Part shown: positions 1 to 64,000 of the stretch, one piece after another
Layout of the letters: every line of letters begins with the position of its first letter
Position numbering within the stretch: position 1 is the first letter of the stretch
Position numbers and translations under genes: made by a program
Notes under the pieces: model-generated
What the model was told of the DNA's origin: nothing
Seen by the model: the letters and a program-made list of their open reading frames with translations, nothing else
Databases searched by the model: none
IMG/VR virus record: IMGVR_UViG_3300029431_000104
DNA length: 64,000 nucleotides
From: a virus
Direction: 5' to 3' (one strand)

Positions 1-61
1 GTCGCCACGATGGAGCCGCAGCAGTGGAAGCAGATCAATCAGTAATGGGGAGGAAATCATC

Positions 62-625
62 ATGCAGAAAGAAACACAGGTTATCCGTTGGGTCGATCAT
101 AAAGAAGAAAAGGTGCCGGAATGTCGCAATAACCGAAGTCATTCTGATCCGACTGCAAATGAGGCTATCGGGAATGTGATGAGAGAAGAACGGCGAAAAG
201 AGAAAGAGAAGATGATGAAAGAACTGCTTCCACCAAAGCAGCTAGAATTTGACCGTCTCTTTAAAGCCGGAAACCGTCCGGAACTGAAAGATATTCTCAG
301 CTGGTTTGGTAATGATACGGTCCTTCATATCGGGTCGAAATCGGCTTTCTATTTTATCGGCACGGCTAAGGAACTCAAGAAGGATATGGCTTTTGTCGAG
401 AGCAATATGCAGCCGAAGAAGAACGCAGACGAACCTCCTAAGCGAAAAGCTGTTCCTGTACTTAAGCGTAAAGTCATTGAGGTATACTCCAAGCTTGACC
501 CTTCTGAGGGTGTGATTATCAAAACGGAAGGTTCTGAGAGCGGTAACTTCTGGTTTGGAGCGGAGTATTACGCGGCAAAGAAAAAATACCTCCGGGATTG
601 TAGAAAGAGAAAGGCATCCGTATGA
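62..625 (+). CDS. hypothetical phage protein (replication-module neighbour)
   Basis: ATG at 62 preceded by GGGGAGGAAAT RBS; 187-aa ORF with coding-like composition; no recognisable motif. Confidence 0.45.
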   Translation: MQKETQVIRWVDHKEEKVPECRNNRSHSDPTANEAIGNVMREERRKEKEKMMKELLPPKQLEFDRLFKAGNRPELKDILSWFGNDTVLHIGSKSAFYFIGTAKELKKDMAFVESNMQPKKNADEPPKRKAVPVLKRKVIEVYSKLDPSEGVIIKTEGSESGNFWFGAEYYAAKKKYLRDCRKRKASV

Positions 626-990
626 GAGAAAGTGAAGTAGAAAAACAGTTCGTGGCTGCGGTAAAGGCTGCTGGAGGACAGGCACTTAAATTTACCAGTC
701 AGACCATGAATGGCGTGCCAGATCGTCTGGTTCTACTGATTGGCGGCAAGTGTGCATTCGTGGAGCTGAAAGCGCCCGGCAAACAGATGCGAATCCTCCA
801 GCGAAAGCGCAGACAGCAGCTCGAAGCCCTGGGCTTCCCGGTGTTCTGCGTTGACCGCTTGGAGCAGATCCAGCCTGCTGTGGATGCGCTCCTGTGCTGG
901 ACACCTGGTGAGCCTATCCCACAGGGGATCGGGGCAAAGATACCGGAGATGCCGGAAGTGAATCTTCCGGAGAAAGGAGGCGGTGTATGA
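622..990 (+). CDS. VRR-NUC domain nuclease (virus-type replication-repair nuclease)
   Basis: 122 aa; motifs GVPDRLVL...CAFVELK typical of the VRR-NUC PD-(D/E)XK nuclease; overlaps upstream stop (ATGA) and precedes the SNF2 helicase, as is usual in phage replication modules. Confidence 0.75.
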   Translation: MRESEVEKQFVAAVKAAGGQALKFTSQTMNGVPDRLVLLIGGKCAFVELKAPGKQMRILQRKRRQQLEALGFPVFCVDRLEQIQPAVDALLCWTPGEPIPQGIGAKIPEMPEVNLPEKGGGV

Positions 991-2363
991 GATTTGTCCC
1001 ACATGAGTACCAAAGATACTGCACAGAGTATATCAAGACGCACCCAATTGCAGCTCTTTTTCTGGATATGGGCTTAGGCAAAACTGTAATCACCCTTTCC
1101 GCAATCAAAGACCTTATGCTTGAGACCTTCGAGGTCAGCAAGGTTCTCATCATTGCTCCATTGCGTGTTGCTCGTGACACATGGCCGGCAGAAATCGAAA
1201 AGTGGGACCACCTGAAAGGGCTGGATATTTCCGTCATCGTTGGAGATGTTAAGACCCGGATCGCAGCAGTCCACCACCCGGCAATGATTTACATCGTCAA
1301 CCGGGAGAATATCAGGTGGCTGGTGGAGTATTACGAGAAAAATGGAATGCGATGGGATTTTAGCATGATCGTGATTGATGAGCTGTCATCATTCAAGAAC
1401 TATCAGTCTCAGCGTTTCAAGTTCTTACGAAAAGTCCGCCCGTTCGTGAAGCGGTGGGTCGGATTGACCGGTACACCTTCTTCCAACGGTCTCATGGACC
1501 TGTGGGCAGAGATTGGGATTTTGGATGGCGGGGAACGGCTCGGCAAGTTTATCGGCCGGTACCGGGAAGCCTACTTCAAGGCGGGGGCGTTGAATCCGGC
1601 AACCGGCATCGTGTTCCAGTATGTTCCTAGACAGGGGGCAGAGGAGATGATCTATCAGCGGATCTCGGATATCACGATTTCCATGAAGGCTCTGGATTAT
1701 CTCAATATGCCGGATTGTGTACCTACAAGGTGCGAAGTCGAGATGAACACGCAGGAAAGGGAACTCTACGATATGCTCCGGCAGGATCTTCTGATTCCGC
1801 TGAAAGACGGTGACATAGACGCTGCCAATGCTGCATCACTGACAGGGAAGCTGTTGCAGATGAGCAATGGCGCGGTCTATGACGAGAACGGCAAAGCACG
1901 AGTCATCCATGACCACAAGCTGGAAGCTCTCGAAGACCTGATCGAAGCGGCCAACGGACAGCCGGTGCTGGTGGCCTACTGGTTCAAGCATGACCGGGAG
2001 CGTATTATCAACCATCTGTCGAAACTGAAAATCAAAGTCCGGGACATCAAAAGCAGTACCGACATTAAGGACTGGAATGCCGGGAACATCCCAGTTGCAC
2101 TAATCCACCCTGCATCGGCCGGACATGGTCTGAACATCCAGCAGGGCGGACACATCCTGATCTGGTTCGGGCTGACCTGGTCTTTGGAACTGTATCAGCA
2201 GACTAATGCTCGTCTTTGGCGGCAGGGCCAGACGCAGGTGGTCACCATCCACCACATCATCACCAAGGACACTGTGGATGAGGATGTCATGGCGGCTTTG
2301 GAGCAGAAGGACATGACACAGGAGAAGCTGATCTCAGCGGTCAAAGCGCAGTTGGGAGTTTGA
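987..2363 (+). CDS. SNF2/DEAD-box-like helicase (phage replication)
   Basis: 458 aa; Walker A LDMGLGKT; DExx box IVIDELS; helicase C-terminal motifs (QQTNARLWRQGQ); pairs with VRR-NUC. Confidence 0.85.
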   Translation: MRFVPHEYQRYCTEYIKTHPIAALFLDMGLGKTVITLSAIKDLMLETFEVSKVLIIAPLRVARDTWPAEIEKWDHLKGLDISVIVGDVKTRIAAVHHPAMIYIVNRENIRWLVEYYEKNGMRWDFSMIVIDELSSFKNYQSQRFKFLRKVRPFVKRWVGLTGTPSSNGLMDLWAEIGILDGGERLGKFIGRYREAYFKAGALNPATGIVFQYVPRQGAEEMIYQRISDITISMKALDYLNMPDCVPTRCEVEMNTQERELYDMLRQDLLIPLKDGDIDAANAASLTGKLLQMSNGAVYDENGKARVIHDHKLEALEDLIEAANGQPVLVAYWFKHDRERIINHLSKLKIKVRDIKSSTDIKDWNAGNIPVALIHPASAGHGLNIQQGGHILIWFGLTWSLELYQQTNARLWRQGQTQVVTIHHIITKDTVDEDVMAALEQKDMTQEKLISAVKAQLGV

Positions 2364-2501
2364 TTTCCATGCGGTGTAGGGCGGTAATGTCCTGCACCGC
2401 TTTTCTTTAAAAAATTCTCCATTTATTTTTTGGAAGAGGTTCGATTTCTCCACTTTTTCATCGCCTGTGATTTAGAAGCAGACGAAGGGAGAAAGTGGAA
2501 G

Positions 2502-3179
2502 ATGAATACACAGGATATCCGAAAAGAACAGGAACAGGTGCTTGCTCACGCTGCCGAAAGGCCGTCTGAGCTGTTTGGGTTGCTGGATTACATATTTGAT
2601 CATGCAAATGGAGACGTTGACGAAGCAGAAACCAGGATTCTGGACGAAATAAAACGCTGGGTTCGAGATATGGGTAAGATGATTGCAGGGAAAAAAGTGC
2701 AACTTAAGAAGCTGAAAGAGCAGCTGCTGTCTGCACCGACACTGACACCTGTAGAAGCCTACTACGCCATGAATTCTGGGTGCTCTGGGGAAGGAGAACG
2801 AGTCCAGAGCAGTCATATCTCAGACCCGACTGCAAAAGCAGCAATCGGCGCACTGGATTACATTATCCGAACCTGGCGGGATGATTACAAGAAATCATTG
2901 AAAAAATATGGGACACTGGCAGGTGATATTTATCTTCTGGAAATGGCTGCAGATTATGTGGGCGGAGAACAGGGGACGGTTGTTCGGCAGATTTATGTGG
3001 ATGGAGTTTTCTGGAAAGATGCAGTGGGGTTAGAGGGAAAGTCGCTGTCGTGGCAAGTCATCCGAAAGATGGAACGACAGGCGCAGGAAGAAATGGCTGA
3101 ATTTATTTTGAAGTACTGGAAAACACAGCGGGAAGAAAATGAGGAGGACATGAAGGATGGCACGGAGAAAGTTGTTTGA
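2502..3179 (+). CDS. hypothetical phage protein
   Basis: The listed ORF begins with TTG at 2430. The ATG at 2502 is preferred because it has a GAAGGGA/GTGGAAG RBS. No recognised motif. Confidence 0.4.
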   Translation: MNTQDIRKEQEQVLAHAAERPSELFGLLDYIFDHANGDVDEAETRILDEIKRWVRDMGKMIAGKKVQLKKLKEQLLSAPTLTPVEAYYAMNSGCSGEGERVQSSHISDPTAKAAIGALDYIIRTWRDDYKKSLKKYGTLAGDIYLLEMAADYVGGEQGTVVRQIYVDGVFWKDAVGLEGKSLSWQVIRKMERQAQEEMAEFILKYWKTQREENEEDMKDGTEKVV

Positions 3180-3612
3180 TAGACCGGTAGATAAGGAAAT
3201 GGTAGAACGAGCAAAACAGGTCTGTAAGGAATACACAGTGGCGAAGCGGGAACTGCCGGTACTGGAACAGGATCTTGCGCGGTTGGCAACTAAGCGGACT
3301 GAGGAAAAAAACAAAGTAATGCGGCAGTTGTATCTGGAAAAAGAGCAGGAACTTCAGAAAATGGTTGACCAGGATAAAGAAATCATCACACTTTTCACAG
3401 CTGGAGAGGAGTTTTTAGAAGGAACACCCAGAGAAGTTATTATCCAGAAATTTCTCAACGGAAAAGGATGGAACGAAATTGAAACCCCAGAAAGTAGTGT
3501 GGTAAAAATGTCGAATGGCTGTGTAGACCACTATCTCAAAATCGGATATCAGATGATGGGGTATGGAATCCAGCGGTATCTTTCAATACGGGATAAGATG
3601 TTGGGAAAGTGA
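3157..3612 (+). CDS. hypothetical phage protein (possible small regulator)
   Basis: ATG with GAGGAGGA RBS 8 nt upstream; 151 aa; followed by a rho-independent terminator. Confidence 0.45.
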   Translation: MARRKLFDRPVDKEMVERAKQVCKEYTVAKRELPVLEQDLARLATKRTEEKNKVMRQLYLEKEQELQKMVDQDKEIITLFTAGEEFLEGTPREVIIQKFLNGKGWNEIETPESSVVKMSNGCVDHYLKIGYQMMGYGIQRYLSIRDKMLGK

Positions 3613-3639
3613 ACTTCAGGAGTTCACTTCCTTTTTTTG
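3607..3639 (+). terminator. rho-independent terminator
   Basis: AAGTGAACT-tcagg-AGTTCACTT 9-bp stem followed by a 7-T run. Confidence 0.6.
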
Positions 3640-3700
3640 AACTTTTACCAGTCACGATAAAACATCGAGAGCTATAACTTTTCAGAGCTTTTCATCATAA

Positions 3701-3760
3701 TTGGAGAGAATTGCTTTTAATTGGAGAAAAATGGCTTATATTGGAGAAAAAACGCATTGC
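3701..3760. repeat. 3 x 20-bp tandem direct repeats (TTGGAGArAAwkGCTTwTAA)
   Basis: ttggagagaattgcttttaa / ttggagaaaaatggcttata / ttggagaaaaaacgcattgc read directly from the sequence; the third copy overlaps the -35 of the downstream promoter. Confidence 0.7.
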
Positions 3761-3786
3761 ATCGTATGTAGACCCGTGCTATAATA
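3757..3786 (+). promoter_or_regulatory. sigma-70-like promoter (TTGCAT-18 nt-TGcTATAAT)
   Basis: -35 TTGCAT at 3757-3762, extended -10 TGCTATAAT at 3778-3786. Confidence 0.45.
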
Positions 3787-3819
3787 TAAACTGTCAAAAG
3801 CTAAAGAGAAGCAAACAAA

Positions 3820-3853
3820 CAGCCGATAGGTCAAAATCCTGTCGGCTGTTTTC
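3820..3853 (+). terminator. leader hairpin/terminator between promoter and the PemK-like gene
   Basis: CAGCCGATAGG-tcaaaat-CCTGTCGGCTG 11-bp stem (one G-U wobble) followed by TTTTC; lies in the 5' leader, about 50 nt upstream of the RBS. Confidence 0.55.
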
Positions 3854-3901
3854 ATGCCCTCTTTGGCTTTTTTTATTATGCGTCAAGGAGGTGGAACCCG
3901 T

Positions 3902-4483
3902 ATGGGGCGCAAGAAGAAAAATGCAAGACATAGCGTGCATGGTCGCAAGATTCATGTCAACAAGTACATCAATCAATGCGGAAAAACCAAGAAGTGCCGC
4001 AAGTCAGCAGTATCCTGGCGGCCGGCATCGAAAGAAACACCGTTTAATGATATGCCGACCTACCAGTGGCCGACTGTGAGAACCCCAAAACAGTATGAAG
4101 TCTGGTTCGCAGAGCTAGGCGATCACTCTGGCACTTCGGTGCAGAGCGGTACACGTCCAGTTCTGGTCATCAGCAATGACGTGGCGAATCGTAATTCCCC
4201 GGTCATTACAGTGATTCCGCTGAGTTCCAAGTTGAAGAAGCTGGAACTTCCGGTACACATCGTACTTACAGAAAAAGAGTGTGAGATGCTCAGGGATGAG
4301 CATTTGGAGGATTCCATCCTGCTGGTGGAGCAGATCACAACCATCGATAAGATGGTTCTGTTTAATCGGCTCTGCTATGTGGTCTCCGTTCAGAAGAAGT
4401 ACGAGATCGAAGCGGCTGTCACAAAGCAGTTTGCGATGCGGGCTTCAACACATGGTGCGAATTCTACGAGAAAGGAGGTCTGA
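3902..4483 (+). CDS. PemK/MazF-family endoribonuclease-like protein with N-terminal basic Cys/His extension
   Basis: Core YEVWFAELGDHSGTSVQSGTRPVLVISNDVANRNSPVITVIPLSSK matches the PemK/Kid/MazF signature (GEIW..LDPT.G.EQ.G.RPVLIV....VVPVTS). Strong RBS AAGGAGGTG sits before the ATG at 3902. An alternative start is the ATG at 4052 (core only). The N-terminal ~50 aa is K/R/H/C-rich (HSVHGRKIHVNKYINQCGKTKKC). Confidence 0.65.
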   Translation: MGRKKKNARHSVHGRKIHVNKYINQCGKTKKCRKSAVSWRPASKETPFNDMPTYQWPTVRTPKQYEVWFAELGDHSGTSVQSGTRPVLVISNDVANRNSPVITVIPLSSKLKKLELPVHIVLTEKECEMLRDEHLEDSILLVEQITTIDKMVLFNRLCYVVSVQKKYEIEAAVTKQFAMRASTHGANSTRKEV

Positions 4484-4488
4484 CCGCT

Positions 4489-6900
4489 ATGGTGGATATC
4501 AAAAACATCCCGGCGGAGCTGAAGACCTCCTGCCGGTTTTGTGTCTGGAAATTTGAAAAGCGAAACGGTCAGAAGACCAAGATGCCGTATAACCCGGCGA
4601 ACGGTGACAGAGCAAAGATCAATGACCTCCGAACCTTTGCGGATTTCAAGACCACGCTTGTTACCTACGCGATGGGCGGCTATGATGGCATCGGCATTGC
4701 GGTTGGCAGTGGTATCGGAGCTTTCGACATCGACCACTGCATCCGGGAGGATGGTACGCTGAACGATACTGCGGACACTGTACTTTCGATCTTCCCTACA
4801 GCGTATGTAGAGAAGTCACCGTCCGGCAAAGGACTACGTGGATTCTTCCATGTGCCTGAAGACTACGTCTATGACAAGACGGTTTACTACATCAACAACC
4901 GCAGCAAAGGGCTGGAAGTGTATATGCCCGGTGCGACTAACCGCTTCGTTACCGTGACGGGAGATGTTTACCGCACAGGTGAGATCCCAAACGATGAAAC
5001 GGCAATGACCACTCTGCTGGACTCGCTGATGAAGCGAAATAAGCAGGTGCAGCAGACCCATTTCCAGCACCATTCATATCTGGATGACGAGGCTGTTATT
5101 GCACATGCCAATGAAGCCAGCAACAGTGAGAAGTTCAAAAGGCTGTTTGCCGGTGAGTGGGAAGACCTCTACGGCAGTCAGTCGGATGCAGATATGGCGT
5201 TCCTGTCTATTCTGGCATTCTGGTGCGGCTGTGATGAGGAGCAGATGGACCGCATCTTCCGCACATCTGGTCTGATGCGCCCGAAGTGGGATCGCAAACA
5301 GGCTGGTTCAACCTACGGTGCCATCTCTATCCGCAACACAGTCAATACCTGCGTTTCCGTTTACATTCCTGGCAACGCGCAGGACATTGTGGATGAGGAG
5401 TTTGCAAATCTTGACTCTGATGATAAAGAGGCGGAGCGGCCACCGGACATCAGCAAGCTCACGCTGTCGCTGGAAGAAATGGCTCCGCACACGAATCCGC
5501 GCTACGGCAGGGATGAGATCGGTTTGGGCAACATGTTCGCCGATTTTTTCAAGCCTATCGCACGGTACAACAGTGAACGCGGCATCTGGTTTGTCTATGA
5601 TGGAGTTGTCTGGCAGCCGGATATGGAGAACCTTAAGGTGGCAGAGCTTGCGAAATATCTGGCAGATAAGCTGTATCTGTTTGCATTGAAGATTACAGAA
5701 GAGGATGTCAGAAAGCGGTTCATCGACCGCGTCCGGAAACTCCAGCAACGCAAGCACCGTGACACGATGCTGAAAGACGCGAAGTCCGTATTCCCACTGT
5801 CCATGAAGCAGTACGATCAGGATATCTATCTGTTCAACTGCAAAAATGGAACACTGGATCTGCGGACGATGGAATTCCGGGAACACCGCCCGGAGGATTT
5901 TCTCACAAAAGTGTCCCCTGTGATATATGCCCCGGATGCCGACTGCCCTCGCTGGCGGACGTTCATCACGGAGATCATGCAGGGGGATAAGGCCAGAGCA
6001 GACTATCTTCAGAAGGCTATCGGATACTCGTTGACTGGTGACACCCGCATGGAGTGCTTGTTTATTCTGTACGGTCCGACATCCAGAAACGGTAAGGGTA
6101 CCACAATGGAGAGTATTCTGCGTATTATGGGCGAGTACGGTAAAAATGCAGATCCGACCATGCTGCAGGCGAAGTTTAACAGCCAGAGCGGAGGACCGTC
6201 TGAGGAAATCGCCCGGCTTGCCGGCTCTCGTTTTGTAAACATCTCCGAGCCGGAGAAAAAGATCACTCTGGATGCAGCTCTTACCAAACGACTGACCGGT
6301 AACGATACGATCACAGCCCGGTATCTGCATGAGAACAGTTTTGAGTTCCGACCGAACTTCAAAATTTTCATCAACACGAACCATCGTCCGAATATCACAG
6401 ACCTTACGCTGTTTGAGTCTGGCCGAATCAAAATCATTCCGTTTGACCGGCATTTTGAAGAAAATGAACAGGATAAGGATCTAAAGTCCACTTTTGCTAA
6501 ACCGGAAAATATGTCCGGCATTCTGAACTGGATGCTCGAAGGCTATAAGCTGTTCCGCAGTCAGGGACTTGCCATGCCGGATTCTGTCGTTCAGGCAACA
6601 ACGGACTATCAGATATTCTCAGATAAGATGGGTCAGTTTTTTGATGAATGCATTGAAGAAAAGGAAGGGTGTGAGCTTCGGCGCGGTGCAGTTTACACAC
6701 GCTACAAAGAGTGGTGTGGAGAGAATGGCTACCGGGCAGAGGCAGCCAAGAATCTAAACCAGGAGATTGAAAAGCGGTACAAGACTGCAAGAAAGCGTCC
6801 GAATGACGGTGCCTCCAGCAGTACGACTCCGATGGTCCTGGATGTGGCGTTCACGGCAAGTGAAGAGTCAAAAGAGGACTTTGCACCATTGACATCATGA
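4489..6900 (+). CDS. DNA primase/helicase (N-terminal prim-pol domain, C-terminal D5/P4-type NTPase)
   Basis: 803 aa; N-terminal bifunctional primase-polymerase-like region; P-loop LFILYGPTSRNGKGT; D5_N/PriCT-like middle region; RBS AAAGGAGGT. Confidence 0.85.
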   Translation: MVDIKNIPAELKTSCRFCVWKFEKRNGQKTKMPYNPANGDRAKINDLRTFADFKTTLVTYAMGGYDGIGIAVGSGIGAFDIDHCIREDGTLNDTADTVLSIFPTAYVEKSPSGKGLRGFFHVPEDYVYDKTVYYINNRSKGLEVYMPGATNRFVTVTGDVYRTGEIPNDETAMTTLLDSLMKRNKQVQQTHFQHHSYLDDEAVIAHANEASNSEKFKRLFAGEWEDLYGSQSDADMAFLSILAFWCGCDEEQMDRIFRTSGLMRPKWDRKQAGSTYGAISIRNTVNTCVSVYIPGNAQDIVDEEFANLDSDDKEAERPPDISKLTLSLEEMAPHTNPRYGRDEIGLGNMFADFFKPIARYNSERGIWFVYDGVVWQPDMENLKVAELAKYLADKLYLFALKITEEDVRKRFIDRVRKLQQRKHRDTMLKDAKSVFPLSMKQYDQDIYLFNCKNGTLDLRTMEFREHRPEDFLTKVSPVIYAPDADCPRWRTFITEIMQGDKARADYLQKAIGYSLTGDTRMECLFILYGPTSRNGKGTTMESILRIMGEYGKNADPTMLQAKFNSQSGGPSEEIARLAGSRFVNISEPEKKITLDAALTKRLTGNDTITARYLHENSFEFRPNFKIFINTNHRPNITDLTLFESGRIKIIPFDRHFEENEQDKDLKSTFAKPENMSGILNWMLEGYKLFRSQGLAMPDSVVQATTDYQIFSDKMGQFFDECIEEKEGCELRRGAVYTRYKEWCGENGYRAEAAKNLNQEIEKRYKTARKRPNDGASSSTTPMVLDVAFTASEESKEDFAPLTS

Positions 6901-6997
6901 GCTTGAAATTCAAGGTACGGACGGATTTGTTGCGGCTGTTGCTGGAAGAACACAGTGAAATCTATTGTTTTTGATTTTCATAAGTTCCCATCAAAAT

Positions 6998-7292
6998 ACC
7001 AGCAACACACGACTTCGGAGTCACGTTACCAGCAACAGCAGCAACGCCCCAGCAACAGAAAAACGTAGGAAAATCAAGGGTTTTCGGTGCTGTTGCGAGT
7101 GTTGCGAGTGAAAACCCTATTTTATTTATATTATTTTCTTTTATATACTATTTACTTTTTACTAGCAACAATAGCAACAAAAGAAAAAATATAGATCTTA
7201 ACACCCCTGAAAAGTGCGTAAAATCAATATTTTTGGGGACTGGACACCTCGCTTTGTGAGGAAAGCGCCAGCAACACACCAGCAACAGATTC
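6998..7292. repeat. iteron cluster plus AT-rich tract (candidate phage origin of replication)
   Basis: At least 8 copies of (C/T)AGCAACA (7000, 7030, 7036, 7050, 7165, 7174, 7269, 7280); tandem GTTGCGAGT x2 (7093-7110); AT-rich 7111-7200; immediately downstream of the primase. Confidence 0.5.
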
Positions 7293-7406
7293 AGAGGACA
7301 CATTGGAACTACACAATGGAACATCGCAGGCCGCTTTTGTGGGAGCCTATTTGTGGGCAAGGGCAAAGGCGGCTTGCTTTGTGATACATGAAAGAGAGGA
7401 CAGAAC

Positions 7407-8474
7407 ATGAGTAAGATTATCACCTGTGAACAGGTCAGCAATGGCCATCCTGATAAGATCTGTGACCAGATCGCAGATGCTATTGTGACCGACATTCTTC
7501 AGCATGACAGGCACGCCCGTGTGGCGATCGAGTGTCTGCTGAAAAAGAGCCAGCTCTTTATTGCCGGCGAGGTCACCACCGACTACCGGCCAAACTACAA
7601 CCAGATCGTCCATGATGTGTTCAATCGCATCGGCGCCGAAAAGCTGGGGTGGAACCTGACCGAGCTTCTTCGCATCGGCATTCTGGTGGACAAGCAGTCC
7701 CCGGACATTGCACTGGGTGTGGACAAGGGCGGTGCCGGTGACCAGGGCATCATGTATGGCTACGCCACCAACGAGACAGCAGAGCAGATGCCAATCCCGT
7801 ACATGGTTGCCACCAAGTTCCTGCAGCTGCTGAAGAACCATCCGTCCAAGATGTTCCGAGCAGATGCCAAGGCGCAGGTCAGCTACGATTACGACACCGG
7901 CCGAATCACCACCTTCCTCTGCTCCGTGCAGCACAGCCCGGATGTGGAGGTCAGCGACTTCCGGCATATCATCGAATCCATGATGGTGCTGGCCGCCTGC
8001 GAGTACGGTCTGGATGGTGACTTCACGAAGCTGGTTAATCCGACCGGTCGTTTCGTGCTGGGCGGCAGCTATGCTGACTGTGGTGTGACTGGCCGGAAGC
8101 TGGCGTGCGATACCTACGGTGGCATCGGTCGCATGGGTGGTGGTGCATTGAGTGGCAAAGACCCTACCAAGGTGGACCGCTCCGCAGCATACATGGCTCG
8201 GAAGATCGCCAAAGACATCGTGCAGGCGGGCTACGCTGACAAGTGCGAAGTCCAGCTGGCTTACGCCATCGGCGTGGTACAGCCAGTCGGTGTGTCGGTG
8301 GAGTGCTTCGGTACAGAGCACCAGTCCCTTGACTTCATCGAAGCCTACGTCCATGACAGCTACGACCTGACCCCGCAGGGTATCATCAAGCGGCTGGGAC
8401 TGCTGGATGTAGATTACAACAAGGTCAGTGCTTACGGTCACTTCGGCAAGGCTGGTCTTCCGTGGGAGGACTGA
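7407..8474 (+). CDS. metK: S-adenosylmethionine synthetase (methionine adenosyltransferase), phage-encoded
   Basis: N-terminal hallmark SNGHPDKICDQIADAI; GAGDQGIMYGYATNET; DAKAQVSYDYD; NPTGRFVLGGSYADCGVTGRKLACDTYGG; GGGALSGKDPTKVDRSAAY. These motifs are collinear with bacterial MetK over the whole length (355 aa). Confidence 0.9.
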   Translation: MSKIITCEQVSNGHPDKICDQIADAIVTDILQHDRHARVAIECLLKKSQLFIAGEVTTDYRPNYNQIVHDVFNRIGAEKLGWNLTELLRIGILVDKQSPDIALGVDKGGAGDQGIMYGYATNETAEQMPIPYMVATKFLQLLKNHPSKMFRADAKAQVSYDYDTGRITTFLCSVQHSPDVEVSDFRHIIESMMVLAACEYGLDGDFTKLVNPTGRFVLGGSYADCGVTGRKLACDTYGGIGRMGGGALSGKDPTKVDRSAAYMARKIAKDIVQAGYADKCEVQLAYAIGVVQPVGVSVECFGTEHQSLDFIEAYVHDSYDLTPQGIIKRLGLLDVDYNKVSAYGHFGKAGLPWED

Positions 8475-8477
8475 CCC

Positions 8478-8837
8478 ATGCCGTACAGACCAAAGACACC
8501 GTGCCGTCATCCCGGCTGCCCGGAGCTGGTGGAAGCCGGCCGGCTCTACTGTGAGAAGCACCTGCTTCTCCACCCGGAAGTAACCCGCCCGGCGGCGAAG
8601 CGTGGATACAACAGGCGGTGGCAGAAAGCCCGAAAGTCATATCTCGAAGCTCATCCGCTCTGTGTGCAGTGCGCCAAGCAGGGTAAGTACGTCCGGGCAA
8701 CGGTGGTGGATCACATCATTCCGCACCGTGGTGACCAGAAACTTTTCTGGGACCAGAACAACTGGCAGTCGCTCTGTAAGAGCTGCCACGATAAGAAGAC
8801 GCTGACCGAAGACATCAACCCGACCTACACCTACTGA
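8478..8837 (+). CDS. HNH endonuclease
   Basis: 119 aa; C-x2-C...VDHIIPH...N...LCKSCHDKKT (HNH ββα-Me motif with zinc ligands). Confidence 0.8.
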   Translation: MPYRPKTPCRHPGCPELVEAGRLYCEKHLLLHPEVTRPAAKRGYNRRWQKARKSYLEAHPLCVQCAKQGKYVRATVVDHIIPHRGDQKLFWDQNNWQSLCKSCHDKKTLTEDINPTYTY

Positions 8838-9237
8838 CACTCCCACCGGGGCCGGGGTCACTTCTCTACAGTGAAGTCACACGAAGACCGGTGCGCCCTT
8901 TTCTGTGAAAAACCGCAAAATTCATAGGCCGGGGGTCAGAGGAATAACGACGCAAAATGAAACAGGAAAATGTACAGGCATCGGAGCTTCGGTTCCGGTG
9001 CCATTCTTTTTCCCCGAAATGAACCAAAGTGTGTGAAACCTCTCGTAAACAGGGAGCTTTCGCACATTTTAGCTTGTTCCGGGAGGAGCAGGGGCGAGCG
9101 GGAATCGGCCGTCGCAACAACGATCCAACCTGGCGGGGCAGTGCCGATTTCAACTTCGCTGCTTTTCGTATGTATTTTGAAATTTTTCTAAGAAACCGCC
9201 GAAGAAACGGCGAAAAATGAGAGTGAGGTGAGGGCAG

Positions 9238-9558
9238 ATGGAAGATTACACGGCTGAGATGATTAGGGACATGGCTTTTTCCTTCTGCCCTCAGTGCGGT
9301 ACGGCAATCGTACCAAACCATAAAGGCAGACCACGGAAGTTCTGCTCACCGGAATGCCGGTCACGGTGGAACAACACCCATCCAAAGCCGGAGAACTGGA
9401 AGACCGTGCGGTCGAAGATCTGCCCGGTGTGCGGCAGGGAGTTTTCCTACCGGCACCAGTATGGTCTGGAACGGAAATATTGCAGCCGTGCCTGTGCAAA
9501 CAAAGGACGCTGGAAGGAGGGCGATGCAAATGGAAGAACCGCTGAACATAGAACGTAA
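9238..9558 (+). CDS. double zinc-ribbon protein
   Basis: 106 aa; two CxxCG-x16-18-CSxxCR units (CPQCG...CSPECR; CPVCG...CSRAC). Confidence 0.5.
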   Translation: MEDYTAEMIRDMAFSFCPQCGTAIVPNHKGRPRKFCSPECRSRWNNTHPKPENWKTVRSKICPVCGREFSYRHQYGLERKYCSRACANKGRWKEGDANGRTAEHRT

Positions 9559-10024
9559 TGTGGTAAAGAACGGTGTCCGGCTGGACTGTGTGTTTGAGGG
9601 CTATGAGTACCGCCCGGAGAGGGAAGAAGTCCGAAGCCAGCGGCTTGCCGGGTTTGAATGTGTGGAGATCGCAGAAAACACCGGGTTGTCTTTGGAACAG
9701 GTCACGGATTACTGTCGGGAACTGGGTCTGCCGGAAACGGGGAGCTGCCAGTTACAGCCGTCGGATGGGTCGAGGGAACGGCACTGTCCGGTTTGTGGAC
9801 GCATTCTCGTGCAGAGAGGGAACAGTGGTCGGAGACGGTTCTGTTCTCCTGAGTGCCGGGAGGAATATTACAGGCAGCATAAGTCTTTTAGGATCGCGGT
9901 CTGTAAAAACTGTGGAAGGGAGTTCCATGCCGTAGATGAAGGAAAACGGCAGCGGAAGTTCTGCAGTCTGAATTGTTACTGGGATTATCGATACGGGATG
10001 AAGGGAGTGGATGAGGATGAGTAA
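9524..10024 (+). CDS. HTH (sigma-70 region-4-like) plus double zinc-ribbon protein
   Basis: The ORF track lists 9461; the ATG at 9524 after GGAAGGAGGG is preferred. Residues FECVEIAENTGLSLEQVTDYCRELGL resemble an HTH. Two ribbons follow: CPVCG...CSPECR and CKNCG...CSLNC. It is a paralog of the preceding gene. Confidence 0.5.
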   Translation: MQMEEPLNIERNVVKNGVRLDCVFEGYEYRPEREEVRSQRLAGFECVEIAENTGLSLEQVTDYCRELGLPETGSCQLQPSDGSRERHCPVCGRILVQRGNSGRRRFCSPECREEYYRQHKSFRIAVCKNCGREFHAVDEGKRQRKFCSLNCYWDYRYGMKGVDEDE

Positions 10025-10235
10025 GATTATCGGTGTGTTTCCGATGTTCAACACCGGGGGTATCTGTGTACATGCGATTGACGATGCGGAAGATAAGGTC
10101 CTGGCATCCGTGAACGGGGAAAACCCGGAATGGTACGAGATGGCTGAACATCCGCAGGAAGATGGAGATGAGATGGAGTCGGGCTTTTTGTTCGGCTCCT
10201 TTTTCGTGCCGTTCTCCGGGGTCATGCGCATGTGA
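10011..10235 (+). CDS. small hypothetical protein
   Basis: 74-aa ORF overlapping the previous stop; acidic, with a hydrophobic C-terminus; weakly supported. Confidence 0.3.
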   Translation: MRMSKIIGVFPMFNTGGICVHAIDDAEDKVLASVNGENPEWYEMAEHPQEDGDEMESGFLFGSFFVPFSGVMRM

Positions 10236-10256
10236 ATCTGAATTAGGAGGGCTTAC

Positions 10257-11525
10257 ATGAAAGCGACTGCTGAACTGAAGATGCTGCCGGTGTCCGTACT
10301 CAAGCCGGCCGCATACAATCCCCGGAAAAAGCTGAAGCCGGGGGATAAAGAGTACGAGAAGATCAAGAACTCCATCACGGAGTTCGGGTTCGCAGATCCT
10401 TTGGTGGTCAATGCCGACATGACGATCATCGGCGGCCACCAGAGACTGACTGTTGCAATGGAACTGGGCTATACCGAAGTGCCTTGTGCGGTGGTGGACA
10501 TCGACAAGACCAGGGAAAAAGCCCTGAACATTGCGCTCAACAAGATCACGGGTGCATGGGATGATTCCCTGCTGGCTGATCTTTTGAAGGACATCGAAGA
10601 TTCCAACTTCGACCTTGGCAAGACCGGCTTTGAGCCGCCGGAGATTGAGACCCTGTTCAACAAGGTCCACAGCAAGGAGGTCAAGGAAGATGACTTTGAT
10701 GTGGAATCCGAGCTGAAACAGCCATGCTTCTCCAAAGAGGGCGACCTCTGGCATCTGGGTAAGCACATCGTTCTGTGCGGGGATTCCACCAAAGCGGAAT
10801 GCTATGACACCCTGATGGACGGAACCAAGGCAAATCTGGTCCTTTCCGATCCCCCTTATAACGTGGATGTGGAAGAGACTGCCGGTAAGATCATGAATGA
10901 CAACATGGGCGATTCGGAATTCTACCAGTTCCTTCTGGCAGCGTTCCAGCAGATGCACGGCCATCTTGCAGACGACGGTTCCATCTACATCTTCCATGCA
11001 GATACGGAAGGGCTGAACTTTAGAAAGGCATTCAAGGATGCCGGGTTCTACCTGTCCGGGTGCTGTATCTGGAAGAAGAATGCGCTGGTGCTGGGCCGTA
11101 GTCCTTACCAGTGGCAGCACGAGCCGTGTCTTTACGGCTGGAAGCAGAAGGGAAAGCACCAGTGGTATTCCGACCGGAAGCAGACGACCATCTGGGAGTA
11201 CGACCGGCCGAAGTCCAACAAGGACCATCCGACCATGAAGCCCATCGGCCTGATGAGCTATCCGATCCGCAACTCTACTATGACCAACGGCATCGTCCTC
11301 GATCCGTTCCTGGGCAGCGGCTCGACCCTGATCGCCTGTGAGGAGACCGACCGTGTGTGCCGGGGCATCGAGTTGGACCCGAAGTTCGTGGATGTGATCG
11401 TGAAGCGGTACATCGAACACAGCGATGGTCACTACGATGATGTGTATGTCATCCGTGACGGCCAGAAGCTGAAGTTCGAGGAAGTGGCGACCTTCGAGCC
11501 GGAAAGCGAGGATGCCGATGCCTGA
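10257..11525 (+). CDS. ParB-like nuclease domain / DNA methyltransferase (N6-adenine or N4-cytosine type) fusion
   Basis: N-terminal ParB-N motif (LKPAAYNPRK...GGHQRL); methylase motif IV LSDPPYNVDVEE; motif I DPFLGSGSTLIA; RBS GGAGGG. Confidence 0.85.
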   Translation: MKATAELKMLPVSVLKPAAYNPRKKLKPGDKEYEKIKNSITEFGFADPLVVNADMTIIGGHQRLTVAMELGYTEVPCAVVDIDKTREKALNIALNKITGAWDDSLLADLLKDIEDSNFDLGKTGFEPPEIETLFNKVHSKEVKEDDFDVESELKQPCFSKEGDLWHLGKHIVLCGDSTKAECYDTLMDGTKANLVLSDPPYNVDVEETAGKIMNDNMGDSEFYQFLLAAFQQMHGHLADDGSIYIFHADTEGLNFRKAFKDAGFYLSGCCIWKKNALVLGRSPYQWQHEPCLYGWKQKGKHQWYSDRKQTTIWEYDRPKSNKDHPTMKPIGLMSYPIRNSTMTNGIVLDPFLGSGSTLIACEETDRVCRGIELDPKFVDVIVKRYIEHSDGHYDDVYVIRDGQKLKFEEVATFEPESEDADA

Positions 11526-12291
11526 TGTAAAATGCGTCCTCATCCATGACAACTTCCAGAATTTCAAGTCCTATAACATCCCCAAGGCGCAGCTGGTGAT
11601 CGCAGACATTCCGTACAACATCGGTACAGATTTCTATGCCAGCCGGCCGGACTGGTATGTGGATGGCGACAACAAAAACGGGGAGAGTAGCAAGGCGCGG
11701 AAGGCGGCATTCAATACCGATTTCACCTTCAACATTGCAGAGTATTTCCACTTCTGCAACCGCCTGCTGAAGAAAGAACCCGGCACAGGAGAGAAGGATG
11801 CGCCGTGCATGATCGTGTTCTGTGCGTTTCAACAGATCCCGAAGGTGATCACCGAAGCAGAGAAATACGGTTTCAAGAATTATATCCCGCTGGTGTTTTG
11901 CAAGAACTACAGTCCGCAGGTTTTAAAGGCCAACATGAAGATCGTGGGTGCAACGGAGTATGCTCTGGTTCTGTACCGGGGAAAGCTCCCGAAGTTCCGT
12001 AATCTCGGTGAGGACGGAAAGCCCCATATGATCTTCAACTGGTTTGACTGGAAGCGGGATGGCAGGGAATATCCGAAAATCCATCCTTCCCAGAAACCGA
12101 TCTCCGTGCTGAAACGACTGATCGAGACCTTTACAGATGAGGGCGATGTGGTCATTGACCCCTGCGCCGGCAGCGGCTCCACGCTGAGAGCAGCAAGAGA
12201 ACTGGGGCGCAACAGCTACGGATTTGAAGTATCCAGAGACTTTTACCAGAAAGCAAATGAGCAGATGCTCGGAGAGGAGGTCGCCGGATGA
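11512..12291 (+). CDS. DNA methyltransferase (N6/N4 family, second copy)
   Basis: 259 aa; motif IV-like IADIPYN; motif I VIDPCAGSGSTLRAA; overlaps the upstream gene by 14 nt. Confidence 0.8.
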   Translation: MPMPDVKCVLIHDNFQNFKSYNIPKAQLVIADIPYNIGTDFYASRPDWYVDGDNKNGESSKARKAAFNTDFTFNIAEYFHFCNRLLKKEPGTGEKDAPCMIVFCAFQQIPKVITEAEKYGFKNYIPLVFCKNYSPQVLKANMKIVGATEYALVLYRGKLPKFRNLGEDGKPHMIFNWFDWKRDGREYPKIHPSQKPISVLKRLIETFTDEGDVVIDPCAGSGSTLRAARELGRNSYGFEVSRDFYQKANEQMLGEEVAG

Positions 12292-14546
12292 GCACAGAAC
12301 AGAATAAGACTTTGACCCTCGGCAGCCTCTTTGATGGCTCCGGGGGTTTTCCATTGGGCGGTCTGTTGACCGGGCAGATCACTCCGGTGTGGAGCAGCGA
12401 GATCGAGCCGTTTGCCATCCGGGTCACGACCAAACGTCTGCCGCAGGTGAAGCACTACGGAGATGTGTCTGCCATCAGCGGAGCAGACCTGCCTCCAGTG
12501 GACATCATCACTTTTGGGAGTCCCTGTCAGGATATGTCCATCGCCGGTAAGCGGGACGGTCTGGATGGTTCACGGTCCAGTCTGTTTTACGAAGCAATCC
12601 GAATCGTGAAGGAAATGAGGTGTAAGACCAATGGAGAAAAACCAAGATTTATCGTGTGGGAGAATGTGCCAGGGGCCTTCTCCTCAAACAAAGGGCAGGA
12701 CTTCAAAGCAGTCCTCGAAGCCGTCATCGGTGTTAAAGAACCGGCCGCCTCGGTGCCTGCGCCTGAGAAGAAAGGATGGCCCGATGCCGACTACTATGTG
12801 GGAGACGGATGGAGCGTCGCGTATCGAGTTCTTGATGCACAGTGGTGGGGCGTTCCCCAAAGAAGAAAACGTATCTACCTTGTCGCAGATTTTGCAGACC
12901 AGAGTGCCCCAAAGGTACTATTTGAGTCCGAAGGCGTGTCTCGGTATTCTGCGGAGGGCTTCCGTGCGTGGCAAAGAGCTGCCGCCGGTGCTGAAAGCGG
13001 CACTGGAGAGGCAGGCTGTAACGGAGCAGGAGGACGGATCTGTCTGAACGACCAGGGCGGCAGGCAGATGGATGTTTCCAAAGATGTGACCGGAACCCTA
13101 CGGGCAGAGGAGCATGGGCATCAGCCGTGTGTTCTGGAAGCCGCCGGTTTTTGTACCGAGCATTCCGCAGATGCCAGAAGCATCGGATACGAGGAAGAGC
13201 GGTCACAGACCCTCCGAGCTGGTGTTGTGCCTGCCGCCATCGCACTGGAGAATCATCCTGCTGACAGCCGGGTGAAGATTTCCGAGGACGGTAAGGTGCA
13301 GACACTGACAAGCCGGTGTGGTACGGGTGGCGGCAATGTCCCGATGGTCATGGATGCTGTTGAAAATTCAGTGGAAAGCTCGGTGAAAGATGTTGAAAAC
13401 TCCCCGGCAGTCACACTGAAAATTCGCTCCGGTTGCGAGGGCGGCGGGAAGGGAGCCATCTGGCAGGAAGAAAAGTCGGCCACCCTCGGCTGCAACAACG
13501 ACCAGACACTGTTCGTTCCGAAATGCTATGGCGTCTGTTCCAAAGTCAGCCATTCCATGATGTCCGATAATCCGCACAGCGGTTTTTATGAGGCCGAAAC
13601 TTCCCGGACACTGGACCGCAGCGGCGGTGACCCGACCTGCAATCAGGGCGGTATCTGTGTGGTAGAGCCGGTCGCCTTTACCCAGAACCAGAGGGATGAA
13701 GTCCGGGATCTTGGAGAAAAGTCAGCGGCACTGGCAGCAGATCCAGGGATGAAGCAGCAGACCTTTGTGGCACAGCCGGAAGATGTGACAGTCTTCCATG
13801 TGAACCAGCGCAATGAGCTGATCGATCTGCATGGTAAGTCCGGCGCTTTGATGGCGACCCGGAGTGACCAGATGCAGACCTTCGTCCTGCAGGGCAACAT
13901 GATCGGCCGCAAGGATGAGAACGGTCCGCAGGGGGATGGTGTCAATGAGGATGTCTGCTTTACACTGGATGCCACTGACCGCCATGCAGTCTGCGCACCG
14001 GAGGATGTGTATGCCATGACCACCGGCTCCTATATGCAGGTGGCAAAAGAAGTCGCACCGACCCTGATGGCACGGGATTACAAAGACCCGACCACCATCG
14101 CACCGGTACCGCATTTGAACGAGGGTGTCATGGGAACGGTGGCAACCGGGGCACATCCCAGCGGCTTCAACGGGCAGGATGCTTTCAATGACCGTCTGGT
14201 CATCGACAATCCGGAAGCACAGCCCGCACCTGTGACCTATACAGTTCGCCGTTTGACACCGACCGAGTGTGCCAGACTGCAGGGCTTCCCAGACTGGTGG
14301 TGCAGAGACCTCGGAACGGAAGACCCGACCGAAGAAGAGCTGGCATTCTGGGCAGATGTGTTTGAAACGCACCGTAAGATCGTGACCCATGCCAAGAAGC
14401 CGAAAACGGAGAAGCAGATCCGGAAATGGCTGGCTGACCCGTATACGGATTCGGCCGAGTACCGTATCTGGGGCAACGGCATTTGCTTAGCCAACGCATT
14501 CTTTGTTCTGGCCGGCATCGCATGGTGTGCAGGTCTGGAAGAATAA
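12288..14546 (+). CDS. DNA (cytosine-5)-methyltransferase, large (752 aa) with extended variable region
   Basis: Motif I LFDGSGG; motif IV GSPCQDMSIAG; motif VI ENVPG; C-terminal motif IX/X RRLTPTECARLQGFPD; a ~450-aa variable/target-recognition region suggests a multispecific enzyme. Confidence 0.85.
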   Translation: MSTEQNKTLTLGSLFDGSGGFPLGGLLTGQITPVWSSEIEPFAIRVTTKRLPQVKHYGDVSAISGADLPPVDIITFGSPCQDMSIAGKRDGLDGSRSSLFYEAIRIVKEMRCKTNGEKPRFIVWENVPGAFSSNKGQDFKAVLEAVIGVKEPAASVPAPEKKGWPDADYYVGDGWSVAYRVLDAQWWGVPQRRKRIYLVADFADQSAPKVLFESEGVSRYSAEGFRAWQRAAAGAESGTGEAGCNGAGGRICLNDQGGRQMDVSKDVTGTLRAEEHGHQPCVLEAAGFCTEHSADARSIGYEEERSQTLRAGVVPAAIALENHPADSRVKISEDGKVQTLTSRCGTGGGNVPMVMDAVENSVESSVKDVENSPAVTLKIRSGCEGGGKGAIWQEEKSATLGCNNDQTLFVPKCYGVCSKVSHSMMSDNPHSGFYEAETSRTLDRSGGDPTCNQGGICVVEPVAFTQNQRDEVRDLGEKSAALAADPGMKQQTFVAQPEDVTVFHVNQRNELIDLHGKSGALMATRSDQMQTFVLQGNMIGRKDENGPQGDGVNEDVCFTLDATDRHAVCAPEDVYAMTTGSYMQVAKEVAPTLMARDYKDPTTIAPVPHLNEGVMGTVATGAHPSGFNGQDAFNDRLVIDNPEAQPAPVTYTVRRLTPTECARLQGFPDWWCRDLGTEDPTEEELAFWADVFETHRKIVTHAKKPKTEKQIRKWLADPYTDSAEYRIWGNGICLANAFFVLAGIAWCAGLEE

Positions 14547-14678
14547 ACTGGCCCGCTATATTACTAGGTAGAAAGCGACCTGTTGATATGGTGGGCTTAC
14601 ATATTGGTCCTATTTACACAACAGATTTTGCGGCCCCTTGTGTAAATGGTCGAACATGAAGAATATCGGGAAATGGCC

Positions 14679-14709
14679 TTGCTATTCATCCGTTTTAGAG
14701 TGATATATG
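14679..14709 (+). promoter_or_regulatory. degenerate copy of the repeated early promoter
   Basis: CCTTGCTAT ... TGATATATG ... ACCGAAAAG shares the -35 TTGCTA and the ACCGAAAG leader with the 16111-22984 promoter family. Confidence 0.35.
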
Positions 14710-14769
14710 TGCTACCGAAAAGAACATCGGGATGCACAAAAACAAATGAACGAAAAGGAGCGATGAATT

Positions 14770-15954
14770 ATGTTGAAATTTAAACTGAACGTAGCCGAGA
14801 GAAAGACCCTCGCAAAACGCATGGAGGAGCTGACCGGCATCCACCCTTACTATACCAAAGCACCTCTGTATTCTTACGACATCGGGAGCTACACCATCGA
14901 CCGGAATGGCAACCTTCTGGTCGAGCCGGAGAATGCAGATGCCGAGCTGCTGACGACCCTGCTGAATGAGGGACTGATCCGCGGCGGCGAGAGTATTGAG
15001 AGTACGGATGACCAGCCGGAGGACACAGAGCTGACAGCGGATATGGATGAGGAGCCTGTGACCGAAGCGGAAACTGAGCAGATGCCCGAAGCAGAGCTGG
15101 AGGTTCTGGACGAGCAGGAATCCGAAGATGCAGATACCGCAGAAGATGAACCTGCGGAAGCAGGAGCCGAGGATGCATTGGAGCCGGACAATACGGCTGA
15201 GGATGATACCATAGAGGATGAGCCGGATGCAGAATCGCAGGAGACAGAAGATCAGCCGGAAGAGGTGCCGCTGGACTTGGAACTTGCATTCCCGGTCAGC
15301 CAGCACAACGGTGTGACTCTCCGCAACCTGGTCAACCTTCTTTACAGCCGCGGCAAGCTCATCGGCAAGGCGACTGGAGGACACTTCCATGTGGAAGAGG
15401 GGCTGGTCGAGAAGCTGAAGGACGATAGCTGCACCTTTGCCATCATGAACTTCATCAATGCGGTCAGCGACTATGAGACTGAACATGGTGCTGCACTGGA
15501 AGGCCTGAAAATCACCACCGAGAAGGTCACCTTTACCGGCTTCCCGACTGCACCGGACCACGAACATCTGACGGCTTTTGCACAGCTGGCGGTGCTGATG
15601 AACCAGCAGGCTATCAGCCAGAAGCGCATCCAGGCAAAGGATGTCAACGATGAGAATGAGAAATACTCACTCCGCACATGGCTCCTGCGGCTGGGGATGA
15701 ACGGTCCGGATTTCAAAGAGACACGCAAGATCCTCATGGAGAACCTTTCCGGCCATGCGGCTTTCCGCACGGATGAGGAAGCACAGAAGTTCCTTGCAAG
15801 GGAAAAGGCAAAACGGGATGCCCTGAAAGCCGCGAAACTGGCGGCACAGAACGGCGATCCTGCCACAGGGGAAACGGTCGCACCGGATACGACCCGGCCG
15901 ACACAGCCCGACTGTGGGGCAGACATGGCGCAGATGCTGGAGGCGGGAGCGTAA
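14770..15954 (+). CDS. divergent amidoligase-like paralog (probable pseudoenzyme) with ~100-aa poly-acidic insert
   Basis: 394 aa. Its N-terminus (NVAERKTLAKRMEELTG) aligns to the amidoligase NITREKAARKVAEYFGT. GGHFHVEEG aligns to GCGVHIHIG, KVTFTGF to GTIEFRLF, and the C-terminal NEKYSLRTWLLRLGMNGPDFKETRKILMENLSGHAAFR to NEKYAMRCWMLRLGFIGDEFATAREILLRNMEGNASWR. The catalytic E-x-E and E/R positions are replaced. Residues 85-190 are almost entirely D/E. Confidence 0.6.
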   Translation: MLKFKLNVAERKTLAKRMEELTGIHPYYTKAPLYSYDIGSYTIDRNGNLLVEPENADAELLTTLLNEGLIRGGESIESTDDQPEDTELTADMDEEPVTEAETEQMPEAELEVLDEQESEDADTAEDEPAEAGAEDALEPDNTAEDDTIEDEPDAESQETEDQPEEVPLDLELAFPVSQHNGVTLRNLVNLLYSRGKLIGKATGGHFHVEEGLVEKLKDDSCTFAIMNFINAVSDYETEHGAALEGLKITTEKVTFTGFPTAPDHEHLTAFAQLAVLMNQQAISQKRIQAKDVNDENEKYSLRTWLLRLGMNGPDFKETRKILMENLSGHAAFRTDEEAQKFLAREKAKRDALKAAKLAAQNGDPATGETVAPDTTRPTQPDCGADMAQMLEAGA

Positions 15955-16110
15955 GCTCCCAATCCCCCAATGGGGGCCGGAAAATATGCGAGACCCTCTT
16001 CCATTGTACCGATATTAGCTCTGAAAATGTACATTATCAAGCGGATAAACTGCAGAAATGTACACGATCATTCTGCCTTATATTTGTCGAATATATGTTC
16101 TTTTATATCC

Positions 16111-16139
16111 TTGCTATTATCCGCACCTGACGGTAATAT
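16111..16139 (+). promoter_or_regulatory. repeated early promoter copy (TTGCTA-17-TAATAT) driving the amidoligase operon
   Basis: TTGCTA 16111-16116, 17-nt spacer ending TGACGG, TAATAT 16134-16139; leader CACATACCGAAAGGGAAAAC; same element as the 20248-22984 copies. Confidence 0.6.
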
Positions 16140-16186
16140 GCACATACCGAAAGGGAAAACAAGGAAAAAACAAAGGAGAACATACC

Positions 16187-17125
16187 ATGAACGATAAAAC
16201 AAGAGAGCAGATTGAAGCCATGAAGAACCAGACCATCGGAGTTGAGATTGAGATGAACAACATCACCAGAGAAAAAGCGGCAAGAAAGGTCGCCGAGTAC
16301 TTCGGAACCAGAGCATGGAACGCCGCCGGCGAGTACGGATATTACAGCTGGGCTTGCAAGGATGGACAGGGCAGGGTTTGGAAATTCCAGAGGGATGTGA
16401 GCATCTACGGACCGGACGCAGAAAAATGCGAACTGGTCACCCCGATCCTCACCTACGACGACATCGAAACCTTGCAGGAAATCATCCGGCTGCTCCGAAA
16501 GGCAGGCGCAAAGAGCGGCCCAAGCCGCGGATGCGGAGTCCACATTCACATTGGCAAAGGCGACCACACCGCAAAGACCATCCGCAACCTTGTGAACATC
16601 ATGGCGGCGCACGAACAGCAGATCGGCAGAGCCATCCGGATCGATGCAGGGCGCACCGGACAATATTGCCAGGTGGTCAACCATCGCTTCCTCGACCGGC
16701 TGAACCGCGAGAAGCCGACCACCATGCACAGGCTGGAAGACATCTGGTACGAAGGCAACGGTTCCAGCTGGGAAAACCGGAATGCCCACTACAATTCAAG
16801 CCGGTACCATATGCTGAACCTCCATGCCACCTTTACAAAAGGGACCATTGAATTCCGCCTTTTCCAATTCGCAGACCCAGCGGACGGAAAGCGCAACGGA
16901 CTGCACGCCGGTGAGATGAAAGCCTATATCCAGCTTTGCCTCGCAATGAGCCAGCTTGCCAAGATGGTCAGGACGGCAAGCCCAAAGCCCCAGCAGACCG
17001 ACAATGAAAAGTATGCGATGCGGTGCTGGATGCTGAGGCTGGGATTCATCGGGGATGAATTTGCAACGGCAAGGGAAATCCTTCTGCGGAACATGGAGGG
17101 CAACGCATCCTGGCGGAACAAATAA
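16187..17125 (+). CDS. amidoligase (Amidoligase_2 / glutamine-synthetase-like fold)
   Basis: 312 aa starting at an internal ATG after the AAAGGAGAA RBS. GS-like motifs are present: GVEIEMN (E-x-E), GCGVHIHIG (H-x-H) and GTIEFRLF (E, R). Iyer et al. 2009 described this family in phages and conjugative elements. Confidence 0.8.
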   Translation: MNDKTREQIEAMKNQTIGVEIEMNNITREKAARKVAEYFGTRAWNAAGEYGYYSWACKDGQGRVWKFQRDVSIYGPDAEKCELVTPILTYDDIETLQEIIRLLRKAGAKSGPSRGCGVHIHIGKGDHTAKTIRNLVNIMAAHEQQIGRAIRIDAGRTGQYCQVVNHRFLDRLNREKPTTMHRLEDIWYEGNGSSWENRNAHYNSSRYHMLNLHATFTKGTIEFRLFQFADPADGKRNGLHAGEMKAYIQLCLAMSQLAKMVRTASPKPQQTDNEKYAMRCWMLRLGFIGDEFATAREILLRNMEGNASWRNK

Positions 17126-17192
17126 GCCGGGATGCACGGGCACCTTTTGGGCGGGCAACCGCCCTTGAGGTGGTAGAAGGAGGTGCAGGTTT

Positions 17193-17429
17193 ATGAAAAG
17201 CACGTTAAAAAATGAAAACACACCGGGTGGCAGAACCTTTAAGGTGACCATCACCGAGACCTACCAGAGAACGGTGACCATTTATGAATCCGAGATGAAA
17301 GAGCCGACCGTGGAGGAAGCACAGCGTGTGGCAGAGGACTGGTGGCAGGACAGCCAGATCGAGCTTGGGACAGAGGATTTCCAGGGCGTGGAATTCACTG
17401 GCAGGGAGGACGGTGAGGCAGATGTTTGA
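17193..17429 (+). CDS. small acidic protein (78 aa) co-transcribed with amidoligase/GGCT
   Basis: Strong RBS GAAGGAGGTG; C-terminus ...FTGREDGEADV; overlaps the GGCT start by 8 nt (translational coupling). Confidence 0.5.
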   Translation: MKSTLKNENTPGGRTFKVTITETYQRTVTIYESEMKEPTVEEAQRVAEDWWQDSQIELGTEDFQGVEFTGREDGEADV

Positions 17430-17943
17430 GTTGATCAGCCGAGTCCCATCCAGATATTATCTTGCCTACGGAAGCAACCTCGACATGGAGCGGATGGGAA
17501 AGAGATGCCCCTACGCTGTGGTGGTCGGCACGACCGAGATCAAGGGCTACCGGCTCCTGTTCAAAAAGAGCAAGACCGGCTGCTATGCCACCATCGAGCA
17601 GGATGCCAATGAAAGCGTACCAGCGGTGGTCTGGAAACTCTCGGAATACGATGAGCTCCTGCTGGACCGGTACGAGGGATGCCCAAGATACTATTACAAG
17701 AAGCAGTTCCAGCTTCAGGTCTGGAACCTGAACGGGAACCGCATGAAAAAGGCAAAGCCCTGCATCGCTTATGTGATGCACGAGGACCGGCGGCTTGGCT
17801 GCCCGGATGCCGAGTATTTTGAACTGCTGCAGGGCGGATACAGCGACTGGGAGTTTCCGCTGGACACACTGAAGCGTGGACTGGCAGCCAGTATCGGAAG
17901 GGCGGAAGCCATCCGGTATCTGAAGAAGCGGCAGATGATGTAA
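17422..17943 (+). CDS. gamma-glutamyl cyclotransferase-like protein (GGCT/AIG2 family), copy 1
   Basis: YYLAYGSNLDMERM...YEGCPRYY: AIG2/GGCT signature YxxYGSN and a downstream Glu; 173 aa from the ATG at 17422. Confidence 0.8.
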   Translation: MFELISRVPSRYYLAYGSNLDMERMGKRCPYAVVVGTTEIKGYRLLFKKSKTGCYATIEQDANESVPAVVWKLSEYDELLLDRYEGCPRYYYKKQFQLQVWNLNGNRMKKAKPCIAYVMHEDRRLGCPDAEYFELLQGGYSDWEFPLDTLKRGLAASIGRAEAIRYLKKRQMM

Positions 17944-18073
17944 GAGTACACGATCAAAAGCAAAAAACATTGTGCAGTATATGATGCTCATCGGCCTTGA
18001 TAAATCAGGGCAGAAGAGTGATATATACCATACCGCCAGACAAGAGCGGAGAAAACCGAAGGGAGAGATTCAA

Positions 18074-18553
18074 ATGAAGAACAAGAAATATTACATCGCC
18101 TACGGCAGCAACCTGTCGGTGGAGCAGATGGCAGACCGATGCCCGGATGCAAAAATTGCAGGGCAGGCGGTGCTGGCCGGCTGGGAGCTTTTGTTCCGCG
18201 GCTGCGCCACCATCGCACCGAACCCGAAGAAGAACACGCCGGTTCTGGTGTGGGAGATCTCGGAAAGGGACGAAGGAAACCTCGACCTCTATGAGGGCTA
18301 CCCGAACTACTACCGCAAGGAAGATCTGAACATCGAACTGCTCCGGGAAAGGGCAGAGCCGGAGATGGTGACCGCAATGGTCTACATCATGGAGAACGAC
18401 TTCGGACGCCGCTCACCGAGCCGGTATTACTACAAAGTCCTGCATGACGGCTACAAGGCATTCCACTTCCCGATGCACATCCTCGAAGGTGCGCTGAAGG
18501 AATGCATGGATAAGGATGCCGCCCAGCGGATGATCGAGGAGGTGCAGGCATGA
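18074..18553 (+). CDS. gamma-glutamyl cyclotransferase-like protein (GGCT/AIG2 family), copy 2
   Basis: YYIAYGSNLSVEQMADRCP...LYEGYPNYY; paralog of 17422-17943; ATG at 18074 after GAAGGGAGAG. Confidence 0.8.
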   Translation: MKNKKYYIAYGSNLSVEQMADRCPDAKIAGQAVLAGWELLFRGCATIAPNPKKNTPVLVWEISERDEGNLDLYEGYPNYYRKEDLNIELLRERAEPEMVTAMVYIMENDFGRRSPSRYYYKVLHDGYKAFHFPMHILEGALKECMDKDAAQRMIEEVQA

Positions 18554-19017
18554 ATTTCGCAGATAAGAAAACGGTCGAGAAGCTGAGAAAAGAGTTCCCG
18601 GTCGGATGTCGGATCGTCCTCGATGAGATGGATGACAGGCAGGCACCGACCATCGGAACGCAGGGAACCTGCAACGGGGTCGATGATGCCGGAAACATTT
18701 TAGTGAGCTGGGATACCGGAAGCCATCTAAACGTTGCCTACGGCGCGGACAGTTGCCACCGTGTGGCAACGGATGCCGAGGTCAAGGTGTCGCTCGACCG
18801 GCTTGGTAAAACGCGACAGACCGGCCCACGTTGCCCCAGGTGCGGAGCAAAGCCCGACTGCTACGACCATCAGCAGCAGGCACTCAGCCGAAGGGCGGAC
18901 ATCCAGATCTGCAACCGCTGCGGAACGGAGGAAGCGTTAGAGGACATTGCATGGGGCGGACAGCAGAAGATGCATCTTGCAGACTGGGCAATCGTGAAAG
19001 GAGGCTGGGTCGAATGA
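18550..19017 (+). CDS. DUF4314-like protein with C-terminal zinc ribbon
   Basis: LRKEFPVGCRIVLDEMDD.QAPTIGTQGTCNGVDDAGNILVSWDTGSHLNVAYG matches the DUF4314 signature found in phage/ICE accessory regions; C-terminal CPRCG...CNRCG. Confidence 0.55.
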   Translation: MNFADKKTVEKLRKEFPVGCRIVLDEMDDRQAPTIGTQGTCNGVDDAGNILVSWDTGSHLNVAYGADSCHRVATDAEVKVSLDRLGKTRQTGPRCPRCGAKPDCYDHQQQALSRRADIQICNRCGTEEALEDIAWGGQQKMHLADWAIVKGGWVE

Positions 19018-19385
19018 AGGTTCTTCTGATCAAACCGATGGAGCATCCGCAGGTGGTGGACATTGAAAACTCCCTGAAAGAGTTCTACCGCATCCTCGAC
19101 TGCGACTGTATCACAGCCACCTACCCGTGGGAAGAACGCGCCGCCCTGGTCACCGATGACAACGGTCTGTTCACCGAGAAGTCATTCAGCAGATACATCC
19201 CGGAGCTGGAGCAGCCCATCAAGGGAAACTTCTTCATCTGCGGACTGGGAGAGGAGGATTTCGCAGAACTGCCCCAGGACCTGATCCGGAAATTCAAGGA
19301 ACGCTTCTGGGTGCCGGAGGCATTCGTCAGCATGTTCGGGCAGATGGCAGTCATCCAGATGGATGACGGAACGAAGCCGGAATAA
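19014..19385 (+). CDS. DUF3846-like protein
   Basis: The ATG at 19014 overlaps the previous stop (ATGA). MKVLLIKPMEHPQVVDIENSLKEFYRILDCDCI...FFICGLGEED is typical of DUF3846 proteins of ICE and phage leading regions. Confidence 0.55.
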   Translation: MKVLLIKPMEHPQVVDIENSLKEFYRILDCDCITATYPWEERAALVTDDNGLFTEKSFSRYIPELEQPIKGNFFICGLGEEDFAELPQDLIRKFKERFWVPEAFVSMFGQMAVIQMDDGTKPE

Positions 19386-19456
19386 GATACCGCAATCAGA
19401 AAAATACCCTCTCGGCCAGAAAAGACCGGGAGGGCTTAGTTTAACAGGAGGAGCCT

Positions 19457-19648
19457 ATGGGACACAGAAAGATGCCGGCTTATGGCGAGAGGGAACACGG
19501 CGGCAGATACATTCTGGATGAATACGAATGGTCAAGAAACCACTGCAAGGCGGTGACCATCCGCAGATGGAAAAGGGACCTGAAAAAGAAAGCCAGAGCG
19601 CATAACCGCAGGGTGATGCATCAGGCAATGCAGGGCGAGGTCGATTAG
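19457..19648 (+). CDS. small basic protein (63 aa)
   Basis: Strong RBS AGGAGGAGCC, ATG at 19457; K/R-rich; function unknown. Confidence 0.4.
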   Translation: MGHRKMPAYGEREHGGRYILDEYEWSRNHCKAVTIRRWKRDLKKKARAHNRRVMHQAMQGEVD

Positions 19649-19846
19649 ACGGAAAATGGGGGCTTCAAAAGAATGAGAACCCCCTTCCAGTTTACTGTAT
19701 ATTACCTCTGGAAAGCAACAATAGCAAGGAGAACCGCCGCCATAATGTACACAAACATCTGGCAGCGGTTTTGTGTATCATACCAAACCAAAACGGGGGA
19801 TACGAGGCAGAGCCCCAGCCTCTGCTGGGGAGCCTCTTGGGATTCC

Positions 19847-20101
19847 TTAGAAGAAATCCCTCATGCTCATGCCGACCTCGTTCAGTCGTTCCTCCATGCT
19901 GTGGTAGTGCCAATCCTCTTCCTCTTCTTCGTCCTCTTCCTCAAGCTCCTCTGGGAAAGGGTCGTGCCGCCATCCGGCTTTCTGGTATTCTTCTTCCCGA
20001 ATGTCGTTGCGGTCGTAAATGTCCAGCTCGTATTCTTCTTCAAGCTCTGCGATGCGGTTTTCGATTGCGGTTTCAACTTCTGTAATGGTCTTTTTCATGG
20101 T
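19847..20101 (-). CDS. small poly-acidic protein (84 aa), minus strand
   Basis: ATG at 20101 (minus strand) after a GGAGG RBS; sequence EEEYELDIYDRNDIREEEYQKAGW...EELEEEDEEEEEDWHYH; convergent with 19457; hairpins in the 19650-19840 gap. Confidence 0.5.
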   Translation of the reverse strand, partial: TMKKTITEVETAIENRIAELEEEYELDIYDRNDIREEEYQKAGWRHDPFPEELEEEDEEEEEDWHYHSMEERLNEVGMSMRDFF

Positions 20102-20247
20102 TTTTGTCCTCCGTTTTTGGTTTGGTTTTCTTTGCTTTCGTTGTGTGTATAATGCCGCAGAAACACATATATAGCAAGTCAATCAGGGGTCATATATGTA
20201 CCAAACATGAGGGACGAAGATCGTTGATAATATGAGGTTTTATGGCC

Positions 20248-20276
20248 TTGCTATCACAGGGCAGTGACGGTAATAT
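20248..20276 (+). promoter_or_regulatory. repeated early promoter copy
   Basis: TTGCTA 20248-20253, 17-nt spacer ending TGACGG, TAATAT 20271-20276. Confidence 0.6.
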
Positions 20277-20307
20277 ACAGCTACAAAAAGCAAAGGAGGA
20301 CAGCAGA

Positions 20308-20484
20308 ATGGCTGATTGGAGAACATGGAAAAAAGGAAGAAAGACAACATGGCACTGGAACGAATTCGATGGTAGCGGAAGCCGGGAAGGAATCATCACC
20401 GAGGTTCATGAAGACCACGCAATCATGGAAGCAGACGGCATGCACCTCTGGATCGACGATGACACGGCAGAGATGTTCAGCTAA
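20308..20484 (+). CDS. small hypothetical protein (58 aa)
   Basis: RBS AAAGGAGGACAGCAGA then ATG; MADWRTWKKGRKTTWHWNEFDGSG... Confidence 0.5.
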   Translation: MADWRTWKKGRKTTWHWNEFDGSGSREGIITEVHEDHAIMEADGMHLWIDDDTAEMFS

Positions 20485-20565
20485 GAAAAACGGGGAGGGA
20501 AACTTCCCCGGATAAACACATAAATCCACCAGTTCAGGGCGCAGATGATCGTGTACTTTAGCCGC

Positions 20566-20594
20566 TTGATAGTGTCCGGCAGTGACGGTAATAT
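20566..20594 (+). promoter_or_regulatory. repeated early promoter copy
   Basis: GATCGTGTACTTTAGCCGC-TTGATA(20566-20571)-17 nt-TAATAT(20589-20594). Confidence 0.6.
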
Positions 20595-20624
20595 ACAGCT
20601 ACCAAAACGAAAGGGGCAAAGAAC

Positions 20625-20831
20625 ATGGAACGCTACACTTACGAGATTATCTTTACACGGCTGGATGGACAGCCGGATGAAATCCAGCAGCACACCAGCG
20701 AGGAGCTGGCAAGAGAATGCTTCCGGCTTTTCGATGAGCCGGACAGCGCAGAGATGTACAGCAAAATCGAACTTAGCTGCCATGACTGGGAGACAGGCAT
20801 GGATGAGATTCTGGAAACGATGACATTCTGA
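20625..20831 (+). CDS. small acidic hypothetical protein (68 aa)
   Basis: ATG 20625, 31 nt after the -10; MERYTYEIIFTRLDGQPDEIQQH... Confidence 0.5.
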   Translation: MERYTYEIIFTRLDGQPDEIQQHTSEELARECFRLFDEPDSAEMYSKIELSCHDWETGMDEILETMTF

Positions 20832-20843
20832 GGAGAAAAAAAC

Positions 20844-21104
20844 ATGACCTACACAAAAATCAGCCTTTACCTTGCAAACGGAATTCCAGAGGCACTCAGC
20901 AACCTCTGGTACGGAAGCGACAGCGCGGTGGTCGAGATCAGGGATGCCGTTGAGGATGCGAAGAACGGCAAGGACCTTCTGAACCGCATCCAGAAGATGA
21001 AGCTCCTGCGGAAATTCACCCTCGACAGGGAGAACGACAAGCGCATCCGCTTCAAGGGAACGAACTGCTGGGGCAACGTAAGCTACCTCGAAATCATCCG
21101 CTAA
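20844..21104 (+). CDS. small hypothetical protein (86 aa)
   Basis: RBS GAGGAGAAAAAAAC then ATG; operonic with 20625. Confidence 0.5.
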   Translation: MTYTKISLYLANGIPEALSNLWYGSDSAVVEIRDAVEDAKNGKDLLNRIQKMKLLRKFTLDRENDKRIRFKGTNCWGNVSYLEIIR

Positions 21105-21234
21105 AGGCAAGACCGACAGGCGCAAGGGGCTGGAAATGACCAGCCTTTTGCTCGTGTCTGTCTTCCGAAAGCTGGCATGAAAAGCACATAAATATGACAA
21201 TTACAGGGCTTGATGATCGTGTAGTTTAGCCGCT

Positions 21235-21262
21235 TGATAGTGCTCCGAGGTGACGGTAATAT
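21235..21262 (+). promoter_or_regulatory. repeated early promoter copy
   Basis: GATCGTGTAGTTTAGCCGC-TTGATA(21235-21240)-16 nt-TAATAT(21257-21262); leader ACCGAAAGGGAAAAAC. Confidence 0.6.
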
Positions 21263-21306
21263 ACAGTCACCGAAAGGGAAAAACAACAAAAACGGAGGAT
21301 ACGACA

Positions 21307-21756
21307 ATGACGAAGAACGAAGAACGCATCAATAAACTTTTCAAGGAACTGGTACCGGAGACGGGCAAGGCAGACAGCCTCGCAGGGGAGCTGGTAAGGG
21401 CAATGAGCCGCATCGGATACCGCTTTTACAACGATGGCGACCAGCTGGGCATCGGCTACGGCAAGGAAACCTGCAACCCTGCAGGGCGCTTCCTTGGAGC
21501 CAAGGGCAACGACAAAATCGCAAAGCTGACTGCAGATGCATGGGCAGTCTACAGCGAGGAAGCCTACGAAAAGGTCCTGGGCATCCTTTGCGGAGCGGTT
21601 GCCGACTATGTTGAGCAGAACCCAGACCTTAGAAACCAGCCGACCGAAGATATGTGGGATTTCAAGGATGAGGAAGAAGACCAGGATGACAGCTGGGATG
21701 AAGAGGAAGATGACTGGGGCGAAGAGGAAGATTACGAGGACGAAGAAGACTACTAA
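21307..21756 (+). CDS. hypothetical protein with poly-acidic C-terminal tail (149 aa)
   Basis: RBS ACGGAGGATACGACA then ATG; C-terminus DFKDEEEDQDDSWDEEEDDWGEEEDYEDEEDY. Confidence 0.55.
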   Translation: MTKNEERINKLFKELVPETGKADSLAGELVRAMSRIGYRFYNDGDQLGIGYGKETCNPAGRFLGAKGNDKIAKLTADAWAVYSEEAYEKVLGILCGAVADYVEQNPDLRNQPTEDMWDFKDEEEDQDDSWDEEEDDWGEEEDYEDEEDY

Positions 21757-21851
21757 GCCAGAAACACACGGGGCTTGCCGGAAACGGCAGCCCTTTTCTT
21801 CTGCTGTAATACGCACAGTTCCGGGCGGCTATCTTTGTGTAGTATAGCCGC

Positions 21852-21880
21852 TTGATAGTGTGTGACATAGACGGTAATAT
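21852..21880 (+). promoter_or_regulatory. repeated early promoter copy
   Basis: GTAGTATAGCCGC-TTGATA(21852-21857)-17 nt-TAATAT(21875-21880). Confidence 0.6.
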
Positions 21881-21924
21881 GCACATACCGAAACGGAAAA
21901 CCAAGAAAAACGGAGGAAAGCACC

Positions 21925-22116
21925 ATGAAGAAGAACATCACCAAGGAAGAGGAAAAAGCCCTGCTGGAGATCGCCAAGCGCCTGATGGCAGCGGTGGACA
22001 GCCGGGGCGACCTCGAAGCCCGCGACAATGACAGCGAGGACTTCATTGAGGTTCCGGTCTGGGGCATCCAGAAAGCAATGGAGGAAGCCTACCTGCTGGG
22101 ACGGATGACCAGATAA
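21925..22116 (+). CDS. small hypothetical protein (63 aa)
   Basis: RBS ACGGAGGAAAGCACC then ATG. Confidence 0.5.
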   Translation: MKKNITKEEEKALLEIAKRLMAAVDSRGDLEARDNDSEDFIEVPVWGIQKAMEEAYLLGRMTR

Positions 22117-22244
22117 ACCGGCAGCCTCCGACACAGCCCCACACAGGGGCTTGTGCCACGGGTGGCAAAACGATCCGAAGGAACCGACAACGCCCCACAC
22201 AGGGGCAGATGTGGCGGCGTGGATGCGCCGGGAAGGAGAAGCAC

Positions 22245-22451
22245 ATGGAAGAACGGATGATGGATACCATCGTGGAAATCTACAACCACATGGATGACAG
22301 CGATAAGGATGCCTTCACGTTGGAAGATGCCGAGGATATGGTGGAAGACCAGATCAGGATGGATAAGGAAGCCGGACGGGAACCGCTGGCATATGACCCG
22401 CAGTTCTTCTACGATACCATTGTGGAACTCATGGAGCAGGACGAAGAGTGA
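22245..22451 (+). CDS. small acidic hypothetical protein (68 aa)
   Basis: RBS GGAAGGAGAAGCAC then ATG at 22245; upstream region has two CAGCCCCACACAGGGGCTG-type hairpins instead of a promoter copy. Confidence 0.45.
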   Translation: MEERMMDTIVEIYNHMDDSDKDAFTLEDAEDMVEDQIRMDKEAGREPLAYDPQFFYDTIVELMEQDEE

Positions 22452-22500
22452 TGTACATTCTGCCTGGTATTCCGGGCAGAAGATCGTGTACTTTAGCCGC

Positions 22501-22529
22501 TTGCTATCCTTTGCACCTGACGGTAATAT
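22501..22529 (+). promoter_or_regulatory. repeated early promoter copy
   Basis: GATCGTGTACTTTAGCCGC-TTGCTA(22501-22506)-17 nt-TAATAT(22524-22529); leader CCGAAAGGGGAAAGCCCC hairpin. Confidence 0.6.
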
Positions 22530-22586
22530 GCACATACCGAAAGGGGAAAGCCCCAAGGAAAAAACGAAAACACGGAGGAATTCACC

Positions 22587-22871
22587 ATGAAAAAGCATTT
22601 GATCGACTTCCCGGAAAACAACATCAGCATCGAGAGCTTCTACGACCGGCTCAGACCTTGCTACGATAGCATCATGCAGTTTAGTGACCGGGTTCTGGTT
22701 GCCCAGATGAACTGGAATGGCATGCTGGAGGGAGCGGTATACGGCTTTGTGGAAGACCCGGAGGAAGGCTGGTCACCGATTGAATGCCGGCTGGAACTTC
22801 TGAAGATTTCCGATGAGACCTACACGGATGCCGGTCACGCAATCGAGTGGTGCATCAGGAACGCACACTGA
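22587..22871 (+). CDS. small hypothetical protein (94 aa)
   Basis: RBS CACGGAGGAATTCACC then ATG. Confidence 0.5.
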   Translation: MKKHLIDFPENNISIESFYDRLRPCYDSIMQFSDRVLVAQMNWNGMLEGAVYGFVEDPEEGWSPIECRLELLKISDETYTDAGHAIEWCIRNAH

Positions 22872-22983
22872 AAAAGGGCAGAGCTCCTTCGGGGGCTTTT
22901 GCTCGTAGTGGTGGATTCTTCCAGTGTGAAAATACACATAAATCCGACAAAAAGAGGTGTGTATGATCGTGCAGCATAGCCGC

Positions 22984-23012
22984 TTGCTATGTCCGGGCAG
23001 TGACGGTAATAT
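22984..23012 (+). promoter_or_regulatory. repeated early promoter copy
   Basis: GATCGTGCAGCATAGCCGC-TTGCTA(22984-22989)-17 nt-TAATAT(23007-23012). Confidence 0.6.
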
Positions 23013-23070
23013 ACAGTCACAACGAAGGGGAAAGCCCTACGGAAAACAAAACACACGGAGGATACAGACC

Positions 23071-23448
23071 ATGACGAACAAAGCAAAAACCTACCTTAAG
23101 AACATTCAGGGAGCCGACACCGAGAAGAAGCTAATTGGCATCGAGATCGCCTTCAAGCAGGACATGACCCTCAGCTGCAGCGACCTCGGAAGCCTTTGCA
23201 GGGCGGCAGAAGACAGGCGGTACAGCCTGCGTAACAATGAGGAAACGCTGAAGCTGAAGCAGATCCTTTTCTTCCGGACGAAAGCGGAGATGGACGCCTA
23301 CCACGACATGAGCCGCAAGCCGGAAGACTGGACGGAAGCGGAGATCGAGCAGCAGAGAAGCCGCTTCTGCAGCGTCTGGCAGGTCATCGAGGAAGCGGAG
23401 CTGGTCGATGAATACGAGGCTTGGAAGGAAGCCAACCCCAACGCCTAA
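23071..23448 (+). CDS. hypothetical protein (125 aa)
   Basis: RBS ACACGGAGGATACAGACC then ATG at 23071. Confidence 0.5.
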   Translation: MTNKAKTYLKNIQGADTEKKLIGIEIAFKQDMTLSCSDLGSLCRAAEDRRYSLRNNEETLKLKQILFFRTKAEMDAYHDMSRKPEDWTEAEIEQQRSRFCSVWQVIEEAELVDEYEAWKEANPNA

Positions 23449-23580
23449 CAGCACCCAAAAGGTACACGCCCCGAAAAGGGGCTGTGCCTCGTATCCGATG
23501 TGTTTTATATAAAGTTGCCGAAATGGGAAACTATTTGTTAGTTATACAGAAAAGTTTCCTGTTTAGGAAAATGATATTTC

Positions 23581-23609
23581 GAGGACTTCTTTGGAGGTCC
23601 TTTTTCTTT
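23581..23609 (+). terminator. rho-independent terminator before the packaging module
   Basis: AGGAC-ttctttgg-AGGTCCT hairpin followed by TTTTTCTTT. Confidence 0.45.
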
Positions 23610-23638
23610 ACCCATTTTTGCAGAAAGGAGGAGATGCC

Positions 23639-24119
23639 AATGGCTACCAGAGGCAGAAAACCAAAGCCGACCGCCATGAAGGAACTGGAAGGTAATCCGG
23701 GCAAACATCCGCTGAACACCAGCGAACCGAAGCCCAATAAGAAAGCACCGGCCTGTCCGAAGTGGCTGGAGCCGGAAGCAAAGAAAGAGTGGCGTAGACT
23801 TGCCAAACAGATGGAAGCCATCGGCATCCTGACCGAAGTGGACATGGCGGCCTTTGCCGGTTACTGTCAGGCGTATGCCCGATGGAAGGAGGCAGAGGAG
23901 TTCATCACCCAGCACGGCACTATCGTCAAGACCCCGTCCGGGTACTGGCAGCAGGTGCCGCAGGTGTCCATCGCCCAGACCTATCTGAAGATCATGAACA
24001 AGTTTGCAGAGCAGTTCGGTCTGACCCCGTCCTCCCGAAGCCGGATCATTGCTTCGGACGGCGGTCCTGCGGATGCAGCTGATGAGATGGAGAATCTGCT
24101 GGGAGGAGGTGGAAGCTGA
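23639..24119 (+). CDS. terminase small subunit (P27-like)
   Basis: 160 aa; RBS AAGGAGGAG; sequence RGRKPKPTAMKELEGNPGKHPLN...AFAGYCQAYARWKEAEEFI typical of P27-family TerS. Confidence 0.8.
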
Positions 24120-25744
24120 TGGCAGAGTGCAGACCCCAAAACTATCCGAAACTGAAGGACTACAAACCCAGCCGGTTCATGCTTCCGACCTGCCATTACG
24201 ATGCCGCAAAAGCAGACCGGGCAGTGACTTTTATCGAAAACCTGCGTCATACCAAAGGCAAGTGGGCGGGCAAGCGGTTCTGGCTGCTTCCTTGGCAGGA
24301 GCAGATCATCCGGGATGTGTTCGGCATCGTGGACGAAAAAGGGAACCGTCAGTTTCGCACGGCTTATGTCGAAATCGGCAAGAAAAATGGAAAATCCGAG
24401 CTTGCCGCTGCGGTGGCCTTGTATCTGCTTTTTGCCGATAATGAGCCATCTGCCGAAGTCTATGGTGCGGCGGCTGACCGCCAGCAGGCATCCATTGTTT
24501 TTGATGTTGCCCACCAGATGGTGCAGATGACCCCGGCACTTTTGAAACGGTGCAAGATCATGGCAGCCACCAAGCGCATCGTGAACTACGGGAACGCAGG
24601 ATTTTATCAGGTTCTGTCTGCCGAAGTTGGTACGAAGCACGGTCTGAACGTGTCAGGTCTGGTGCTGGATGAGGTTCATGCCCAGCCAAACCGAAAACTC
24701 TACGATGTCCTTACCAAAGGTTCCGGTGATGCCCGTGAGCAGCCGTTGTTCTTCCTGATCACCACGGCCGGCACGGACAAGGAGAGCATCTGCTACGAGC
24801 TCCACATGAAAGCACTTGACCTGTTGGCCGGACGCAAGATCGACCACACCTTCTACCCCGTGGTCTACGGTTTGACCGATGAGGATGATTGGCACGATGA
24901 AGCCAACTGGTATAAAGCCAATCCCTCTCTCGGCCAGACCATCCAGATCCAGCGTGTCCGGGATGCATACCAGGAAGCACTGGATAACCCGGCAGAGGAG
25001 AACGTGTTCAAGCAGCTCCGTCTGAATATGTGGGTGTCCTCGTTGACCCGGTTTATACCGGAACACATCTACAACCTCGGCAATCAGCCAATCGATATGG
25101 AAGCCCTCAAAGGCCGTGACTGTTATGGAGGACTGGACTTGTCCAGCACCGGAGATATCACGGCTTTTGTGCTGATGTTCCCGCCCAGAGGTCCAGAGGA
25201 GAAGTACATCATGCTTCCGTTTTTCTGGATACCGGAGGATACGATCCCCCAGCGGGTGCGCAGGGCATCCGTTCCGTATGATGTCTGGTATCAGCAGGGC
25301 TACCTGATGGCGACAGAAGGCAATGTCATCCACTACGGATTTATTGAAAAGGTCATCGAGGAACTAGGCAAGACCTACCATATTTTAGAGATTGCCTTTG
25401 ACCGATGGGGAGCCGTGCAGATGACCCAGAATCTTGAGGGGATGGGATTCACAGTCGTTCCTTTCGGTCAGGGCTTTAAAGATATGAGCCCGCCTACCAA
25501 GGAGTTCTACAAGCTCCTGATGGAAGGCAGGATCATCCACGGCGGCAATCCGGTTATGGCATGGATGGCGGGGAATGTGGTCGTGGATACCGACCCGGCT
25601 GGCAACATCAAGCCGACCAAGGCGAAGTCGCCGGAGAAGATCGATGGTATCGTCGCTGCGATCATGGCACTGGACCGCTGCATCCGAAATGAAGGTCAGC
25701 AGCAGGGAAGCGTCTACGACGAACGTGACATGATTGTTTTTTGA
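24119..25744 (+). CDS. terminase large subunit
   Basis: 541 aa; ATG overlaps the TerS stop; terminase ATPase and nuclease regions conserved (ELAAAVALYLLFADNE, GLDLS..GD, FDRWGA). Confidence 0.9.
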   Translation: MAECRPQNYPKLKDYKPSRFMLPTCHYDAAKADRAVTFIENLRHTKGKWAGKRFWLLPWQEQIIRDVFGIVDEKGNRQFRTAYVEIGKKNGKSELAAAVALYLLFADNEPSAEVYGAAADRQQASIVFDVAHQMVQMTPALLKRCKIMAATKRIVNYGNAGFYQVLSAEVGTKHGLNVSGLVLDEVHAQPNRKLYDVLTKGSGDAREQPLFFLITTAGTDKESICYELHMKALDLLAGRKIDHTFYPVVYGLTDEDDWHDEANWYKANPSLGQTIQIQRVRDAYQEALDNPAEENVFKQLRLNMWVSSLTRFIPEHIYNLGNQPIDMEALKGRDCYGGLDLSSTGDITAFVLMFPPRGPEEKYIMLPFFWIPEDTIPQRVRRASVPYDVWYQQGYLMATEGNVIHYGFIEKVIEELGKTYHILEIAFDRWGAVQMTQNLEGMGFTVVPFGQGFKDMSPPTKEFYKLLMEGRIIHGGNPVMAWMAGNVVVDTDPAGNIKPTKAKSPEKIDGIVAAIMALDRCIRNEGQQQGSVYDERDMIVF

Positions 25745-25768
25745 TATGAAGATTTGGAGGAAAACACA

Positions 25769-25984
25769 ATGAAGTATCTGATGAGTGCAGAATGGTGGAA
25801 GGCAGCCGGCATCCGTGCTGCAAAGACGATGTTCCAGACTGGTGCGGCTCTGGTCGTGACACAGATGCCCGGCGGCACTGTGGACTGGGTTGCAGTTGGC
25901 AGCGCGGCTATTGTGGCAGGTGTTGCGTCCCTTGGTACCAGCCTTGCCGGCCTGCCGGAACTGGAGAAAGGAGATAAGGCTTAA
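25769..25984 (+). CDS. small putative membrane protein (71 aa)
   Basis: GGAGG RBS 8 nt before the ATG at 25769; hydrophobic Gly/Ala-rich segment. Confidence 0.4.
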   Translation: MKYLMSAEWWKAAGIRAAKTMFQTGAALVVTQMPGGTVDWVAVGSAAIVAGVASLGTSLAGLPELEKGDKA

Positions 25985-27390
25985 TGGGATTCTGGGAATG
26001 GATGGGGTTTGAGAATCCAAGGGATTCTCCCAAAACAGAACAGCCAAAAGAAGGTCTGCCGAAGGTCACGGATAACGTCCGCGATTCCGGGCAGACCTTT
26101 GTGTTTGGGCGTTCCAATGCCGGGGAGCAGGTGGATGAGAAAGCCGCCATGCAGATCCCGACTGTGTATGCCTGTGTTCGTCTGCTGGCGGAGTCCATTG
26201 CGGCACTGCCGCTGCATCTCTACCGGGTGACAGACGATAATGGAAACAAGGAAAAGGCGCGGGATCATCCGCTGTACAAGATTCTGTATCGCCAGCCCAA
26301 CCCGGAGATGACATCCTTTGTCTTCTGGGAAACGCTGATGACCCATCTGCTCCTCTGGGGCAACGCCTACGCACAGATCGTCCGGGATGGCAAGAATACG
26401 GTACTGGGTCTGTATCCGCTTTTACCGGAAAATGTCGAAGTCGACCGGGATGAGAGCGGCGAGCTCTACTATATCTACCACGCATACACGGATGAAGTTC
26501 CGGGAGAGCAGAATAAAGACCTCTACTTCCGCCGGGACGAGATCTTCCATGTGCCGGGACTGGGCTTCAATGGTCTGATCGGTTTCTCACCGATCGCCAT
26601 GATGAAGAACAGCCTCGGCACTTCCATTGCCGTGGATAAGTACGGTTCTTCTTTCTTCAAGAACGGCGCACAGCCCAGTGGTGTACTGGAACATCCCGGC
26701 GTTGTGAAAGATCCGAACCGTATCCGGGATAGCTGGGAAGCGGCTTACGGTGGTGCTTCCAATGCCCATCGTGTGGCTGTGCTGGAAGAGGGCATGGCCT
26801 ACAAACCAATCTCCCTGCCACCGGAGGACAGCCAGTTTTTGGAAACGAAGCAGTTTTCCGTGACGGAGATTTGCCGCATCTTCCGTGTGCCTCCGCATCT
26901 GGTAGCCGATCTGTCCAGAGCCACATTCTCCAATATTGAATACCAGTCGCTGAACTTCGTGATGCACTCCCTGACCCCGTGGCTTGTCCGCATCGAGCAG
27001 GGCATCATCAAGGATCTGCTGCTGGAAGAGGAGCAGGATACCTACTTTCCAAAATTCAATGTGGACGGTCTGCTCCGTGGCGATTACCAGAGCCGGATGA
27101 ACGGTTATGCGACCGGCATTAGCAACGGCTTCCTCTCTCCGAATGATGTGCATCGTCTGGAGAACATGGATCTCATCCCGGCAGAGGAGGGTGGTGACGA
27201 CTACTACCTGAACGGCGGCTATGTGAAGCTGAAAGATGCAGGGGTGGCGCAGCAGAACAAAGCTGCTGCAGTCCAGCAGAATCAGCCCAAGCAGACACAG
27301 CCAGAGGAACAAGACCCGGAAGAAGAACCTGACAGCGATAACAGGCTGAGTGAGAGTAAGCCTCAAAAAACAGGAAGGAGAACCCAATGA
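25984..27390 (+). CDS. portal protein (HK97 family)
   Basis: 468 aa; HK97-family portal conservation and order (TerL-portal-protease-MCP). Confidence 0.9.
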   Translation: MGFWEWMGFENPRDSPKTEQPKEGLPKVTDNVRDSGQTFVFGRSNAGEQVDEKAAMQIPTVYACVRLLAESIAALPLHLYRVTDDNGNKEKARDHPLYKILYRQPNPEMTSFVFWETLMTHLLLWGNAYAQIVRDGKNTVLGLYPLLPENVEVDRDESGELYYIYHAYTDEVPGEQNKDLYFRRDEIFHVPGLGFNGLIGFSPIAMMKNSLGTSIAVDKYGSSFFKNGAQPSGVLEHPGVVKDPNRIRDSWEAAYGGASNAHRVAVLEEGMAYKPISLPPEDSQFLETKQFSVTEICRIFRVPPHLVADLSRATFSNIEYQSLNFVMHSLTPWLVRIEQGIIKDLLLEEEQDTYFPKFNVDGLLRGDYQSRMNGYATGISNGFLSPNDVHRLENMDLIPAEEGGDDYYLNGGYVKLKDAGVAQQNKAAAVQQNQPKQTQPEEQDPEEEPDSDNRLSESKPQKTGRRTQ

Positions 27391-28286
27391 AGAAATTCTG
27401 GAACTGGATCAAAAACAGCGATGACACCAGAATCCTCCGGCTGGAAGGTCCCATCGATGAGGAATCATTCTGGGGTGATGAGATCACGCCGCAGATGTTT
27501 CGGGATGAGCTGGAATCCGGCGAGGGGGATGTGACCGTCTGGATCAACAGTCCGGGCGGAAATGTGTTCGCCGCTGCCGAGATCTATACCATGCTTAAGG
27601 ACTACAAGGGCAGCATCACGGTCAAGATCGATGCAATTGCGGCATCTGCTGCATCTGTTGTGGCAATGGCCGGTGATACTGTTCAGATGAGTCCTGTTGC
27701 CATGCTGATGATCCATGACCCCAGCACGGTTGCGATGGGCAACACCAAGGACATGGAGAAAGCCATTGAGGTGCTGACCGAAGTCAAGGAGAGCATCATC
27801 AATGCCTATGCTGCAAAGAGCGGACTCAGCCACGCCCGTATTGCCAACCTCATGAGCAATGAGACCTGGATGAATGCGAAGAAGGCTGTGGAGCTGGGCT
27901 TCGCAGACGAGATCCTCTTTGCAAAGAAAGAGGAGGAGCCGGACAGTGACCCGGCAGACCCGGAGAATCCGGAAGAAGACCCTGACAGTGAACCGGGCGA
28001 GGGCGAAGAAAAGAAGCCGTTCCAGAAGGATACGACAGGGCACCTTTTCTCCAGCCGTCAGATGGATCTAATCGTCCTGAACCGTCTGGGGGTGAAGCCG
28101 GAAGACGTAGGTCAGAAGCACACTGAGCCGAAGGAGCCGCCTGCTGACCCGAAACCGTCCGCAGAGCCGACATCTCCGGCCGAACCACCTGCCAATTCCG
28201 GCCCTGTCCTTGATCTGGACGGCAAGACCGAGGATGGCAGCATCCCCTACAATATCCTGATGAAACAGCTTGAGTGCATGAAGTGA
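27387..28286 (+). CDS. prohead protease (ClpP-like, S14 family) with acidic/Pro-rich C-terminal tail
   Basis: WINSPGGNVFAAAEIYTMLKDYKG...AASAASVVAMAGDTVQMSPVAMLMIHDP: ClpP-type Ser/His motifs. Confidence 0.85.
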   Translation: MKKFWNWIKNSDDTRILRLEGPIDEESFWGDEITPQMFRDELESGEGDVTVWINSPGGNVFAAAEIYTMLKDYKGSITVKIDAIAASAASVVAMAGDTVQMSPVAMLMIHDPSTVAMGNTKDMEKAIEVLTEVKESIINAYAAKSGLSHARIANLMSNETWMNAKKAVELGFADEILFAKKEEEPDSDPADPENPEEDPDSEPGEGEEKKPFQKDTTGHLFSSRQMDLIVLNRLGVKPEDVGQKHTEPKEPPADPKPSAEPTSPAEPPANSGPVLDLDGKTEDGSIPYNILMKQLECMK

Positions 28287-28343
28287 TGTGCATTCAGGCT
28301 GTTTTTTATATCACCACAAATCAATCTATGGAGGACAAACACT

Positions 28344-29549
28344 ATGAGTAAGATTTTGGAACTGCGCACCAAGCGCAACACTCTCTGGGAGCAGACCAAG
28401 GACTTTCTGGAGAAGAACCGCGGCGAGAACGGTCTGGTAAAGGCTGAGGCCGTGGAGCAGTACAACAAGATGGCACAGGAGGTCAAGGACCTGGGTGCAG
28501 AGATCGAGCGTCTGGAGCAGCAGGCACAGATCGAGGCACAGCTGTCCGCACCGACTTCCAGTCCTGTCCATGCTGACCCGAAGAACGGTGCCAAGAAGGA
28601 TGTCAAGCCGACCGCCACTGCCGAGTATGCCGAGAACTTCTGGAACATGATCCGCAACCGTGGCCATTACGGCGAGGTCCGCAATGCCCTGTCTGTGGGT
28701 GAGGACACCGAGGGCGGCTTTACCGTTCCCGATGAGTTCGAGAAGAAGCTGGTGGAGGCGCTGGAGGAGAACAACATCTTCCGTGGTCTGGCAACGGTCA
28801 TCCGCACCAGCTCCGGCACCCGTAAGATCCCCATCGCAGAGGATACCGGTGAGGCAAGCTGGATCGATGAGGGTGAGGAGATCCCGGAGAGCGATACTAC
28901 CTTCGGCCAGACCATGCTGTCTGCATACAAGCTGGGCACTATGATCAAGATCTCCAATGAGTTGCTGAACGACTCCGCTTTTGACCTCGCCACCTATATT
29001 GCCCGCCGTTTCGGTGTGCGTATGGGCAATGCAGAGGAGCGCGCCTTTATCACCGGTGACGGTGTGGGCAAGCCTCTGGGTCTGCTGGCTGAGACCGGCG
29101 GTGCCAAGGTCGGTGTGACCGCTGCCCAGAAGGATGCCGTTACCTTCGATGAAATCTTCAAGCTCTACTATGCACTGAAGGCTCCGTACCGTAAGAAGGC
29201 ACAGTTCCTCTGCAATGAAGCCCTGGTGCTGCAGCTGATGACCATCAAGGACAACAACGGCAACTATATCTGGAAGCCGGGTCTGGAGATCGGCAAGCCG
29301 GATACCCTGCTGAACCGTCCGCTGAAGACTTCCGCCTTCATGCCGGAGATCAAGGGTGGCAGCAAAGTCATGGCCTTTGGCGATTACAGCTACTACTGGG
29401 TGGCTGACCGCCAGAACCGCACCTTCCGCCGTCTGAACGAGCTGTATGCCCGTACTGATCAGGTCGGCTTCCTGACCACCCAGCGTGTGGATGGCAAGCT
29501 GATCCTGCCGGAAGCCGTACAGCTTCTGCAGATGGCACCGCAGGGCTAA
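28344..29549 (+). CDS. major capsid protein (HK97 fold)
   Basis: 401 aa; HK97 MCP-like N-terminal delta-domain coiled coil, then conserved capsid core; strong RBS. Confidence 0.9.
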   Translation: MSKILELRTKRNTLWEQTKDFLEKNRGENGLVKAEAVEQYNKMAQEVKDLGAEIERLEQQAQIEAQLSAPTSSPVHADPKNGAKKDVKPTATAEYAENFWNMIRNRGHYGEVRNALSVGEDTEGGFTVPDEFEKKLVEALEENNIFRGLATVIRTSSGTRKIPIAEDTGEASWIDEGEEIPESDTTFGQTMLSAYKLGTMIKISNELLNDSAFDLATYIARRFGVRMGNAEERAFITGDGVGKPLGLLAETGGAKVGVTAAQKDAVTFDEIFKLYYALKAPYRKKAQFLCNEALVLQLMTIKDNNGNYIWKPGLEIGKPDTLLNRPLKTSAFMPEIKGGSKVMAFGDYSYYWVADRQNRTFRRLNELYARTDQVGFLTTQRVDGKLILPEAVQLLQMAPQG

Positions 29550-29575
29550 GAAAGCCAGGAAAGGAGGAGCCGGTT

Positions 29576-29914
29576 ATGGCACTGATCCCGCTTTACGAAG
29601 CGAAGACCTATCTCCGCGTAGACAGCAGTGATGAGGATGCCCTGATCGGCATCCTTTTATCTTCTGCGGAGCAGATGTGCAAGGATGTGGGACGTTTATC
29701 GGAAGACCAGTGGGAGGCAGTCAATGCCGCTGACCGGGATGCCGAGAACGGAGTACAGCCTACAAGGGAACTGGAAGCCCTGCGCAGCACCTGCCGTGTG
29801 GCGATTCTGTATGCACTGGGGTATCTCTATGAGCACCGGGACGAAGCTGATCATCACCAGCTGATGCTGACGCTTCGTTCTATTCTGTTTGCTGTGAGGG
29901 AGGGGGTGTTCTGA
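29576..29914 (+). CDS. head-tail connector (gp6-like)
   Basis: 112 aa; LIPLYEAKTYLRVDSSDEDALIGILLSSAEQMCKD typical of gp6-like connector proteins. Confidence 0.7.
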   Translation: MALIPLYEAKTYLRVDSSDEDALIGILLSSAEQMCKDVGRLSEDQWEAVNAADRDAENGVQPTRELEALRSTCRVAILYALGYLYEHRDEADHHQLMLTLRSILFAVREGVF

Positions 29915-30270
29915 TGATCGAGAAACTGAATGAGCGGATCATGATCGAGAAAAGCACGGTCGTGACCGATAAGGTCGGAAACCATCGGAACACATGGGAG
30001 GAATATTTCACCTGCTTTGCCTACGCTTCGACCTATCAGGCGCAGGAAGAAGAAGGTGAGGTCACAGCCGAACAGAAGAGCGTGGTGTTCACGGTTCGCT
30101 GGTGCAGTGAGATCAGAGGATTGACTTCCACAGGTTTCCGTATCCGCTTCCGGGAGCAGCTCTACAATATCGAATCCGTTGACCCGATGAATTTCCAGAA
30201 GAAAACGCTGAAGATTCATTGCCGTTTGGAAAGGAGGCAGCCGGATGAGCAGAACCGTCAGCATCGATGA
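29914..30270 (+). CDS. head closure protein (putative)
   Basis: 118 aa; gene order; overlapping ATGA start. Confidence 0.55.
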   Translation: MIEKLNERIMIEKSTVVTDKVGNHRNTWEEYFTCFAYASTYQAQEEEGEVTAEQKSVVFTVRWCSEIRGLTSTGFRIRFREQLYNIESVDPMNFQKKTLKIHCRLERRQPDEQNRQHR

Positions 30271-30622
30271 AATGGCAGATGCCATCAATGAGGGCTTGAA
30301 AGAGTATGCGACCCTTGCCTCCACCGAGGTCAAGAAAGCTGTCCGTAAATCTGCCAAGACCGTCAAGGAGCAGATTCAGTCCGGCGCACCGTCCAGAACC
30401 GGGCGGTACAAGGAAAGCTGGGTAGCGACCAAACAGTCGGAATCCAGCCAGAGCCTTCAGATGGTGGTGCATTCCAAGAACCGCTACCAGCTGGCACATC
30501 TGCTGGAAAAGGGTCATGCCAAGCGCGGCGGCGGTCGTGTGGCAGGAAGACCCCATATTGCTCCGGCAGAACAGGCCGGTATCGAGCAGCTCCAGTCCCT
30601 TATCGAAAAGGCACTGAAGTGA
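30245..30622 (+). CDS. HK97 gp10-like tail-attachment protein
   Basis: 125 aa; position and size; ...AHLLEKGHAKRGGGRVAGRPHIAPA motif. Confidence 0.6.
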   Translation: MSRTVSIDEMADAINEGLKEYATLASTEVKKAVRKSAKTVKEQIQSGAPSRTGRYKESWVATKQSESSQSLQMVVHSKNRYQLAHLLEKGHAKRGGGRVAGRPHIAPAEQAGIEQLQSLIEKALK

Positions 30623-30632
30623 GGAGAAACCA

Positions 30633-30950
30633 ATGACCCACGAAGAAGTAAAAGCTCTGGTGGAGGAAATGGGGCTTCCTTATGCGTATGACCATTTCGC
30701 AGAAGGGGAGAGTCCTGATCCACCGTTTATCTGCTTCCTGTATCCGAAAGCCGAGAATTTCGGCGCAGATAATCTTGTGTACCACCATTTCAACCGGCTG
30801 AACATCGAGGTGTACACCGATTACAAAGACCCGGATATGGAAGCAACTATTGAAGAAGTCCTGACCGCACACGAACTCTACTATGAGAAAAGCGAGGTCT
30901 GGATCGAAACCGAAAAGATGTATGAAGTCCTGTATGAGCTGACTGTGTGA
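30633..30950 (+). CDS. putative tail terminator/completion protein
   Basis: 105 aa; positional inference only. Confidence 0.4.
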   Translation: MTHEEVKALVEEMGLPYAYDHFAEGESPDPPFICFLYPKAENFGADNLVYHHFNRLNIEVYTDYKDPDMEATIEEVLTAHELYYEKSEVWIETEKMYEVLYELTV

Positions 30951-30984
30951 TGCTCATGCAGGATATTTTTATGGGAGGAACACT

Positions 30985-31599
30985 ATGTCGAAGAAAAGCA
31001 ATAAGGTCAAATTTGGCCTGAAAAACTGCCATTATGCAAAGGCGACCTTTGACGAAGATGGCAGTGTCACCTATGCGAAGCCGGTCCGCATCCCCGGTGC
31101 AGTCAGTCTTTCGATGGATGCCAATGGCGAGATCGAGCCGTTTTATGCGGACAATATCGCCTACTATGTCGTGAATAACAACTCCGGCTACGAGGGGGAT
31201 CTGGAAATCGCATTGATCCCGGAGAGCTTCCTCACGGACATCATGCACGAGGAGCTGGATGGCAACGGTGTGCTTGCTGAGAACGCCAATGTGGAACTGG
31301 AGCATTTCGCATTCCTGTTCGAGTTCGATGGCGACCAGCGTCACATCCGTCATGTGCTGTACAACTGTGTGGCAAGCCGTCCGTCCATCGAGGGTGAGAC
31401 CAATGAGGACAGCAAGGAAGTCAAGACGGACACCCTGAACCTGCAGGCAACCCCTCTGGCAAACGGTTATGTCAAGGCAAAGACCGGCACCAACACCACC
31501 GATGATGTCTATAACAAATGGTACGATGCGGTCTACGAGCCGCAGGCAGAAGCTGTGGACACCGAAGACACCAGTCACACCGAGGAGCCGCAGGGCTAA
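30985..31599 (+). CDS. major tail protein (phi13-like)
   Basis: KFGLKNCHYAKATFDEDGSVTYAKPVRIPGAVSLSMD resembles the phi13-family major tail protein N-terminus; acidic C-terminal tail. Confidence 0.75.
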   Translation: MSKKSNKVKFGLKNCHYAKATFDEDGSVTYAKPVRIPGAVSLSMDANGEIEPFYADNIAYYVVNNNSGYEGDLEIALIPESFLTDIMHEELDGNGVLAENANVELEHFAFLFEFDGDQRHIRHVLYNCVASRPSIEGETNEDSKEVKTDTLNLQATPLANGYVKAKTGTNTTDDVYNKWYDAVYEPQAEAVDTEDTSHTEEPQG

Positions 31600-31615
31600 G
31601 TGACCGACACACACT

Positions 31616-31633
31616 GCAGGGCTTCGGCTCTGC
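31616..31633 (+). repeat. 18-bp direct repeat with UUCG-tetraloop hairpin (left copy)
   Basis: GCAGGGCTTCGGCTCTGC; stem CAGGGC/GCUCUG with UUCG loop; identical copy at 32505. Confidence 0.7.
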
Positions 31634-31661
31634 TTACATTATTATAAAGAGGTATACGATT

Positions 31662-32489
31662 ATGAAGAAGATTTTTCCTTTGTTCGCAGTGATCATCGTT
31701 CTGGTGCTGGCTGTCTGCTCGTTCCACATCATCCCCACCGGTTACACGGGCGTGAAGACCAGCTTCGGTCAGATCCAGGAGACCACTATCCAGAGTGGCA
31801 AGCTCAACTTCTGCATTCCCTTTGTGCAGAGCATCCACAAGGTCAACAACAAGCAGCAGGATAAGCACATCGAGGCGCAGGTATGGGGCGAAGCCGCCGA
31901 TAAAACACCTGTGTATGCCGCTGATGTCATCGTGACCTATCAGGTGCTTCCTGAGAAGAGTGCATGGCTGTATGCGAATGTGTCCGACATCAAGAATCTG
32001 GTCGGTGACGAGCTGGTGGCATCGGCCATTAAGTCTGCGATGGCTGAACTTGCCCCCAATGAGGTAACCAACCGCACCAAGATCGAGCCTCTGGCACAGC
32101 AGAAGCTGGCAGAGTCCATTGTGCAGAAATATGGTGAGAACGTTGTGTTCGTAAACAAGGTCGTCATCAACGACATGAATTTCGAGGATGCCTATAACGA
32201 AGCCATCCAGCAGAAGTCCATTGCACAGCAGAACGCAGATAAGCAGAAGATTGAGAATGAAGCCGCCATTGCCAAGGCAGAAGCGGATAAGCAGGTGGCG
32301 ATCACCAATGCAGAGGCGGAAGCACAGAAAACTTCCATTGCCGCAGACGCACAGGCAGAGGCAAACCGCAAACTGGCAGAAAGTCTGTCCGATACGCTGA
32401 TCGATTACCAGAAGGTTCAGAAGTGGGATGGCAAGCTGCCCACTGTGAGCGGCGGTAATGCACTGGTGAGCATTGACCCGGTAGAGTAA
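31662..32489 (+). CDS. SPFH/band-7 (prohibitin/HflK-like) membrane protein inserted in the tail module
   Basis: 275 aa; N-terminal TM helix IFPLFAVIIVLVLAV; SPFH core (TGYTGVKTSFGQIQ...VTYQV); long A/E/K/Q coiled-coil C-terminus. Confidence 0.75.
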   Translation: MKKIFPLFAVIIVLVLAVCSFHIIPTGYTGVKTSFGQIQETTIQSGKLNFCIPFVQSIHKVNNKQQDKHIEAQVWGEAADKTPVYAADVIVTYQVLPEKSAWLYANVSDIKNLVGDELVASAIKSAMAELAPNEVTNRTKIEPLAQQKLAESIVQKYGENVVFVNKVVINDMNFEDAYNEAIQQKSIAQQNADKQKIENEAAIAKAEADKQVAITNAEAEAQKTSIAADAQAEANRKLAESLSDTLIDYQKVQKWDGKLPTVSGGNALVSIDPVE

Positions 32490-32504
32490 GAAACACGATA
32501 TATG

Positions 32505-32522
32505 GCAGGGCTTCGGCTCTGC
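32505..32522 (+). repeat. 18-bp direct repeat with UUCG-tetraloop hairpin (right copy)
   Basis: Identical GCAGGGCTTCGGCTCTGC; followed by GGAGGATTACGATTATG, which mirrors GAGGTATACGATTATG after the left copy. Confidence 0.7.
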
Positions 32523-32555
32523 CAATTTTACATGAAATTTTGGAGGATTACGATT

Positions 32556-32936
32556 ATGGCAGTTACAAAGAAAATTGAGATCGATGGCAAGGAAGTCACC
32601 TTTAAGGCAAGTGCCGCTGTGCCTCGCCTGTACCGCATCAAGTTCGGCCGTGACATCTACAAGGATCTGCGCCAGCTGGAAAAGAGCGTGGGAGAGAATG
32701 ATGAGGATAATTCCAACCTCGACCTGTTCAGTCTGGAAATGTTCGAGGACCTGGCATGGCTGATGGCCCGTCATGCTGACCCCGCGAATGTGCCGGACAG
32801 CCCGGAGGAGTTCCTGGACCAGTTCAACACCTTCTCCATCTACCAGATCCTGCCTCAGCTGATCGAACTGTGGGGTCTGAATGTGCAGACCGAGGTAGAA
32901 TCCAGAAAAAACCTCGCAAAAGTGAGCGGGAAATGA
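32556..32936 (+). CDS. tail assembly chaperone (G-like product)
   Basis: 126 aa; MAVTKKIEIDGKEVTFKASAAVPRLYRIKFGRD typical TAC N-terminus; sits between the major tail and tape measure genes. Confidence 0.75.
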   Translation: MAVTKKIEIDGKEVTFKASAAVPRLYRIKFGRDIYKDLRQLEKSVGENDEDNSNLDLFSLEMFEDLAWLMARHADPANVPDSPEEFLDQFNTFSIYQILPQLIELWGLNVQTEVESRKNLAKVSGK

Positions 32937-33097
32937 CCACCCCGCTCTTTCTGCTGCGCTGTGTACAGCTCGGTATCAGCATCGCCGATCTCGACCTGCT
33001 GACCATCGGGTTGGTCAATGATATGTTCACGGAGCGGCAGAACGACGACTATCCGTACAAAGAGCTGGCCTCGCAGGAGGATTTCGACCGGTTCTAA
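32556..33097 (+). CDS. tail assembly chaperone frameshift fusion product (GT-like)
   Basis: -1 shift at 32906-32912 joins ...ESRK to KPRKSEREMTTPLFLLRCVQLGISIADLDLL...DFDRF. Confidence 0.6.
32906..32912 (+). promoter_or_regulatory. -1 programmed ribosomal frameshift slippery heptamer A AAA AAC
   Basis: The heptamer is in frame (AGA AAA AAC) 24 nt before the TAC stop. The -1 frame stays open to 33097. Confidence 0.65.
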
Positions 33098-33115
33098 AGC
33101 AAAAAACAAACGACC

Positions 33116-33196
33116 GTGCTTATATTGTGAATGAAATAAGCACAATCGTCTGGCGGTAAGGTATAAAAAATCCCCCAGCCGTGCACAACTGGGGGA
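33116..33196. terminator. convergent terminator hairpins between the + tail genes and the minus-strand cassette
   Basis: GTGCTTAT-N12-ATAAGCAC (33116-33143) and TCCCCCAG-N10-CTGGGGGA (33171-33196) preceded by AAAAAA (a T-run on the minus strand). Confidence 0.5.
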
Positions 33197-33312
33197 GAAA
33201 GAAGGTGGCCTAAAGGTCATCTTCCCGGCCTCGGACCTCGCAAGGTTACCGAAACCTGATTGCTGCTGAAAGTATAGCCGATTTAGTAGTGCTAGTCAGG
33301 TAGAAAGAAAAC

Positions 33313-33555
33313 TTAGGCAGTCTTTTTAGAATTGCAATAGTCATAGAGATTCAGAAGATAGTCGGGGCTTTCTCTCCAAATTCCGGTATCATAGTCGAAA
33401 AGTGTTTCATATACTTTTGAATTTGTGAAGCGTAACAGTGCATCTTCATAGGAAATAGTATCACGCAAAGCGAGTTCTTTGACCGTATCGCGCATGAGAC
33501 TGACAGCACAGCTTTCTTTCTGCGTATCTGTGAAGTTATAGTTTGACATCTCCAT
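33313..33555 (-). CDS. DUF3791-like small protein (copy B)
   Basis: 80 aa from the ATG at 33555 (minus strand), with AAGGAG RBS 8 nt upstream; ...SYEDALLRFTNSKVYETLFDYDTGIW...YLLNLYDY. Confidence 0.5.
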   Translation of the reverse strand: MEMSNYNFTDTQKESCAVSLMRDTVKELALRDTISYEDALLRFTNSKVYETLFDYDTGIWRESPDYLLNLYDYCNSKKTA

Positions 33556-34117
33556 AGCGGTCACTCCTTATATATTCAAGATGATTAACGGCGTCCTGCG
33601 TGCGAAAACAGAATTGGTCTTTTAGGCGATTGGGAAGAAGTTTTTCAATAGCTATTTTGTCTGATTTCGGTGTGCCGGGGATACCAAAGTCAACGCCACC
33701 GATATACTGCTGTAAGGTGTGGGCTGTTTGGTCATCTGCAATTTTTCCACCGATGATGTCGATGGTGCCGTATTTTTTCAAAAGTTGTGGGAACAAATCC
33801 TTTTTTCGGTTTGCTGCTACAAAATGAAGCCATTCAACAGAGGCTCCTTGGAAACAGTAAGCTAATATGTTGGGATCGTAGTGGAATTTGTAAACAGATA
33901 TCTGTCCGTCTTCCGGGTTGAAATCTTTTGGAACTGTACCAATACGCATCGCTTTCCTAACCGAAAGCTGAACGTAATTGTACGCTTGCTCGTAGGAAGA
34001 TGTAAGATAAAAACCTCGGCCAAAATCGAGTCCACCAAAGCAGCGATTCAGGTCAATCGCCGGGATACCAATGTAGCTACCGTGGTACAGAAGCATCCCA
34101 TCCTGCAATTCGATCAT
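33536..34117 (-). CDS. DUF3990 protein with PARP/ADP-ribosyltransferase-like H-Y-E motifs
   Basis: 193 aa. LLYHGS (H-G-S) followed by GRGFYLTSSYEQAYNY. In PARP1 the corresponding sequence is H-G-S ... GKGIYFADMVSKSANY. GAGGTG RBS present. Confidence 0.65.
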   Translation of the reverse strand: MIELQDGMLLYHGSYIGIPAIDLNRCFGGLDFGRGFYLTSSYEQAYNYVQLSVRKAMRIGTVPKDFNPEDGQISVYKFHYDPNILAYCFQGASVEWLHFVAANRKKDLFPQLLKKYGTIDIIGGKIADDQTAHTLQQYIGGVDFGIPGTPKSDKIAIEKLLPNRLKDQFCFRTQDAVNHLEYIRSDRYGDVKL

Positions 34118-34335
34118 ACGGATACACCTCGATTCTTTAACAAGGTTTCAACATCGTGAAGAACACAGGCGTAACCGTTTAGATGAAGGATGTCATAGCA
34201 TTCAGAAATAAATCCAAGAATGTCGTATTTCTTAAACAGTTCAGCACAGTCGCTGGGAGACATTTTCCACTTGGACTGAGCCATGCGGAAAACCCAGCAC
34301 TGCATATCGGCAATGTCAATATTATATTCACTCAT
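34114..34335 (-). CDS. DUF3791-like small protein (copy A)
   Basis: 73 aa from the ATG at 34335 (AAGGAGG RBS); ...SPSDCAELFKKYDILGFISECYDILHLNGY; overlaps the DUF3990 start by 4 nt. Confidence 0.5.
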   Translation of the reverse strand: MSEYNIDIADMQCWVFRMAQSKWKMSPSDCAELFKKYDILGFISECYDILHLNGYACVLHDVETLLKNRGVSV

Positions 34336-34489
34336 AGAGCGTACCTCCTTTGAGTACAATTTCTCAATTTAAGTATAGCTCTTTTTCTGCCGCTTAGCAA
34401 CGACAGAATTGTAAATTTCAGATTATTTTCCGCCTGTCTGCCCTGTGCAGATGGGCTTTTCTTATGCCTGCGAGGAGGTGGTTACACAA

Positions 34490-37400
34490 ATGGCATCCAG
34501 AATCCAGGGCATCACCGTTGAGATCGGCGGCGATACCACAAAGCTCTCCAAAGCACTGGAAAGTGTAAACAAGTCAATCAAGGGGACGCAGTCCGGACTG
34601 AAGGATGTCAATAAACTCCTGAAACTGGACCCCTCTAATACAGAGCTGGTCGTCCAGAAGCAGAAGATGCTCAAGGATGCCATTGAAGCCACCAAGGAAA
34701 AGCTGGCAACTCTGAAAACTGCCGCACAGCAGGCCAATGAGCAGCTTGCCAACGGTGAGATCACCCAGCAGCAGTACGATGCCCTCCAGCGTGAGATCGT
34801 GGAGACCGAACAGAATCTGCGATCCTTACAGGATCAGGCGGCGACCACGAATGCGACCCTTGCCAAGATCGATGAAGCCGGAGAAAAGCTCCAGAACATC
34901 GGGTCTTCTGTGGAGAATGTCGGTAAGAAGTTCCTGCCGGTGACTGCCGCTGTAACGGGTCTTGGCACTGCCGCAGTGAAGACCGCAGCCGACTTTGATT
35001 CCGAGATGAGCAAGGTTTCTGCCATTTCCGGTGCAACAGGGGATGACTTTGACCAGCTTCGTGCGAAAGCCCGTGAGATGGGTGCGAAGACCAAGTTCTC
35101 CGCATCTGAGGCAGCTTCGGCAATGGAATATATGGCCATGGCCGGATGGAAAACGGGGGACATGCTGAATGGTATCGAAGGTATCATGAACCTCGCGGCG
35201 GCGTCCGGTGAAGACCTCGCCACGACTTCGGATATCGTCACGGATGCTCTTACCGCGTTCGGCTTATCCGCTGCGGATTCCGGGCATTTTGCAGATATCC
35301 TTGCAGCCGCTTCCTCCAATGCGAATACCAACGTCAGCTTGATGGGCGAGACGTTCAAGTACTGCGCGCCTATCGCCGGTGCGCTGGGGTTCTCGGCAGA
35401 GGATACCGCAGAAGCCATCGGTCTGATGGCAAACAGTGGTATCAAGGCTTCGCAGGCTGGTACGTCCCTTCGTACCATCATGAACAACCTTTCCGGTGAA
35501 GTGACCTTTGCGGGCAAGAACATCGGTGAAGTTACGATTGCCACCAGCAATGCAGATGGCAGTATGAGGAGCCTGAACGATATCCTTGCAGACTGCCGTG
35601 TAGCATTTTCTGGCTTGACTGAATCTGAAAAAGCATCCAATGCAGAGGCACTGGTTGGCAAGAATGCCATGTCCGGCTTCCTTGCCCTGATGAATTCCAG
35701 CGAGACAGACATCAACAAACTGCGTGGAGCCATTGAAAACTGCGATGGCGCATCCGAGAGCATGGCAGAGACCATGCAGGACAATTTAAATGGTCAGCTC
35801 ACCATCCTGAAATCTCAGCTGGAGGAGCTGGCTATTTCTTTTGGCGACATTCTGATGCCCACCATCCGCAAGATCGTATCTGCCGTGCAGCAGTTCGTGG
35901 ACAAGCTCAACAGCATGGATGAAAGTACCAGGGAAACAATCATCAAGATAGGGCTCTTGGCAGCATCCATCGGTCCGCTGCTCATTGTGCTGGGCAAGAC
36001 CATATCGACCGTCGGCACAGCGATGCGGGGATTCAGTTCTCTTGCAAAGGGTGTCCGGCTTCTCATCACCCATGTGGGCAGTGCCAGCGGTGTGTTCAGC
36101 AAGCTGGGTGTGGTTCTGGGTGGTCTGTCCGGGCCGGTCGTAGCCGTGGTGGCGGTCATCGGTACGCTGGTGGCAGCGTTCATGAATCTCTGGAACACCA
36201 ACGAGGAGTTCCGTACTGCCATTACCGGCATCTGGAACGACATTGTTTCCAAGGTGAAAGGCTTCTGCGACCAGCTGACACAGCGGATCAACGGGCTGGG
36301 CTTTGATTTTAAGGATGTCACTGAGGTACTGAAAGCAGTTTGGGATGGCTTCTGTCAGGTGCTTGCACCGCTGTTTGAGGGAGCATTCCAGAATATTGCC
36401 ACCATTCTCGGTGTGGTTCTGGATACATTGCTTGGCCTGTTCGATGTCTTTTCCAATGTGTTCTCCGGCAACTGGAGCGGCGCATGGGAAGCAGTAAAAG
36501 GCATCTTCTCCAGCATCTGGGATGGTGTGAAGTCTGTATTCTCCACGACGCTTACCGCACTAAAGAGCGCACTGGATGTGTTCCTCGGTCTGTTCGGTAC
36601 GGACTGGCAGACGGTCTGGGGCAGTATCAAGAGCTTCTTCGAGACCGTGTGGAGTGGAATCAGCAGCTTCTTTTCAAACACAGTTTCTACCATCCAAAGT
36701 GTAGCAACGACTGTGTTTACTGCTGTTTCGGGCTTCTTTAACACAGTCCTTACCAGTATCCAGACGACTTTCAGCACGATCTGGACGGCTATTTCCACAG
36801 CAGTTTCTTCTGTGCTGAATACGATCCATACCACGGTGATAACTGTGTGGACGGCGATCTCGACCGCAATCTCTACGGTCATGAACACCATCAGTACCAC
36901 GATCACTACAGTGTGGAACGGAATCTACAACACCATGAAACCTCTGCTGGATGCGTTCAAATATCTGTTTGAGACCATCTGGCAGGCAATCCAGATCCTG
37001 ATCGGCGCAGCACTGACCGCGATTCAGACGAAGATTACTTCCATCTGGAACGCCATCGTCGCTTTTGTGACCCCGATGTTGACCGGATTGCAGACGACTT
37101 TCTCTACGGTTTGGTCTGCGATCCAGACAGCCATCTCCACGGTGCTGACTGCGATCCAGACTGCAGTGACGACGGTGTGGAATGCCATTGTATCGTTCCT
37201 GTCTCCGCTGCTGACTGGCATCCAGACCCGGATGAGTACGGCATGGAATGCAATCAAGACGGTCATTTCGACAGTCCTTTCTGCAATCCAGTCCACGGTT
37301 TCTTCCATCTGGAGCGCCATCAGCAGCAGGATCTCCGGTGTGGTTAACAGCATCAAATCGGTGGTTTCCTCCGGCTGGAATGCCATGAAGTCTACGGTTT

Positions 37401-40399
37401 CGTCCCTCAGTAACAGCATCAAGAGCGCGGCGATCACAGCCTTTAATTCGATGAAATCCGGGATTTCCTCTACGATTTCCGGTATCAAAAACACCATCAC
37501 GAACGGCTTTAACAGTGCAGTCTCCTTTATCAAGGGGCTGGCTGGACAGGCATTTTCGTGGGGCTCTGACATGATCGGCAACATTGTGTCCGGTATCCAG
37601 TCGAGGATTCAGGATGTGGCAAGTGCCGTATCGGGAGTGGCGGACCGTATCCGTTCCTTCCTGCACTTCTCTGTACCAGATGAAGGACCGTTGGCGGATA
37701 TGGAAAGCTGGATGCCGGACTTCATGCAGGGATTGGCAAACGGCATCACGACCAATACCGGTCTTGTGACTGCGGCGGCAGAGAACCTGTCCACCACGCT
37801 GTCTACCTCCATTACCAACTCCATGAGGGGAGTAGAGCAGGCATACAGTAAGAGCTGGGCAGCCATCAGCCAGACGGTGAAAACCGGAACGGTAGGTGTA
37901 AGTGCCGCGATGAGATCCGCATGGAGTTCCATTACGACCAGTACCACAAGCACATGGAACAGTATCAAGACCACCATCCAAACCAGCTTTGCGGCGGTGA
38001 AATCTAATGTGATTTCCGCAACAGTAGCAGTGAAAACGTCCATGATGAGTGCATGGAATGCAGTGAAGTCGCTGACAACGACCAGCTGGAACGGAATCAA
38101 GAGCGTTATCACCACAGCATGGAACGGAATTAAGTCTCTGACTACTTCGGCGACTGCTTCTGTAAAATCGTCCATGACCAGCGCATGGAACGCAGTGAAA
38201 ACTCTGACAAACACTAGCTGGAATGGTATCAAAACAGTCATTACGACTGCATGGAATAGTATCAAGTCCCTTACGACTTCTTCTGTCACAGCTGTCCGTA
38301 GTACGGTCACAAGCGGCTGGAACACACTGAAATCCACTACGGCCTCTGCTTTCAACAGCATCAAGTCCACGGTGTCTTCGGCAATGTCCAGCCTGCGCAG
38401 CACGGTTTCTTCTGGTGTTGCAAGTATCAGGAGCAGCTTTAACTCGCTCGGTTCGATTGCTTCTTCGGCATACCGCTGGGGTGCAGATATCTGTTCCCAG
38501 ATGGCGGCAGGTGTCCGGGCAGCGGCTGGTTCCGTGATTGCAGCGGCAGAAAATGTTGCAAGCAGGGTCAGAAGTCTGTTGCATTTCTCTGTGCCGGACG
38601 AAGGACCTCTGTCCGATGCAGACACCTATATGCCGGACTTCATGAAGTTGCTGGCGACCGGCATTAAGAAAAATGTCAAGTCGGTGGTGAAAGCCGTGCA
38701 GGGACTTGCTGGGTCTATGAGCAGCAACCTCACGACCCCGGTGGATTCGCTGGGCGATTGGATGGATTCTGTGGTCGGCAGTTTTGCTACCACGATCAAG
38801 AAAAGTCAGAGCGGTATCGGCAGTGCTGCAAGGGATGTGGGCAGTGGCATCCAGACCCAGCTCATGTCCGGGCTTTCCGGGGTGAAGACCCAGTTCCAGC
38901 AGCTCTGGACTGACCTGCAGGGCATCACCAAAACTGCAGTCGGCAGTATGAGCGATGAAGTGAAGCAGGGCTTTACGGATATGAAGGATTCCATTGGAGA
39001 ACTGAGTTCTCAGACCAGTTCCCTTGGGAATGCGATCCGCAGCCTTGGCGATACCTTCAATTCGGACTTCCTAAAGAACCTGGGAAGCGGCATCAGCAAA
39101 GTCGGTGACACGGTCAATACGGTCACGGGCCTTGTGGACAAGCTCGGCTCCATGAAGAACACCATCGGAAACCTCGGAAATACGATGCAGAACCTTGGTA
39201 ACGTCCTCGGTACAGAGAACGGAGGCGGTCTGCTGTCCAACATCGGCAGTTTCCTGTCGAAGATCGATAGCGCAGATGGTGGTCAGATTGTGTCGAACTT
39301 TGGCAACCTGATCTCCGGGTTGACCTCCAAAATGGGCGGTCTGGGAGAGGGAATCTCCGGCATCATCTCGAAGCTGGGAAGCCTTGGCGCCAGCGGTGGG
39401 GGAATCCTGTCGAATCTGGGTGGGCTGCTTTCCGGTGTAGTGTCGAAGATCGGCGGCTTAGGCGGCAGTCTTTCTGGACTTCTGTCTGGTGTGGGTTCTA
39501 CATTGGGCGGAATTGCTGGTTCTGCCGGTTCCGCAATCGCAGGACTGTTCGGCTCGGTTGGTACGACCGTATCCGGTCTGGCTGCTGGTGCGGGATCGGC
39601 TCTGGCTGGTATCGCTTCCTCGGCCGGAGGAGTGCTTGCTTCGGCAGGTACAGCACTGGCCGGTCTTGCCGGTCCTGCAGGTATCGCAGTGGCAGCAGTT
39701 GGTGGCATCGGTCTTGGACTGACGAGCCTCTGGAAAAACTGCGATGGCTTCCGGGAAGGTGTCACAAATATCTGGAACAAGGTTACGTCGGTATTCTCGA
39801 ATGGAGTAAACGCCATCAAGAACGGTATTTCTAATGCGGCTTCTGCTATTGGCAATGTGGCATCGTCCATCTGGGGCGGTATCAAGAACGTGGCTTCTTC
39901 GGCAGTCAGCTGGGGCAAGGACATCGTTGGCGGTATCGCGGGCGGTATCAAGAAAGGCGTGAGCTGGGTCGGCAATGCGGTCAAGAGTGTGGCAAATGGC
40001 ATCCGCTCGTTCCTGCACTTCTCTGTGCCGGATGAAGGACCGCTGGCAGATGCCGACACCTATATGCCCGACTTCATGAAGCTGCTTTCCGGCGGCATCA
40101 AGAAAGGCGAAGGCGGACTGATCAGCCAGATCAGGTCGATGGCAGCAAAGGTACAGCAGGGTATGGAGGGCATCAGCTCCTTCAGTCTGCCGGAACTGAC
40201 CTTGCCACATTTCGATGGCTCCGGTTGGAACTTCCCGCAGGCGGCTCTGGCCGGAGGTGGCACCACCCGGACGACCAACCTTGGCGGTGTGTATATCACA
40301 GTCAACGGTTATAATGCCCGGAACGACGATGAACTCGCACAGACCGTTGCCGATAAGATCAACGGCATGATCCACGAGGATGATTCGGTCTTCAAGTAA
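34490..40399 (+). CDS. tail tape measure protein (1969 aa)
   Basis: AGGAGGTGG RBS then ATG 34490. TP901-type TMP core (SEMSKVSAISGATGDDFDQLRAKAREMGAKTKFSASEAASAMEYMAMAGW). A long T/S/A/V/I/W-rich degenerate repeat region follows. The motif R(S/V)(F/L)LHFSVPDEGPL(A/S)D...MPDFM occurs three times. Gly-rich segment near 39300-39700. Confidence 0.85.
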   Translation: MASRIQGITVEIGGDTTKLSKALESVNKSIKGTQSGLKDVNKLLKLDPSNTELVVQKQKMLKDAIEATKEKLATLKTAAQQANEQLANGEITQQQYDALQREIVETEQNLRSLQDQAATTNATLAKIDEAGEKLQNIGSSVENVGKKFLPVTAAVTGLGTAAVKTAADFDSEMSKVSAISGATGDDFDQLRAKAREMGAKTKFSASEAASAMEYMAMAGWKTGDMLNGIEGIMNLAAASGEDLATTSDIVTDALTAFGLSAADSGHFADILAAASSNANTNVSLMGETFKYCAPIAGALGFSAEDTAEAIGLMANSGIKASQAGTSLRTIMNNLSGEVTFAGKNIGEVTIATSNADGSMRSLNDILADCRVAFSGLTESEKASNAEALVGKNAMSGFLALMNSSETDINKLRGAIENCDGASESMAETMQDNLNGQLTILKSQLEELAISFGDILMPTIRKIVSAVQQFVDKLNSMDESTRETIIKIGLLAASIGPLLIVLGKTISTVGTAMRGFSSLAKGVRLLITHVGSASGVFSKLGVVLGGLSGPVVAVVAVIGTLVAAFMNLWNTNEEFRTAITGIWNDIVSKVKGFCDQLTQRINGLGFDFKDVTEVLKAVWDGFCQVLAPLFEGAFQNIATILGVVLDTLLGLFDVFSNVFSGNWSGAWEAVKGIFSSIWDGVKSVFSTTLTALKSALDVFLGLFGTDWQTVWGSIKSFFETVWSGISSFFSNTVSTIQSVATTVFTAVSGFFNTVLTSIQTTFSTIWTAISTAVSSVLNTIHTTVITVWTAISTAISTVMNTISTTITTVWNGIYNTMKPLLDAFKYLFETIWQAIQILIGAALTAIQTKITSIWNAIVAFVTPMLTGLQTTFSTVWSAIQTAISTVLTAIQTAVTTVWNAIVSFLSPLLTGIQTRMSTAWNAIKTVISTVLSAIQSTVSSIWSAISSRISGVVNSIKSVVSSGWNAMKSTVSSLSNSIKSAAITAFNSMKSGISSTISGIKNTITNGFNSAVSFIKGLAGQAFSWGSDMIGNIVSGIQSRIQDVASAVSGVADRIRSFLHFSVPDEGPLADMESWMPDFMQGLANGITTNTGLVTAAAENLSTTLSTSITNSMRGVEQAYSKSWAAISQTVKTGTVGVSAAMRSAWSSITTSTTSTWNSIKTTIQTSFAAVKSNVISATVAVKTSMMSAWNAVKSLTTTSWNGIKSVITTAWNGIKSLTTSATASVKSSMTSAWNAVKTLTNTSWNGIKTVITTAWNSIKSLTTSSVTAVRSTVTSGWNTLKSTTASAFNSIKSTVSSAMSSLRSTVSSGVASIRSSFNSLGSIASSAYRWGADICSQMAAGVRAAAGSVIAAAENVASRVRSLLHFSVPDEGPLSDADTYMPDFMKLLATGIKKNVKSVVKAVQGLAGSMSSNLTTPVDSLGDWMDSVVGSFATTIKKSQSGIGSAARDVGSGIQTQLMSGLSGVKTQFQQLWTDLQGITKTAVGSMSDEVKQGFTDMKDSIGELSSQTSSLGNAIRSLGDTFNSDFLKNLGSGISKVGDTVNTVTGLVDKLGSMKNTIGNLGNTMQNLGNVLGTENGGGLLSNIGSFLSKIDSADGGQIVSNFGNLISGLTSKMGGLGEGISGIISKLGSLGASGGGILSNLGGLLSGVVSKIGGLGGSLSGLLSGVGSTLGGIAGSAGSAIAGLFGSVGTTVSGLAAGAGSALAGIASSAGGVLASAGTALAGLAGPAGIAVAAVGGIGLGLTSLWKNCDGFREGVTNIWNKVTSVFSNGVNAIKNGISNAASAIGNVASSIWGGIKNVASSAVSWGKDIVGGIAGGIKKGVSWVGNAVKSVANGIRSFLHFSVPDEGPLADADTYMPDFMKLLSGGIKKGEGGLISQIRSMAAKVQQGMEGISSFSLPELTLPHFDGSGWNFPQAALAGGGTTRTTNLGGVYITVNGYNARNDDELAQTVADKINGMIHEDDSVFK

Positions 40400-40413
40400 A
40401 GGAGGAGATGCGT

Positions 40414-41190
40414 ATGGGCTATAACACCCCAAAGCAGACAGTATCACAGTTTCAGCTCAAAGGCAGATATGCCAGACAGTATCTGTCCTTTGCCGGGAAG
40501 TCCAGCAAGGACTTCCTTTTATATTTGTCTGGTCCCGGTGTGTATGATTCCCCGGCTGCGGATGTGGAGAGCACCTCCGTACCCGGCAGGAACGGGGACA
40601 TCATCACCGAGAATGCAAGGACAGGCAGGCGTAGGTATCAGAACGTGGATATCAAGTATAAGGCATTTTTCTTCAACGGTCTGCCTGCCAAGACCGCAGC
40701 GGTCAAGGCATGGCTGTTATCCCCGATCGGGTATCAGAAATTGCAGGACACCTACGACCCGGATTTCTTCCGGATGGCAGTCTGCAAGGATGCCCTTGCC
40801 TTTGATGTGACTGCCCAGAAAGCCGCTGAGATGGAGCTGACATTCAACTGTAAGCCCCAGCGTTGGAGCGTGGATGGGCAGAGGGTGATCCGGCTGGATG
40901 GCAGGTCGACCTTAAAGAACCCCTTCGCTTTTCCGGCACAGCCTATCTTCAAGATCTATGGGGATTCTGGCGGCGAACTGTATGTGGGTGAGGAGAAGAT
41001 CACCATCCACAGCATCAAGGACTACGTGCTGCTCAACTGTGAAACGCACAACGCTTACAACGCTTCCGGCTTCTGCAATGAGACCATCCTTTCGGATGAT
41101 TTCCCGGAACTGCCGGAGGGAAAGACACAAATCGCATGGACAGGCGGCATCACGGCGGTGGAGGTGACTCCACGCTGGTGGACGCTGTAA
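40414..41190 (+). CDS. distal tail protein (Dit-like)
   Basis: Position after the TMP; ~260 aa; AAGGAGGAG RBS (start at 40408 or 40414). Confidence 0.55.
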   Translation: MGYNTPKQTVSQFQLKGRYARQYLSFAGKSSKDFLLYLSGPGVYDSPAADVESTSVPGRNGDIITENARTGRRRYQNVDIKYKAFFFNGLPAKTAAVKAWLLSPIGYQKLQDTYDPDFFRMAVCKDALAFDVTAQKAAEMELTFNCKPQRWSVDGQRVIRLDGRSTLKNPFAFPAQPIFKIYGDSGGELYVGEEKITIHSIKDYVLLNCETHNAYNASGFCNETILSDDFPELPEGKTQIAWTGGITAVEVTPRWWTL

Positions 41191-41197
41191 GAGGGAG

Positions 41198-43162
41198 GTG
41201 CAGCCAGTGATCCCATGTTTATATGCATCAACAGAGATGAAGTTCAATCATAACGGTATTGGAAAGCTGGCAGATGCACAGTCTTGTACCGTAACGGAAA
41301 AGAGAAACGGAAGCTATGAACTGAAGCTGGTCTGTCCGGCAGATGGCATCCATGCAGAGATGTTGGAGGAGGGGAATATCATCCTTGCCAAGCCATCCGA
41401 TACCATGCAGTCTCAGCCGTTCCGCATCTACAAGATCACGACCCCTATTGATGGAAAGCTGGAAGTTCAGGCTCGGCACATTTCCTACCAGCTGAACTTC
41501 ATCACAGTTTCCCCGTTCTCAGCGACTGGGTGTGCGGGAGCAATGCAGGGGCTGAAAAGCCACGCTGCTTCTGACTGCCCTTTCGATGTCTGGACGAATG
41601 TGGACTCCAGTGCAACTTTTACGCTGGGCGTTCCATCGTCCTTCCGAAACTGCCTTGGAGGTATGACCGGGTCAGTTCTGGATGTTTTTGGCGGTGAATT
41701 CGAGTGGGACCGGTATACGGTCAAGTTTCATAAGGCAAGAGGTGCTGACCATAACGTCCACATCATCTACGGCAAGAACCTGACGGATTTCAAGATGGAA
41801 AAATCCATCGAGAACACGATCACTGGTGTGCATCCGTACTGGGTGGACAATGAAACCCAGGCTGTTATGGAACTGCCGGAGAAGGTGGTGCTGCAAAGCA
41901 AACGGTCAATTCCTTACCAGAAGGTTACCGTGCTGGACTGTACCAGCAATTTTCAGGAAAAGCCGAGTGAAGCGGCACTCCGGGAATACGCACAGAACTA
42001 TATCGACACCACGGACTTAACGGAGCCGGAAATCGACATCAAGATCGACTTTTTACAGCTCTGGAATACGCCGGGGTATGAGGACATCGTGGAAGCAGAG
42101 CGTGTCTCCCTTTGCGATACGGTCCATGTGTATATCTCAAAGCTGGGCATTGAGGTCAGTTCCAAAGTCACCGAAACCGAGTATGATGCGCTGCTGGAAC
42201 GCTATAACAGCATTACGCTGTCGAACTCCACGGTCAGCAGCCGGAATTCTTCTTTGACTGGTTCGCTCAACAGCATCCGGAATACAGCAACGATTGCCTA
42301 CGATACGGCAGTCCGTGCGGAGACAGCAGTGGGAGAGCAGGTCGGTGGAATCACGGCATCCATCATTTATGACGGTACGCTTTTTGCTGCGCTGTTTGGA
42401 CTACATTATAAAAATGAGACGGACAGCAAGGGAAACACGACCCGTTATGCATTCAATGCAGCAACTTTGAAACAGTCCACGGTCGCATGGAAGAACAGCT
42501 CTGCCGGGCTGTTTGTATCCACGGATGGCGGTAAAACGTGGGGCTATGGCTGGGAGTCGGATGACACGGCAGTCAGGACGGCGATCCTGCTGGAACAAAC
42601 CCTCAAGGAACTGGATGACCGCTACAAGAAAGCCACGGAGCTTTCCGAGGAGCTGCTGAAGGAACTGGATGAGCGGTACAAAACAGCGACCGCTATCTCT
42701 GCCGAACTTCAGAAAACACTCGATCAGCGGTACGAAACTGCCAAAAAGCTGTCCAAAGAGCTGTATGAGGAACTGGATAAGCGGTATGGCACCCTTACGG
42801 AAATCTCAGAAGATCTGCAAAAGGAGTTGGACGAGAGATACAGTGCGGCGAAGAAGCTGTCGGAAGAGGTCGAAAAAGAACTGGATGAAAAGTACCAGCC
42901 GAGTGTCCCGGTATCGGAAACCGCACCGGAAGCCCCGGCAGCAGATACGCTCTGGGTCGATAAGAAGAACCTGCAGTTAAAGCTCTGGGATGGAGAACAG
43001 TGGCAGACCATCGGCTATGAGCCGGAACAGCCAACGGAACCGACCACACCGACGGAACCGGAAAAGCCGGAGCCGGAGAACCCGGACACCGAAGGAAAAG
43101 ATAATGGGGGCAAAGAAGAAACAGATGACAAGAAGACCGATCAGGAAGGAGGGAGTGCGTAA
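41198..43162 (+). CDS. tail-associated protein (Tal / prophage endopeptidase-tail family)
   Basis: GTG start (41198 or 41207). N-terminal region typical of siphophage Tal. C-terminal tandem ~13-aa coiled-coil repeats (ELDxRYxxAxxLSEEL) x6. Pro/Thr/Glu-rich tail. Confidence 0.65.
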   Translation: MQPVIPCLYASTEMKFNHNGIGKLADAQSCTVTEKRNGSYELKLVCPADGIHAEMLEEGNIILAKPSDTMQSQPFRIYKITTPIDGKLEVQARHISYQLNFITVSPFSATGCAGAMQGLKSHAASDCPFDVWTNVDSSATFTLGVPSSFRNCLGGMTGSVLDVFGGEFEWDRYTVKFHKARGADHNVHIIYGKNLTDFKMEKSIENTITGVHPYWVDNETQAVMELPEKVVLQSKRSIPYQKVTVLDCTSNFQEKPSEAALREYAQNYIDTTDLTEPEIDIKIDFLQLWNTPGYEDIVEAERVSLCDTVHVYISKLGIEVSSKVTETEYDALLERYNSITLSNSTVSSRNSSLTGSLNSIRNTATIAYDTAVRAETAVGEQVGGITASIIYDGTLFAALFGLHYKNETDSKGNTTRYAFNAATLKQSTVAWKNSSAGLFVSTDGGKTWGYGWESDDTAVRTAILLEQTLKELDDRYKKATELSEELLKELDERYKTATAISAELQKTLDQRYETAKKLSKELYEELDKRYGTLTEISEDLQKELDERYSAAKKLSEEVEKELDEKYQPSVPVSETAPEAPAADTLWVDKKNLQLKLWDGEQWQTIGYEPEQPTEPTTPTEPEKPEPENPDTEGKDNGGKEETDDKKTDQEGGSA

Positions 43163-43830
43163 TGATCACAAGCATTTATCAGGAAGTGGAACTGTCGCTG
43201 ACGGAGAATCTGATCCCGGTGACAGTTCCGGTCAAGCAGTATGACAACAGGGCACGGAAAGTCAGATGTGTCCTGTATAACAACTCGGTTCAGTATTCTG
43301 TACCACAGGACTGCATCGTTGCCTGTTCCGGTACCAGACCGGACGGTACGATCTTTCACTACACCAGCGAAACAGCATCCGACCTTGTGTTTGTTGAAAA
43401 TGGGGCGGTCGCCTTTACGATCACGACCTTCATGACCGCACAGGCCGGGCGGTTTCCGCTGGATGTTGTTATGCTCAGCACAGCGGGGGATGTCCTTGGT
43501 TCGTTTTCCCTCACATTGAAGGTGGAGCGGGCAGCCATCAACAACGGTAAGATCGCCACCTATACCTACGCGGGTGTGGTGGAAGCTATCCGCAAGGGAC
43601 TGCTGGAAGTGTATATCACGGACGATGGCTATTTTGCCGTTGTGTCGGAGGACGGACTCGGCTTCAGTGACAAGTCGGAATCCAGCACAATCCAGAAATT
43701 CATCGAAAATCTTTTGAACTGTACGGTTACGGATGACGGTTATCTTGCTTTCACCACCGAGGATGGTCTGAAGCTCATCTTCTCGATGGATGGTGATGGA
43801 CGATTGATCGTAGAATTTGCAAACGGCTGA
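43162..43830 (+). CDS. BppU-N-like baseplate/tail protein
   Basis: 222 aa; YDNRARKVRCVLYNNSVQY-type N-terminal domain; position after Tal. Confidence 0.5.
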   Translation: MITSIYQEVELSLTENLIPVTVPVKQYDNRARKVRCVLYNNSVQYSVPQDCIVACSGTRPDGTIFHYTSETASDLVFVENGAVAFTITTFMTAQAGRFPLDVVMLSTAGDVLGSFSLTLKVERAAINNGKIATYTYAGVVEAIRKGLLEVYITDDGYFAVVSEDGLGFSDKSESSTIQKFIENLLNCTVTDDGYLAFTTEDGLKLIFSMDGDGRLIVEFANG

Positions 43831-43852
43831 TAGAGCCGGGAAAGGGGAAAAT

Positions 43853-46800
43853 ATGTCGGAATATATCGGCAACCGAATCGTCCCTCGCCATGATGGTGTC
43901 TGGGACAAAGCAAAAGAATATGAACCTCTTACCATTGTGTATGAGGAATCCACAGGCGACAGCTATATGAGCCGGAAACCTGTGCCGGCCGGAACGCTTC
44001 TGTCACAGGAGAAATACTGGGCGATGTGTTCCCGGTTCTCGGAGCAGATGGCTCTGTACCGCCAGAATACGGCAGAAGAAGTGGAGCAATTCCGCAAGGA
44101 TACTGCAGCAGATGTAGAACAGCTTCGTGCAGATACTGCATCAGATGTGGCAGCCCTGCGCAAGATGACCGCGCAGGATGTGGCGGATATCACCCAGAAG
44201 GTCGATGCCGCAAACAGTGCGGTTGCAGCCAGTAAGTCTGAGATGGATAAGACAGCAGAAACGCTGAAAGCCCAGATCAATGCCAATGTCAAGGCATCTA
44301 CGGACAAAAATGCCAACTATGCACAGGAGCTGGTAGATGTTCGTGTGGATGATGAGGGAAAGACTTATCCCACAGCCGGTGACAATATCCGTGCGGTCGG
44401 CAGGGTGCGTTCCATGCAGAATATCATGAAGAACTGGGTGATCAAAAATGGTTACGCAAACCAGAACGGCAACCTTGTAGCTTCGGAAAGTTGGCGCGTG
44501 GCGCACATGGTCCCGGTCAGCGGTGATGCGATTCTGGTGGACGGTCAGTTCGGCTATATGAGCGGCCGGGATGACTATAACAACGTGGTCTGCTATGACA
44601 TGGACCGTAAGTTCCTCGGTGGCTGTTTCCGGGCAGAGAGCGGCAAGGTCTATGACAACTATGTGATCACACTGCTTCCGAATACCCGTTTCATCTCTGT
44701 CACCACCAATGAAAAGCTGTTCTCGAAGCTCTCAGTGTACCTCTATGACAACATGCTCCCGATGAGATTGCTGTCAAATTATGCAACAGGCTGGCAGTGG
44801 ATGAACGGCAGCGTGGATATCAGGTTCACGGGCAGCAAGGTGACAGTCACATTCCCGGAGGGAAAGAGTGTATATGTCTGCCGCCGTACAAATGGTATAC
44901 AGTACGAGCAGACGAAACTGGTGGCGGAAAACAGTACCTCGTTTGACTTTGCAGTAGTGGGAAAATGGTGGGCGATCTACTATGATGGTGCGGAAGCATC
45001 CGCAAACGAGACGGGAGAAAAGACAGAAGTCCCTGTCATTAAGGTGGAAAATACAAGCGGCGATAGCTGGGGCGATCTATTCACAAAGGGCCGCTTTGTG
45101 TTTGCGGTCTTTTTTGACTGGAATGTGGTATACGTAGCTCCTTCGAGCAGCGGTACAGTCATCAATGGGATCGATTATGGCAATCCAGCCAAGATTGCGA
45201 ATACTGCGATGACCTGGCACAAGTACCGTTCAGCAAAGATGTTCCTCGCTACAGGCCAGTTTGCGATCGATACGGTCAACCGCACCATTCAGGTCACGAA
45301 ACGTATCCTGGCGGTTGTCGATAACGGTGCTTACTACTGGATCAGTGCTAGTGAGGAGCCGGTACCGATGTTGGATAGTACGGAAGCAGAAAAGCATCAC
45401 ATGCTGATCCTTGCCTATGACTCGTCCATAGATCAGATCAATCTTTACAACACTGCACAGTTCCGGGCATTGGGAGTAAACGGCTATTATATCGCTGCAT
45501 GGTATGAAAACCATTTCTGGTATCCGCACATGAGCTCATCTTTCAGCATTGTACTGGATGGCACAACTTATAAGGCTGGTGAGCTTTTCGATGAAGAACG
45601 GCGTGATTCCTATATCGAAAAGAAGTATGAGGACCGCTTTCAGCAGCTCCGCACGGATCTTGCCGGTAAGGATTCCCGCCATATGTATCTGGCAAGCGGC
45701 GGTATTACCATTGACCAGGATGCCGGTACGATCCAGGTCAGTACCAAGTGTCTGGGTGTTCCGGATACGTTCCACTATGAGTGGATCATGGCAGGCGATC
45801 CGGTAGAGATGGCATTTAACACACCCAGCTCGACATTTGGTATGCCGATGCGCATCCTCGCTTATGATGCCGGTACGAAAACCATCAATCTGTACGACAC
45901 CAGCCTGTTCCGAAAGCTGGGTACGAATGGTTTCTATATTGCATCCTGGTATCAGAGCAAGCTGTATAATCCGCACATTCACCCGGATGTGAAGTTCATT
46001 GTGGGCGGTAAGGAATACAAAGCGGGTGATCTCTTCGCAGATAACGCGGCATCTTTCATCCCGAAGCGTATCACGGATTATGTGCAGAAAGCCATTACTC
46101 CGGCTGTAGAGGATGACATCGTGACCCCGTCCCACTGGGACTGCATGGAGGGACGCCAGCTTTCCATCTTCTTTGACTGTCTTTCCCGCCACGATGGCAA
46201 GGAAAATCTGTATGTGCTCGCCAGAGGCACGAATGCACCGAGCCTGACCCGGAACGAGTACTGCATGAACTACACGCCGACGAAGGACAGTACGGATTTT
46301 GCACTGACCGTCCGCCGTCTGGATGAAGATGACTGCCATACGGTATCGTCCAAACCTGTCCAGGTCAGGGTCCACCATAAGCTGAAGGACAAGCTCACGA
46401 AGAATATCTGCATCTGTGGAGACTCTCTCGTGGACAATGGTTCTGTGGCAACGGAAGTGTACCGTCTGCTGGCAGAGGATAATGACTGCGTGATCCACCA
46501 GCTGGGAACGAGAGGACCGTCTGGCGGCAAGCACGAAGGACGCGGCAGCTGGACCTTTGCCCGGTATCTGGCAGATACGGATTACGCCGGCAAAACGAAT
46601 GCGTTCTGGGACAAGATCAAAGGCCGTCTGGATTTCCAGAAATACTGCGAGACCAACGGCTATGAGGGCATCGATTACTTCCTGATCGCACTTGGCACCA
46701 ATGATGTGTCACAGGGCACTACACTGTACCGCACGGAAGCTGAGGTGCAGAAGTTCGTGGATCAGGCAAAGCAGTTTATTGATGCTCTGCTGGATAAGGA

Positions 46801-47158
46801 GACGGGCTTCCCGAACTGCAAGATCGGTATCGGCCTTTGCGGACCCGGTTCGGATTATTCTTATCAGTGCGGTTCCAGCATGGGTATCTTCCATATGAGC
46901 ATCAACACGCTGAACCTTGCGCTGATCAAGGCATTCGATGCCGGCAAGTACCGCAAAAACGTGACCTGTTTTGCCCACGGTCTTCGCACGGACCGCCGTC
47001 TGGCATTTCCGTATTCGGACAAGCCGGTGACGAACCGGTTCACGGAAACCAGCCGGACGCTGACTAACAGTATCCATCCTTCCGCAAGGGGCTATCAGGC
47101 ATGGGCAGACGGATATTACTGCCAGATCCGTGCGTGGCTGACGGAGGACAGCAAATAA
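43853..47158 (+). CDS. tail fibre / receptor-binding protein with C-terminal SGNH (GDSL) hydrolase domain
   Basis: 1101 aa from the ATG at 43853. N-terminal coiled coil (repeated ...TA.DVEQ.R). The C-terminal ~250 aa carries SGNH blocks: ICICGDSLVDNG (GDSx), GTND, HPSARGY (DxxH region). Confidence 0.65.
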   Translation: MSEYIGNRIVPRHDGVWDKAKEYEPLTIVYEESTGDSYMSRKPVPAGTLLSQEKYWAMCSRFSEQMALYRQNTAEEVEQFRKDTAADVEQLRADTASDVAALRKMTAQDVADITQKVDAANSAVAASKSEMDKTAETLKAQINANVKASTDKNANYAQELVDVRVDDEGKTYPTAGDNIRAVGRVRSMQNIMKNWVIKNGYANQNGNLVASESWRVAHMVPVSGDAILVDGQFGYMSGRDDYNNVVCYDMDRKFLGGCFRAESGKVYDNYVITLLPNTRFISVTTNEKLFSKLSVYLYDNMLPMRLLSNYATGWQWMNGSVDIRFTGSKVTVTFPEGKSVYVCRRTNGIQYEQTKLVAENSTSFDFAVVGKWWAIYYDGAEASANETGEKTEVPVIKVENTSGDSWGDLFTKGRFVFAVFFDWNVVYVAPSSSGTVINGIDYGNPAKIANTAMTWHKYRSAKMFLATGQFAIDTVNRTIQVTKRILAVVDNGAYYWISASEEPVPMLDSTEAEKHHMLILAYDSSIDQINLYNTAQFRALGVNGYYIAAWYENHFWYPHMSSSFSIVLDGTTYKAGELFDEERRDSYIEKKYEDRFQQLRTDLAGKDSRHMYLASGGITIDQDAGTIQVSTKCLGVPDTFHYEWIMAGDPVEMAFNTPSSTFGMPMRILAYDAGTKTINLYDTSLFRKLGTNGFYIASWYQSKLYNPHIHPDVKFIVGGKEYKAGDLFADNAASFIPKRITDYVQKAITPAVEDDIVTPSHWDCMEGRQLSIFFDCLSRHDGKENLYVLARGTNAPSLTRNEYCMNYTPTKDSTDFALTVRRLDEDDCHTVSSKPVQVRVHHKLKDKLTKNICICGDSLVDNGSVATEVYRLLAEDNDCVIHQLGTRGPSGGKHEGRGSWTFARYLADTDYAGKTNAFWDKIKGRLDFQKYCETNGYEGIDYFLIALGTNDVSQGTTLYRTEAEVQKFVDQAKQFIDALLDKETGFPNCKIGIGLCGPGSDYSYQCGSSMGIFHMSINTLNLALIKAFDAGKYRKNVTCFAHGLRTDRRLAFPYSDKPVTNRFTETSRTLTNSIHPSARGYQAWADGYYCQIRAWLTEDSK

Positions 47159-47286
47159 ATTTCCACCGTCCCTGACAGACATACCTCCCAAATGGCTGTG
47201 AAACGGTGTTCATTATAGAAGGAGTATACACAAGGCGGCATCGACCGTCTATTTTTATGCCCAAATGGGCAGGAAAGGACAAGATT

Positions 47287-47700
47287 ATGCAGAATGTGAT
47301 CGACAAGATTGAATGGATGTTCGCAGGTCTGGGTGGTTTCCTGGGCTGGTTCTTTGGCGGGTTTGACGGCTTTTTGTATGCACTGGTGGTGTTCGTGGTC
47401 TGTGACTACTTCACCGGGGTGCTGGCGGCAGCCATCAAGCATGAGCTTTCTTCTGAAGTTGGCTTTAAGGGCATCGCCAAAAAGGTGTGCATCTTTGTGC
47501 TGGTTGGGATCGCCAACATCATTGACACACAGATCCTCCAGAATGGAGCCGCCATCCGTACAGCGGTGGTGTTTTTCTATTTGGCGAATGAAGGCCTGAG
47601 CTGCCTCGAAAACGCAGCCGTTATCGGTCTTCCGGTGCCGGAGAAGCTCAAGGAGATGCTGGCACAGCTGAAGGAAGAAAGAGAGGATAAGGACGAGTAA
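47287..47700 (+). CDS. holin
   Basis: 137 aa from the ATG at 47287 (AGGAAAGGA RBS). Two or three TM segments (FLGWFFGGFDGFLYALVVFVVCDYFTGVLAAAI; VCIFVLVGIANII). Charged C-terminus. Immediately upstream of the lysins. Confidence 0.7.
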   Translation: MQNVIDKIEWMFAGLGGFLGWFFGGFDGFLYALVVFVVCDYFTGVLAAAIKHELSSEVGFKGIAKKVCIFVLVGIANIIDTQILQNGAAIRTAVVFFYLANEGLSCLENAAVIGLPVPEKLKEMLAQLKEEREDKDE

Positions 47701-47753
47701 TCAATAGGGAGAGGTGTAACGGCCTCTCCCTCAAATTTTAGGAGGAATGAACC

Positions 47754-48458
47754 ATGAGTAAGAAAGAGTATCCCGCAAAACTGACGACCGGTTATTACCG
47801 TGTGCGAGAAGTCTGGGAAGATGAGGCATCCCAGTTTGGCGCGTACCGTCTGCTGGCGAATGCAAAAGCCAAGTGCGATGAGAACCCCGGCAGCCGAGTG
47901 TTCGACAATGACGGCAACGTGATCTATCCGGAAGAGGCTGTCCCAGATACCGGCGCAGATGAGAGTGAGGAGAAAGCAGTCGTGGACGATATCCCGGAAG
48001 ATAAGCCGGAAACCACAACCCCTGTGGAAGATACCCCGGCGGAGAAAGAAGCTGAAGACGAAGTGGATGAGAACGAGTTCCCGACTGCGGAGGAGCTTCC
48101 GGCCACCATTGCCTACGGCAAGCTCAAGACCCTCATGAACATCCGCAAGAAGCCGAGTCTGGATGCGGAGGTCGTAGCGGTCTACAAGAAGAATGCCCTT
48201 GTGGAAGTGGTGCAGTTCTGTGATGGCTGGCTGAAGATCAAATGTGCCGAAGCAGAGGCCGGTGTCGCATATGTCCTGAACAGTGCGGACACCTATGCGT
48301 TCACAGCTGGCAGGATCTATACCGTTGTTCCCGGTGATAATCTCTGGAAAATCGCAGATAAGGAACTGGGAAGCGGCAGCCGCTGTGCAGATATCCGTGT
48401 GCTGAATGGCCTGACTTCCAATGCCATCCGGGTCGGCATGAAACTGCTGATCCCGTAA
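47754..48458 (+). CDS. cell-wall-binding protein (N-terminal ~45-aa module, SH3b-like, C-terminal LysM) without recognisable catalytic domain
   Basis: LysM: YTVVPGDNLWKIADKELGSGSRCADIRVLNGL. SH3b-like: TIAYGKLKTLMNIRKKPSLDAEVVAVYKKNALVEVVQFCDGWLKI. The N-terminal YYRVREVWEDEASQFGAYRLLANAKAKCDENPGSRVFDNDGNVIYPEE is repeated at the endolysin C-terminus. Confidence 0.6.
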   Translation: MSKKEYPAKLTTGYYRVREVWEDEASQFGAYRLLANAKAKCDENPGSRVFDNDGNVIYPEEAVPDTGADESEEKAVVDDIPEDKPETTTPVEDTPAEKEAEDEVDENEFPTAEELPATIAYGKLKTLMNIRKKPSLDAEVVAVYKKNALVEVVQFCDGWLKIKCAEAEAGVAYVLNSADTYAFTAGRIYTVVPGDNLWKIADKELGSGSRCADIRVLNGLTSNAIRVGMKLLIP

Positions 48459-48528
48459 CAACAGAATAACCACAGCACGAGGTTCAGAGTGATCTGGGCC
48501 TCAATTTTTTTAGCAGGAGGAAATCATT

Positions 48529-49998
48529 ATGGGATATACCAATAGTCCACTCGTTGTTTACACCAAACTTTCCCCGAACCATTCAGGGCAGAGGACACAC
48601 AGCATCGACCGTATCACACCGCATTGTGTGGTCGGTCAGCTTTCTGCGGAGAGCATCTGCGGCTGCTTCACCAGCACGAGTCGTCAGGCAAGCTGCAACT
48701 ACGGCATCGGCACAGACGGCCGTGTGTCGCTTTGTGTCGAAGAAAAGAACCGCAGCTGGTGTTCGTCGAGCAATGCCAATGACCAGAGGGCGGTCACCAT
48801 CGAATGCGCCAGCGACATGAATGAGCCGTATGCCATGAACAGTGCCGTATATGACTCTCTGGTCAAGCTCTGCATTGATATCTGCAAGCGTAACGGGAAG
48901 AAGAAGCTCCTGTGGCTGGGTGATAAAAATAAGACACTCAACTATGCTCCGGCGGCAGATGAAATGGTGCTGACCGTTCACCGCTGGTTTGCGAATAAAA
49001 GCTGCCCTGGAAACTGGCTGTATGCCCGCCTGGGTGATCTGGCCGCAAGGGTAACTGCAGCACTGGGCGGTTCATCCTCATCCGGCATGCAGGCTTCTTC
49101 GCTGAAAAATCTCTCGGAAGCAGAGGCAGTGGCAAAGATCGGTCCGCTGTTTACTGCGAACCAGAAAACCACGGGCATCCTTGCCTGCGTGTCGATGGCA
49201 CAGTTCATTCTGGAATCCGGCTACGGTAAATCTGAGCTGGCACAGAATGCCAATAACTGCTTCGGCATGAAGACCTCGCTTTCCGGGAACAGCTGGAGCG
49301 GCAGCAGTTGGGATGGCAAGTCTGTCTATCCCAAGAAAACGCAGGAGCAGAACACCGATGGCAGCTATGTGACGATCACTGCTGACTTCCGCAAGTACGC
49401 CTGTGTGGAAGACTCCATTGCCGACCATGCAGCATATCTGCTCGGAGCGATGAGTGGCAGCAGGAAACGCTATGAGGGTCTGGCAGGCTGTACCGATTAC
49501 AAGAAAGCGGCACAGATCATCAAGGATGGTGGTTATGCTACCAGCCACACCTATGTTCAGAACCTTTGCAATATCATCGAGCGTTGGAACCTGACGCAGT
49601 ATGATGCGGTAAAGGATTCTGAAAGCACCACTATTTCCGGCTGGTACCGTGTCCGTAAGAGCTGGCAGAATGCCGCTTCCCAGAAAGGTGCGTTCCACGA
49701 CCTCACCTATGCAAAACAGTGTGCAGATAAGAATCCGGGCTATTATGTTTTTGACCCGGCGGGTAAGACCGTCTACCCGGAACCGGAGTCTTCAGTCCCG
49801 TATACTGTGCGTGTATCCATTAAAGACCTCAACATCCGCAAGGGACCGGGCACGAATTACGGTAAGACCGGTTATTACACCGGGAAAGGCGTGTTTACTA
49901 TCGTGGCAGAATCTGCCGGTGCTGGTTCTGCGAAGGGCTGGGGCAAGCTGAAATCCGGTGCAGGGTGGATCGCACTTGACTTTGCGGCCCGTATCTAA
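48529..49998 (+). CDS. endolysin: N-acetylmuramoyl-L-alanine amidase (Amidase_2) + glucosaminidase + binding repeat + SH3b
   Basis: Amidase_2/PGRP N-terminus (H...C zinc ligands, TIECASD). Glucosaminidase motifs (AQFILESGYGKS, NNCFGMK, YATSHTYVQNL). C-terminal SH3_3-like KDLNIRKGPGTNYGKTGYY...GWIALDF. Confidence 0.85.
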   Translation: MGYTNSPLVVYTKLSPNHSGQRTHSIDRITPHCVVGQLSAESICGCFTSTSRQASCNYGIGTDGRVSLCVEEKNRSWCSSSNANDQRAVTIECASDMNEPYAMNSAVYDSLVKLCIDICKRNGKKKLLWLGDKNKTLNYAPAADEMVLTVHRWFANKSCPGNWLYARLGDLAARVTAALGGSSSSGMQASSLKNLSEAEAVAKIGPLFTANQKTTGILACVSMAQFILESGYGKSELAQNANNCFGMKTSLSGNSWSGSSWDGKSVYPKKTQEQNTDGSYVTITADFRKYACVEDSIADHAAYLLGAMSGSRKRYEGLAGCTDYKKAAQIIKDGGYATSHTYVQNLCNIIERWNLTQYDAVKDSESTTISGWYRVRKSWQNAASQKGAFHDLTYAKQCADKNPGYYVFDPAGKTVYPEPESSVPYTVRVSIKDLNIRKGPGTNYGKTGYYTGKGVFTIVAESAGAGSAKGWGKLKSGAGWIALDFAARI

Positions 49999-50168
49999 AA
50001 ACACTCCCCGTCCTTACCGGGCGGGGCGTACATATCGTGCAGATAAGACAATAATCTCCCAGATTATTCTCCGTCTTTCTGCGCCGAAATTACTTGATAA
50101 TATCACGAAACAGAGGGAATATGTGACTGCCCAAAGAGAAGAAAACGGGCAGGAAAGGAGCGAAAACT

Positions 50169-52529
50169 ATGAGTACTGGTACGGATTTCCTTGCAAATCT
50201 GCAGAAAAAGACTGTGAAGAATACAGTACAGCAGAAACAGCAGAAGAGAGTAAATGCATCTGCTGTGGATGTCTCGGCTTTACTGGAAGCCGCTCTTGGG
50301 AAAAAGAAACCTGTGGAAGCTGTGGCAGATGTCCGTCAAAGTGCGGAGGCTGTCACAGCTTCTTTTTTACCACCGACTGACACGCACCAGGGCAAGTCTA
50401 CTCAACAAAAACCAAAAAACGCATCAGATAAAAAACAGACACCCCAAAAATCAAAAGACATCGTGGATGCCGGTATCACAGCTCTTATCCAGAAGGCTCT
50501 GGATGCCAAAAAGGTCATGGCAGAGCCTGACATTGCAGAACGGCTGCAGAGCAGTATGGAGAGTGAGTTTACGAAGCTCTTCACACCGGAAGAACCGCAG
50601 GATAACAAGTTCGTTTCGACGGCGACCTTCCGGGCTACCAAAAAGAAAGCCGGAACCCTTAATGTGGCAGCTTACATCCGCGTTTCTACGGACATGAGCG
50701 ACCAGGAGAACTCCTATGAAACGCAGGAAAAATACTTTAACCAGCTGATTGAAAATAATCCGGCATGGAATGCAGTCGGTGTGTACTCCGATTACGGCAT
50801 CTCCGGCACTTCCAAGGAAAAGAGAACCGGATTCCGCCGACTGATGCGTCATTGTAAGGACGGGAAGATCGACCGCATTGTGTGCAAGTCCATATCACGA
50901 TTTGCCCGAAACACGGCTGACTTTATGAGTGCACTGGATGTCCTGCATGACTGCGGGGTAACGATTCTGTTCGAGAAAGAAAATCTGGATACGGCAGACC
51001 CGACCAGCGACTTCATCCTTACGACACTGGCAGCCATTGCACAGGAAGAAAGCCGCAGCATTTCCAGTAACATCCGGCTGGGGCAGAAGATGCGCTTTCC
51101 GAAGGGGGATGTTCCAAACAAGATCATGTACGGATACCGCTACAATGGGAAGATGGTTACCTCCGAGAGCGGATATGAGTATAAAGATATTGAGATCGTT
51201 GAGGAAGAAGCCAGGGTCGTCCGGCGCATTTTCCATGAAGTCGTGGAAGGGAAAGCCTATACGGAGATTGCAAGGGGACTGAACATGGACAAGATTCCGG
51301 CTCCTGTCACCGACGCAGTGAGAGTAAGAAAGAAAAAATCCAAGAAAGGGCAGTTAAACAGTGATCTGTTGGATGGATGGACAGGCGGGAATATCACGCG
51401 GATCGTCCGTGCCGAGCGGTACATGGGTGCAGTCCTTATCCAGAAGAAGTTCACATCGGATTACCTGACACATGAAGTCCGGGACAACAAAGGCGAAGTT
51501 CCTCAGTATTTTGTCCGGAACCATCATCCGGCAATCGTTGACGAGGACCTGTTTGAAAAGGCACAGGAAGTTGTAAAAGTAAACAGCGATTTATATAACA
51601 GGACAAGATCCGGCAAGAAGCCGAGAGCGTTTTCCCAAAGACTAATCTGCGGGGAGTGCGGCCGCTTTTTCCATGTGACAAACGGAAATGGGAACTATCC
51701 CATCTGGCGGTGCCCGACGAGCAGCCGGACGACAGGAAAACGTATCTGCCATGCAGAAAAAGTATACGAGGAACAGGTTGTCCGAGCCTTCCGTAAAGCA
51801 GTTCTGGAGCGGTTCCGGCTGACGCTTAAGCCCATCCATGACAACGTGGCTGTGGCAGACATCATGAGCGGCCGGTTCAAAGAGCAGTATGACAACTTCA
51901 CCCCGGAAGCAGATTCTTTTGTAAGCCAGATGCTTGCACGGCTGGAGAGCATTCAGAAGCTGGATTTTATGGAACGCGACCGTGCTTTTTATAAAAAGCA
52001 GATAGCGGCCGCACACACCAGTGTGGAAAGCACCAGTAAGAAGATCCGGCTCCTGAAAAGTCAGGTGGATGTGATGCAGACCCGTCTGGAACTTCTCGGT
52101 GACGAGATGATTGACCCTGCTTCTATTGAGGAGAAGAAAAAGCTCATTGAGAAACTGGAGTGTGATATTCAGAAGGACACGGACACTGAGCAGAAACTGA
52201 CCGAACAGCTCGACTATATGGAAGACTACTGGGAAGAACTGGAGGGCGACTATGAACGAAGGGAAAAGGCAATCGAGTGGATGAAGAACCTCCCGGCGGG
52301 GCGGGATGGTACGGTGGCCTTTCTGAATGAAGTGACCGAAGAACACTGCAAGGCATTCCTCCTCTCCATCACGATTCATTCACCGCTGAAGTTTACGGTA
52401 CACTGGTTCGATGACACCAAGACCGAGGTAGAGATGGATTCCAATATCGAAGATTACCGCAATACCGCAAGCTATTATGACGGGCATACGAAGCGCGACG
52501 GCAGCCAGCGGAAGAGGCATGTAAGATAA
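50169..52529 (+). CDS. large serine recombinase 1
   Basis: Resolvase catalytic domain AAYIRVSTDMSDQENSYETQ...RLMRHCKDGKIDRIVCKSISRFARN. Recombinase domain. Zn ribbon CGECG...WRCPT..C. Coiled coil. An alternative start at 50517 (MAEPD) is possible because the first 116 aa are low-complexity. Confidence 0.8.
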   Translation: MSTGTDFLANLQKKTVKNTVQQKQQKRVNASAVDVSALLEAALGKKKPVEAVADVRQSAEAVTASFLPPTDTHQGKSTQQKPKNASDKKQTPQKSKDIVDAGITALIQKALDAKKVMAEPDIAERLQSSMESEFTKLFTPEEPQDNKFVSTATFRATKKKAGTLNVAAYIRVSTDMSDQENSYETQEKYFNQLIENNPAWNAVGVYSDYGISGTSKEKRTGFRRLMRHCKDGKIDRIVCKSISRFARNTADFMSALDVLHDCGVTILFEKENLDTADPTSDFILTTLAAIAQEESRSISSNIRLGQKMRFPKGDVPNKIMYGYRYNGKMVTSESGYEYKDIEIVEEEARVVRRIFHEVVEGKAYTEIARGLNMDKIPAPVTDAVRVRKKKSKKGQLNSDLLDGWTGGNITRIVRAERYMGAVLIQKKFTSDYLTHEVRDNKGEVPQYFVRNHHPAIVDEDLFEKAQEVVKVNSDLYNRTRSGKKPRAFSQRLICGECGRFFHVTNGNGNYPIWRCPTSSRTTGKRICHAEKVYEEQVVRAFRKAVLERFRLTLKPIHDNVAVADIMSGRFKEQYDNFTPEADSFVSQMLARLESIQKLDFMERDRAFYKKQIAAAHTSVESTSKKIRLLKSQVDVMQTRLELLGDEMIDPASIEEKKKLIEKLECDIQKDTDTEQKLTEQLDYMEDYWEELEGDYERREKAIEWMKNLPAGRDGTVAFLNEVTEEHCKAFLLSITIHSPLKFTVHWFDDTKTEVEMDSNIEDYRNTASYYDGHTKRDGSQRKRHVR
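50393..50410. repeat. 18-bp direct repeat CAAGTCTACTCAACAAAA (copy A)
   Basis: Identical 18-mer at 61312-61329; partial copies at 61352-61367 and 61752-61765. Confidence 0.7.
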
Positions 52530-52563
52530 GACCAGTTGCAAGGCTGGAAGAAAGGAGCAGATT

Positions 52564-54864
52564 ATGACAAGACAAAAAGTGGATGTGATCCCCGCCAGTG
52601 TGCGCTCGGTACAGAACGGCGGGCAGCTGAAAAGCCAGACCAACATCCGTGTGGCGGCTTACTGCCGTGTTTCCACCGGCGATGAGAGTCAGCAGACTTC
52701 CTACACGACACAGAAAGCATTCTACAAAGACCTCATCACCCGGAAGCCCGGCTGGATCTTTGCCGGCATCTACGCGGATGAAGCAAAATCTGGTACCAAC
52801 CGGGAACATCGAGAAGAATTCAACCGCATGATAAAAGATGCGATGAATGGAAAGCTGGACTACATCGTTACAAAGTCCATTTCCCGATTCGCACGAAACA
52901 CCATTGACTCCCTGACCTGTACCCGTGAGCTTCGGCAGCTGAAGCCGCCAGTGGGTATCTATTTCGAGAAAGAAAACATCGACACGCTGGACGCCAAAGG
53001 TGAGCTGATCCTGACGATCCTTTCTGCACTGGCACAGGATGAGAGCCGTTCCATTTCCGATAACATCCGATGGAGCATCCAGAAGAAGTTCCAGTCTGGT
53101 GTCCCGCATATCAATCTGAAACGGATGCTGGGATATGAGCTTGGGGAAAATAAGCAGTGGGTCATCGTGCCGGAGCAGGCAGAGATCATCCGCTACATTT
53201 TTGACCGTTTCGTGAAAGGCCAGACGGCGAATAAGATCGCTCAGGAGCTGAACCAGATGGAAAAATTCACGGTCAACGGGAAGAAGTGGAGTGCCAGCTC
53301 GATCCTGATCGTCCTGCGGAATGAGAAGTATGTGGGCGACATCGAGATGCAGAAGACCATTACCAAAGACTTCCTTACCCACCGTTCCAGCATCAACAAG
53401 GGCGAAGCACCCCGGTACTATGTGAAGAACCATCATGTGGGCATCATCGACCGCGTGACTTGGGATAAAGTGCAGACCATGCTGTTCGAGAAGCCGAGGG
53501 CAGATATGACGAAAGGCCCCGGCAAGAAAAAGGTAAAGAGCATTAAGGGTTCTCCGTTTGGAAACCTGCGCTGTGGTGCGATCCTGGAGAATGGGCCGGA
53601 TACCGGAAAGCCCTGCGGGGAGGGATTCTTCCGTACAACCTACACGGGTGTGGCAAATGGTTACAGCGATGAGCGGAGTCTTAAGGCGACTGGTGAGGAT
53701 ACCGGAGAGTATCTGGAAAAATACACCTATTCGTATCCCGTTTGGCGGTGCAAGCGTAAGGTCGGGGAGCGGGACGGTGAGCCGCCGAAGAACGGTTCTC
53801 CCGACCAGAAGGCGTATTGCCGGAGCAAGAAAGGCTGCATGTCGGATGAGGAAAAGGAAGCGGCAAACAAGCGCTGCCCCTCAGAACGCTACCATGAGTG
53901 TGCGCTGGAGCAGAGTTTCATGGAACTGCTCTACAGCATGAAGCGTGACTTTGAACAGCACGGTGATGCCTCCATGATCGTGACGATGTTTGACAACGCC
54001 TATGAGCAGGCTGTCCGGCTGGCGAATAACAACAGCATCTCGGTGCAGAGGATGGCAACGGTGGAAAATCAGATCAAGGAGATGGAAGAACGCCTGCAGG
54101 ATGCCATCAGCCATCAGGTGGCGGCGCTTCGGGAAGCTGCACTGGAACAGAACGTGGAACTGAATGAAGCCCTTTCCAACGGGGAAGTGACCATTGACGA
54201 CATCGACCTGGACATCCGGAGCGGACTGACACCGGGAAGCATCGGAGTGAGCTTCTATGGGACGGAAACGGAGGAAGGCTCGGAAGCCCAGATTTATACA
54301 GAACTTGTGAACGACCTGCAGGAACGGCTGAAAACACTCCAACAGGAACGGCAGACGATCGAGGAGGAACAGGGTGTACTGGCGATCATGAAAAAGAACT
54401 TTGAATACTTCCTTGCCTGCCTGAAAGAACTGCCGGATACCAATGCAGGCGGAATGCCGCTGAGAGTCAACGGTCTGGATGTACAGGGAACCCTGCTTCG
54501 GGATGTGGACGGAAATGCCATCGAAGGCCGGAAACGTGCCATCACCAGCGGAAAGCTCAAGCTGACTCCTGAGCGGATCGCAGAAGCACCAGATATGCTT
54601 CACTTTGAAAAAGGCATCTACTGTGCTTTTGTTGAGAGCGGGGTACTGCAGGGGGATGTGGCAACCTATAAGACAAACTTCGGTGTGACACTGACCTCAA
54701 AAGGCAACCGCAGAACGCTCGACAGCTTCATGGGTTATAAGCGGAGTGACATGGACGGTAATGTGGTCTATGTGGATGCTCCTTATAAGGTGTACGGATT
54801 CAGCATTCAGTACCGCAGATACCTGACAACTGCAGCGAAGCGCGAGAGGGAAGAAGCGGTGTGA
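52564..54864 (+). CDS. large serine recombinase 2
   Basis: AAYCRVSTGDESQQTSYTTQ...GKLDYIVTKSISRFARN; recombinase and zinc-ribbon domains; 35 bp downstream of recombinase 1 on the same strand. Confidence 0.85.
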   Translation: MTRQKVDVIPASVRSVQNGGQLKSQTNIRVAAYCRVSTGDESQQTSYTTQKAFYKDLITRKPGWIFAGIYADEAKSGTNREHREEFNRMIKDAMNGKLDYIVTKSISRFARNTIDSLTCTRELRQLKPPVGIYFEKENIDTLDAKGELILTILSALAQDESRSISDNIRWSIQKKFQSGVPHINLKRMLGYELGENKQWVIVPEQAEIIRYIFDRFVKGQTANKIAQELNQMEKFTVNGKKWSASSILIVLRNEKYVGDIEMQKTITKDFLTHRSSINKGEAPRYYVKNHHVGIIDRVTWDKVQTMLFEKPRADMTKGPGKKKVKSIKGSPFGNLRCGAILENGPDTGKPCGEGFFRTTYTGVANGYSDERSLKATGEDTGEYLEKYTYSYPVWRCKRKVGERDGEPPKNGSPDQKAYCRSKKGCMSDEEKEAANKRCPSERYHECALEQSFMELLYSMKRDFEQHGDASMIVTMFDNAYEQAVRLANNNSISVQRMATVENQIKEMEERLQDAISHQVAALREAALEQNVELNEALSNGEVTIDDIDLDIRSGLTPGSIGVSFYGTETEEGSEAQIYTELVNDLQERLKTLQQERQTIEEEQGVLAIMKKNFEYFLACLKELPDTNAGGMPLRVNGLDVQGTLLRDVDGNAIEGRKRAITSGKLKLTPERIAEAPDMLHFEKGIYCAFVESGVLQGDVATYKTNFGVTLTSKGNRRTLDSFMGYKRSDMDGNVVYVDAPYKVYGFSIQYRRYLTTAAKREREEAV

Positions 54865-54879
54865 TGGAAGGAGACAGGA

Positions 54880-54927
54880 CCCTGCCGGGTGTGGCTTTTG
54901 TGGCTGCATCTGGCAGGGCTTTTTTTG
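54880..54927 (+). terminator. rho-independent terminator after the recombinase pair
   Basis: CCCTGCC...GGCAGGG stem followed by TTTTTTTG. Confidence 0.5.
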
Positions 54928-55075
54928 TTTAATGTTTTATTGTGCTGCTATTTTGCCTTTTTTTGTCTGGCCTTTTTTACCCGTAAGGATTGCTATGTGC
55001 AGAATCCTGTTATATGTTGTGGGTGGCGAGAAATACACATACGACAGAAAATACACATAGCGAGGAGTGTTTGGA

Positions 55076-55465
55076 ATGAAAGATGTAGCTGGGATGCTGG
55101 CAGAGAAATATGGTGCAACAGCTGATGAAATTGTGGCGGCCGGTGCTATGAAATTATATCTCCAGAGCATGGAGCCGGCAGAGGCACTGAGAAAGGTGAG
55201 GGCTGTGTATGAGCCAAAAGTGATCCGGCTTGACAGTGGCGAAGGCGTGCCGGTACAAAGCAATATTGATGGTGCAAAGTACGCTGCGTTCATCGATGAG
55301 TCCTTGGCGTTTGCGGATCAGAAGATGAGAGAGCGTGGGGATGCACTGGCAGAAATGGTTATGGAAAAGTTGAAAGCCGTGGAAGGAAGGTGCCTGATCG
55401 AGTGTGCCAGCGTGGAGTTCATAAGTTTTATCGAGGATGCTTATCGGTGCCTGAAAAGCCGGTGA
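55076..55465 (+). CDS. hypothetical protein (129 aa)
   Basis: ATG 55076 after GAGGAG; the ORF track starts at an upstream GTG. Confidence 0.4.
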   Translation: MKDVAGMLAEKYGATADEIVAAGAMKLYLQSMEPAEALRKVRAVYEPKVIRLDSGEGVPVQSNIDGAKYAAFIDESLAFADQKMRERGDALAEMVMEKLKAVEGRCLIECASVEFISFIEDAYRCLKSR

Positions 55466-55582
55466 AAATTACTGGAAAGTTCACAGAAGACCGCTTGATA
55501 AACGGATGGCTTTATGGTAACATGAAAATACAATAGGGGTATTGTATACTCCGATTGATAACACTTTGAGGAGGTGGCACCG

Positions 55583-56416
55583 ATGGCCGAAACACTGGAG
55601 GAACGAAAGAAAAGGCATCATCAAGAAGACCTTCAACGTTTACGAGGTTTTAGACCGATTGATGATACTTTCATGCGTTGCCTTTTTAGAAACAACGTGC
55701 CATTAGCGGAAATGGTGCTGCGCATTATAACAGGGAAGACCGATTTACAGCTGGTTTCTTGTGAAACTCAGGCTGATTTAAAACGCGTGACAGGTGCAAA
55801 ATCTATTCTTTTGGACGCTTATGGTACAGATTCAATGGGAAAAAAGTACGACATTGAAGTTCAAAGAGCGGATATCGGAGCAGATCCACACCGTGCCAGA
55901 TATCATTCCAGCATGATGGATATTGAAAATCTTGATGCAGGAGAGGATTTCAGCAGTCTGCCAGATACTTATGTGATCTTTATAACAGAAAACGATTATT
56001 TTGGAGAAAACCAGCCATTATATCCTATACAGAATATAATTACCACAACTGGAAAGCCATTTAATGATGGAACGCATATCATATATGTGAACGGCGAGTA
56101 TCGTGGGGATTCTGATGTTGGAAAATTGATGCATGATTTTAACTGTACGCAGGCTAATGATATGATTTTCCCGTTAATGGCAGAGAAGACCAGGTATCTT
56201 AAAGAAAACCCGAAAGGAGTGAGCGAAGTGTGCAAGCAGATGGAAGATTTAAGAAATGAGAGTATTCTTGAGGGCATCGACATTGGCGACCTTAGAACGA
56301 CAGTAAAGTATTATAAAAAGGGCAAGATTACCCTTGAAGAAGCTGCTGAGGACTTGAACATGACTGTGGAAGAATTTAAAGAGAAGATGAACCAAATTCC
56401 AGCAGAAGCAGTATAA
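55583..56416 (+). CDS. Rpn-family PD-(D/E)XK nuclease / putative transposase
   Basis: 277 aa from the ATG at 55583 (GAGGAGGTGG RBS). PIDDTFMRCLF...LLDAYGTDSMGKKYDIEVQRAD...YVIFITEND matches Rpn/YhgA-like (TIGR01784-type) conservation. Confidence 0.7.
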   Translation: MAETLEERKKRHHQEDLQRLRGFRPIDDTFMRCLFRNNVPLAEMVLRIITGKTDLQLVSCETQADLKRVTGAKSILLDAYGTDSMGKKYDIEVQRADIGADPHRARYHSSMMDIENLDAGEDFSSLPDTYVIFITENDYFGENQPLYPIQNIITTTGKPFNDGTHIIYVNGEYRGDSDVGKLMHDFNCTQANDMIFPLMAEKTRYLKENPKGVSEVCKQMEDLRNESILEGIDIGDLRTTVKYYKKGKITLEEAAEDLNMTVEEFKEKMNQIPAEAV

Positions 56417-56424
56417 AACATACC

Positions 56425-56480
56425 AGCCCACTGGCGCACTGTGTAGATTCCTACATGGTCCGCTGGTGGGCTTCTTTTTT
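56425..56480 (+). terminator. rho-independent terminator
   Basis: AGCCCACTGGCG ... CGCTGGTGGGCT stem followed by TCTTTTTT. Confidence 0.5.
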
Positions 56481-56581
56481 AGTCCATACCCGTATAAACC
56501 ACAGACAGCACTTCGGTGTGTTCCAAAGTGCAGTTGTGGCTTATGCGGGCTTTTTTGTTATATGATCAACAAGTTATAAAA

Positions 56582-56923
56582 TCAAACTCCTAAGCCGTAT
56601 AAAATTGCTTTCATCTCCTTTACCATCCGGGTGAGAATCTCCTGCTCAATTGCATTACAGTCTAAAAGCAGACGGTGGATCTCGGAATCGGCAGTGGACG
56701 CGGAGTGCGCCAAACTGTCTACAAGAAGATCATCTGCTGAGGCATTCAGAAAGTTTGCAATCTGAATGAGTGATTCCAAACTTGGTTTGCTCTTTCCGAG
56801 TTCTATGTTGCTAATGTGCTTGTTTCCAACTCCGCAGCTGAAAGCAAGTTCTTCCTGTGATAAATTTTTCTTGCTCCTGAAATCAGCGATACGCTGTCCA
56901 AGTGCGATATAGTCAATTGCCAT
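56582..56923 (-). CDS. XRE-family HTH transcriptional regulator
   Basis: 113 aa from the ATG at 56923 (TAAGGAGG RBS); LSQEELAFSCGVGNKHISNIELGKSKPSLESLIQIANFL = HTH_3. Confidence 0.75.
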   Translation of the reverse strand: MAIDYIALGQRIADFRSKKNLSQEELAFSCGVGNKHISNIELGKSKPSLESLIQIANFLNASADDLLVDSLAHSASTADSEIHRLLLDCNAIEQEILTRMVKEMKAILYGLGV

Positions 56924-57163
56924 GTGTTCCTCCTTATGAATCCCGCATAAGGCAATACGATTATCCCGCATGAAAATGCACATAGCAACCGATCTACAGC
57001 TAAGACCGCAAAGTCCTTCACTCCTATCAGTAGTGTGGTCTTAGCCCCTTTTTCCACCTGCTAGGTGGAATTTTTAAGTTCACTCCACCTGTTAAGTGGA
57101 GGTCAAATCATCATGCAACCCTTATAATGTAAATGAGGGAAAGACTGCATACAGAAAGGAACG

Positions 57164-58144
57164 ATGATGGCGAACAAAGGAGAAACAGGAATTCTTACAT
57201 TATATAGTGATGTACAGGCGACTGCCGTCCGCTGGTTGTGGTATCCGTTCATTGCAGTTGGAAAAATCACATTGCTGCAAGGCGACCCCGGTGACGGTAA
57301 GTCCACAATGATGATGAATCTGATAGCAGAACTGTCCAAGGGCGGAACTCTGCCAGATGGAAAAATCATCGGAATGCCGCAGAGGGTCATTTATCAGTGT
57401 TCCGAAGATGGTGTTTCAGATACCATAAAGCCCCGACTGGAAAAATGCGGAGCTGATTGCAGAAATGTTGCATTTATTAATGAAGAAACATACGGTGGTC
57501 TGACACTGGATGATGAACGTATCCGGCAGGCTATCATAGAATTTCGACCGCGGCTGGTAGTAATCGACCCGATACAGGCGTATCTCGGAAGCGATTCTGA
57601 TCTTCAGATTGCCGGAAGAGCCAGAAAGCTGATGCAGCGTCTGGGCATGTGGGCATCTGTATATGACTGTGCCATTGTGCTGATCGGCCACCTCAATAAA
57701 AAAGAGGGAACAAAGGGACTTTACCGGAGTCTTGGCAGTATCGATGTTGTGGCAGCGGCACGAAGTGTCCTTCAGGTGGAACGAGATCCTAAAGACGCTG
57801 ACATTCGTATCGTGCGGCAGATAAAAAACAGTCTGGCTCCATCCGATGGAGAGATTCGTTTTTCAATAACTGCAGAAGACGGATTTCGTTGGCTGGAGTG
57901 TGAGATTGCACCAGACCCAACAGCGGAGCCGGAATCACCAAATTTTGAATCGAAGACTGAAAAAGCAGCATATCTGATAAAAAAGCTGCTATCTGAAGGA
58001 GACATGAGGTCCAGAGAAATTTATATACGGATGAGCGATGAAGGAATCAGCCACAGGACAGCAGAAAATACAAAGAAAGAACTCGGCATCCGAAGTTATC
58101 GGAAGATGCGTCAGTGGTATTGGAGCATAAAGCCGGAAGAATGA
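57164..58144 (+). CDS. RecA-like AAA_25-family ATPase
   Basis: Walker A GDPGDGKST; Walker B LVVIDPIQAY; typical companion of ICE/transposon recombinases. Confidence 0.65.
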   Translation: MMANKGETGILTLYSDVQATAVRWLWYPFIAVGKITLLQGDPGDGKSTMMMNLIAELSKGGTLPDGKIIGMPQRVIYQCSEDGVSDTIKPRLEKCGADCRNVAFINEETYGGLTLDDERIRQAIIEFRPRLVVIDPIQAYLGSDSDLQIAGRARKLMQRLGMWASVYDCAIVLIGHLNKKEGTKGLYRSLGSIDVVAAARSVLQVERDPKDADIRIVRQIKNSLAPSDGEIRFSITAEDGFRWLECEIAPDPTAEPESPNFESKTEKAAYLIKKLLSEGDMRSREIYIRMSDEGISHRTAENTKKELGIRSYRKMRQWYWSIKPEE

Positions 58145-58154
58145 GAGGAAGTAC

Positions 58155-59987
58155 ATGATAAGAAGTGAAGCAGAAGCGGTAGACCGCAAGCAAAGGATAA
58201 GAGACAGATACAAAGGTGTGGATACCTCTGAATTAGAGGTTATCCCGGCAAAAGCAGTGGAGGGGCTTGGAGAAAGCACCTCTATTCGGCGTGTCGCCGC
58301 TTATGTCCGTGTTTCTACTGATAATGATGAGCAGACTTCTTCTTATGAACTTCAGAAAAATTATTATACAGAGTACATAAAGGCACAGCCGGGATGGGAG
58401 TTCGTTGGAATTTACGATGATGAAGGCATCAGTGGAACATCGCTGGAGCATCGTAAGGGAATGCAGCAGTTGATTGAAGATTGCAAAGCAGGAAAGATAG
58501 ACCTGGTCCTTACGAAGTCCATCGCCCGTTTTGCCCGAAACATTGTGGATTGCCTTTCTGTCATTGAAACACTGAAAGATCTTGATCCACCTGTAGGTGT
58601 GAAATTTGAAGCGGATAATATTTATACGCTTGACAGTAACGGTCGTATGATCCTGACGATTTTGGCATCAGTTGCCGAAGAAGAATCTCATTCCAAGTCA
58701 ATCATTATGAACTGGTCCATTGACCGCCGGTTCAGCCGCGGACTGTTCCTGACGCCTGCTCTGCTTGGATATGATCAGGATGAGGACGGCAATCTTGTAG
58801 TGAATCCAGCGGAGGCTCAGACGGTAAAGGTCGTTTACTATCTGTACCTGAATGGATTTTCATTTACTGAGATTGCAGAGCTTTTGACAGAATATGGTCG
58901 GAAGACAAAATTGGGGAACACAGAGTGGAACCCAGGCACTCTTGCAGGTGTCATTGCCAATGAACGCCATTGTGGAGATGTGCTGGCGAGAAAGACTTTC
59001 ACGCCAAATTTTCTAACACATAAATCAAAGAAAAATAATAATGATCGGACGCAATACCGGCAAAGGGATCATCACGAGGCAATCGTGTCCAGAGAAGTCT
59101 ATAATGCAGCAAATCATCTGCGGGCATCCAGAAGTTATGCAAAGAAAAATCGTCCTTTGCCAGTTTTGAGTGTCGTGAATGATGGAATCCTACGAGGATA
59201 TGTTCCTTTCGACAAGGACTGGACTGGCTTTTCAGCGGAGGAATATCGGGAGGCATCTGAAAGTGTGATGCAAGAGAAGCCGGCCGATACCACAGAGGTT
59301 ATGAATCGCCTGGATCTTTCTGGCTATGAAGTAGTACGGGCGCAGTATTTCTCAACGTTGCGGAATCCGGCCATGACGATTTCAAATGGCAAGTTGCGTT
59401 TCAATACTGCCTGCCTGAAAAAATTTGAAGATGTGGAGTATGTGGAACTGCTTCTGAACTCGGTTGATCGCTGTGTTGCAATCCGGCCGTGTGAAAAGAG
59501 CAATCCGAATGCGATTCACTGGGGAAAGCTGAAGGAAGGTCGGTGGTGTGCCAGTACACTTGGATGCCGTGGTTTGGCAAAGACCCTTTTTGACATCATG
59601 GAATGGGAAGAAGGATTGAAATACCGTTTCCGGGGTCAGTTTGTGGAGCAGAGAGATAATAAGCTGATGCTTTTTGAACTGGATGAACCGGAGATGGTAA
59701 AAATTGAGGAGATTGTTCTGCCACCGAAGGAAGAAGAATCGGAAGGCAAGACAGTCAAGCAGACAATCTACATTTTCCCACCAGAATGGGCAGGAACTTT
59801 TGGACAGCCGATTACGAGTATTGCACAAGTCGGTATTTTGCAACAGGAGCATTACTCTGGAAACTGGGATGTACTCCGGCCAGCCACAGAAATAGAAGAA
59901 ATGAATACATTTACCGCAGATGGTTTGAATGCACTGCTCCATGAAGCGGAAAAGATAATGGAAGGATGGACAGATACGGATGAATGA
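58155..59987 (+). CDS. large serine recombinase 3 with C-terminal DUF4368-like domain
   Basis: AAYVRVSTDNDEQTSSYELQ...GKIDLVLTKSIARFARN; recombinase domain; the C-terminal ~200 aa is homologous to the two downstream ORFs. Confidence 0.85.
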   Translation: MIRSEAEAVDRKQRIRDRYKGVDTSELEVIPAKAVEGLGESTSIRRVAAYVRVSTDNDEQTSSYELQKNYYTEYIKAQPGWEFVGIYDDEGISGTSLEHRKGMQQLIEDCKAGKIDLVLTKSIARFARNIVDCLSVIETLKDLDPPVGVKFEADNIYTLDSNGRMILTILASVAEEESHSKSIIMNWSIDRRFSRGLFLTPALLGYDQDEDGNLVVNPAEAQTVKVVYYLYLNGFSFTEIAELLTEYGRKTKLGNTEWNPGTLAGVIANERHCGDVLARKTFTPNFLTHKSKKNNNDRTQYRQRDHHEAIVSREVYNAANHLRASRSYAKKNRPLPVLSVVNDGILRGYVPFDKDWTGFSAEEYREASESVMQEKPADTTEVMNRLDLSGYEVVRAQYFSTLRNPAMTISNGKLRFNTACLKKFEDVEYVELLLNSVDRCVAIRPCEKSNPNAIHWGKLKEGRWCASTLGCRGLAKTLFDIMEWEEGLKYRFRGQFVEQRDNKLMLFELDEPEMVKIEEIVLPPKEEESEGKTVKQTIYIFPPEWAGTFGQPITSIAQVGILQQEHYSGNWDVLRPATEIEEMNTFTADGLNALLHEAEKIMEGWTDTDE

Positions 59988-60672
59988 AGATACAATTATT
60001 GTGCCTCCGGAAGAGCAGGCAGAAAATGATAGAGACGCAAGAGCGGAAGAATTAGAAAGTACATTTTCCTATGATGGATACCAGGTCGTGCGGAAGGAGC
60101 TGTTTGCACATCTTCGTGACCCTGCAATTGTGATCCGCAAGGACAGCATTACATTTAACACAGCCTGCATCACTGGGCTGGAAGATGTGGTTTATGTACA
60201 TGTCATGTTCAACAGTGATTTGAAGCGCATTGTTGTACGCGGTTGTGATGAAAATGACAAGGATGCCCTGCGCTGGTGCATCGCCAAGCCGGATAAACGT
60301 AAAAGCCGGAAGATGACCTGCAAACCGTTTTCAGAACTGGTGTATAAGGAAATGGGCTGGGATACCGAATGCCGATATAAGATGCTTGGGTACAGAATTT
60401 CGTTTGAAGGGGAAACTCTGTATGTTTTTGACCTGCTCGTGCCGGAGATCTTCCATGAGGGCCAGAAGCGAAAAAATGGAACAGACCAGAAAAATGCACA
60501 AGAGGCAAAGCCTGCAAATACCAGAAAGGGATTTTACCCAGATGATATTGCGGGTACTTTTGGCGTACCTGTAGAAGAACATCTGAAAGAATCCGAAGTT
60601 CAGCAAATGGATGGCTATGTATCGGTGGGGATGCTGACGGGTAAGACCATCCCCGATACCGGGCTTGATTAA
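59980..60672 (+). CDS. standalone paralog of the recombinase-3 C-terminal domain (DUF4368-like)
   Basis: YDGYQVVRKELFAHLRDPAIVIRKDSITFNTACITGLEDVVYVHVMF...RIVVRGCDEN aligns to the recombinase 3 C-terminus (LSGYEVVRAQYFSTLRNPAMTISNGKLRFNTACLKKFEDVEYVELLLNSVDRCVAIRPCEKSN). Confidence 0.5.
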   Translation: MNEDTIIVPPEEQAENDRDARAEELESTFSYDGYQVVRKELFAHLRDPAIVIRKDSITFNTACITGLEDVVYVHVMFNSDLKRIVVRGCDENDKDALRWCIAKPDKRKSRKMTCKPFSELVYKEMGWDTECRYKMLGYRISFEGETLYVFDLLVPEIFHEGQKRKNGTDQKNAQEAKPANTRKGFYPDDIAGTFGVPVEEHLKESEVQQMDGYVSVGMLTGKTIPDTGLD

Positions 60673-60728
60673 AACGGCAACCAGGATTCCAAGGGGGAAG
60701 TGCGCCCATTTTTAAGGAGGGGAGAGTA

Positions 60729-61205
60729 GTGAACGAAAGAATATGGAACCAGCGGATGCTGGGTCTGACTTTTAATGTCGAAGATGGAAGGATCACAATC
60801 TTCCGCAGCACATTGGAAGCATTAGGCTGGCCAACTCACTATCGTTTCCTGTACAACCGAGAGGCAAAACAGGTAGCTGTGCAGAACTGTACGGCTGAAG
60901 ATGCAGGAGCTCATAAGACACCGAAGCTGACTGTGAGCAACAGCTGCGAGATCAAGTGCGTGGCATTGGTGCGGATGATCTACCGGGACATGCGGTGGAA
61001 CCGGAACAATACATATCGTCTGGAGGGGAAAAGTATCCCCAGACAGCAACTTGTGAGTTTCGATTTAGGCACTCCGTTTTTGGTCGAAAACGGGAAAGCT
61101 CTGGACGAAAATCCAAGCCTCACAAAGCCCCTGTGTGGCGAAGGATTGTCCGCTGCGGAAAGTTCCTCGGCCTCGCCAATTAAACGCGACAGTGGGGCGC
61201 TGTGA
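60729..61205 (+). CDS. second standalone paralog of the same domain
   Basis: GTG start after AAGGAGGGGAGA; ...GRITIFRSTLEALGWPTHYRFLYNREAKQVAVQNC... weaker similarity to the same domain. Confidence 0.4.
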   Translation: MNERIWNQRMLGLTFNVEDGRITIFRSTLEALGWPTHYRFLYNREAKQVAVQNCTAEDAGAHKTPKLTVSNSCEIKCVALVRMIYRDMRWNRNNTYRLEGKSIPRQQLVSFDLGTPFLVENGKALDENPSLTKPLCGEGLSAAESSSASPIKRDSGAL

Positions 61206-61311
61206 GGGGTGTGTGGCGAAGTCGGCAAAAGGCAGCCAACCGGGTAAAAATCCAGGATGCTTGCAAGGCAGCAAGGTGGAAGGTGACCGGGTGGGCAGGA
61301 GGCTATACAGA

Positions 61312-61329
61312 CAAGTCTACTCAACAAAA
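61312..61329. repeat. 18-bp direct repeat CAAGTCTACTCAACAAAA (copy B) plus partial copies at 61352 and 61752
   Basis: Read directly; copies B and C are each followed by an AGTGA-N6-TCACT palindrome. Confidence 0.7.
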
Positions 61330-61330
61330 C

Positions 61331-61713
61331 AGTGATTATAATCACTCCTGACAAGTCTACTCAACAAGTGAATAAAATCACTTTTGCACCTATGAACGTA
61401 AAAAATAAGTGATTAAGCTCACTTGTGGCTATTGGAAATAAGTGATTTTGTTCACTTAGAAAAAGTGAGCTTTTTACGCCACCCGGAGTTTTGGGTGATG
61501 CTATCATTTGGTAAAAATAAGTGATTATAATCACTAAAAGTCATTACAAACTGAAATAAGTGAGCTTAATCACTTATAAGGAAAAAAGTGAATATTTTAC
61601 GCTCTGATGTACTTTGAGGTCGTCGATTAGTCAATAATCGGCGGCTTCTTTTTTATGCCTGGAAAAGCGGGGATGTAGCTACATACGGCAATAAGTGAGC
61701 TTTATACGCCACC
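61331..61713. promoter_or_regulatory. array of six AAGTGA-N6-TCACTT inverted repeats plus three AAGTGAGCTTT(T/A)TACGCC half-site motifs
   Basis: Palindromes at 61331-61346, 61368-61382, 61407-61424, 61440-61457, 61519-61535, 61558-61575. Half-site motifs at 61462-61484, 61583-61605, 61690-61713. AT-rich non-coding DNA. Confidence 0.6.
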
Positions 61714-61845
61714 GTCGAGCAACTTCTCCGAACAAATTTGAGTACAGAAATGTCTACTCAACAAACTGTATTGACGTGCGTGCGGTGCTATCAGTGTTTG
61801 AAAGTCTGTCCGTTCAAAGAAGCACAAGCATAGGATGGAGAGAAA

Positions 61846-62748
61846 ATGAAAACAACATTACTTATCATGGCGGCCGGAATCGGCAGCCGATTTGGAATAG
61901 GAATCAAACAGTTGGAGCCAGTAGATGCTTCTAATCATATTATCATGGACTACTCAATCCATGATGCAATTGAAGCAGGTTTTAACCATGTGGTATTTAT
62001 TATTCGTAAGGACATCGAGAAAGAGTTCAAAGAGGTAATTGGTGAGCGTATTGCCTCTATTTGCGCTTCTCATGATGTAACTGTGGACTACGCTTTCCAG
62101 GATATCAATGATATTCCGGGAACTCTGCCGGAAGGTCGCACAAAACCTTGGGGAACAGGTCAAGCCGTGCTTGCAGCAAAGGACGTAATTAAAACTCCGT
62201 TCATCGTGATCAACGCAGACGATTACTATGGCAAGGAAGGCTTCAAGGCCATCCACGAGTATCTGGTAAATGGCGGTGAGTCTTGCATGGCTGGCTTTGT
62301 GCTGAAGAACACACTGTCCGATAACGGTGGTGTGACTCGTGGTATCTGCAAAATGGATGGGAATGGAAACTTGACTGAGGTTGTGGAAACCAAGAACATA
62401 GTCAAGACTGCAGATGGAGCAGAGACAGATGGTGTGGTTGTTGATGTAAATTCTCTGGTTTCCATGAATATGTGGGGCTTGACTCCTGATTTTCTGGATG
62501 TGCTGGAAAATGGTTTCAAGGAGTTTTTCGAGAAAGAAGTACCGAGCAATCCTCAGAAAGCCGAGTATCTGATCCCAATCTTCATCGGTGAGCTGCTGGA
62601 GCAGGGAAAGATGTCCGTAAAGGTCCTGAAGACCAACGATACTTGGTATGGTATGACCTACCACGAGGATGTCGCAGCCGTAAAAAACAGCTTCAAGAAA
62701 ATGTTGGCGGATGGTGTGTACAAGGCTGATTTGTTTTCAGACTTGTGA
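61846..62748 (+). CDS. sugar-phosphate nucleotidyltransferase (probably host gene)
   Basis: LIMAAGIGSRFG (GxGxR nucleotidyltransferase motif), VINADDYYG; 300 aa. Confidence 0.7.
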   Translation: MKTTLLIMAAGIGSRFGIGIKQLEPVDASNHIIMDYSIHDAIEAGFNHVVFIIRKDIEKEFKEVIGERIASICASHDVTVDYAFQDINDIPGTLPEGRTKPWGTGQAVLAAKDVIKTPFIVINADDYYGKEGFKAIHEYLVNGGESCMAGFVLKNTLSDNGGVTRGICKMDGNGNLTEVVETKNIVKTADGAETDGVVVDVNSLVSMNMWGLTPDFLDVLENGFKEFFEKEVPSNPQKAEYLIPIFIGELLEQGKMSVKVLKTNDTWYGMTYHEDVAAVKNSFKKMLADGVYKADLFSDL

Positions 62749-62788
62749 TATAATTGAGCTACCATAATAGGAAAGAGGTTTGTGTCCT

Positions 62789-63118
62789 ATGCCCAGAACA
62801 AAAGGTAGCAAGAATAAGCCCAAAACTGTGACTGCTGATTTTGCAACGCAGATTGCGGAAAAGCAGTCCGCGAAGGAAGCACTCACAGCGGAAATCGCAT
62901 CCATCACCGCCAACATTGACACTTTAAAGGCTAACCTGAAAGAGAAGAAGACTGCTCTGAAGAAGGCCGAAAAAGAAGTGGCAACGCTGGAGGCAAAAAA
63001 GGCGAAGGCAGACGCCAAAGCTGCAGAAGAAACAAAAAAGGCTGAAGCAGAGTCCGTTTTGAAAAAGTTGCTTGCCGAAGGCATGAGTGCTGATGAAATT
63101 CTCGCAAAACTGAAATAA
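62789..63118 (+). CDS. small Lys/Ala-rich coiled-coil protein beginning MPRTKGSKNKPK
   Basis: ATG 62789 after GAAAGAGG; the N-terminus is similar to the gene starting at 63943 (MPRTKKKVKS). Confidence 0.4.
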   Translation: MPRTKGSKNKPKTVTADFATQIAEKQSAKEALTAEIASITANIDTLKANLKEKKTALKKAEKEVATLEAKKAKADAKAAEETKKAEAESVLKKLLAEGMSADEILAKLK

Positions 63119-63265
63119 ATAGCAATGCCCACGATGAACAGGTACACCCACCTGCTTATCGTGGGTATTTTGTTTTATACTGTGTCTTTATGGAATAACG
63201 GTAAGGTTCGATTTTGAACTTTGCCGTTTTTCTTTTTGTCCAAATTTGTAAAATTTTCAAAACTG

Positions 63266-63560
63266 TATTCCAAAACGACCCTGCGGATTCCTATTAGTGT
63301 AGGGGCCTTCAAAATCTTTTGTGAAACGGCTTTCCTCTGGTTCTATAAGTGGGAATCGAACAAAATCTATATTCTAAAATTAGGCAGTTCAACAAAATTT
63401 GAAAATCTGGTTGCCAAACACCCATTTTAGATTGTTATAGGTAGAGGGGAACGTTGGAAAAATGAATTTTCTTTGAACTTTCAAAAGACCCGGTTTAAAA
63501 ACACCCCTTAAAGTTTGTATAGGGTATAGGAAGTGTTTTCAAAAGTAAGCCAATTCACTA
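63266..63560. repeat. three degenerate tandem repeats (~70-90 bp) in a non-coding tract
   Basis: Units beginning CCAAAACGACCCTGCGGATTCCTATTAGTGTAGGGGCC, CCAAACACCCATTTTAGATTGTTATAGGTAGAGGGGAAC and AAAAACACCCCTTAAAGTTTGTATAGGGTATAGGAAG. Confidence 0.3.
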
Positions 63561-63942
63561 CGGTATCACTGATGAAATTCCCTGATTCCTTACAAAGCTA
63601 CATCGCACCTTGAAAATTTCATGAGCCACCCCAGCTGGATACCTCTGGTACAGAATGTGCATTCTGCGCGTCTTACCAGAAAAAACGTCGGAGAGAATCG
63701 GACAGGAACGGGCTGGGACAGAGTGGACGGTAGTTAAGAGCAAGATTCGCCTTTGTATACGAAACCGCTCCTACGGGCGGTTTCTCCACGGCGGCATCTT
63801 GATGGGGATTGCGCTCCCCATACCCTCACATCGTGCAAAATCACATGATTTTGCCCATTGGTGGCCTGCCACAGCAGGTCACAGCCGGAGTGCAGATGCA
63901 CTTCCGGGAAAATCAAACCATTGATTTTGGAAAGGAGACCCC

Positions 63943-64000
63943 ATGCCACGAACAAAGAAAAAAGTGAAATCTATCGTAAAGACAAAAGTAATCTCCGCAC
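63943..64000 (+). CDS. partial CDS (5' end) of an MPRTK-initiated small basic protein
   Basis: AAAGGAGACCCC then ATG; MPRTKKKVKSIVKTKVISA...; truncated by the window edge. Confidence 0.35.
   Translation, partial: MPRTKKKVKSIVKTKVISA

Follow-up and report, generated by a model that had tools for sequence, protein, structure and literature searches.

In a temperate siphophage or prophage of gut Clostridia, a slot for accessory genes that is flanked by the DNA-methylase genes and the packaging genes appears to comprise two separable units, most likely a γ-glutamyl ligate-and-release pair and an independent, non-catalytic binding protein. The window analyzed (a 64-kb stretch of viral DNA) encodes TerS, TerL, a portal protein, an HK97 capsid protein, an endolysin, and serine integrases, bearing out its phage origin. 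An earlier sequence-only reading had interpreted five ORFs of this slot as one writer-eraser machine. All five were recovered with good RBS and ATG starts, and the phage source, a seemingly active amidoligase, its dead paralog, and the linkage of ligase to GGCT genes were upheld, but the single machine was not. Gene neighborhoods were compared in two sets of loci, one anchored on the dead paralog and one on the ligase, which together cover ~110 related phage loci; each set holds the best 80 hits of a pattern-based scan and is phylogenetically clustered, not an unbiased sample.

A probable amidoligase-GGCT operon

The first unit (16110-19385) is probably an operon with its own promoter, encoding the ligase, a DpnD/PcfM-like protein, two GGCTs, a DUF4314 protein, and a DUF3846 protein, and its conserved core seems to be the ligase and the GGCT. 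It is headed by a sigma-70-like promoter unit, CTTGCTA-N12-GACGGTAATAT (16110..16139, + strand). An exact pattern search of the 64 kb for the 30-mer CTTGMTA-N12-GACGGTAATAT returned seven matches (at 16110, 20247, 20565, 21233, 21851, 22500, and 22983) where none is expected, and no copy ahead of the dead paralog at 14770. The reiterated promoter once proposed to drive the whole module is real and precedes the ligase, but it does not precede the paralog. Within the unit, translational coupling is indicated by overlap of the stop of the DpnD-like gene with the start of the first GGCT gene, and by an overlapping string formed by the second GGCT gene, the gene for a DUF4314 domain with a C-terminal zinc ribbon (18550..19017, + strand; PF14192, 5.9e-27), and the DUF3846 gene that closes it (19014..19385, + strand; PF12957, 1.1e-22). 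The start of the latter at 19014, taken from the ORF translation, agrees with the gene call in locus L001.

The 312-aa product of 16187..17125 (+ strand) is a GS-like carboxylate-amine ligase of the Amidoligase_2 family, in agreement with its first assignment; it scores 186.8 bits against the Pfam model PF12224 (cutoff 22; E 8.2e-55) and matches phrog_2443 at 1e-104. Its catalytic motifs (GVEIEMN, CELVTP, GVHIHIG, RY, and TIEFRLF) are all intact, their positions being invariant in 42 orthologues from neighboring loci, and residues E20, E22, E82, H119, H121, R206, Y207, E222, and R224 are invariant across 25 diverse orthologues, suggesting that the enzyme is active. The Pfam model stops at residue 254, before a C-terminal helical module. 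No relative of solved structure was detectable by sequence, and the searchable literature holds no biochemical data on any Amidoligase_2 protein or phage GGCT.

Both downstream cyclotransferases, GGCT 1 (173 aa; 17422..17943, + strand) and GGCT 2 (159 aa; 18074..18553, + strand), belong to the GGCT/AIG2-like fold to which they had been attributed, with scores of 38.3 bits (2.2e-9) and 44.5 bits (2.8e-11), respectively, against PF06094 (GGACT; cutoff 22.8) and matches to phrog_2520 at 4e-37 and 5e-41. GGCT 2 also matches AIG2_2 (1.3e-6) and human GGCT structures (1e-4). Like human GGCT (C7orf24) and the GGACT/AIG2-like proteins, they keep the Y-x-A-Y-G-S-N-L motif (YLAYGSNL in GGCT 1, YIAYGSNL in GGCT 2) and the catalytic Glu within L-D-x-Y-E-G (LDRYEG and LDLYEG), the equivalent of E98 in human GGCT. 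Unlike their human counterparts, they are very divergent (the phrog_2520 clade) and duplicated, the two copies being 35% identical (E 3e-32).

Coupling of GGCT to the ligase is tight: a GGCT gene accompanies the ligase at 32 of its 39 loci in the paralog-anchored set and at 54 of 57 in the ligase-anchored set (82-95%), and in the former set it never occurs without the ligase. This linkage is consistent with a write/erase or protect/deprotect pair. The reported lack of a glutamine amidotransferase (GATase) also stands, since 559 unassigned neighbor ORFs from 158 loci include no recurrent partner of GATase size. Judging solely by the chemistry of GS, GCL, and PafA and by the presence of GGCTs, the ligase would consume ATP to form an amide between an acceptor amine and a carboxylate, in all likelihood the γ-carboxyl of free glutamate; the GGCTs would then cyclize the γ-glutamyl group to 5-oxoproline and release the amine again, completing such a cycle.

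The 78-aa protein encoded between these enzymes (17193..17429, + strand) matches PF14207 (29.7 bits, cutoff 25; 6.5e-7) and carries the NCBI name "DpnD/PcfM family protein". The ORF and its short acidic tail are real, but its proposed place in the ligase machinery is not supported: the gene occurs in 12 of 54 loci, all of them in the sub-lineage with two GGCTs, and the tail, which ends in ...GEADV in the window, is variable and unconserved.

The amidoligase paralog and its acidic insert

The second unit is the 394-aa product of 14770..15954 (+ strand), which has no match in Pfam and matches phrog_2443 ("amidoligase") at 3.9e-38 over residues 2-342. It consists of a degenerate GS-like N-lobe (residues 1-70), a polyacidic insert (~71-166), a C-lobe, a helical module, a basic helix (335-361), and a variable end. 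In hhalign, residues 167-334 align with positions 115-311 of the alignment of active neighbors at 99.9% (E 1.3e-32), and the C-terminal 38 aa common to both proteins are 50% identical, in line with the earlier reading; residues 3-75 are collinear with positions 20-114, a match that is weak alone (E 0.056). Paralogy along the whole length, as first claimed, is firm for the C-terminal part, with the N-terminal part weak on its own. The earlier pairing of GGHFHVEEG with GCGVHIHIG was a mis-alignment: in the family alignment and in hhalign, DHTAKTIRNLVN is aligned with QHNGVTLRNLVN and GVHIHIG falls opposite LELAFPV, so that H-x-H has been lost. Also missing are E-x-E, the CELVTP strand, R-Y, and E-x-R, and the protein, a true homologue of the ligase with every catalytic motif gone, is a pseudoenzyme that probably arose from that ligase.

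In both families, conservation is highest in the C-terminal helical module, NEKYxxRxWxxRxGxxGxE(F/Y)KxxRxxLxxNxxGxxA(F/W)R (15646..15771, + strand), which the paralog has in common with the active ligase (residues ~270-311). Alignments to amidoligases of Bacillus, Arthrobacter, and Porphyromonas phages stop short of this module, which on these comparisons is clade-specific. A basic stripe is conserved at residues 340-353 of the paralog, and two clusters of its family are fused to an N-terminal HTH/treble-clef DNA-binding region.

The ~100-aa D/E insert (14980..15267, + strand) is confirmed as a disordered segment with a net charge of -43 and a pLDDT of 43-53 (below 50 at residues 79-147). Across the family it is hypervariable in length (3-185 aa), with a median net charge of -21 and a constrained composition (E 25%, A 12.5%, D 10%, T 10%, P 8%, and K+R 2.8%); its sequence is not constrained and contains no conserved site. 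Among 120 near-identical copies, all indels fall within the insert, which shows 0.17 substitutions per site vs 0.006-0.03 for the folded regions; the latter are under purifying selection, and the insert is not. Moreover, 7 of 94 family representatives are almost insert-free and many others have a weakly acidic insert; therefore, the conserved function must reside in the folded core.

Separability of the two units

That the paralog, the ligase, the 78-aa protein, and the GGCTs form one writer-eraser system, with the paralog as scaffold, regulatory subunit, or substrate, or the DpnD-like protein as a Pup-like tag or substrate, is suggested by the adjacency of the genes, by the module found in both amidoligase-related proteins, and by the paralog being present in 44 of 57 loci (77%) of the ligase-anchored set. 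In addition, GGE closes 4 of 12 DpnD-like tails, as it does Pup, and acidic inserts are longest in the variant carrying DpnD and two GGCTs, a correlation that is confounded by relatedness. However, every component is found without the others: the paralog occurs without ligase or GGCT in 15 of 54 loci of its own set, 13 of 57 ligase loci lack it, and long acidic inserts persist where neither ligase nor GGCT follows, which speaks against tying the insert to the ligase system. Outside the ligase promoter unit, the paralog is instead translationally coupled to DUF4314, which lies ≤5 kb downstream in 101 of 120 loci and whose start overlaps the stop of the paralog in 56 of the 69 pairs that are adjacent; an overlapping DUF4314 gene, not the ligase, is the usual gene directly 3′ of it in related phages. 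Together with the rapid change of the insert and the restriction of DpnD to one sub-lineage, these observations make a single integrated system unlikely.

Pupylation is one known system for comparison. There, the GS-like ligase PafA acts with a paralogous deamidase/depupylase, Dop, which is active and retains its catalytic residues. In contrast, none of these residues survives in the phage paralog, the phage loci have no conserved Pup-like tag, and no sequence-level relationship to PafA/Dop was found. Furthermore, by its established mechanism, GGCT requires a free α-amino group on the glutamyl moiety, so the phage eraser could not remove a Pup-like, peptide-linked glutamate.

The two-unit interpretation, by which the ligase requires the paralog neither as a subunit nor as a substrate, is favored over the integrated one. 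The paralog would most likely act through binding, not catalysis, and may recognize a partner of the enzyme through the common C-terminal module, usually together with DUF4314. Its presence in most ligase-anchored loci, combined with the common module, makes a facultative complex or an adaptor role possible. One argument against the two-unit interpretation is that a writer and an eraser made together would cycle futilely, unless they differ in substrate or in timing.

Alternative roles

The paralog directly follows genes for a ParB-N6 methyltransferase, an N6/N4 methyltransferase, and a 752-aa C5 methyltransferase (10257..14546, + strand; Pfam), as well as MetK (7407-8474; Pfam), amid small acidic proteins and an Nmad4 gene; a methylase lies 5′ of it in most of 80 related genome loci. 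One related locus contains a weak, sub-threshold Lar-like match, and PADLOC returned no match.

This setting and the Lar-like match have been weighed for a second reading, by which the paralog is a stand-alone anti-restriction or anti-defense decoy whose polyanionic insert, as a nucleic-acid mimic, would titrate away defense proteins of the host that bind DNA, the ligase and GGCT being unrelated neighbors. Ocr and ArdA are anti-restriction proteins of the acidic, DNA-mimicking type. Like them, the paralog is strongly negative and encoded beside anti-restriction functions such as methylases; its charge, the constraint on composition alone, its independence of the enzymes, and the DNA-binding fusions would also fit. 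Nevertheless, the charges of Ocr and ArdA are arrayed on rigid folds, whereas that of the paralog sits in a disordered, length-variable linker within a pseudoenzyme, which can be almost missing or weakly acidic, and the paralog has no homology to any known anti-defense protein, rendering this role doubtful.

Somewhat less probable is a biosynthetic function for ligase and GGCT, in which γ-glutamyl serves as a transient protecting or activating group on the way to a hypermodified DNA base or a small-molecule product. In butirosin biosynthesis, the ATP-grasp enzyme BtrJ adds γ-glutamyl to a carrier-protein-bound intermediate, and the GGCT-fold enzyme BtrG later removes it as 5-oxoproline. The logic of the phage pair would be the same, an ATP-dependent ligase installing the group that a GGCT-fold enzyme releases; by contrast, the phage ligase is GS-like and the locus has no carrier protein or pathway genes. 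The tight ligase-GGCT coupling and the wealth of DNA-modification genes nearby agree with this function, and amidoligase/amidotransferase domains recur beside thymidine-hypermodification genes in phage contigs (PMC8989533). On the other hand, the 39 window proteins scanned include no 5-hmdU kinase, dUMP hydroxymethylase, aGPT-Pplase, or TET/JBP gene product, and no carrier protein or further tailoring enzyme recurs in the 158 loci.

Least probable is envelope remodeling (for instance, of a peptidoglycan stem peptide or teichoic-acid amine) for superinfection block or lysis preparation: the same enzyme families make up a "peptidoglycan modification cassette" (PMC5498523), superinfection exclusion has been raised (PMC10580990, PMC11318856), and peptidoglycan supplies γ-glutamyl and ε-amino chemistry, but the precedent in phiEco32, LUZ24, and RIO-1 is itself a hypothesis, its GATase, ATP-grasp, and second amidoligase partners are missing here, translations read by eye revealed no signal peptide or membrane segment in any of the proteins, and the host is Gram-positive with a different wall chemistry.

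Conclusions

Cassettes of amidoligase, GGCT, and glutamine amidotransferase, in some cases with ATP-grasp, are known from podoviruses of the phiEco32, LUZ24, PaP3, RIO-1, 7-11, and CW02 type (Iyer et al. 2009; PMC5498523, PMC10580990), and the amidoligase-GGCT pairing has also been listed in prophages of Clostridium clostridioforme (PMC5498523, PMC11318856). Thus, the pairing is not new, and the window carries a trimmed phiEco32/LUZ24-type cassette of predicted function: here, too, the genes for a GS-like Amidoligase_2 and a GGCT-fold enzyme are linked within an accessory region of the phage. It differs in being a minimal, two-family version without GATase, ATP-grasp, or a second active amidoligase, in residing in temperate siphophages of Firmicutes, in the clade-specific C-terminal module of its ligase, and in having the dead paralog as a frequent but dispensable neighbor. 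This paralog defines a large, unnamed, and very common phage family outside Pfam (224 clusters at E<1e-30).

Ligase, cyclotransferases and DpnD-like protein

All five ORFs of the cluster singled out in the sequence-only reading are present, with credible starts, and its assignment of 16187-17125 to Amidoligase_2 with intact motifs agrees with the profile search: the encoded ligase matches positions 1-244 of 245 of the Pfam HMM PF12224 (186.8 bits against a cutoff of 22; E 8.2e-55). The GS-like metal, ATP and substrate motifs are all there, namely GVEIEMN (E-x-E), CELVTP, GVHIHIG (H-x-H), SRYH (R-Y), and TIEFRLF (E-x-R), and their positions are invariant across 42 orthologues from related loci. 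The protein is predicted to be an ATP-dependent carboxylate-amine ligase. No characterized member of Amidoligase_2 was found in the literature searched, and sequence searches of the PDB returned nothing meaningful as a solved relative of the ligase or dead-paralog family; glutamine synthetases recur among Foldseek matches to the PDB, none of them significant, and a single-sequence AlphaFold model of the active ligase had a pLDDT of 34.5, too low for use. One protein of the ligase's 90%-identity cluster, RHP01745.1 (311 aa), is named 'alpha-L-fucosidase' in NCBI nr, an evident mis-annotation.

The two downstream proteins proposed earlier to be GGCT/AIG2-like, GGCT-1 (17422-17943; 38.3 bits) and GGCT-2 (18074-18553; 44.5 bits), both exceed the PF06094 (GGACT/AIG2-like) cutoff of 22.8 and are 35% identical to each other. 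Both match human GGCT structures at 1e-4, and their Y[LI]AYGSNL and LD[RL]YEG segments align to YFAYGSNL and LDEQEG (E98) of the human enzyme; YGSNL and the catalytic Glu equivalent to human E98 are kept in 50 of the 50 phage GGCT ORFs examined. The GGCTs would be expected to free 5-oxoproline from a gamma-glutamyl amide.

The 78-aa protein encoded at 17193-17429, previously noted for its acidic tail, is a member of the DpnD/PcfM family (PF14207, profile positions 1-46 of 46; 29.7 bits, cutoff 25, E 6.5e-7), and its NCBI name is the same. The tail is present in this copy, which ends GEADV, but among its relatives only the core is conserved and the tail varies. GGE is the C-terminus of the mature Pup tag ligated by the GS-like PafA, and 4 of 12 DpnD-like ORFs located beside a ligase end in ...GGE (loci L009, L011, L013, and L014). 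A Pup-like tag reading was nevertheless rejected, given a nonconserved tail, a GGE ending confined to these four, and the different ending in the window. Whereas pupylation (PafA/Dop/Pup) uses a small disordered tag with a conserved C-terminal GGQ/GGE, the DpnD-like proteins here are folded domains with variable tails.

The dead paralog and its polyacidic insert

The dead paralog (14770-15954; 394 aa) has no Pfam match at E<=0.1, none of 94 members of its family matches PF12224 at E<=0.01, and the family is matched by no Pfam model. It does match phrog_2443 (3.9e-38, residues 2-342) and, in profile-profile comparison, the ligase (probability 99.9%, E 1.3e-32, residues 167-334), to which its N-lobe also shows a collinear match that is weak by itself (E 0.056). 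These comparisons clearly point to shared ancestry and a shared fold with the ligase, making the protein a homologue rather than a member of Amidoligase_2. In place of E-x-E it has KFK, H-x-H is replaced by LELAF and E-x-R by TFT, the CELVTP strand is absent, and R-Y is lost. The sequence-only reading had described a degenerate ligase paralog lacking E-x-E and E/R, which stands as to both the homology and these losses; its pairing of GGHFHVEEG with GCGVHIHIG, also returned as a second BLAST HSP, does not, as alignments of 29 and 94 sequences and hhalign pair GVHIHIG-KGDHTAKTIRNLVN with LELAFPVSQHNGVTLRNLVN. Because the family and profile alignments place GVHIHIG elsewhere, H-x-H has also been lost, leaving the paralog with zero catalytic motifs, and the conserved columns of the 94-sequence alignment include none of the catalytic positions.

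When 1.84 billion representatives (50%-identity clusters) were searched exhaustively, dead-paralog matches numbered 2,313 clusters at E<1e-3, of which 224 reached E<1e-30, some of the weaker matches probably being true ligases; the 90% cluster that holds the window's copy has 798 members. Conserved features comprise an N-terminal DRKxLVxRLxELTG helix, HTGxSLRNLxN, the module NEKYxFRxWLxRxGMxGxEYKxxRKxLxxNLSGHxAFRT, and a basic stripe on the helix that follows it. The module and the RNL helix are common to dead paralogs and neighboring active ligases, while alignments to distant amidoligases of Bacillus, Arthrobacter, and Porphyromonas phages end before the module, which the Pfam model also lacks. 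This restriction of the module to neighboring ligases suggests that the paralog was most likely born by duplication within the phage lineage. Most likely, judging from this conservation, it keeps a noncatalytic surface that the enzyme also uses.

The polyacidic insert (residues ~71-166) ranges from 3 to 185 aa among the 94 representatives (median, 64.5), is rich in E, A, D, T, and P, and contains next to no K or R. Among 120 copies of at least 88% identity, all indels fall in residues 100-159, and the per-site substitution fraction is 0.17 in the insert versus 0.006-0.03 in the folded parts. Charge and disorder are thus kept and sequence is not, which counts against a specific modification site and favors a role as a spacer or in bulk electrostatics. 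The longest inserts belong to the closely related group with DpnD and two GGCTs; dependence of a long insert on DpnD and the second GGCT was considered and rejected, as neither a ligase nor a GGCT follows the paralog gene in distant members with long inserts (464, 450, and 441 aa).

Several members of the family carry unusual annotations or additions. The dead paralog of Streptococcus phage Javan630 is annotated as a 'virulence-related protein'. In cluster representative P0230 (797 aa; 50%-identity cluster), a large serine recombinase, 49% identical to the window integrase (50169-52529), is fused with the C-terminal half of a dead paralog, and at L168 3970-4923 a serine-recombinase-like gene lies directly 3' of a long-insert dead paralog. 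Either the integrases of related phages target the dead-paralog gene or a functional link exists; P0230 also prompted a comparison of the dead paralog with the N-terminal extension of the 786-aa serine integrase in the window, and the two are unrelated. Two further representatives, P0136 (551 aa) and P0203 (346 aa), have an N-terminal extension before a full or half dead paralog with a weak resemblance to a resolvase-type HTH, and the P0136 extension gives a weak, sub-threshold match to DUF2116 ('probable treble clef'); these extensions hint at a DNA-associated role.

Probably two neighboring units rather than one module

Co-occurrence was assessed in two sets of 80 loci annotated by local searches, each comprising the best 80 matches of a pattern-based scan and phylogenetically clustered: set A from species-representative genomes with the dead-paralog profile (54 usable, with at least 3 kb downstream), and set B from IMG/VR with the ligase profile (57 usable, with at least 2 kb on each side). 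In set A, the dead paralog occurs alone in 15 loci, with a ligase in 7, with a ligase and one GGCT in 20, and with DpnD and two GGCTs, the variant of the window, in 12; a GGCT never occurs without a ligase, and the two are linked in 32/39. In set B, a GGCT is found in 54 loci, and an ORF-by-ORF check showed the dead paralog to be absent from 13. DUF4314 (18550-19017 in the window) overlaps the dead paralog when directly 3' of it in 56 of 69 cases; a ligase in the 3' position is separated from it by a gap of 120-150 nt. From these counts, ligase and GGCT form a tightly coupled cassette and the dead paralog and DUF4314 a separate unit. The two units are often neighbors and neither needs the other. 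The single module proposed earlier, with the paralog as pseudo-subunit and the small protein as substrate, is not supported by this distribution (15/54 paralogs alone, 13/57 ligase loci without one). A looser association, in which the dead paralog forms a facultative complex with the ligase or is its substrate, is retained as an alternative.

The surrounding genes keep to a strikingly constant order, (MetK) - ParB-methylase - (C5 methylase) - dead paralog - DUF4314 - ... - TerL - portal, which holds even in Streptococcus phage Javan630. A neighborhood of methylases, MetK, and Nmad4 suggests a DNA-mimic, anti-restriction role of the dead paralog, which is also retained as an alternative. Recurrent neighbor families among 559 unassigned ORFs from 158 loci are DUF6809 with a Zn-ribbon, DUF7678, DUF7698, and TerS, and none of the recurrent clusters reaches 200 aa. 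The lack of a glutamine amidotransferase II partner noted earlier is borne out: the 39 window proteins scanned, outside the structural-gene half, contain no GATase Pfam match to a class-II glutamine amidotransferase, and no recurrent neighbor is GATase-sized.

Two loci illustrate variation at this position. In L002 (12124-15345; contig NODE_2_length_503848), a prophage that is otherwise identical, an insertion with three tyrosine-recombinase genes in succession interrupts the amidoligase gene; that lysogen can therefore do without the cassette, and the slot is a target for other mobile elements. In L093 (5349-6107), a phage without a dead paralog, the position after the ParB-methylase is taken by a 252-aa ORF with an SGGKDS motif, which by eye resembles a PP-loop/PAPS-reductase-type protein; that identity, if correct, would fit a slot that collects DNA-modification or anti-restriction genes.

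A repeated promoter-like unit and the phage context

The window holds exactly seven copies of a 30-nt promoter-like unit, CTTGMTA-N12-GACGGTAATAT, with 0 expected by chance (exact pattern, + strand, at 16110, 20247, 20565, 21233, 21851, 22500, and 22983), each with conserved flanks and a conserved 5'-UTR. GACGG is invariant before the -10 element, which suggests a regulator or sigma factor of its own. The ligase start is 48 nt downstream of one copy, and the other six head small-gene units at 20.2-23.0 kb, including DUF6900 (21925-22116) and Nmad4 (22587-22871). The repeat seen in the sequence-only reading is thus real, and one copy heads the ligase operon; there is no copy before 14770. With the exact motif in only 26/163 related loci, it is uninformative on cassette regulation in general.

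By gene content, nearly all of the 64-kb window is one temperate siphophage, encoding an SNF2 helicase, a D5/NrS-1-type primase-polymerase, a phage MetK, a ParB-N6 methylase, an N6/N4 methylase, and a 752-aa C5 methylase, together with TerS, TerL, portal, HK97-type capsid, an amidase/glucosaminidase endolysin, and large serine recombinases. Near-identical copies occur in long contigs and genomes of Blautia faecis, Faecalibacterium intestinale, and Clostridium fessum, as well as in human-gut metagenomes. Several deposited-phage matches of the dead paralog, e.g., NatCom_991, are Ca. Heliusvirales, a group widespread in the human gut whose commonest accessory genes are methylases and MetK (PMC11283538); because its replication genes differ from Heliusvirales markers, the window is considered related to this group and not a member.

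Other features of the window include three methylases and the phage MetK in a row, among them the C5 methylase (12288-14546, + strand), whose Pfam match falls in three stretches around a long central region and which resembles multispecific phage C5 methylases. Inside the replication module, 3854-4483 (+ strand) encodes a 209-aa protein with a PemK/MazF toxin domain (2.7e-19), for which no antitoxin was identified. Two large serine recombinases are adjacent at 50169-54864 and a third is at 58155-59987, with a PD-(D/E)XK transposase-like gene and an AAA_25 ATPase between them; GC drops to ~0.45 past ~54 kb, and the prophage probably ends near 55 kb and gives way to host DNA or a different mobile element. 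In one island of the phage, small acidic proteins recur, and extreme acidic tracts occur at 21307-21756 (+ strand; DDSWDEEEDDWGEEEDYEDEEDY) and 19847-20182 (- strand; EELEEEDEEEEEDW), the latter among the few plausible minus-strand genes of a region dominated by the + strand.

Proposed mechanism and significance

GS-superfamily ligases (GS, GCL, and PafA) use ATP to activate the gamma-carboxyl of glutamate before its transfer to an amine, and GGCT-fold enzymes require a gamma-glutamyl amide with a free alpha-amino group, yielding the amine and 5-oxoproline. In the simplest joint reading, the ligase would gamma-glutamylate an amine on an acceptor using free glutamate and ATP, and the GGCTs would reverse this, and the cycle might be protecting-group chemistry or a mark that can be removed. 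For the dead paralog, the favored reading is a binding role exerted through the shared module and basic helix, usually together with DUF4314, and its acidic linker would be an electrostatic element. Modification of the envelope by the cassette, a hypothesis drawn from podovirus cassettes (PMC5498523, PMC10580990), is retained. A biosynthetic or DNA-hypermodification role is likewise kept, given the recurrence of amidoligase domains near thymidine-hypermodification genes (PMC8989533), although the 39 window proteins scanned include none of the core genes of that pathway.

The PADLOC-DB 2.0 defense models gave no match for the seven proteins between 14770 and 19385, NCBIfam gave none for the module proteins, and no literature was found on DUF4314 or on phage cyclotransferases in defense contexts; an anti-defense role of the module is conjecture. 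A broader and rather improbable proposal is that the dead paralog represents a new, very widespread class of phage pseudoenzymes, a gutted glutamine-synthetase fold whose kept target-recognition module and fast-evolving, polyanionic, disordered insert let phages of gut Firmicutes bind and neutralize a host factor, either a DNA-binding defense protein or the gamma-glutamylation target of its sister enzyme. The ligase/GGCT cassette would then mount this attack catalytically and reversibly, forming an enzyme/pseudoenzyme pair on one host target.

The association of phage amidoligases with GGCTs is already established in comparative genomics and is routinely labeled by annotation pipelines. Iyer et al. 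(2009) reportedly predicted a phage system of amidoligase, GAT-II, and GGCT; the amidoligase-GGCT linkage also occurs here, whereas the GAT-II partner was not found. The literature yielded no experimental work on any member of the phage ligase, GGCT, or paralog families, and, as no sequence-detectable structure was found either, the cassette is a minimal form, with two enzyme families, of a known but uncharacterized type. Prophages of Clostridium clostridioforme are listed with 'two amidoligases' (phrog_2443) and a GGCT (PMC11318856), which is the arrangement of the window with the dead state of the paralog unrecognized; PHROGs lumps the dead paralog with the enzyme, so pipelines report two. 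What appears undescribed is that the upstream gene belongs to a fully dead, independently distributed pseudoenzyme family with a hypervariable polyacidic linker and a DUF4314 pairing.

Prophages of human-gut Clostridia that can be cultured carry this minimal cassette, and relatives occur in B. faecis and F. intestinale, which makes it amenable to experiment. Less expected is the dead paralog, present almost invariably between the methylase and terminase genes of a phage lineage prevalent in human guts. The role of a dead GS-fold protein with a hypervariable acidic linker, once known, would annotate thousands of gut-phage genes and may uncover a new anti-defense or regulatory strategy.

Follow-up and report, generated by a model that had tools for sequence, protein, structure and literature searches.

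Why should a gene for a membrane protein of the SPFH family sit between the tube gene and the chaperone gene of a phage tail operon, with a copy of the same hairpin-forming repeat on either side? We examined this question in a virus-derived stretch of 64,000 nucleotides (IMG/VR record IMGVR_UViG_3300029431_000104; referred to below as the window), and the features of the locus are collected in Table 1. The genes further upstream encode a tail terminator, an HK97-gp10-like protein, a head closure protein, the capsid, a ClpP-type prohead protease, the portal and TerL, and those downstream encode the tape measure, Dit, Tal, a GDSL-domain tail protein and an endolysin; since this head and tail gene order flanks the SPFH block, the window is a siphophage or prophage genome. 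The exact tube protein of the window was found in 18,327 index blocks. The window shares ~65-74% DNA identity with the ‘Ca. Heliusvirales’ gut phages, a lineage reported to have a broad host range and to rank with the most prevalent ones in humans (PMC11283538; 10.64898/2026.01.26.701711). A phage genomics paper of 2026 stated that the reason why SPFH sits in phage genomes “remains unclear” (PMC13239085), and we found no functional study of any phage SPFH protein in the literature.

Table 1. Features of the SPFH locus (nucleotide positions in the window; residue numbers for the protein layout).
Feature	Position	Strand	Description
Major tail (tube) protein gene	30985..31599	+	204 aa; phrog_88 6.7e-59, Pfam L_lac_phage_MSP; upstream flank
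Hairpin 1	31616..31633	+	GCAGGGC-UUCG-GCUCUGC, 7-bp stem including one G.U; -12.1 kcal/mol, z = -4.8
First spacer	31634..31664	+	TTACAT 31634-31639; RBS AGAGG 31648-31652; ACGATTATG 31656-31664, including the SPFH start codon
SPFH / Band_7 (prohibitin-HflC-like) membrane protein gene	31662..32489	+	275 aa; Band_7, phrog_200
SPFH protein layout			TM 4-21; SPFH core ~23-209; long helix 175-252; C-terminal tail
Hairpin 2	32503..32524	+	18-nt core 32505-32522, 9-bp stem, then AAUUUUACAU; -16.6 kcal/mol, z = -4.7
Second spacer	32528..32558	+	TTACAT; RBS GGAGG; ACGATTATG at the chaperone start
Tail assembly chaperone (gpG-like)	32556..32936	+	126 aa; phrog_709 1.1e-39; downstream flank
Short ORF, likely chaperone extension (gpT-like)	32933..33097	+	54 aa as called in relatives; phrog_3033 1.9e-23

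The SPFH open reading frame starts with the ATG at 31662, not at 31663, and ends at 32489. Its product matches Pfam Band_7 (PF01145) over residues 23-209 (6e-17; 62.7 bits, with a Pfam gathering cut-off of 23.6) as well as phrog_200 (2.5e-38), and it has a single hydrophobic segment, at residues ~4-21 (Kyte-Doolittle 2.75). The AlphaFold model of the monomer (mean pLDDT 63, moderate confidence) has a TM helix at residues 5-19, an alpha/beta core at 66-173, and one helix of 78 residues at 175-252. The sequence-only reading of the product as an SPFH membrane protein is supported. Foldseek matched the model to prohibitin, HflK/C, erlin, stomatin and QmcA, with cage-forming SPFH proteins at probability 1.0, and superposed the core on stomatin SPFH domains with target-normalised TM scores of 0.70-0.77 and an rmsd of ~3 A. 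The closest solved structures by sequence are HflC (the best, at 6.6e-06), QmcA, prohibitin 1/2 and HflK. The N-terminal MKK of the protein is nearly invariant, which by the positive-inside rule alone suggests an N-in/C-out topology, as in HflC, whose topology is N-in. The label “lipoprotein”, attached to phrog_200, was rejected for this protein: it has no conserved lipobox (L-A-V-C19 has V at -1), and Cys19 lies outside the consensus and the conserved columns of 36 homologues.

Among cellular proteins, the FtsH-modulating cage of E. coli HflK and HflC resembles the SPFH protein in having an N-terminal TM segment after basic residues, an SPFH domain, a long helix and a C-terminal tail. However, HflK and HflC are encoded by a gene pair, whereas only one SPFH gene is present here, between the tube and chaperone genes, and its product stays well below the HflC equivalog cut-offs (29 vs 427 bits for NF008259, and 22.2 vs 134.4 bits for TIGR01932). 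No NfeD partner gene was found near the SPFH gene. We also considered a pairing of the NfeD-stomatin kind with the ClpP-type prohead protease and rejected it, as that protease scores 118.6 bits to CLP_protease and only 21.9 bits to NfeD1b_N (cut-off 40), a likeness at clan level only. The closest non-phage relatives are prohibitin-like SPFH proteins of gut Clostridia, which share 41-45% identity over nearly the full length and the same architecture; the latter are encoded in chromosomal housekeeping contexts, and the phage family stands apart from them (~70% identity within the family vs 45% to the cellular proteins). The apparent best phage match, MT835486.1 (43%), was counted as cellular, because its neighbours, judged by eye from the ORF list, include no gene recognisable as phage and look bacterial-chromosomal. 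Fusions of Band_7 to peptide deformylase (P0078 and similar) were set aside, since their source, next to host genes, is either a prophage that is truncated or a chimera of low coverage.

Phage-encoded relatives of the phrog_200 type are found in FP_Toutatis and Lelie (Faecalibacterium), phiFN37 (Fusobacterium), ProddE (Desulfovibrio), Skarpretter (Escherichia) and CSP3 (Burkholderia). Their SPFH proteins share with that of the window the Band_7 domain, an N-terminal hydrophobic anchor, a length of ~270-300 aa and accessory status, at tblastn identities of 23-30%. They differ in genomic placement: the genes of these phages lie in replication or nucleotide-metabolism modules, whereas the window gene lies in a late tail operon between hairpins. 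Lytic phages are among the carriers, as seen in ProddE (T7-like) and Skarpretter, both with the gene in a replication module, and a further unrelated phage (L264) encodes an SPFH protein 75-78% identical to that of the window in a replication or nucleotide-metabolism module. Since unrelated phages carry copies in replication modules, the gene is mobile among phages, not bound to tails, and of use to lytic phages as well. The window protein is thus a member of the phage-encoded prohibitin-family SPFH proteins, in a position that is unusual yet lineage-specific; what we did not see is conservation of the gene in tail modules across unrelated phages, the pattern that would have spoken for a structural part.

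The position of the block is explained by comparison with sister phages. In ~95 genomes with a tube protein 60-69% identical to that of the window, the tube and chaperone genes lie 0-20 nt apart, without a hairpin and without SPFH. For example, two Heliusvirales phages (L001 and L002; tube and chaperone 60-68% identical) have gaps of 1-13 nt, and at least 14 further NatCom Heliusvirales genomes lack ~0.93-1.04 kb exactly at the SPFH position. A sample of 80 IMG/VR contigs, with tubes 64-69% identical to that of the window, served as outgroup, and in all 79 that could be assessed the gap measures 0-20 nt and contains neither a hairpin nor SPFH. Because the tube and chaperone genes abut in sister phages without the block, the SPFH block is an insertion, as the sequence-only reading had expected from a comparison with phages lacking it. 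The derived state, judged from these junction sequences, is the whole block of ~0.96 kb, consisting of hairpin, RBS, SPFH gene and hairpin. The same reading took the paired repeats for a footprint left by duplication of the inter-gene junction, which the outgroup does not support: the junction there, GGAGGATTCAGATATG (e.g., TGAGGAGGATTCAGATATG), resembles only the RBS-ATG part of the chaperone junction of the window, GGAGGATTACGATTATG, and since hairpins are absent from the ancestral junction, no pre-existing hairpin junction could have been duplicated.

The repeats themselves are as had been described. A repeat finder located GCAGGGCTTCGGCTCTGC at 31616-31633 and 32505-32522, on the two sides of the SPFH gene; the copies are separated by 889 nt and are 100% identical. 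The 64-kb window has no further match even if as many as three mismatches are tolerated (shuffled sequences are expected to give 0.10, and 0 of 100 gave two or more). Both copies fold into a UUCG hairpin, as had been proposed, with the stems and energies listed in Table 1 (z-scores computed against dinucleotide shuffles). The sequence-only reading also had ~15 nt after each repeat duplicated, which holds in part: ACGATTATG, which includes the start codon, occurs in the window at 31656 and 32550 only (0.25 expected), at the SPFH and chaperone starts, but the 31-nt stretch beginning with TTACAT shows 71% identity from one junction to the other (31634-31664 vs 32528-32558) and is offset, beginning immediately 3′ of the first repeat and 5 nt 3′ of the second. 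The same junction elements (hairpin, TACAT and RBS-ATG) are thus present on both sides of the SPFH gene.

The hairpins are conserved in position. All SPFH-bearing relatives examined have one at both junctions, and two deeper relatives (L263 and L265) have entirely different stem sequences at the same hairpin positions. All hairpin 5′ arms have in common a G-rich core, GGCRGGG; the GGGCAGGG core of hairpin 2 is kept across the clade, in which every hairpin also has a (T/C)TACAT motif behind it. The 18-mer is nearly unchanged in close relatives, and 95.8% of cells are paired in an alignment of junction variants that left out L263 and L265. Covariation in this close set is weak, consisting of one compensatory A-U to G-C change plus G.U to A-U changes, so that support for the hairpins was taken from the deeper relatives with different stems. 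In one relative (L124) the same G-to-A change is present in both copies; the identity of the pair may possibly reflect a common origin under constraint, or gene conversion. The exact 18-mer also forms the apex of post-stop-codon hairpins, many of them followed by T-runs and with longer stems than here, in at least 60 unrelated IMG/VR contigs. We therefore rejected the 18-mer as the signature of a mobile element; it is a generic stable UUCG hairpin.

Both hairpins have strong stems. In a simple terminator scan, hairpin 2 was flagged as terminator-like and hairpin 1 was not; the U-tract of hairpin 2 (AUUUUACA) is weak, and a strong U-tract is absent at both. Transcription is likely to read through the hairpins, since the essential tail genes downstream demand it. 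We infer, from conservation and analogy (the U-tracts and the covariation in the close set being weak), that the hairpins act at the RNA level, by attenuation or by processing with 3′-end protection. A scan for sigma-70 consensus sites found no sigma-70-like promoter on the + strand upstream of the SPFH gene; a promoter of a non-canonical or prophage-active type may still exist there. One motif, TTACA...TACGAT, was considered as a sigma-70 promoter and rejected for the downstream gene, as its sole pairing leaves just 1 nt between the -10 element and the ATG.

Several lines of evidence show that the insertion is not recent. The SPFH gene occupies the same slot in relatives with tube identities of 88-100% and 72-77%, that is, in every relative checked down to 72%; in the two most divergent (L263 and L265; tube 72-77% identical), the SPFH homologues are 72-78% identical to that of the window. 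A sample of 80 IMG/VR contigs with tube identities of 88-100% contained 74 that could be assessed, among which the gene is intact in 66, disrupted in six and missing in two; counted as exact junctions in IMG/VR, 32 are occupied vs two empty. SPFH identity drops in step with tube identity. Compared with one diverged relative (L133), dS is 0.85 for the tube gene, 0.88 for SPFH and 0.90 for the chaperone (Nei-Gojobori), and the dN/dS of SPFH (0.04-0.11) is as low as that of the tube protein. The gene has a GC content of 52.4% and a GC3 of 67.8%, with 53-54% and 69-70% in its neighbours. Since dS matches that of the flanking genes, the slot is kept to 72% tube identity and GC is like that of the neighbours, we take the SPFH block to be an old, now fixed insertion under strong purifying selection.

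A few contigs carry an empty site (L008, L021/L059 and L022/L068): an identical tube protein is followed by one hairpin and then by the chaperone, and the junction runs exactly from the sequence left of copy 1 through a single 18-mer into the sequence right of copy 2. Such sites, together with the perfect identity of the repeats, are what one would expect if the 18-mers were a fresh target or junction duplication left by a recent insertion, with the single-hairpin contigs preserving the ancestral empty site. We regard this explanation as so improbable that it deserves hardly any weight. The dS of SPFH equals that of its flanking genes and is near saturation, GC and GC3 are native, and hairpins are entirely absent from the true outgroup junction; the repeats thus are no footprint of a fresh insertion, as the sequence-only reading had them. 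In addition, the empty-site tube protein is 100% identical to that of the window, as it is in most SPFH-bearing contigs, and the three empty-site contigs form a single lineage, as they agree in junction sequence and in their profile of identity with the window. The region upstream of the empty sites is deleted or unrelated where it can be read: L008 has lost 21 kb (window position 8538 is joined to 29584) and in L059 the sequence upstream of window position 27802 is unrelated, while L068 begins at the contig end and has no readable upstream region. Internally deleted SPFH alleles (L016/L078/L087/L112 and L032/L082) likewise lack, or have lost, head-module sequence. Given these upstream regions, and an SPFH gene that is old and fixed in its slot, the empty sites are read as secondary losses; the parsimonious explanation is that, in prophages undergoing decay, the two direct repeats recombined and the block was precisely excised. 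The insertion of a gene is therefore not dated by the mere presence of perfect direct repeats on its two sides, and those found here are conserved RNA hairpins that also serve as a substrate for occasional excision. We have high confidence in this evolutionary and structural description of the SPFH block.

Is the gene a moron, as had been supposed? The morons of lambdoid phages (Juhala et al. 2000) are extra genes with their own promoter and a stem-loop terminator. The SPFH gene is similar in being an extra gene between two genes that adjoin in relatives and in being followed by a stem-loop; it differs in that no sigma-70-type promoter was detected, its composition is not deviant, and it is fixed and co-diverging with its neighbours rather than sporadic. 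The moron-footprint reading thus holds only in part.

The function is less certain than the history. A lysogen could benefit from a moron expressed by the prophage, through superinfection exclusion, defence, or control of lysogeny via FtsH, which is what the sequence-only reading had suggested. This fits an inserted gene that encodes a membrane protein and lies near a slot, between the chaperone and tape-measure genes, that holds defence-type cargo; moreover, E. coli HflK/C modulates FtsH and thereby lambda CII. We nevertheless consider a role of this sort rather unlikely. The gene has no promoter-like site and is co-oriented within the late operon, between two hairpins; it is invariant in the clade and compositionally native, unlike the cargo of the variable slot; and it has homologues in phages that are strictly lytic and hence without a lysogen in need of protection. 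A known defence system was likewise rejected, as SPFH matched 0 families of PADLOC-DB 2.0 at E <= 0.01. Because there is no sigma-70-like site, homologues exist in lytic phages and PADLOC gave no match, a role in the lytic cycle is favoured, and the proposal of lysogeny control, exclusion or defence is unsupported on the same three points.

The fixed place of the gene within the tail operon might instead point to morphogenesis, with the protein either providing a platform or scaffold at the membrane on which tails are assembled or being associated with the virion. Its position between tube and chaperone is kept to 72% tube identity, it is under purifying selection equal to that on the tube, and its loss was seen only in contigs in which the upstream region, when readable, is deleted or unrelated. 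On the other hand, tails are built without SPFH in sister phages whose tube, chaperone and tape-measure genes are homologous, unrelated phages keep the gene in replication rather than tail modules, and to our knowledge a TM-anchored SPFH cage has no counterpart in any virion. A morphogenetic role therefore seems distinctly improbable to us, more so than a benefit to the lysogen.

The reading that we prefer, holding it with about as much confidence as doubt, is that SPFH is an accessory gene anciently acquired by one sub-clade of Heliusvirales-like gut siphophages, and that it encodes a late, single-pass, membrane-anchored scaffold acting in lytic growth. Probably lacking a promoter of its own, the gene would be transcribed with the late tail operon. 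The hairpins would be leaky attenuators, or they would stabilise the 3′ ends that result when the message is processed at the conserved UACAU, and in either mode they would split the polycistronic message into segments of differing abundance. By analogy with other SPFH proteins, the product, with its predicted N-in/C-out orientation, might form a multimeric cage on the host membrane, where it could corral FtsH or another membrane protease of the host, or stabilise the membrane until holin-triggered lysis. It would thereby raise phage yield rather than serve the lysogen. The link to FtsH is plausible and comes solely from family resemblance, and our confidence in the specific mechanism, be it control of a host protease or membrane stabilisation and lysis timing, is low to moderate. 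A stronger version of the lytic-growth reading makes SPFH an integral late function, that is, an extracytoplasmic cage over a host protease or lysis timing, with the hairpin-UACAU modules as RNA processing elements that would set the tube:SPFH:chaperone stoichiometry; we think this version unlikely, to about the same degree as a benefit to the lysogen. If true, such a role would be the first defined one for the widespread phage SPFH family (phrog_200).

Phage SPFH/prohibitin proteins make up a PHROG family of large size, and numerous genomes have them annotated, none with a demonstrated function. The locus described here offers a tractable case, since purifying selection on the gene is strong, the late operon that contains it is defined, the lineage is a very prevalent one among human-gut prophages, and natural alleles with precise as well as internal deletions are available for comparison.

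The slot between the chaperone and tape-measure genes, 0.4 kb downstream, differs from the SPFH position in being truly variable. It holds defence-type cargo, including PDC-M13-like DUF3990/DUF3791, AbiEii, Abi_2 and RelB/YoeB; in the window it is occupied by a reverse-strand DUF3990/DUF3791 cassette with a GC content of 41-44%, the genes of which match PDC-M13 (PADLOC-DB 2.0). Next to this variable defence slot, the SPFH gene is invariant cargo.

The slot between the tail-chaperone and tape-measure genes is a genuine variable-cargo hotspot. In the window it carries a three-gene cassette on the reverse strand (see the table), whose match in PADLOC is the candidate PDC-M13 and whose GC content is low, at 41-44%; in close relatives the same slot holds other cargo instead, namely AbiEii, Abi_2, RelB/YoeB together with Abi_2, ATPase_2/DUF234, HTH together with DUF6036, or a pair of genes encoding 111- and 107-aa proteins. 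In every case the right breakpoint of the slot falls at window position 34432, where there is a hairpin directly 5′ of the tape-measure gene.

Coordinates of the features discussed (positions in the window unless a contig is named).
Feature	Position	Location or strand	Content or match
Early region	987-17125		SNF2 helicase, D5-type primase-helicase, SAM synthetase, ParB-N6/N4 methylase, large C5 methylase, amidoligase
r1t-type holin, 71 aa	25769-25984	between large terminase and portal genes	Pfam Phage_r1t_holin, 6.4e-08
(T/C)TACAT motif	31634-31639 and 32528-32533	0-8 nt 3′ of each hairpin
Variable-cargo slot	33201-34432	between chaperone and tape-measure genes
Cargo cassette genes	33313-33564, 33536-34117, 34114-34359	reverse strand	DUF3791/DUF3990/83-aa
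Endolysin gene	48529-49998
Duplicated arrangement	L006, 8999-10117	ahead of tape-measure gene
Fusion gene	L350, 3064-4032

Inserts and rearrangements were also found around the SPFH (Band_7) membrane protein gene itself. In one related contig (L132), a homing-endonuclease gene (HNH_3 + AP2) is inserted directly 3′ of the second of the two hairpins that bracket the SPFH gene, before the chaperone gene, so the junction between this hairpin and the chaperone gene is open to further inserts. In a second contig (L006), the chaperone gene is present twice and the hairpin three times, and the cargo cassette ahead of the tape-measure gene is a different one; this arrangement arose either by tandem recombination between two phage variants or through chimeric assembly. 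In a third (L350), SPFH residues 1 to ∼215 continue in frame into the C-terminal portion of a peptide deformylase; host housekeeping genes come next and the coverage is 2.9x, and the fusion marks either the end of a truncated prophage or a chimera created during assembly. Fusions of this type account for the proteins with both Band_7 and Pep_deformylase domains in the list of SPFH homologues.

The exact 18-mer of the two hairpins, GCAGGGCTTCGGCTCTGC, also occurs in 60 unrelated contigs of viruses from many different environments (IMG/VR; L153-L262), where it forms the tip of longer hairpins located after stop codons, many of them followed by a T-run. By our rough estimate, a random 18-mer would be expected to have ∼1-2 chance matches in a collection of such size, far below the number observed, and this recurrence points to convergent use of the very stable C(UUCG)G hairpin. 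The (T/C)TACAT motif following the hairpins is retained across all SPFH-bearing relatives, including those with wholly different hairpin stems, and may be an RNase processing site; a role as promoter of the following gene was considered and is not workable.

SPFH proteins 94-98% identical to that of the window are encoded by prophages (among L135-L147) in genomes named as Blautia faecis, Blautia sp., Faecalibacterium intestinale, Lawsonibacter asaccharolyticus, Clostridium fessum, and Wujia chipingensis. These hosts belong to different families within the Clostridia. For the exact tail-tube protein, the index lists 18,327 blocks. The host spread of the SPFH-bearing prophages is consistent with the broad host range reported earlier for Heliusvirales (PMC11283538; 10.64898/2026.01.26.701711).

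The best “phage” database match to SPFH (43% identity) is MT835486.1, an UNVERIFIED “Bacteriophage sp.” entry. Judging ORF translations by eye, we recognized no phage genes within 12 kb of its SPFH homologue, and the surrounding ORFs resemble bacterial housekeeping genes.

Elsewhere in the window, the r1t-type holin gene is distant from the endolysin gene, and the early region is rich in DNA-modification and anti-restriction-type genes.

What the first reader, a model, noticed from the sequence alone, without database searches (positions are those of the whole stretch)
33313..34335. Inverted three-gene cassette (DUF3791-like / DUF3990 / DUF3791-like) inserted between tail chaperone and tape measure; DUF3990 shows PARP-like ADP-ribosyltransferase motifs
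The tail module is otherwise entirely on the + strand and tightly packed. Between the TAC frameshift product (ends 33097) and the tape measure gene (starts 34490) sit three minus-strand genes with their own RBSs and overlapping starts/stops. Convergent terminator hairpins (33116-33196) lie to the left. An AT-rich promoter region (34360-34489) lies to the right. The 193-aa middle protein carries LLYHGS followed by GRGFYLTSSYEQAYNY. PARP1 has H-G-S then GKGIYFADMVSKSANY, the H-Y-E ART signature (NAD-binding His, Y-x10-Y). That suggests a divergent ADP-ribosyltransferase-fold enzyme flanked by two ~75-aa partners of one family. These could be antitoxin-like, immunity-like or specificity partners. 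As a cargo cassette in a phage tail operon, it is a candidate toxin/anti-defense or superinfection-exclusion system. The H-Y-E reading of DUF3990 is my inference from motifs.
Basis: partly seen in the sequence, partly recalled or inferred. Interest (0 to 1): 0.8.

Follow-up and report, generated by a model that had tools for sequence, protein, structure and literature searches.

The report
Prophage ADP-ribosyltransferase-like toxin cassette (PDC-M13)
A temperate gut-bacterial (Blautia) phage carries, between two tail genes, a foreign three-gene module that encodes a diphtheria-toxin/PARP-fold enzyme and two small helical partners; the module is already listed as an untested anti-phage defence candidate (PDC-M13) and most likely acts as a toxin–antitoxin-type defence or exclusion system.

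Summary
Three overlapping minus-strand genes lie between the tail chaperone and the tape measure gene: A 34335-34114, B 34117-33536, C 33552-33313. They have their own ribosome-binding sites, a promoter-like site and two minus-strand terminators. GC is 42%, against 53-54% in the flanks.

A is DUF3791, a five-helix bundle. C is a distant paralogue of A. Bacteroides plasmids encode a fused C-A protein upstream of DUF3990.

Neither reading is new. Pfam already places DUF3990 in its ART clan, and PADLOC lists the triad as candidate PDC-M13, untested.

New here:
- The TAC-TMP junction is a cargo site in this phage lineage.
- Deeply diverged cassette alleles sit in near-identical phages (synonymous differences saturated, against dS 0.2-0.3 in the flanks).
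- Six of 80 genomes disrupt B only, with A and C intact.

Most likely it is a lysogen-expressed, NAD+-dependent toxin-antitoxin-type defence or exclusion module. The function is untested.

The parts
34114..34335 (-). Gene A: 73-aa DUF3791 protein, a small five-helix bundle and the first gene of the operon.
33536..34117 (-). Gene B: 193-aa DUF3990 protein, an ADP-ribosyltransferase-fold enzyme and the presumed toxin or effector. Conserved residues: His12, Tyr37, Tyr48, Arg104, Asp120, Asp129, Gln168.
33313..33552 (-). Gene C: 80-aa small helical partner with no Pfam family. It is a distant paralogue of A, the fastest-diverging gene of the three, and always sits immediately downstream of B.
   Evidence: ORF and ribosome-binding site. 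No Pfam hit. PADLOC PDC-M13C E 7.3e-11. hhalign against the A family: P 5e-5 and 2.4e-4. Gene order across loci.
34372..34400 (-). Sigma-70-like promoter candidate for the cassette (TTGCTA, 17-nt spacer, TATACT), 37 nt upstream of the start of gene A.
   Evidence: Consensus scan. It lies in the 43% GC spacer. This is a consensus match only; transcription has not been shown.
33171..33196 (-). First minus-strand intrinsic terminator: 11-bp GC-rich stem followed by UUUUUUAUAC.
33100..33152 (-). Second minus-strand terminator hairpin: 17-bp stem followed by a U-run. On the + strand neither hairpin has a U-tract.
   Evidence: both hairpins together -42.6 kcal/mol, z = -6.8 on the minus strand, against z = -3.2 on the + strand.
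32556..33097 (+). Left flank: tail assembly chaperone-position gene (32556-32936) and its -1 frame extension (32870-33097).
   Evidence: phrog_709 E 1e-39 and phrog_3033 E 2e-23. Synteny with L001 and L002.
34490..40399 (+). Right flank: tail tape measure protein.
   Evidence: phrog_1272 E 1e-184 and Pfam PhageMin_Tail E 1.8e-52.

Best explanation
The cassette is a self-contained, horizontally exchanged three-gene module of the kind PADLOC lists as candidate PDC-M13. It is carried as cargo by a temperate Blautia siphophage.

Proposed mechanism:
- B is a small ART-fold enzyme that binds NAD+ through His12, Tyr37 and Tyr48. It then either ADP-ribosylates an essential target or destroys NAD+, which makes it a toxin.
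- A and C are two paralogous small helical proteins that act together, probably as a heterodimer. They hold B inactive or control it.
- C is the fastest-evolving, specificity-determining partner.
- The module is transcribed from its own promoter, against the late tail operon, so it can be made in the lysogen.
- When a competing phage infects, or the element is lost, inhibition is relieved and B arrests the cell. That gives abortive infection, superinfection exclusion or addiction.

Shown computationally: gene anatomy, the ART fold, the conserved residues, the C-A fusion, mobility of the module, allele swapping, and decay confined to B.

Inferred: NAD+ use, toxicity, neutralisation by A and C, expression in the lysogen, and the trigger.
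For: Fold and sequence of B:
- The ART fold is predicted with high confidence. The nearest solved small proteins are toxins of toxin-antitoxin systems: ParT, MbcT and RES.
- 41 of 55 diverse family members hit Pfam ART-PolyVal and 10 hit PARP.
- DUF3990 is the C-terminal toxin domain of a Serratia Rhs effector that has its own downstream immunity gene (PMC4524185).

Conservation of the triad:
- A, B and C all matched in 48 of 57 viral loci (5 have B only; the rest are cut by a contig end) and in 74 of 80 genome loci, in the order A-B-C or B-C-A.
- These are the two arrangements PADLOC used to define PDC-M13 (257 and 112 instances).
- PDC systems were chosen because they lie embedded in BREX, DISARM or type I RM systems.

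A and C work together:
- Bacteroides plasmids encode one 149-aa protein that is C-like at residues 4-79 and A-like at residues 84-148, directly upstream of DUF3990.

B looks like the costly gene:
- Five genomes carry different internal deletions of B with A and C intact. One is a 265-nt deletion that removes His12 and Tyr37 in a 98-99% identical cassette. A sixth genome has a 2.25-kb insertion between A and B.

Cargo signature:
- 42% GC against 53-54% in the flanks, with its own promoter-like site and terminators.
- Absent or replaced in related phages.
- Present on a 7.6-kb mobilisable plasmid, and next to a zeta toxin gene on pBF9343.

Arms-race signature:
- Phages whose tail chaperone, tail tube and capsid proteins are 98-100% identical carry alleles of A/B/C at 100/99/100, 90/83/67 or 67/53/43% identity.
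- Nucleotide identity falls from 93-98% to 26-76% between about 33150 and 34200.
- Synonymous differences in B and C are at or beyond saturation (dS 2.1 or not computable), against dS 0.2-0.3 in the flanks of L012 (0.43-0.56 in L027). dN stays low, at 0.06-0.56.

The phage is temperate: three large serine recombinases.
Against: - No experiment exists for any DUF3990/DUF3791 system. Four searches of the paper library found none, and PDC-M13 is listed as untested.
- No invariant catalytic Glu. The chemistry could therefore differ from classical ADP-ribosylation, or activity could be weak.
- The predicted fold of A resembles no known antitoxin and shows no clear DNA-binding motif.
- A is more conserved than B, which is unusual for an antitoxin.
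- Neighbouring genes in bacterial genomes are very mixed: 178 Pfam families among 150 neighbours. Only some are defence- or TA-like (AbiEii-like AAA_21, HEPN/MNT, relaxases).
- Expression in the lysogen is inferred from orientation and a consensus promoter only.
Confidence: 0.55

Rival explanations
1. Selfish addiction module only. The triad is a toxin-antitoxin system that stabilises whichever mobile element carries it (prophage, plasmid or ICE) by post-segregational killing, and it has no anti-phage role.
For: It sits on 85 plasmids, including a 7.6-kb mobilisable plasmid whose annotated genes, apart from five hypothetical ORFs, are replication and mobilisation genes. On pBF9343 it lies beside a zeta toxin gene. 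Relaxase and DUF3847 genes are the most frequent neighbours. Decay confined to B is typical of toxin-antitoxin toxins.
Against: PDC-M13 was picked because instances lie embedded in BREX, DISARM or type I RM systems. Deep allelic diversification, with cassette swapping between near-identical phages, points to selection by antagonists rather than simple stabilisation. The two roles are not mutually exclusive.
Confidence: 0.2
2. Phage offensive or anti-defence enzyme. B ADP-ribosylates a host protein (RNA polymerase, a defence protein) early in infection, as T4 Alt/ModA/ModB or the anti-CRISPR AcrF11 do. A and C act as adaptors or chaperones.
Against: Most genomic copies are not in this phage's tail module. 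About 73 of 80 genome loci lack this phage's flanking tail genes, though other prophage settings, such as upstream of terminase-sized genes, do occur. Copies also sit on plasmids. Independent deletions that remove only B, in otherwise intact cassettes, suggest B is costly to its own carrier. Strict linkage to two small partners is typical of toxin-immunity pairs.
Confidence: 0.12
3. ART fold with other chemistry, or a pseudo-enzyme. Because the catalytic Glu is missing, B may act as an NAD+ phosphorylase or glycohydrolase (as MbcT does), as an RNA 2'-phosphotransferase-like enzyme, or as a non-catalytic NAD/ADP-ribose sensor.
Against: The NAD-binding His, Tyr and aromatic residues are nearly invariant across 3205 clusters, which argues for a working NAD+ site. 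This rival changes the reaction, not the overall toxin-partner logic.
Confidence: 0.1
4. Structural or assembly role in the tail. The cassette helps tail assembly because it lies between the chaperone and the tape measure gene.
For: Constant position in 41 related viral contigs.
Against: It is on the opposite strand, with its own promoter-like site and terminators, and has lower GC. It is absent from L001 and replaced by an HNH gene in L002. It occurs on plasmids and in non-phage loci. It diverges far more than the tail genes do.
Confidence: 0.02

Closest known systems
PADLOC phage defence candidate PDC-M13, and the two-gene PDC-M10 (Payne et al., bioRxiv 10.1101/2024.01.29.577857)
   Same: All three proteins hit PDC-M13 models (E 5.7e-30, 1.7e-10, 7.3e-11). 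The gene orders A-B-C and B-C-A match the two cassette definitions in the paper's supplement.
   Different: PDC-M13 is an untested candidate with no proposed mechanism. It was defined from copies embedded in RM, BREX or DISARM systems. Here the module sits inside a phage tail operon.
ART-fold toxin-antitoxin systems: RES-Xre, ParST, MbcTA
   Different: No sequence membership: Pfam RES does not hit. The conserved residues differ (H-Y-...-Q rather than R-E-S). There are two paralogous helical partners, or one fused partner, instead of a single Xre- or COG5642-type antitoxin. No HTH was detected.
H-Y-E ADP-ribosyltransferases (diphtheria toxin, exotoxin A, PARPs)
   Different: No invariant Glu. 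An invariant Gln168 stands at the start of the penultimate strand, where these enzymes carry the catalytic Glu. That equivalence is inferred from strand order, not from superposition. There are extra helices between the strands.
Rhs/T6SS polymorphic toxins with a DUF3990 C-terminal domain (Serratia marcescens Rhs5-CT)
   Same: Same Pfam domain used as a toxin tip, with a cognate immunity gene immediately downstream (PMC4524185). This parallels the invariant B-then-C gene order seen here.
   Different: Here B is a free-standing cytoplasmic protein with no delivery domain. I did not test whether RhsI5 is related to C.
Pfam ART-PolyVal / phage ejection and polyvalent proteins
   Different: Those are domains of very large virion-delivered proteins. 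This is a small separate gene with two partners, on the non-structural strand.
Phage morons: independently transcribed cargo genes inside late operons
   Same: Own promoter-like site and terminators, lower GC, opposite orientation, patchy presence among relatives.
   Different: The position between TAC and TMP is not among the moron sites I know of (my own knowledge; not checked in the literature). Late transcription must read through the cassette in antisense to reach the tape measure gene.

Membership tests
Pfam DUF3990 (PF13151) | Whole-protein score above the curated gathering cut-off | tested here: met
   B scores 101.2 bits against a cut-off of 32.2, covering profile positions 1-151 of 152.
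Pfam DUF3791 (PF12668) | Whole-protein score above the curated gathering cut-off | tested here: met
   Gene A scores 48.1 bits against a cut-off of 25.
   C has no Pfam hit at E<=1, and none of its 88 homologues carries a precomputed Pfam domain. Only profile-profile similarity to A was found (P 5e-5 and 2.4e-4), plus a weak hit of the C-family model on the A-like half of the fusion protein.
PADLOC PDC-M13 | Three adjacent co-oriented genes, each matching a PDC-M13 model, in one of the two defined orders | tested here: met
   Model hits. The order A-B-C equals FAM_00109>>FAM_00403>>FAM_00080. PADLOC's own score thresholds and system rules were not run.
PADLOC PDC-M13 | Anti-phage activity | not testable with these tools
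   The authors list the PDCs as untested candidates.
ADP-ribosyltransferase superfamily (Pfam ART clan) | The ART fold | tested here: met
   [not shown]
H-Y-E clade of ARTs | NAD-binding His in strand 1 and Tyr in strand 2, plus a second aromatic residue | tested here: met
   H12 is in 96 of 97 locus homologues and 61 of 64 representatives. Y37 is in 96 of 97 and 60 of 64. Position 48 is Tyr or Phe.
H-Y-E clade of ARTs | Catalytic Glu at the start of strand 5 | tested here: not met
   No invariant Glu anywhere in the family. Q168 is invariant at the start of the penultimate strand; D/E120 and D129 are also conserved. The structural equivalence of Q168 was not verified by superposition.
H-Y-E clade of ARTs | NAD+ binding and ADP-ribose transfer | not testable with these tools
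   Needs biochemistry.
RES-Xre / ParST / MbcTA toxin-antitoxin families | Sequence membership of the toxin (RES domain) and an Xre- or COG5642-type antitoxin | tested here: not met
   No RES hit in Pfam for B or for 55 relatives. The A model shows no match to these antitoxins. Only fold-level similarity of the toxin was found.
Type II toxin-antitoxin system (generic) | Adjacent, co-transcribed toxin and small partner genes with coupled translation | tested here: met
   Overlaps of 4 nt and 17 nt, each gene with a Shine-Dalgarno sequence. The triad is conserved in 48 of 57 viral and 74 of 80 genome loci.
Type II toxin-antitoxin system (generic) | Toxicity of B and its neutralisation by A and/or C | not testable with these tools
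   Indirect support only: deletions confined to B, and DUF3990 used as an Rhs toxin tip.
Phage moron / cargo | Dispensable for the virion, own transcription signals, foreign composition | tested here: met
   Absent in L001 and replaced in L002. Promoter-like site and terminators. 42% GC against 53-54%.

The most novel reading that the evidence does not exclude
A tripartite NAD+-dependent abortive-infection system. An 'H-Y-Q' ART toxin is gated by a heterodimer of two paralogous five-helix proteins. The hypervariable C subunit is the sensor for an invading phage's protein. Swapping of ancient cassette alleles at a fixed hotspot in the tail operon then decides which rival phages a gut lysogen excludes. 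Antisense late transcription would silence the system during the phage's own lytic cycle.
Probability: 0.25. Interest if true: 0.7.

Novelty: new member of a known kind. Interest (0 to 1): 0.5.

Why it matters
DUF3990/DUF3791 modules are very common in gut bacteria. I found 3205 clusters at 50% identity and 360 loci in the species-representative genome collection. One survey counted 3324 PDC-M13 annotations in 6530 rumen genomes and MAGs (PMC13356809). Nobody has tested what they do.

This window offers a clean natural system for that test: a temperate Blautia phage whose near-identical relatives differ mainly in the allele of this cassette. If the cassette proves to be a defence or exclusion system, it would add an ART-fold effector with an unusual two-subunit regulator to the known anti-phage repertoire. 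It would also show that tail operons of gut prophages carry exchangeable immunity cargo.

Tried and rejected
- Sequence searches of the PDB with B alone, with a close alignment and with a 55-member diverse alignment found no ART chain. Only fold comparison made the link.
- The profile of A gave summed hits to designed ankyrin repeats (E 1e-8). No single stretch passed. The match is a 20-residue LHL..Y...VE.LLKN resemblance multiplied by the repeats, so I rejected it as an artefact.
- Rfam found nothing above threshold in 32900-34600.
- 'Convergent terminators' is rejected. Both hairpins have U-runs only on the minus strand.
- A structural role in the tail is rejected (see rivals).
- I could not superpose the model on NAD-bound ARTs because no coordinates are returned. 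The assignment of Gln168 to the catalytic-Glu position rests on strand order only.
- The two PDB profile searches for A and C found no solved relative.
- PHROGs gave no significant match for the three proteins (best E 5.5e-4, a family of unknown function).

Full report
1. What is in the sequence

Three minus-strand ORFs occupy 33313-34335.
- A runs from 34335 to 34114 (73 aa). It starts at an ATG preceded by AAAGGAGG.
- B runs from 34117 to 33536 (193 aa). Its ATG overlaps the stop of A in an ATGA, and GAGGTG lies upstream.
- C runs from 33552 to 33313 (80 aa). It is preceded by AAGGAG and overlaps the end of B by 17 nt.

A TTGCTA-17-TATACT site lies at 34400-34372 on the minus strand. Downstream of C there are two strong hairpins, each followed by a U-run on the minus strand only. 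Together they fold at -42.6 kcal/mol (z = -6.8) on the minus strand; the same stretch on the + strand gives z = -3.2. They are therefore tandem terminators of the cassette, not convergent terminators. The + strand has no U-tracts there, which would let late transcription pass.

The cassette is 42.4% GC. The flanking tail genes are 52.7% and 54.0%.

The flanks are a normal siphophage tail module on the + strand: major tail protein, an inserted SPFH gene, a TAC-position gene with a -1 frame extension ending at 33097, the tape measure protein from 34490, then Dit and Tal. The phage is temperate. It has three large serine recombinases and an endolysin downstream. A 99% identical copy lies in Blautia sp. 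HCP28S3_G10 (L060).

2. What the proteins are

B is Pfam DUF3990 (E 5.6e-29), with weak N-terminal hits to ART-PolyVal and PARP. Among 55 diverse relatives, 41 hit ART-PolyVal (best E 2.5e-7) and 10 hit PARP.

- diphtheria toxin, 8.4
- ParT, 8.2
- MbcT, 8.1
- exotoxin A, 7.9
- RES toxin and PARP15, 7.6
- AcrF11, 6.7

Foldseek agrees. It is not new, however: Pfam already lists DUF3990 in its ART clan (PMC7955679).

The residues conserved across 97 locus homologues, 64 distant representatives and a 55-member alignment are H12, D31-F-G-x-G-F-Y37-x-T39, Q44-A45, F89, W96, R104, D/E120, G124, A127, D129 and Q168. Position 48 is Tyr or Phe, which gives the Y-x10-Y spacing I recall for PARP1.

No glutamate is invariant. 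From the strand order in the model (strands 9-14, 36-39, 72-78, 86-88, 121-124, 168-171 and 180-187), Gln168 opens the penultimate strand. That is where H-Y-E enzymes carry their Glu. This assignment is an inference, because I could not superpose coordinates. The motif is therefore H-Y-[Q/D], not H-Y-E.

A is DUF3791 (E 1.1e-12). Its model (pLDDT 94.8) is a five-helix bundle with no informative structural neighbour.

C has no Pfam family. Two independent profile comparisons align it colinearly with A (P 5e-5 and 2.4e-4).

The strongest link between A and C is a natural fusion. Bacteroides and Phocaeicola plasmids encode a 149-aa protein whose residues 4-79 match the C family (E 1e-18) and whose residues 84-148 match the A family (E 1e-16). 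It lies directly upstream of DUF3990. PADLOC models confirm both halves independently. A and C therefore almost certainly work as a pair.

3. Distribution and evolution

All three proteins hit PADLOC candidate PDC-M13. Payne et al. defined PDC-M13 from two cassette orders, with 257 and 112 instances. They selected it by 'guilt-by-embedding' in BREX, DISARM and type I RM systems, and they list it as untested. I found the same two orders independently, A-B-C and B-C-A. B-then-C is always adjacent. All three genes matched in 48 of 57 viral and 74 of 80 genome loci.

The family is large, with 3205 clusters at 50% identity. 360 genome loci encode a relative, mostly in gut Clostridia, and 85 plasmids carry one.

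Only about 7 of the 80 genome loci lie in this phage's tail module. Elsewhere the neighbouring genes are very mixed. The most frequent are relaxases with DUF3847, PDDEXK_9/AAA-ATPase proteins, AbiEii-like ATPases and HEPN/MNT pairs.

In this phage lineage the cassette always sits between TAC and TMP on the opposite strand (41 viral contigs). More distant relatives either join TAC and TMP directly (L001, 15 bp) or carry an HNH_2 endonuclease gene there (L002). The junction is therefore a cargo site.

Phages whose tail chaperone, tail tube and capsid proteins are 98-100% identical carry three very different alleles: A/B/C at 100/99/100, 90/83/67 or 67/53/43% identity. Nucleotide identity drops from 93-98% to 26-76% between about 33150 and 34200. 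Synonymous differences in B and C are at or beyond saturation (dS 2.1 or not computable). In the flanks dS is 0.2-0.3 for L012 and 0.43-0.56 for L027. dN stays low. These are therefore old, functionally constrained alleles exchanged by recombination, as seen at immunity or defence loci.

Five species genomes carry different internal deletions of B with A and C intact. One is a clean 265-nt deletion that removes His12 and Tyr37 in a 98-99% identical cassette. A sixth genome has a 2.25-kb insertion between A and B. That is the decay pattern expected if B is the harmful component.

4. Most likely mechanism

B is an NAD+-using ART-fold toxin. A and C form a two-subunit partner that holds it in check. 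The module is expressed from the prophage, and it fires on infection or on loss of the element.

The points for and against this, and four rivals, are set out in the structured fields. The rivals are pure addiction, phage anti-defence, other chemistry on the ART fold, and a structural role. I put 0.55 on the toxin-partner defence/exclusion reading. No experiment on any member of the family was found in the paper library.

5. Verdict

The added value here is fourfold: the hotspot in the tail operon, the allele swapping, the C-A fusion, and the decay confined to B. Together these make the cassette a good experimental entry point into a very common but uncharacterised system.

Noticed in passing
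window 31659-32489 (+): A membrane-anchored SPFH/Band-7 gene (Pfam Band_7 E 6e-17; phrog_200 'lipoprotein') lies between the major tail protein and the tail chaperone. It is 84-99% identical across this phage clade and absent from the relatives L001 and L002. It is a second cargo gene inside the tail operon, this one on the same strand as the tail genes.
   Followed up: partly
L002:4151-5128 (-) (Ruminococcus phage NatCom_23091, PV036433.1): At the same TAC-TMP junction this related phage carries a 325-aa minus-strand HNH_2 endonuclease gene instead of the cassette. The junction therefore accepts different cargo.
   Followed up: partly
L008-L024, L030 (fourth gene after C) and L032-L043 (fourth gene after C): Many alleles have a fourth gene, which is a second C-like or a second A-like protein. 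The longer (111-118 aa) versions of both types carry a C-terminal extension, and most share the same tail (...ISEEEMLRRLGITEADLVGFEDVEIE); other loci have an 81-aa C-like fourth gene without it. The tail has no Pfam or PHROG match.
   Followed up: partly
P0349 (68-aa metagenomic protein): A chimeric protein joins the N-terminus of A (MSGYNIDIADMQCWVFRMAQSK) to the C-terminal two thirds of C. It looks like a deletion of B by recombination between roughly equivalent positions of A and C. An assembly artefact is not excluded.
   Followed up: no
[not shown]
   Followed up: partly
window 34432-34456 (+): A + strand terminator-like hairpin followed by TTTTCTTATG lies about 35 nt upstream of the tape measure start codon. 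If it works, it would stop late transcripts that read through the cassette. How the tape measure gene is transcribed is unexplained.
   Followed up: no
window 50169-52529, 52564-54864, 58155-59987 (+): Three large serine recombinase genes (Resolvase + Recombinase domains) lie close together downstream of the endolysin. A PD-(D/E)XK transposase-like gene and an AAA_25 ATPase gene lie between them.
   Followed up: no
window 34490-40399 (+): The 1969-aa tape measure protein contains three copies of a motif, LHFSVPDEGPL[AS]D....MPDFM, spaced along the protein. This was seen in the translation and not analysed further.
   Followed up: no
L141 (B. fragilis pBF9343, NC_006873.1) 3558-5618: On pBF9343 the DUF3791-fusion/DUF3990 pair is followed by an 86-aa ORF that overlaps a zeta-toxin family gene. 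Two toxin modules therefore appear to be stacked. The 86-aa ORF is not C-like.
   Followed up: partly
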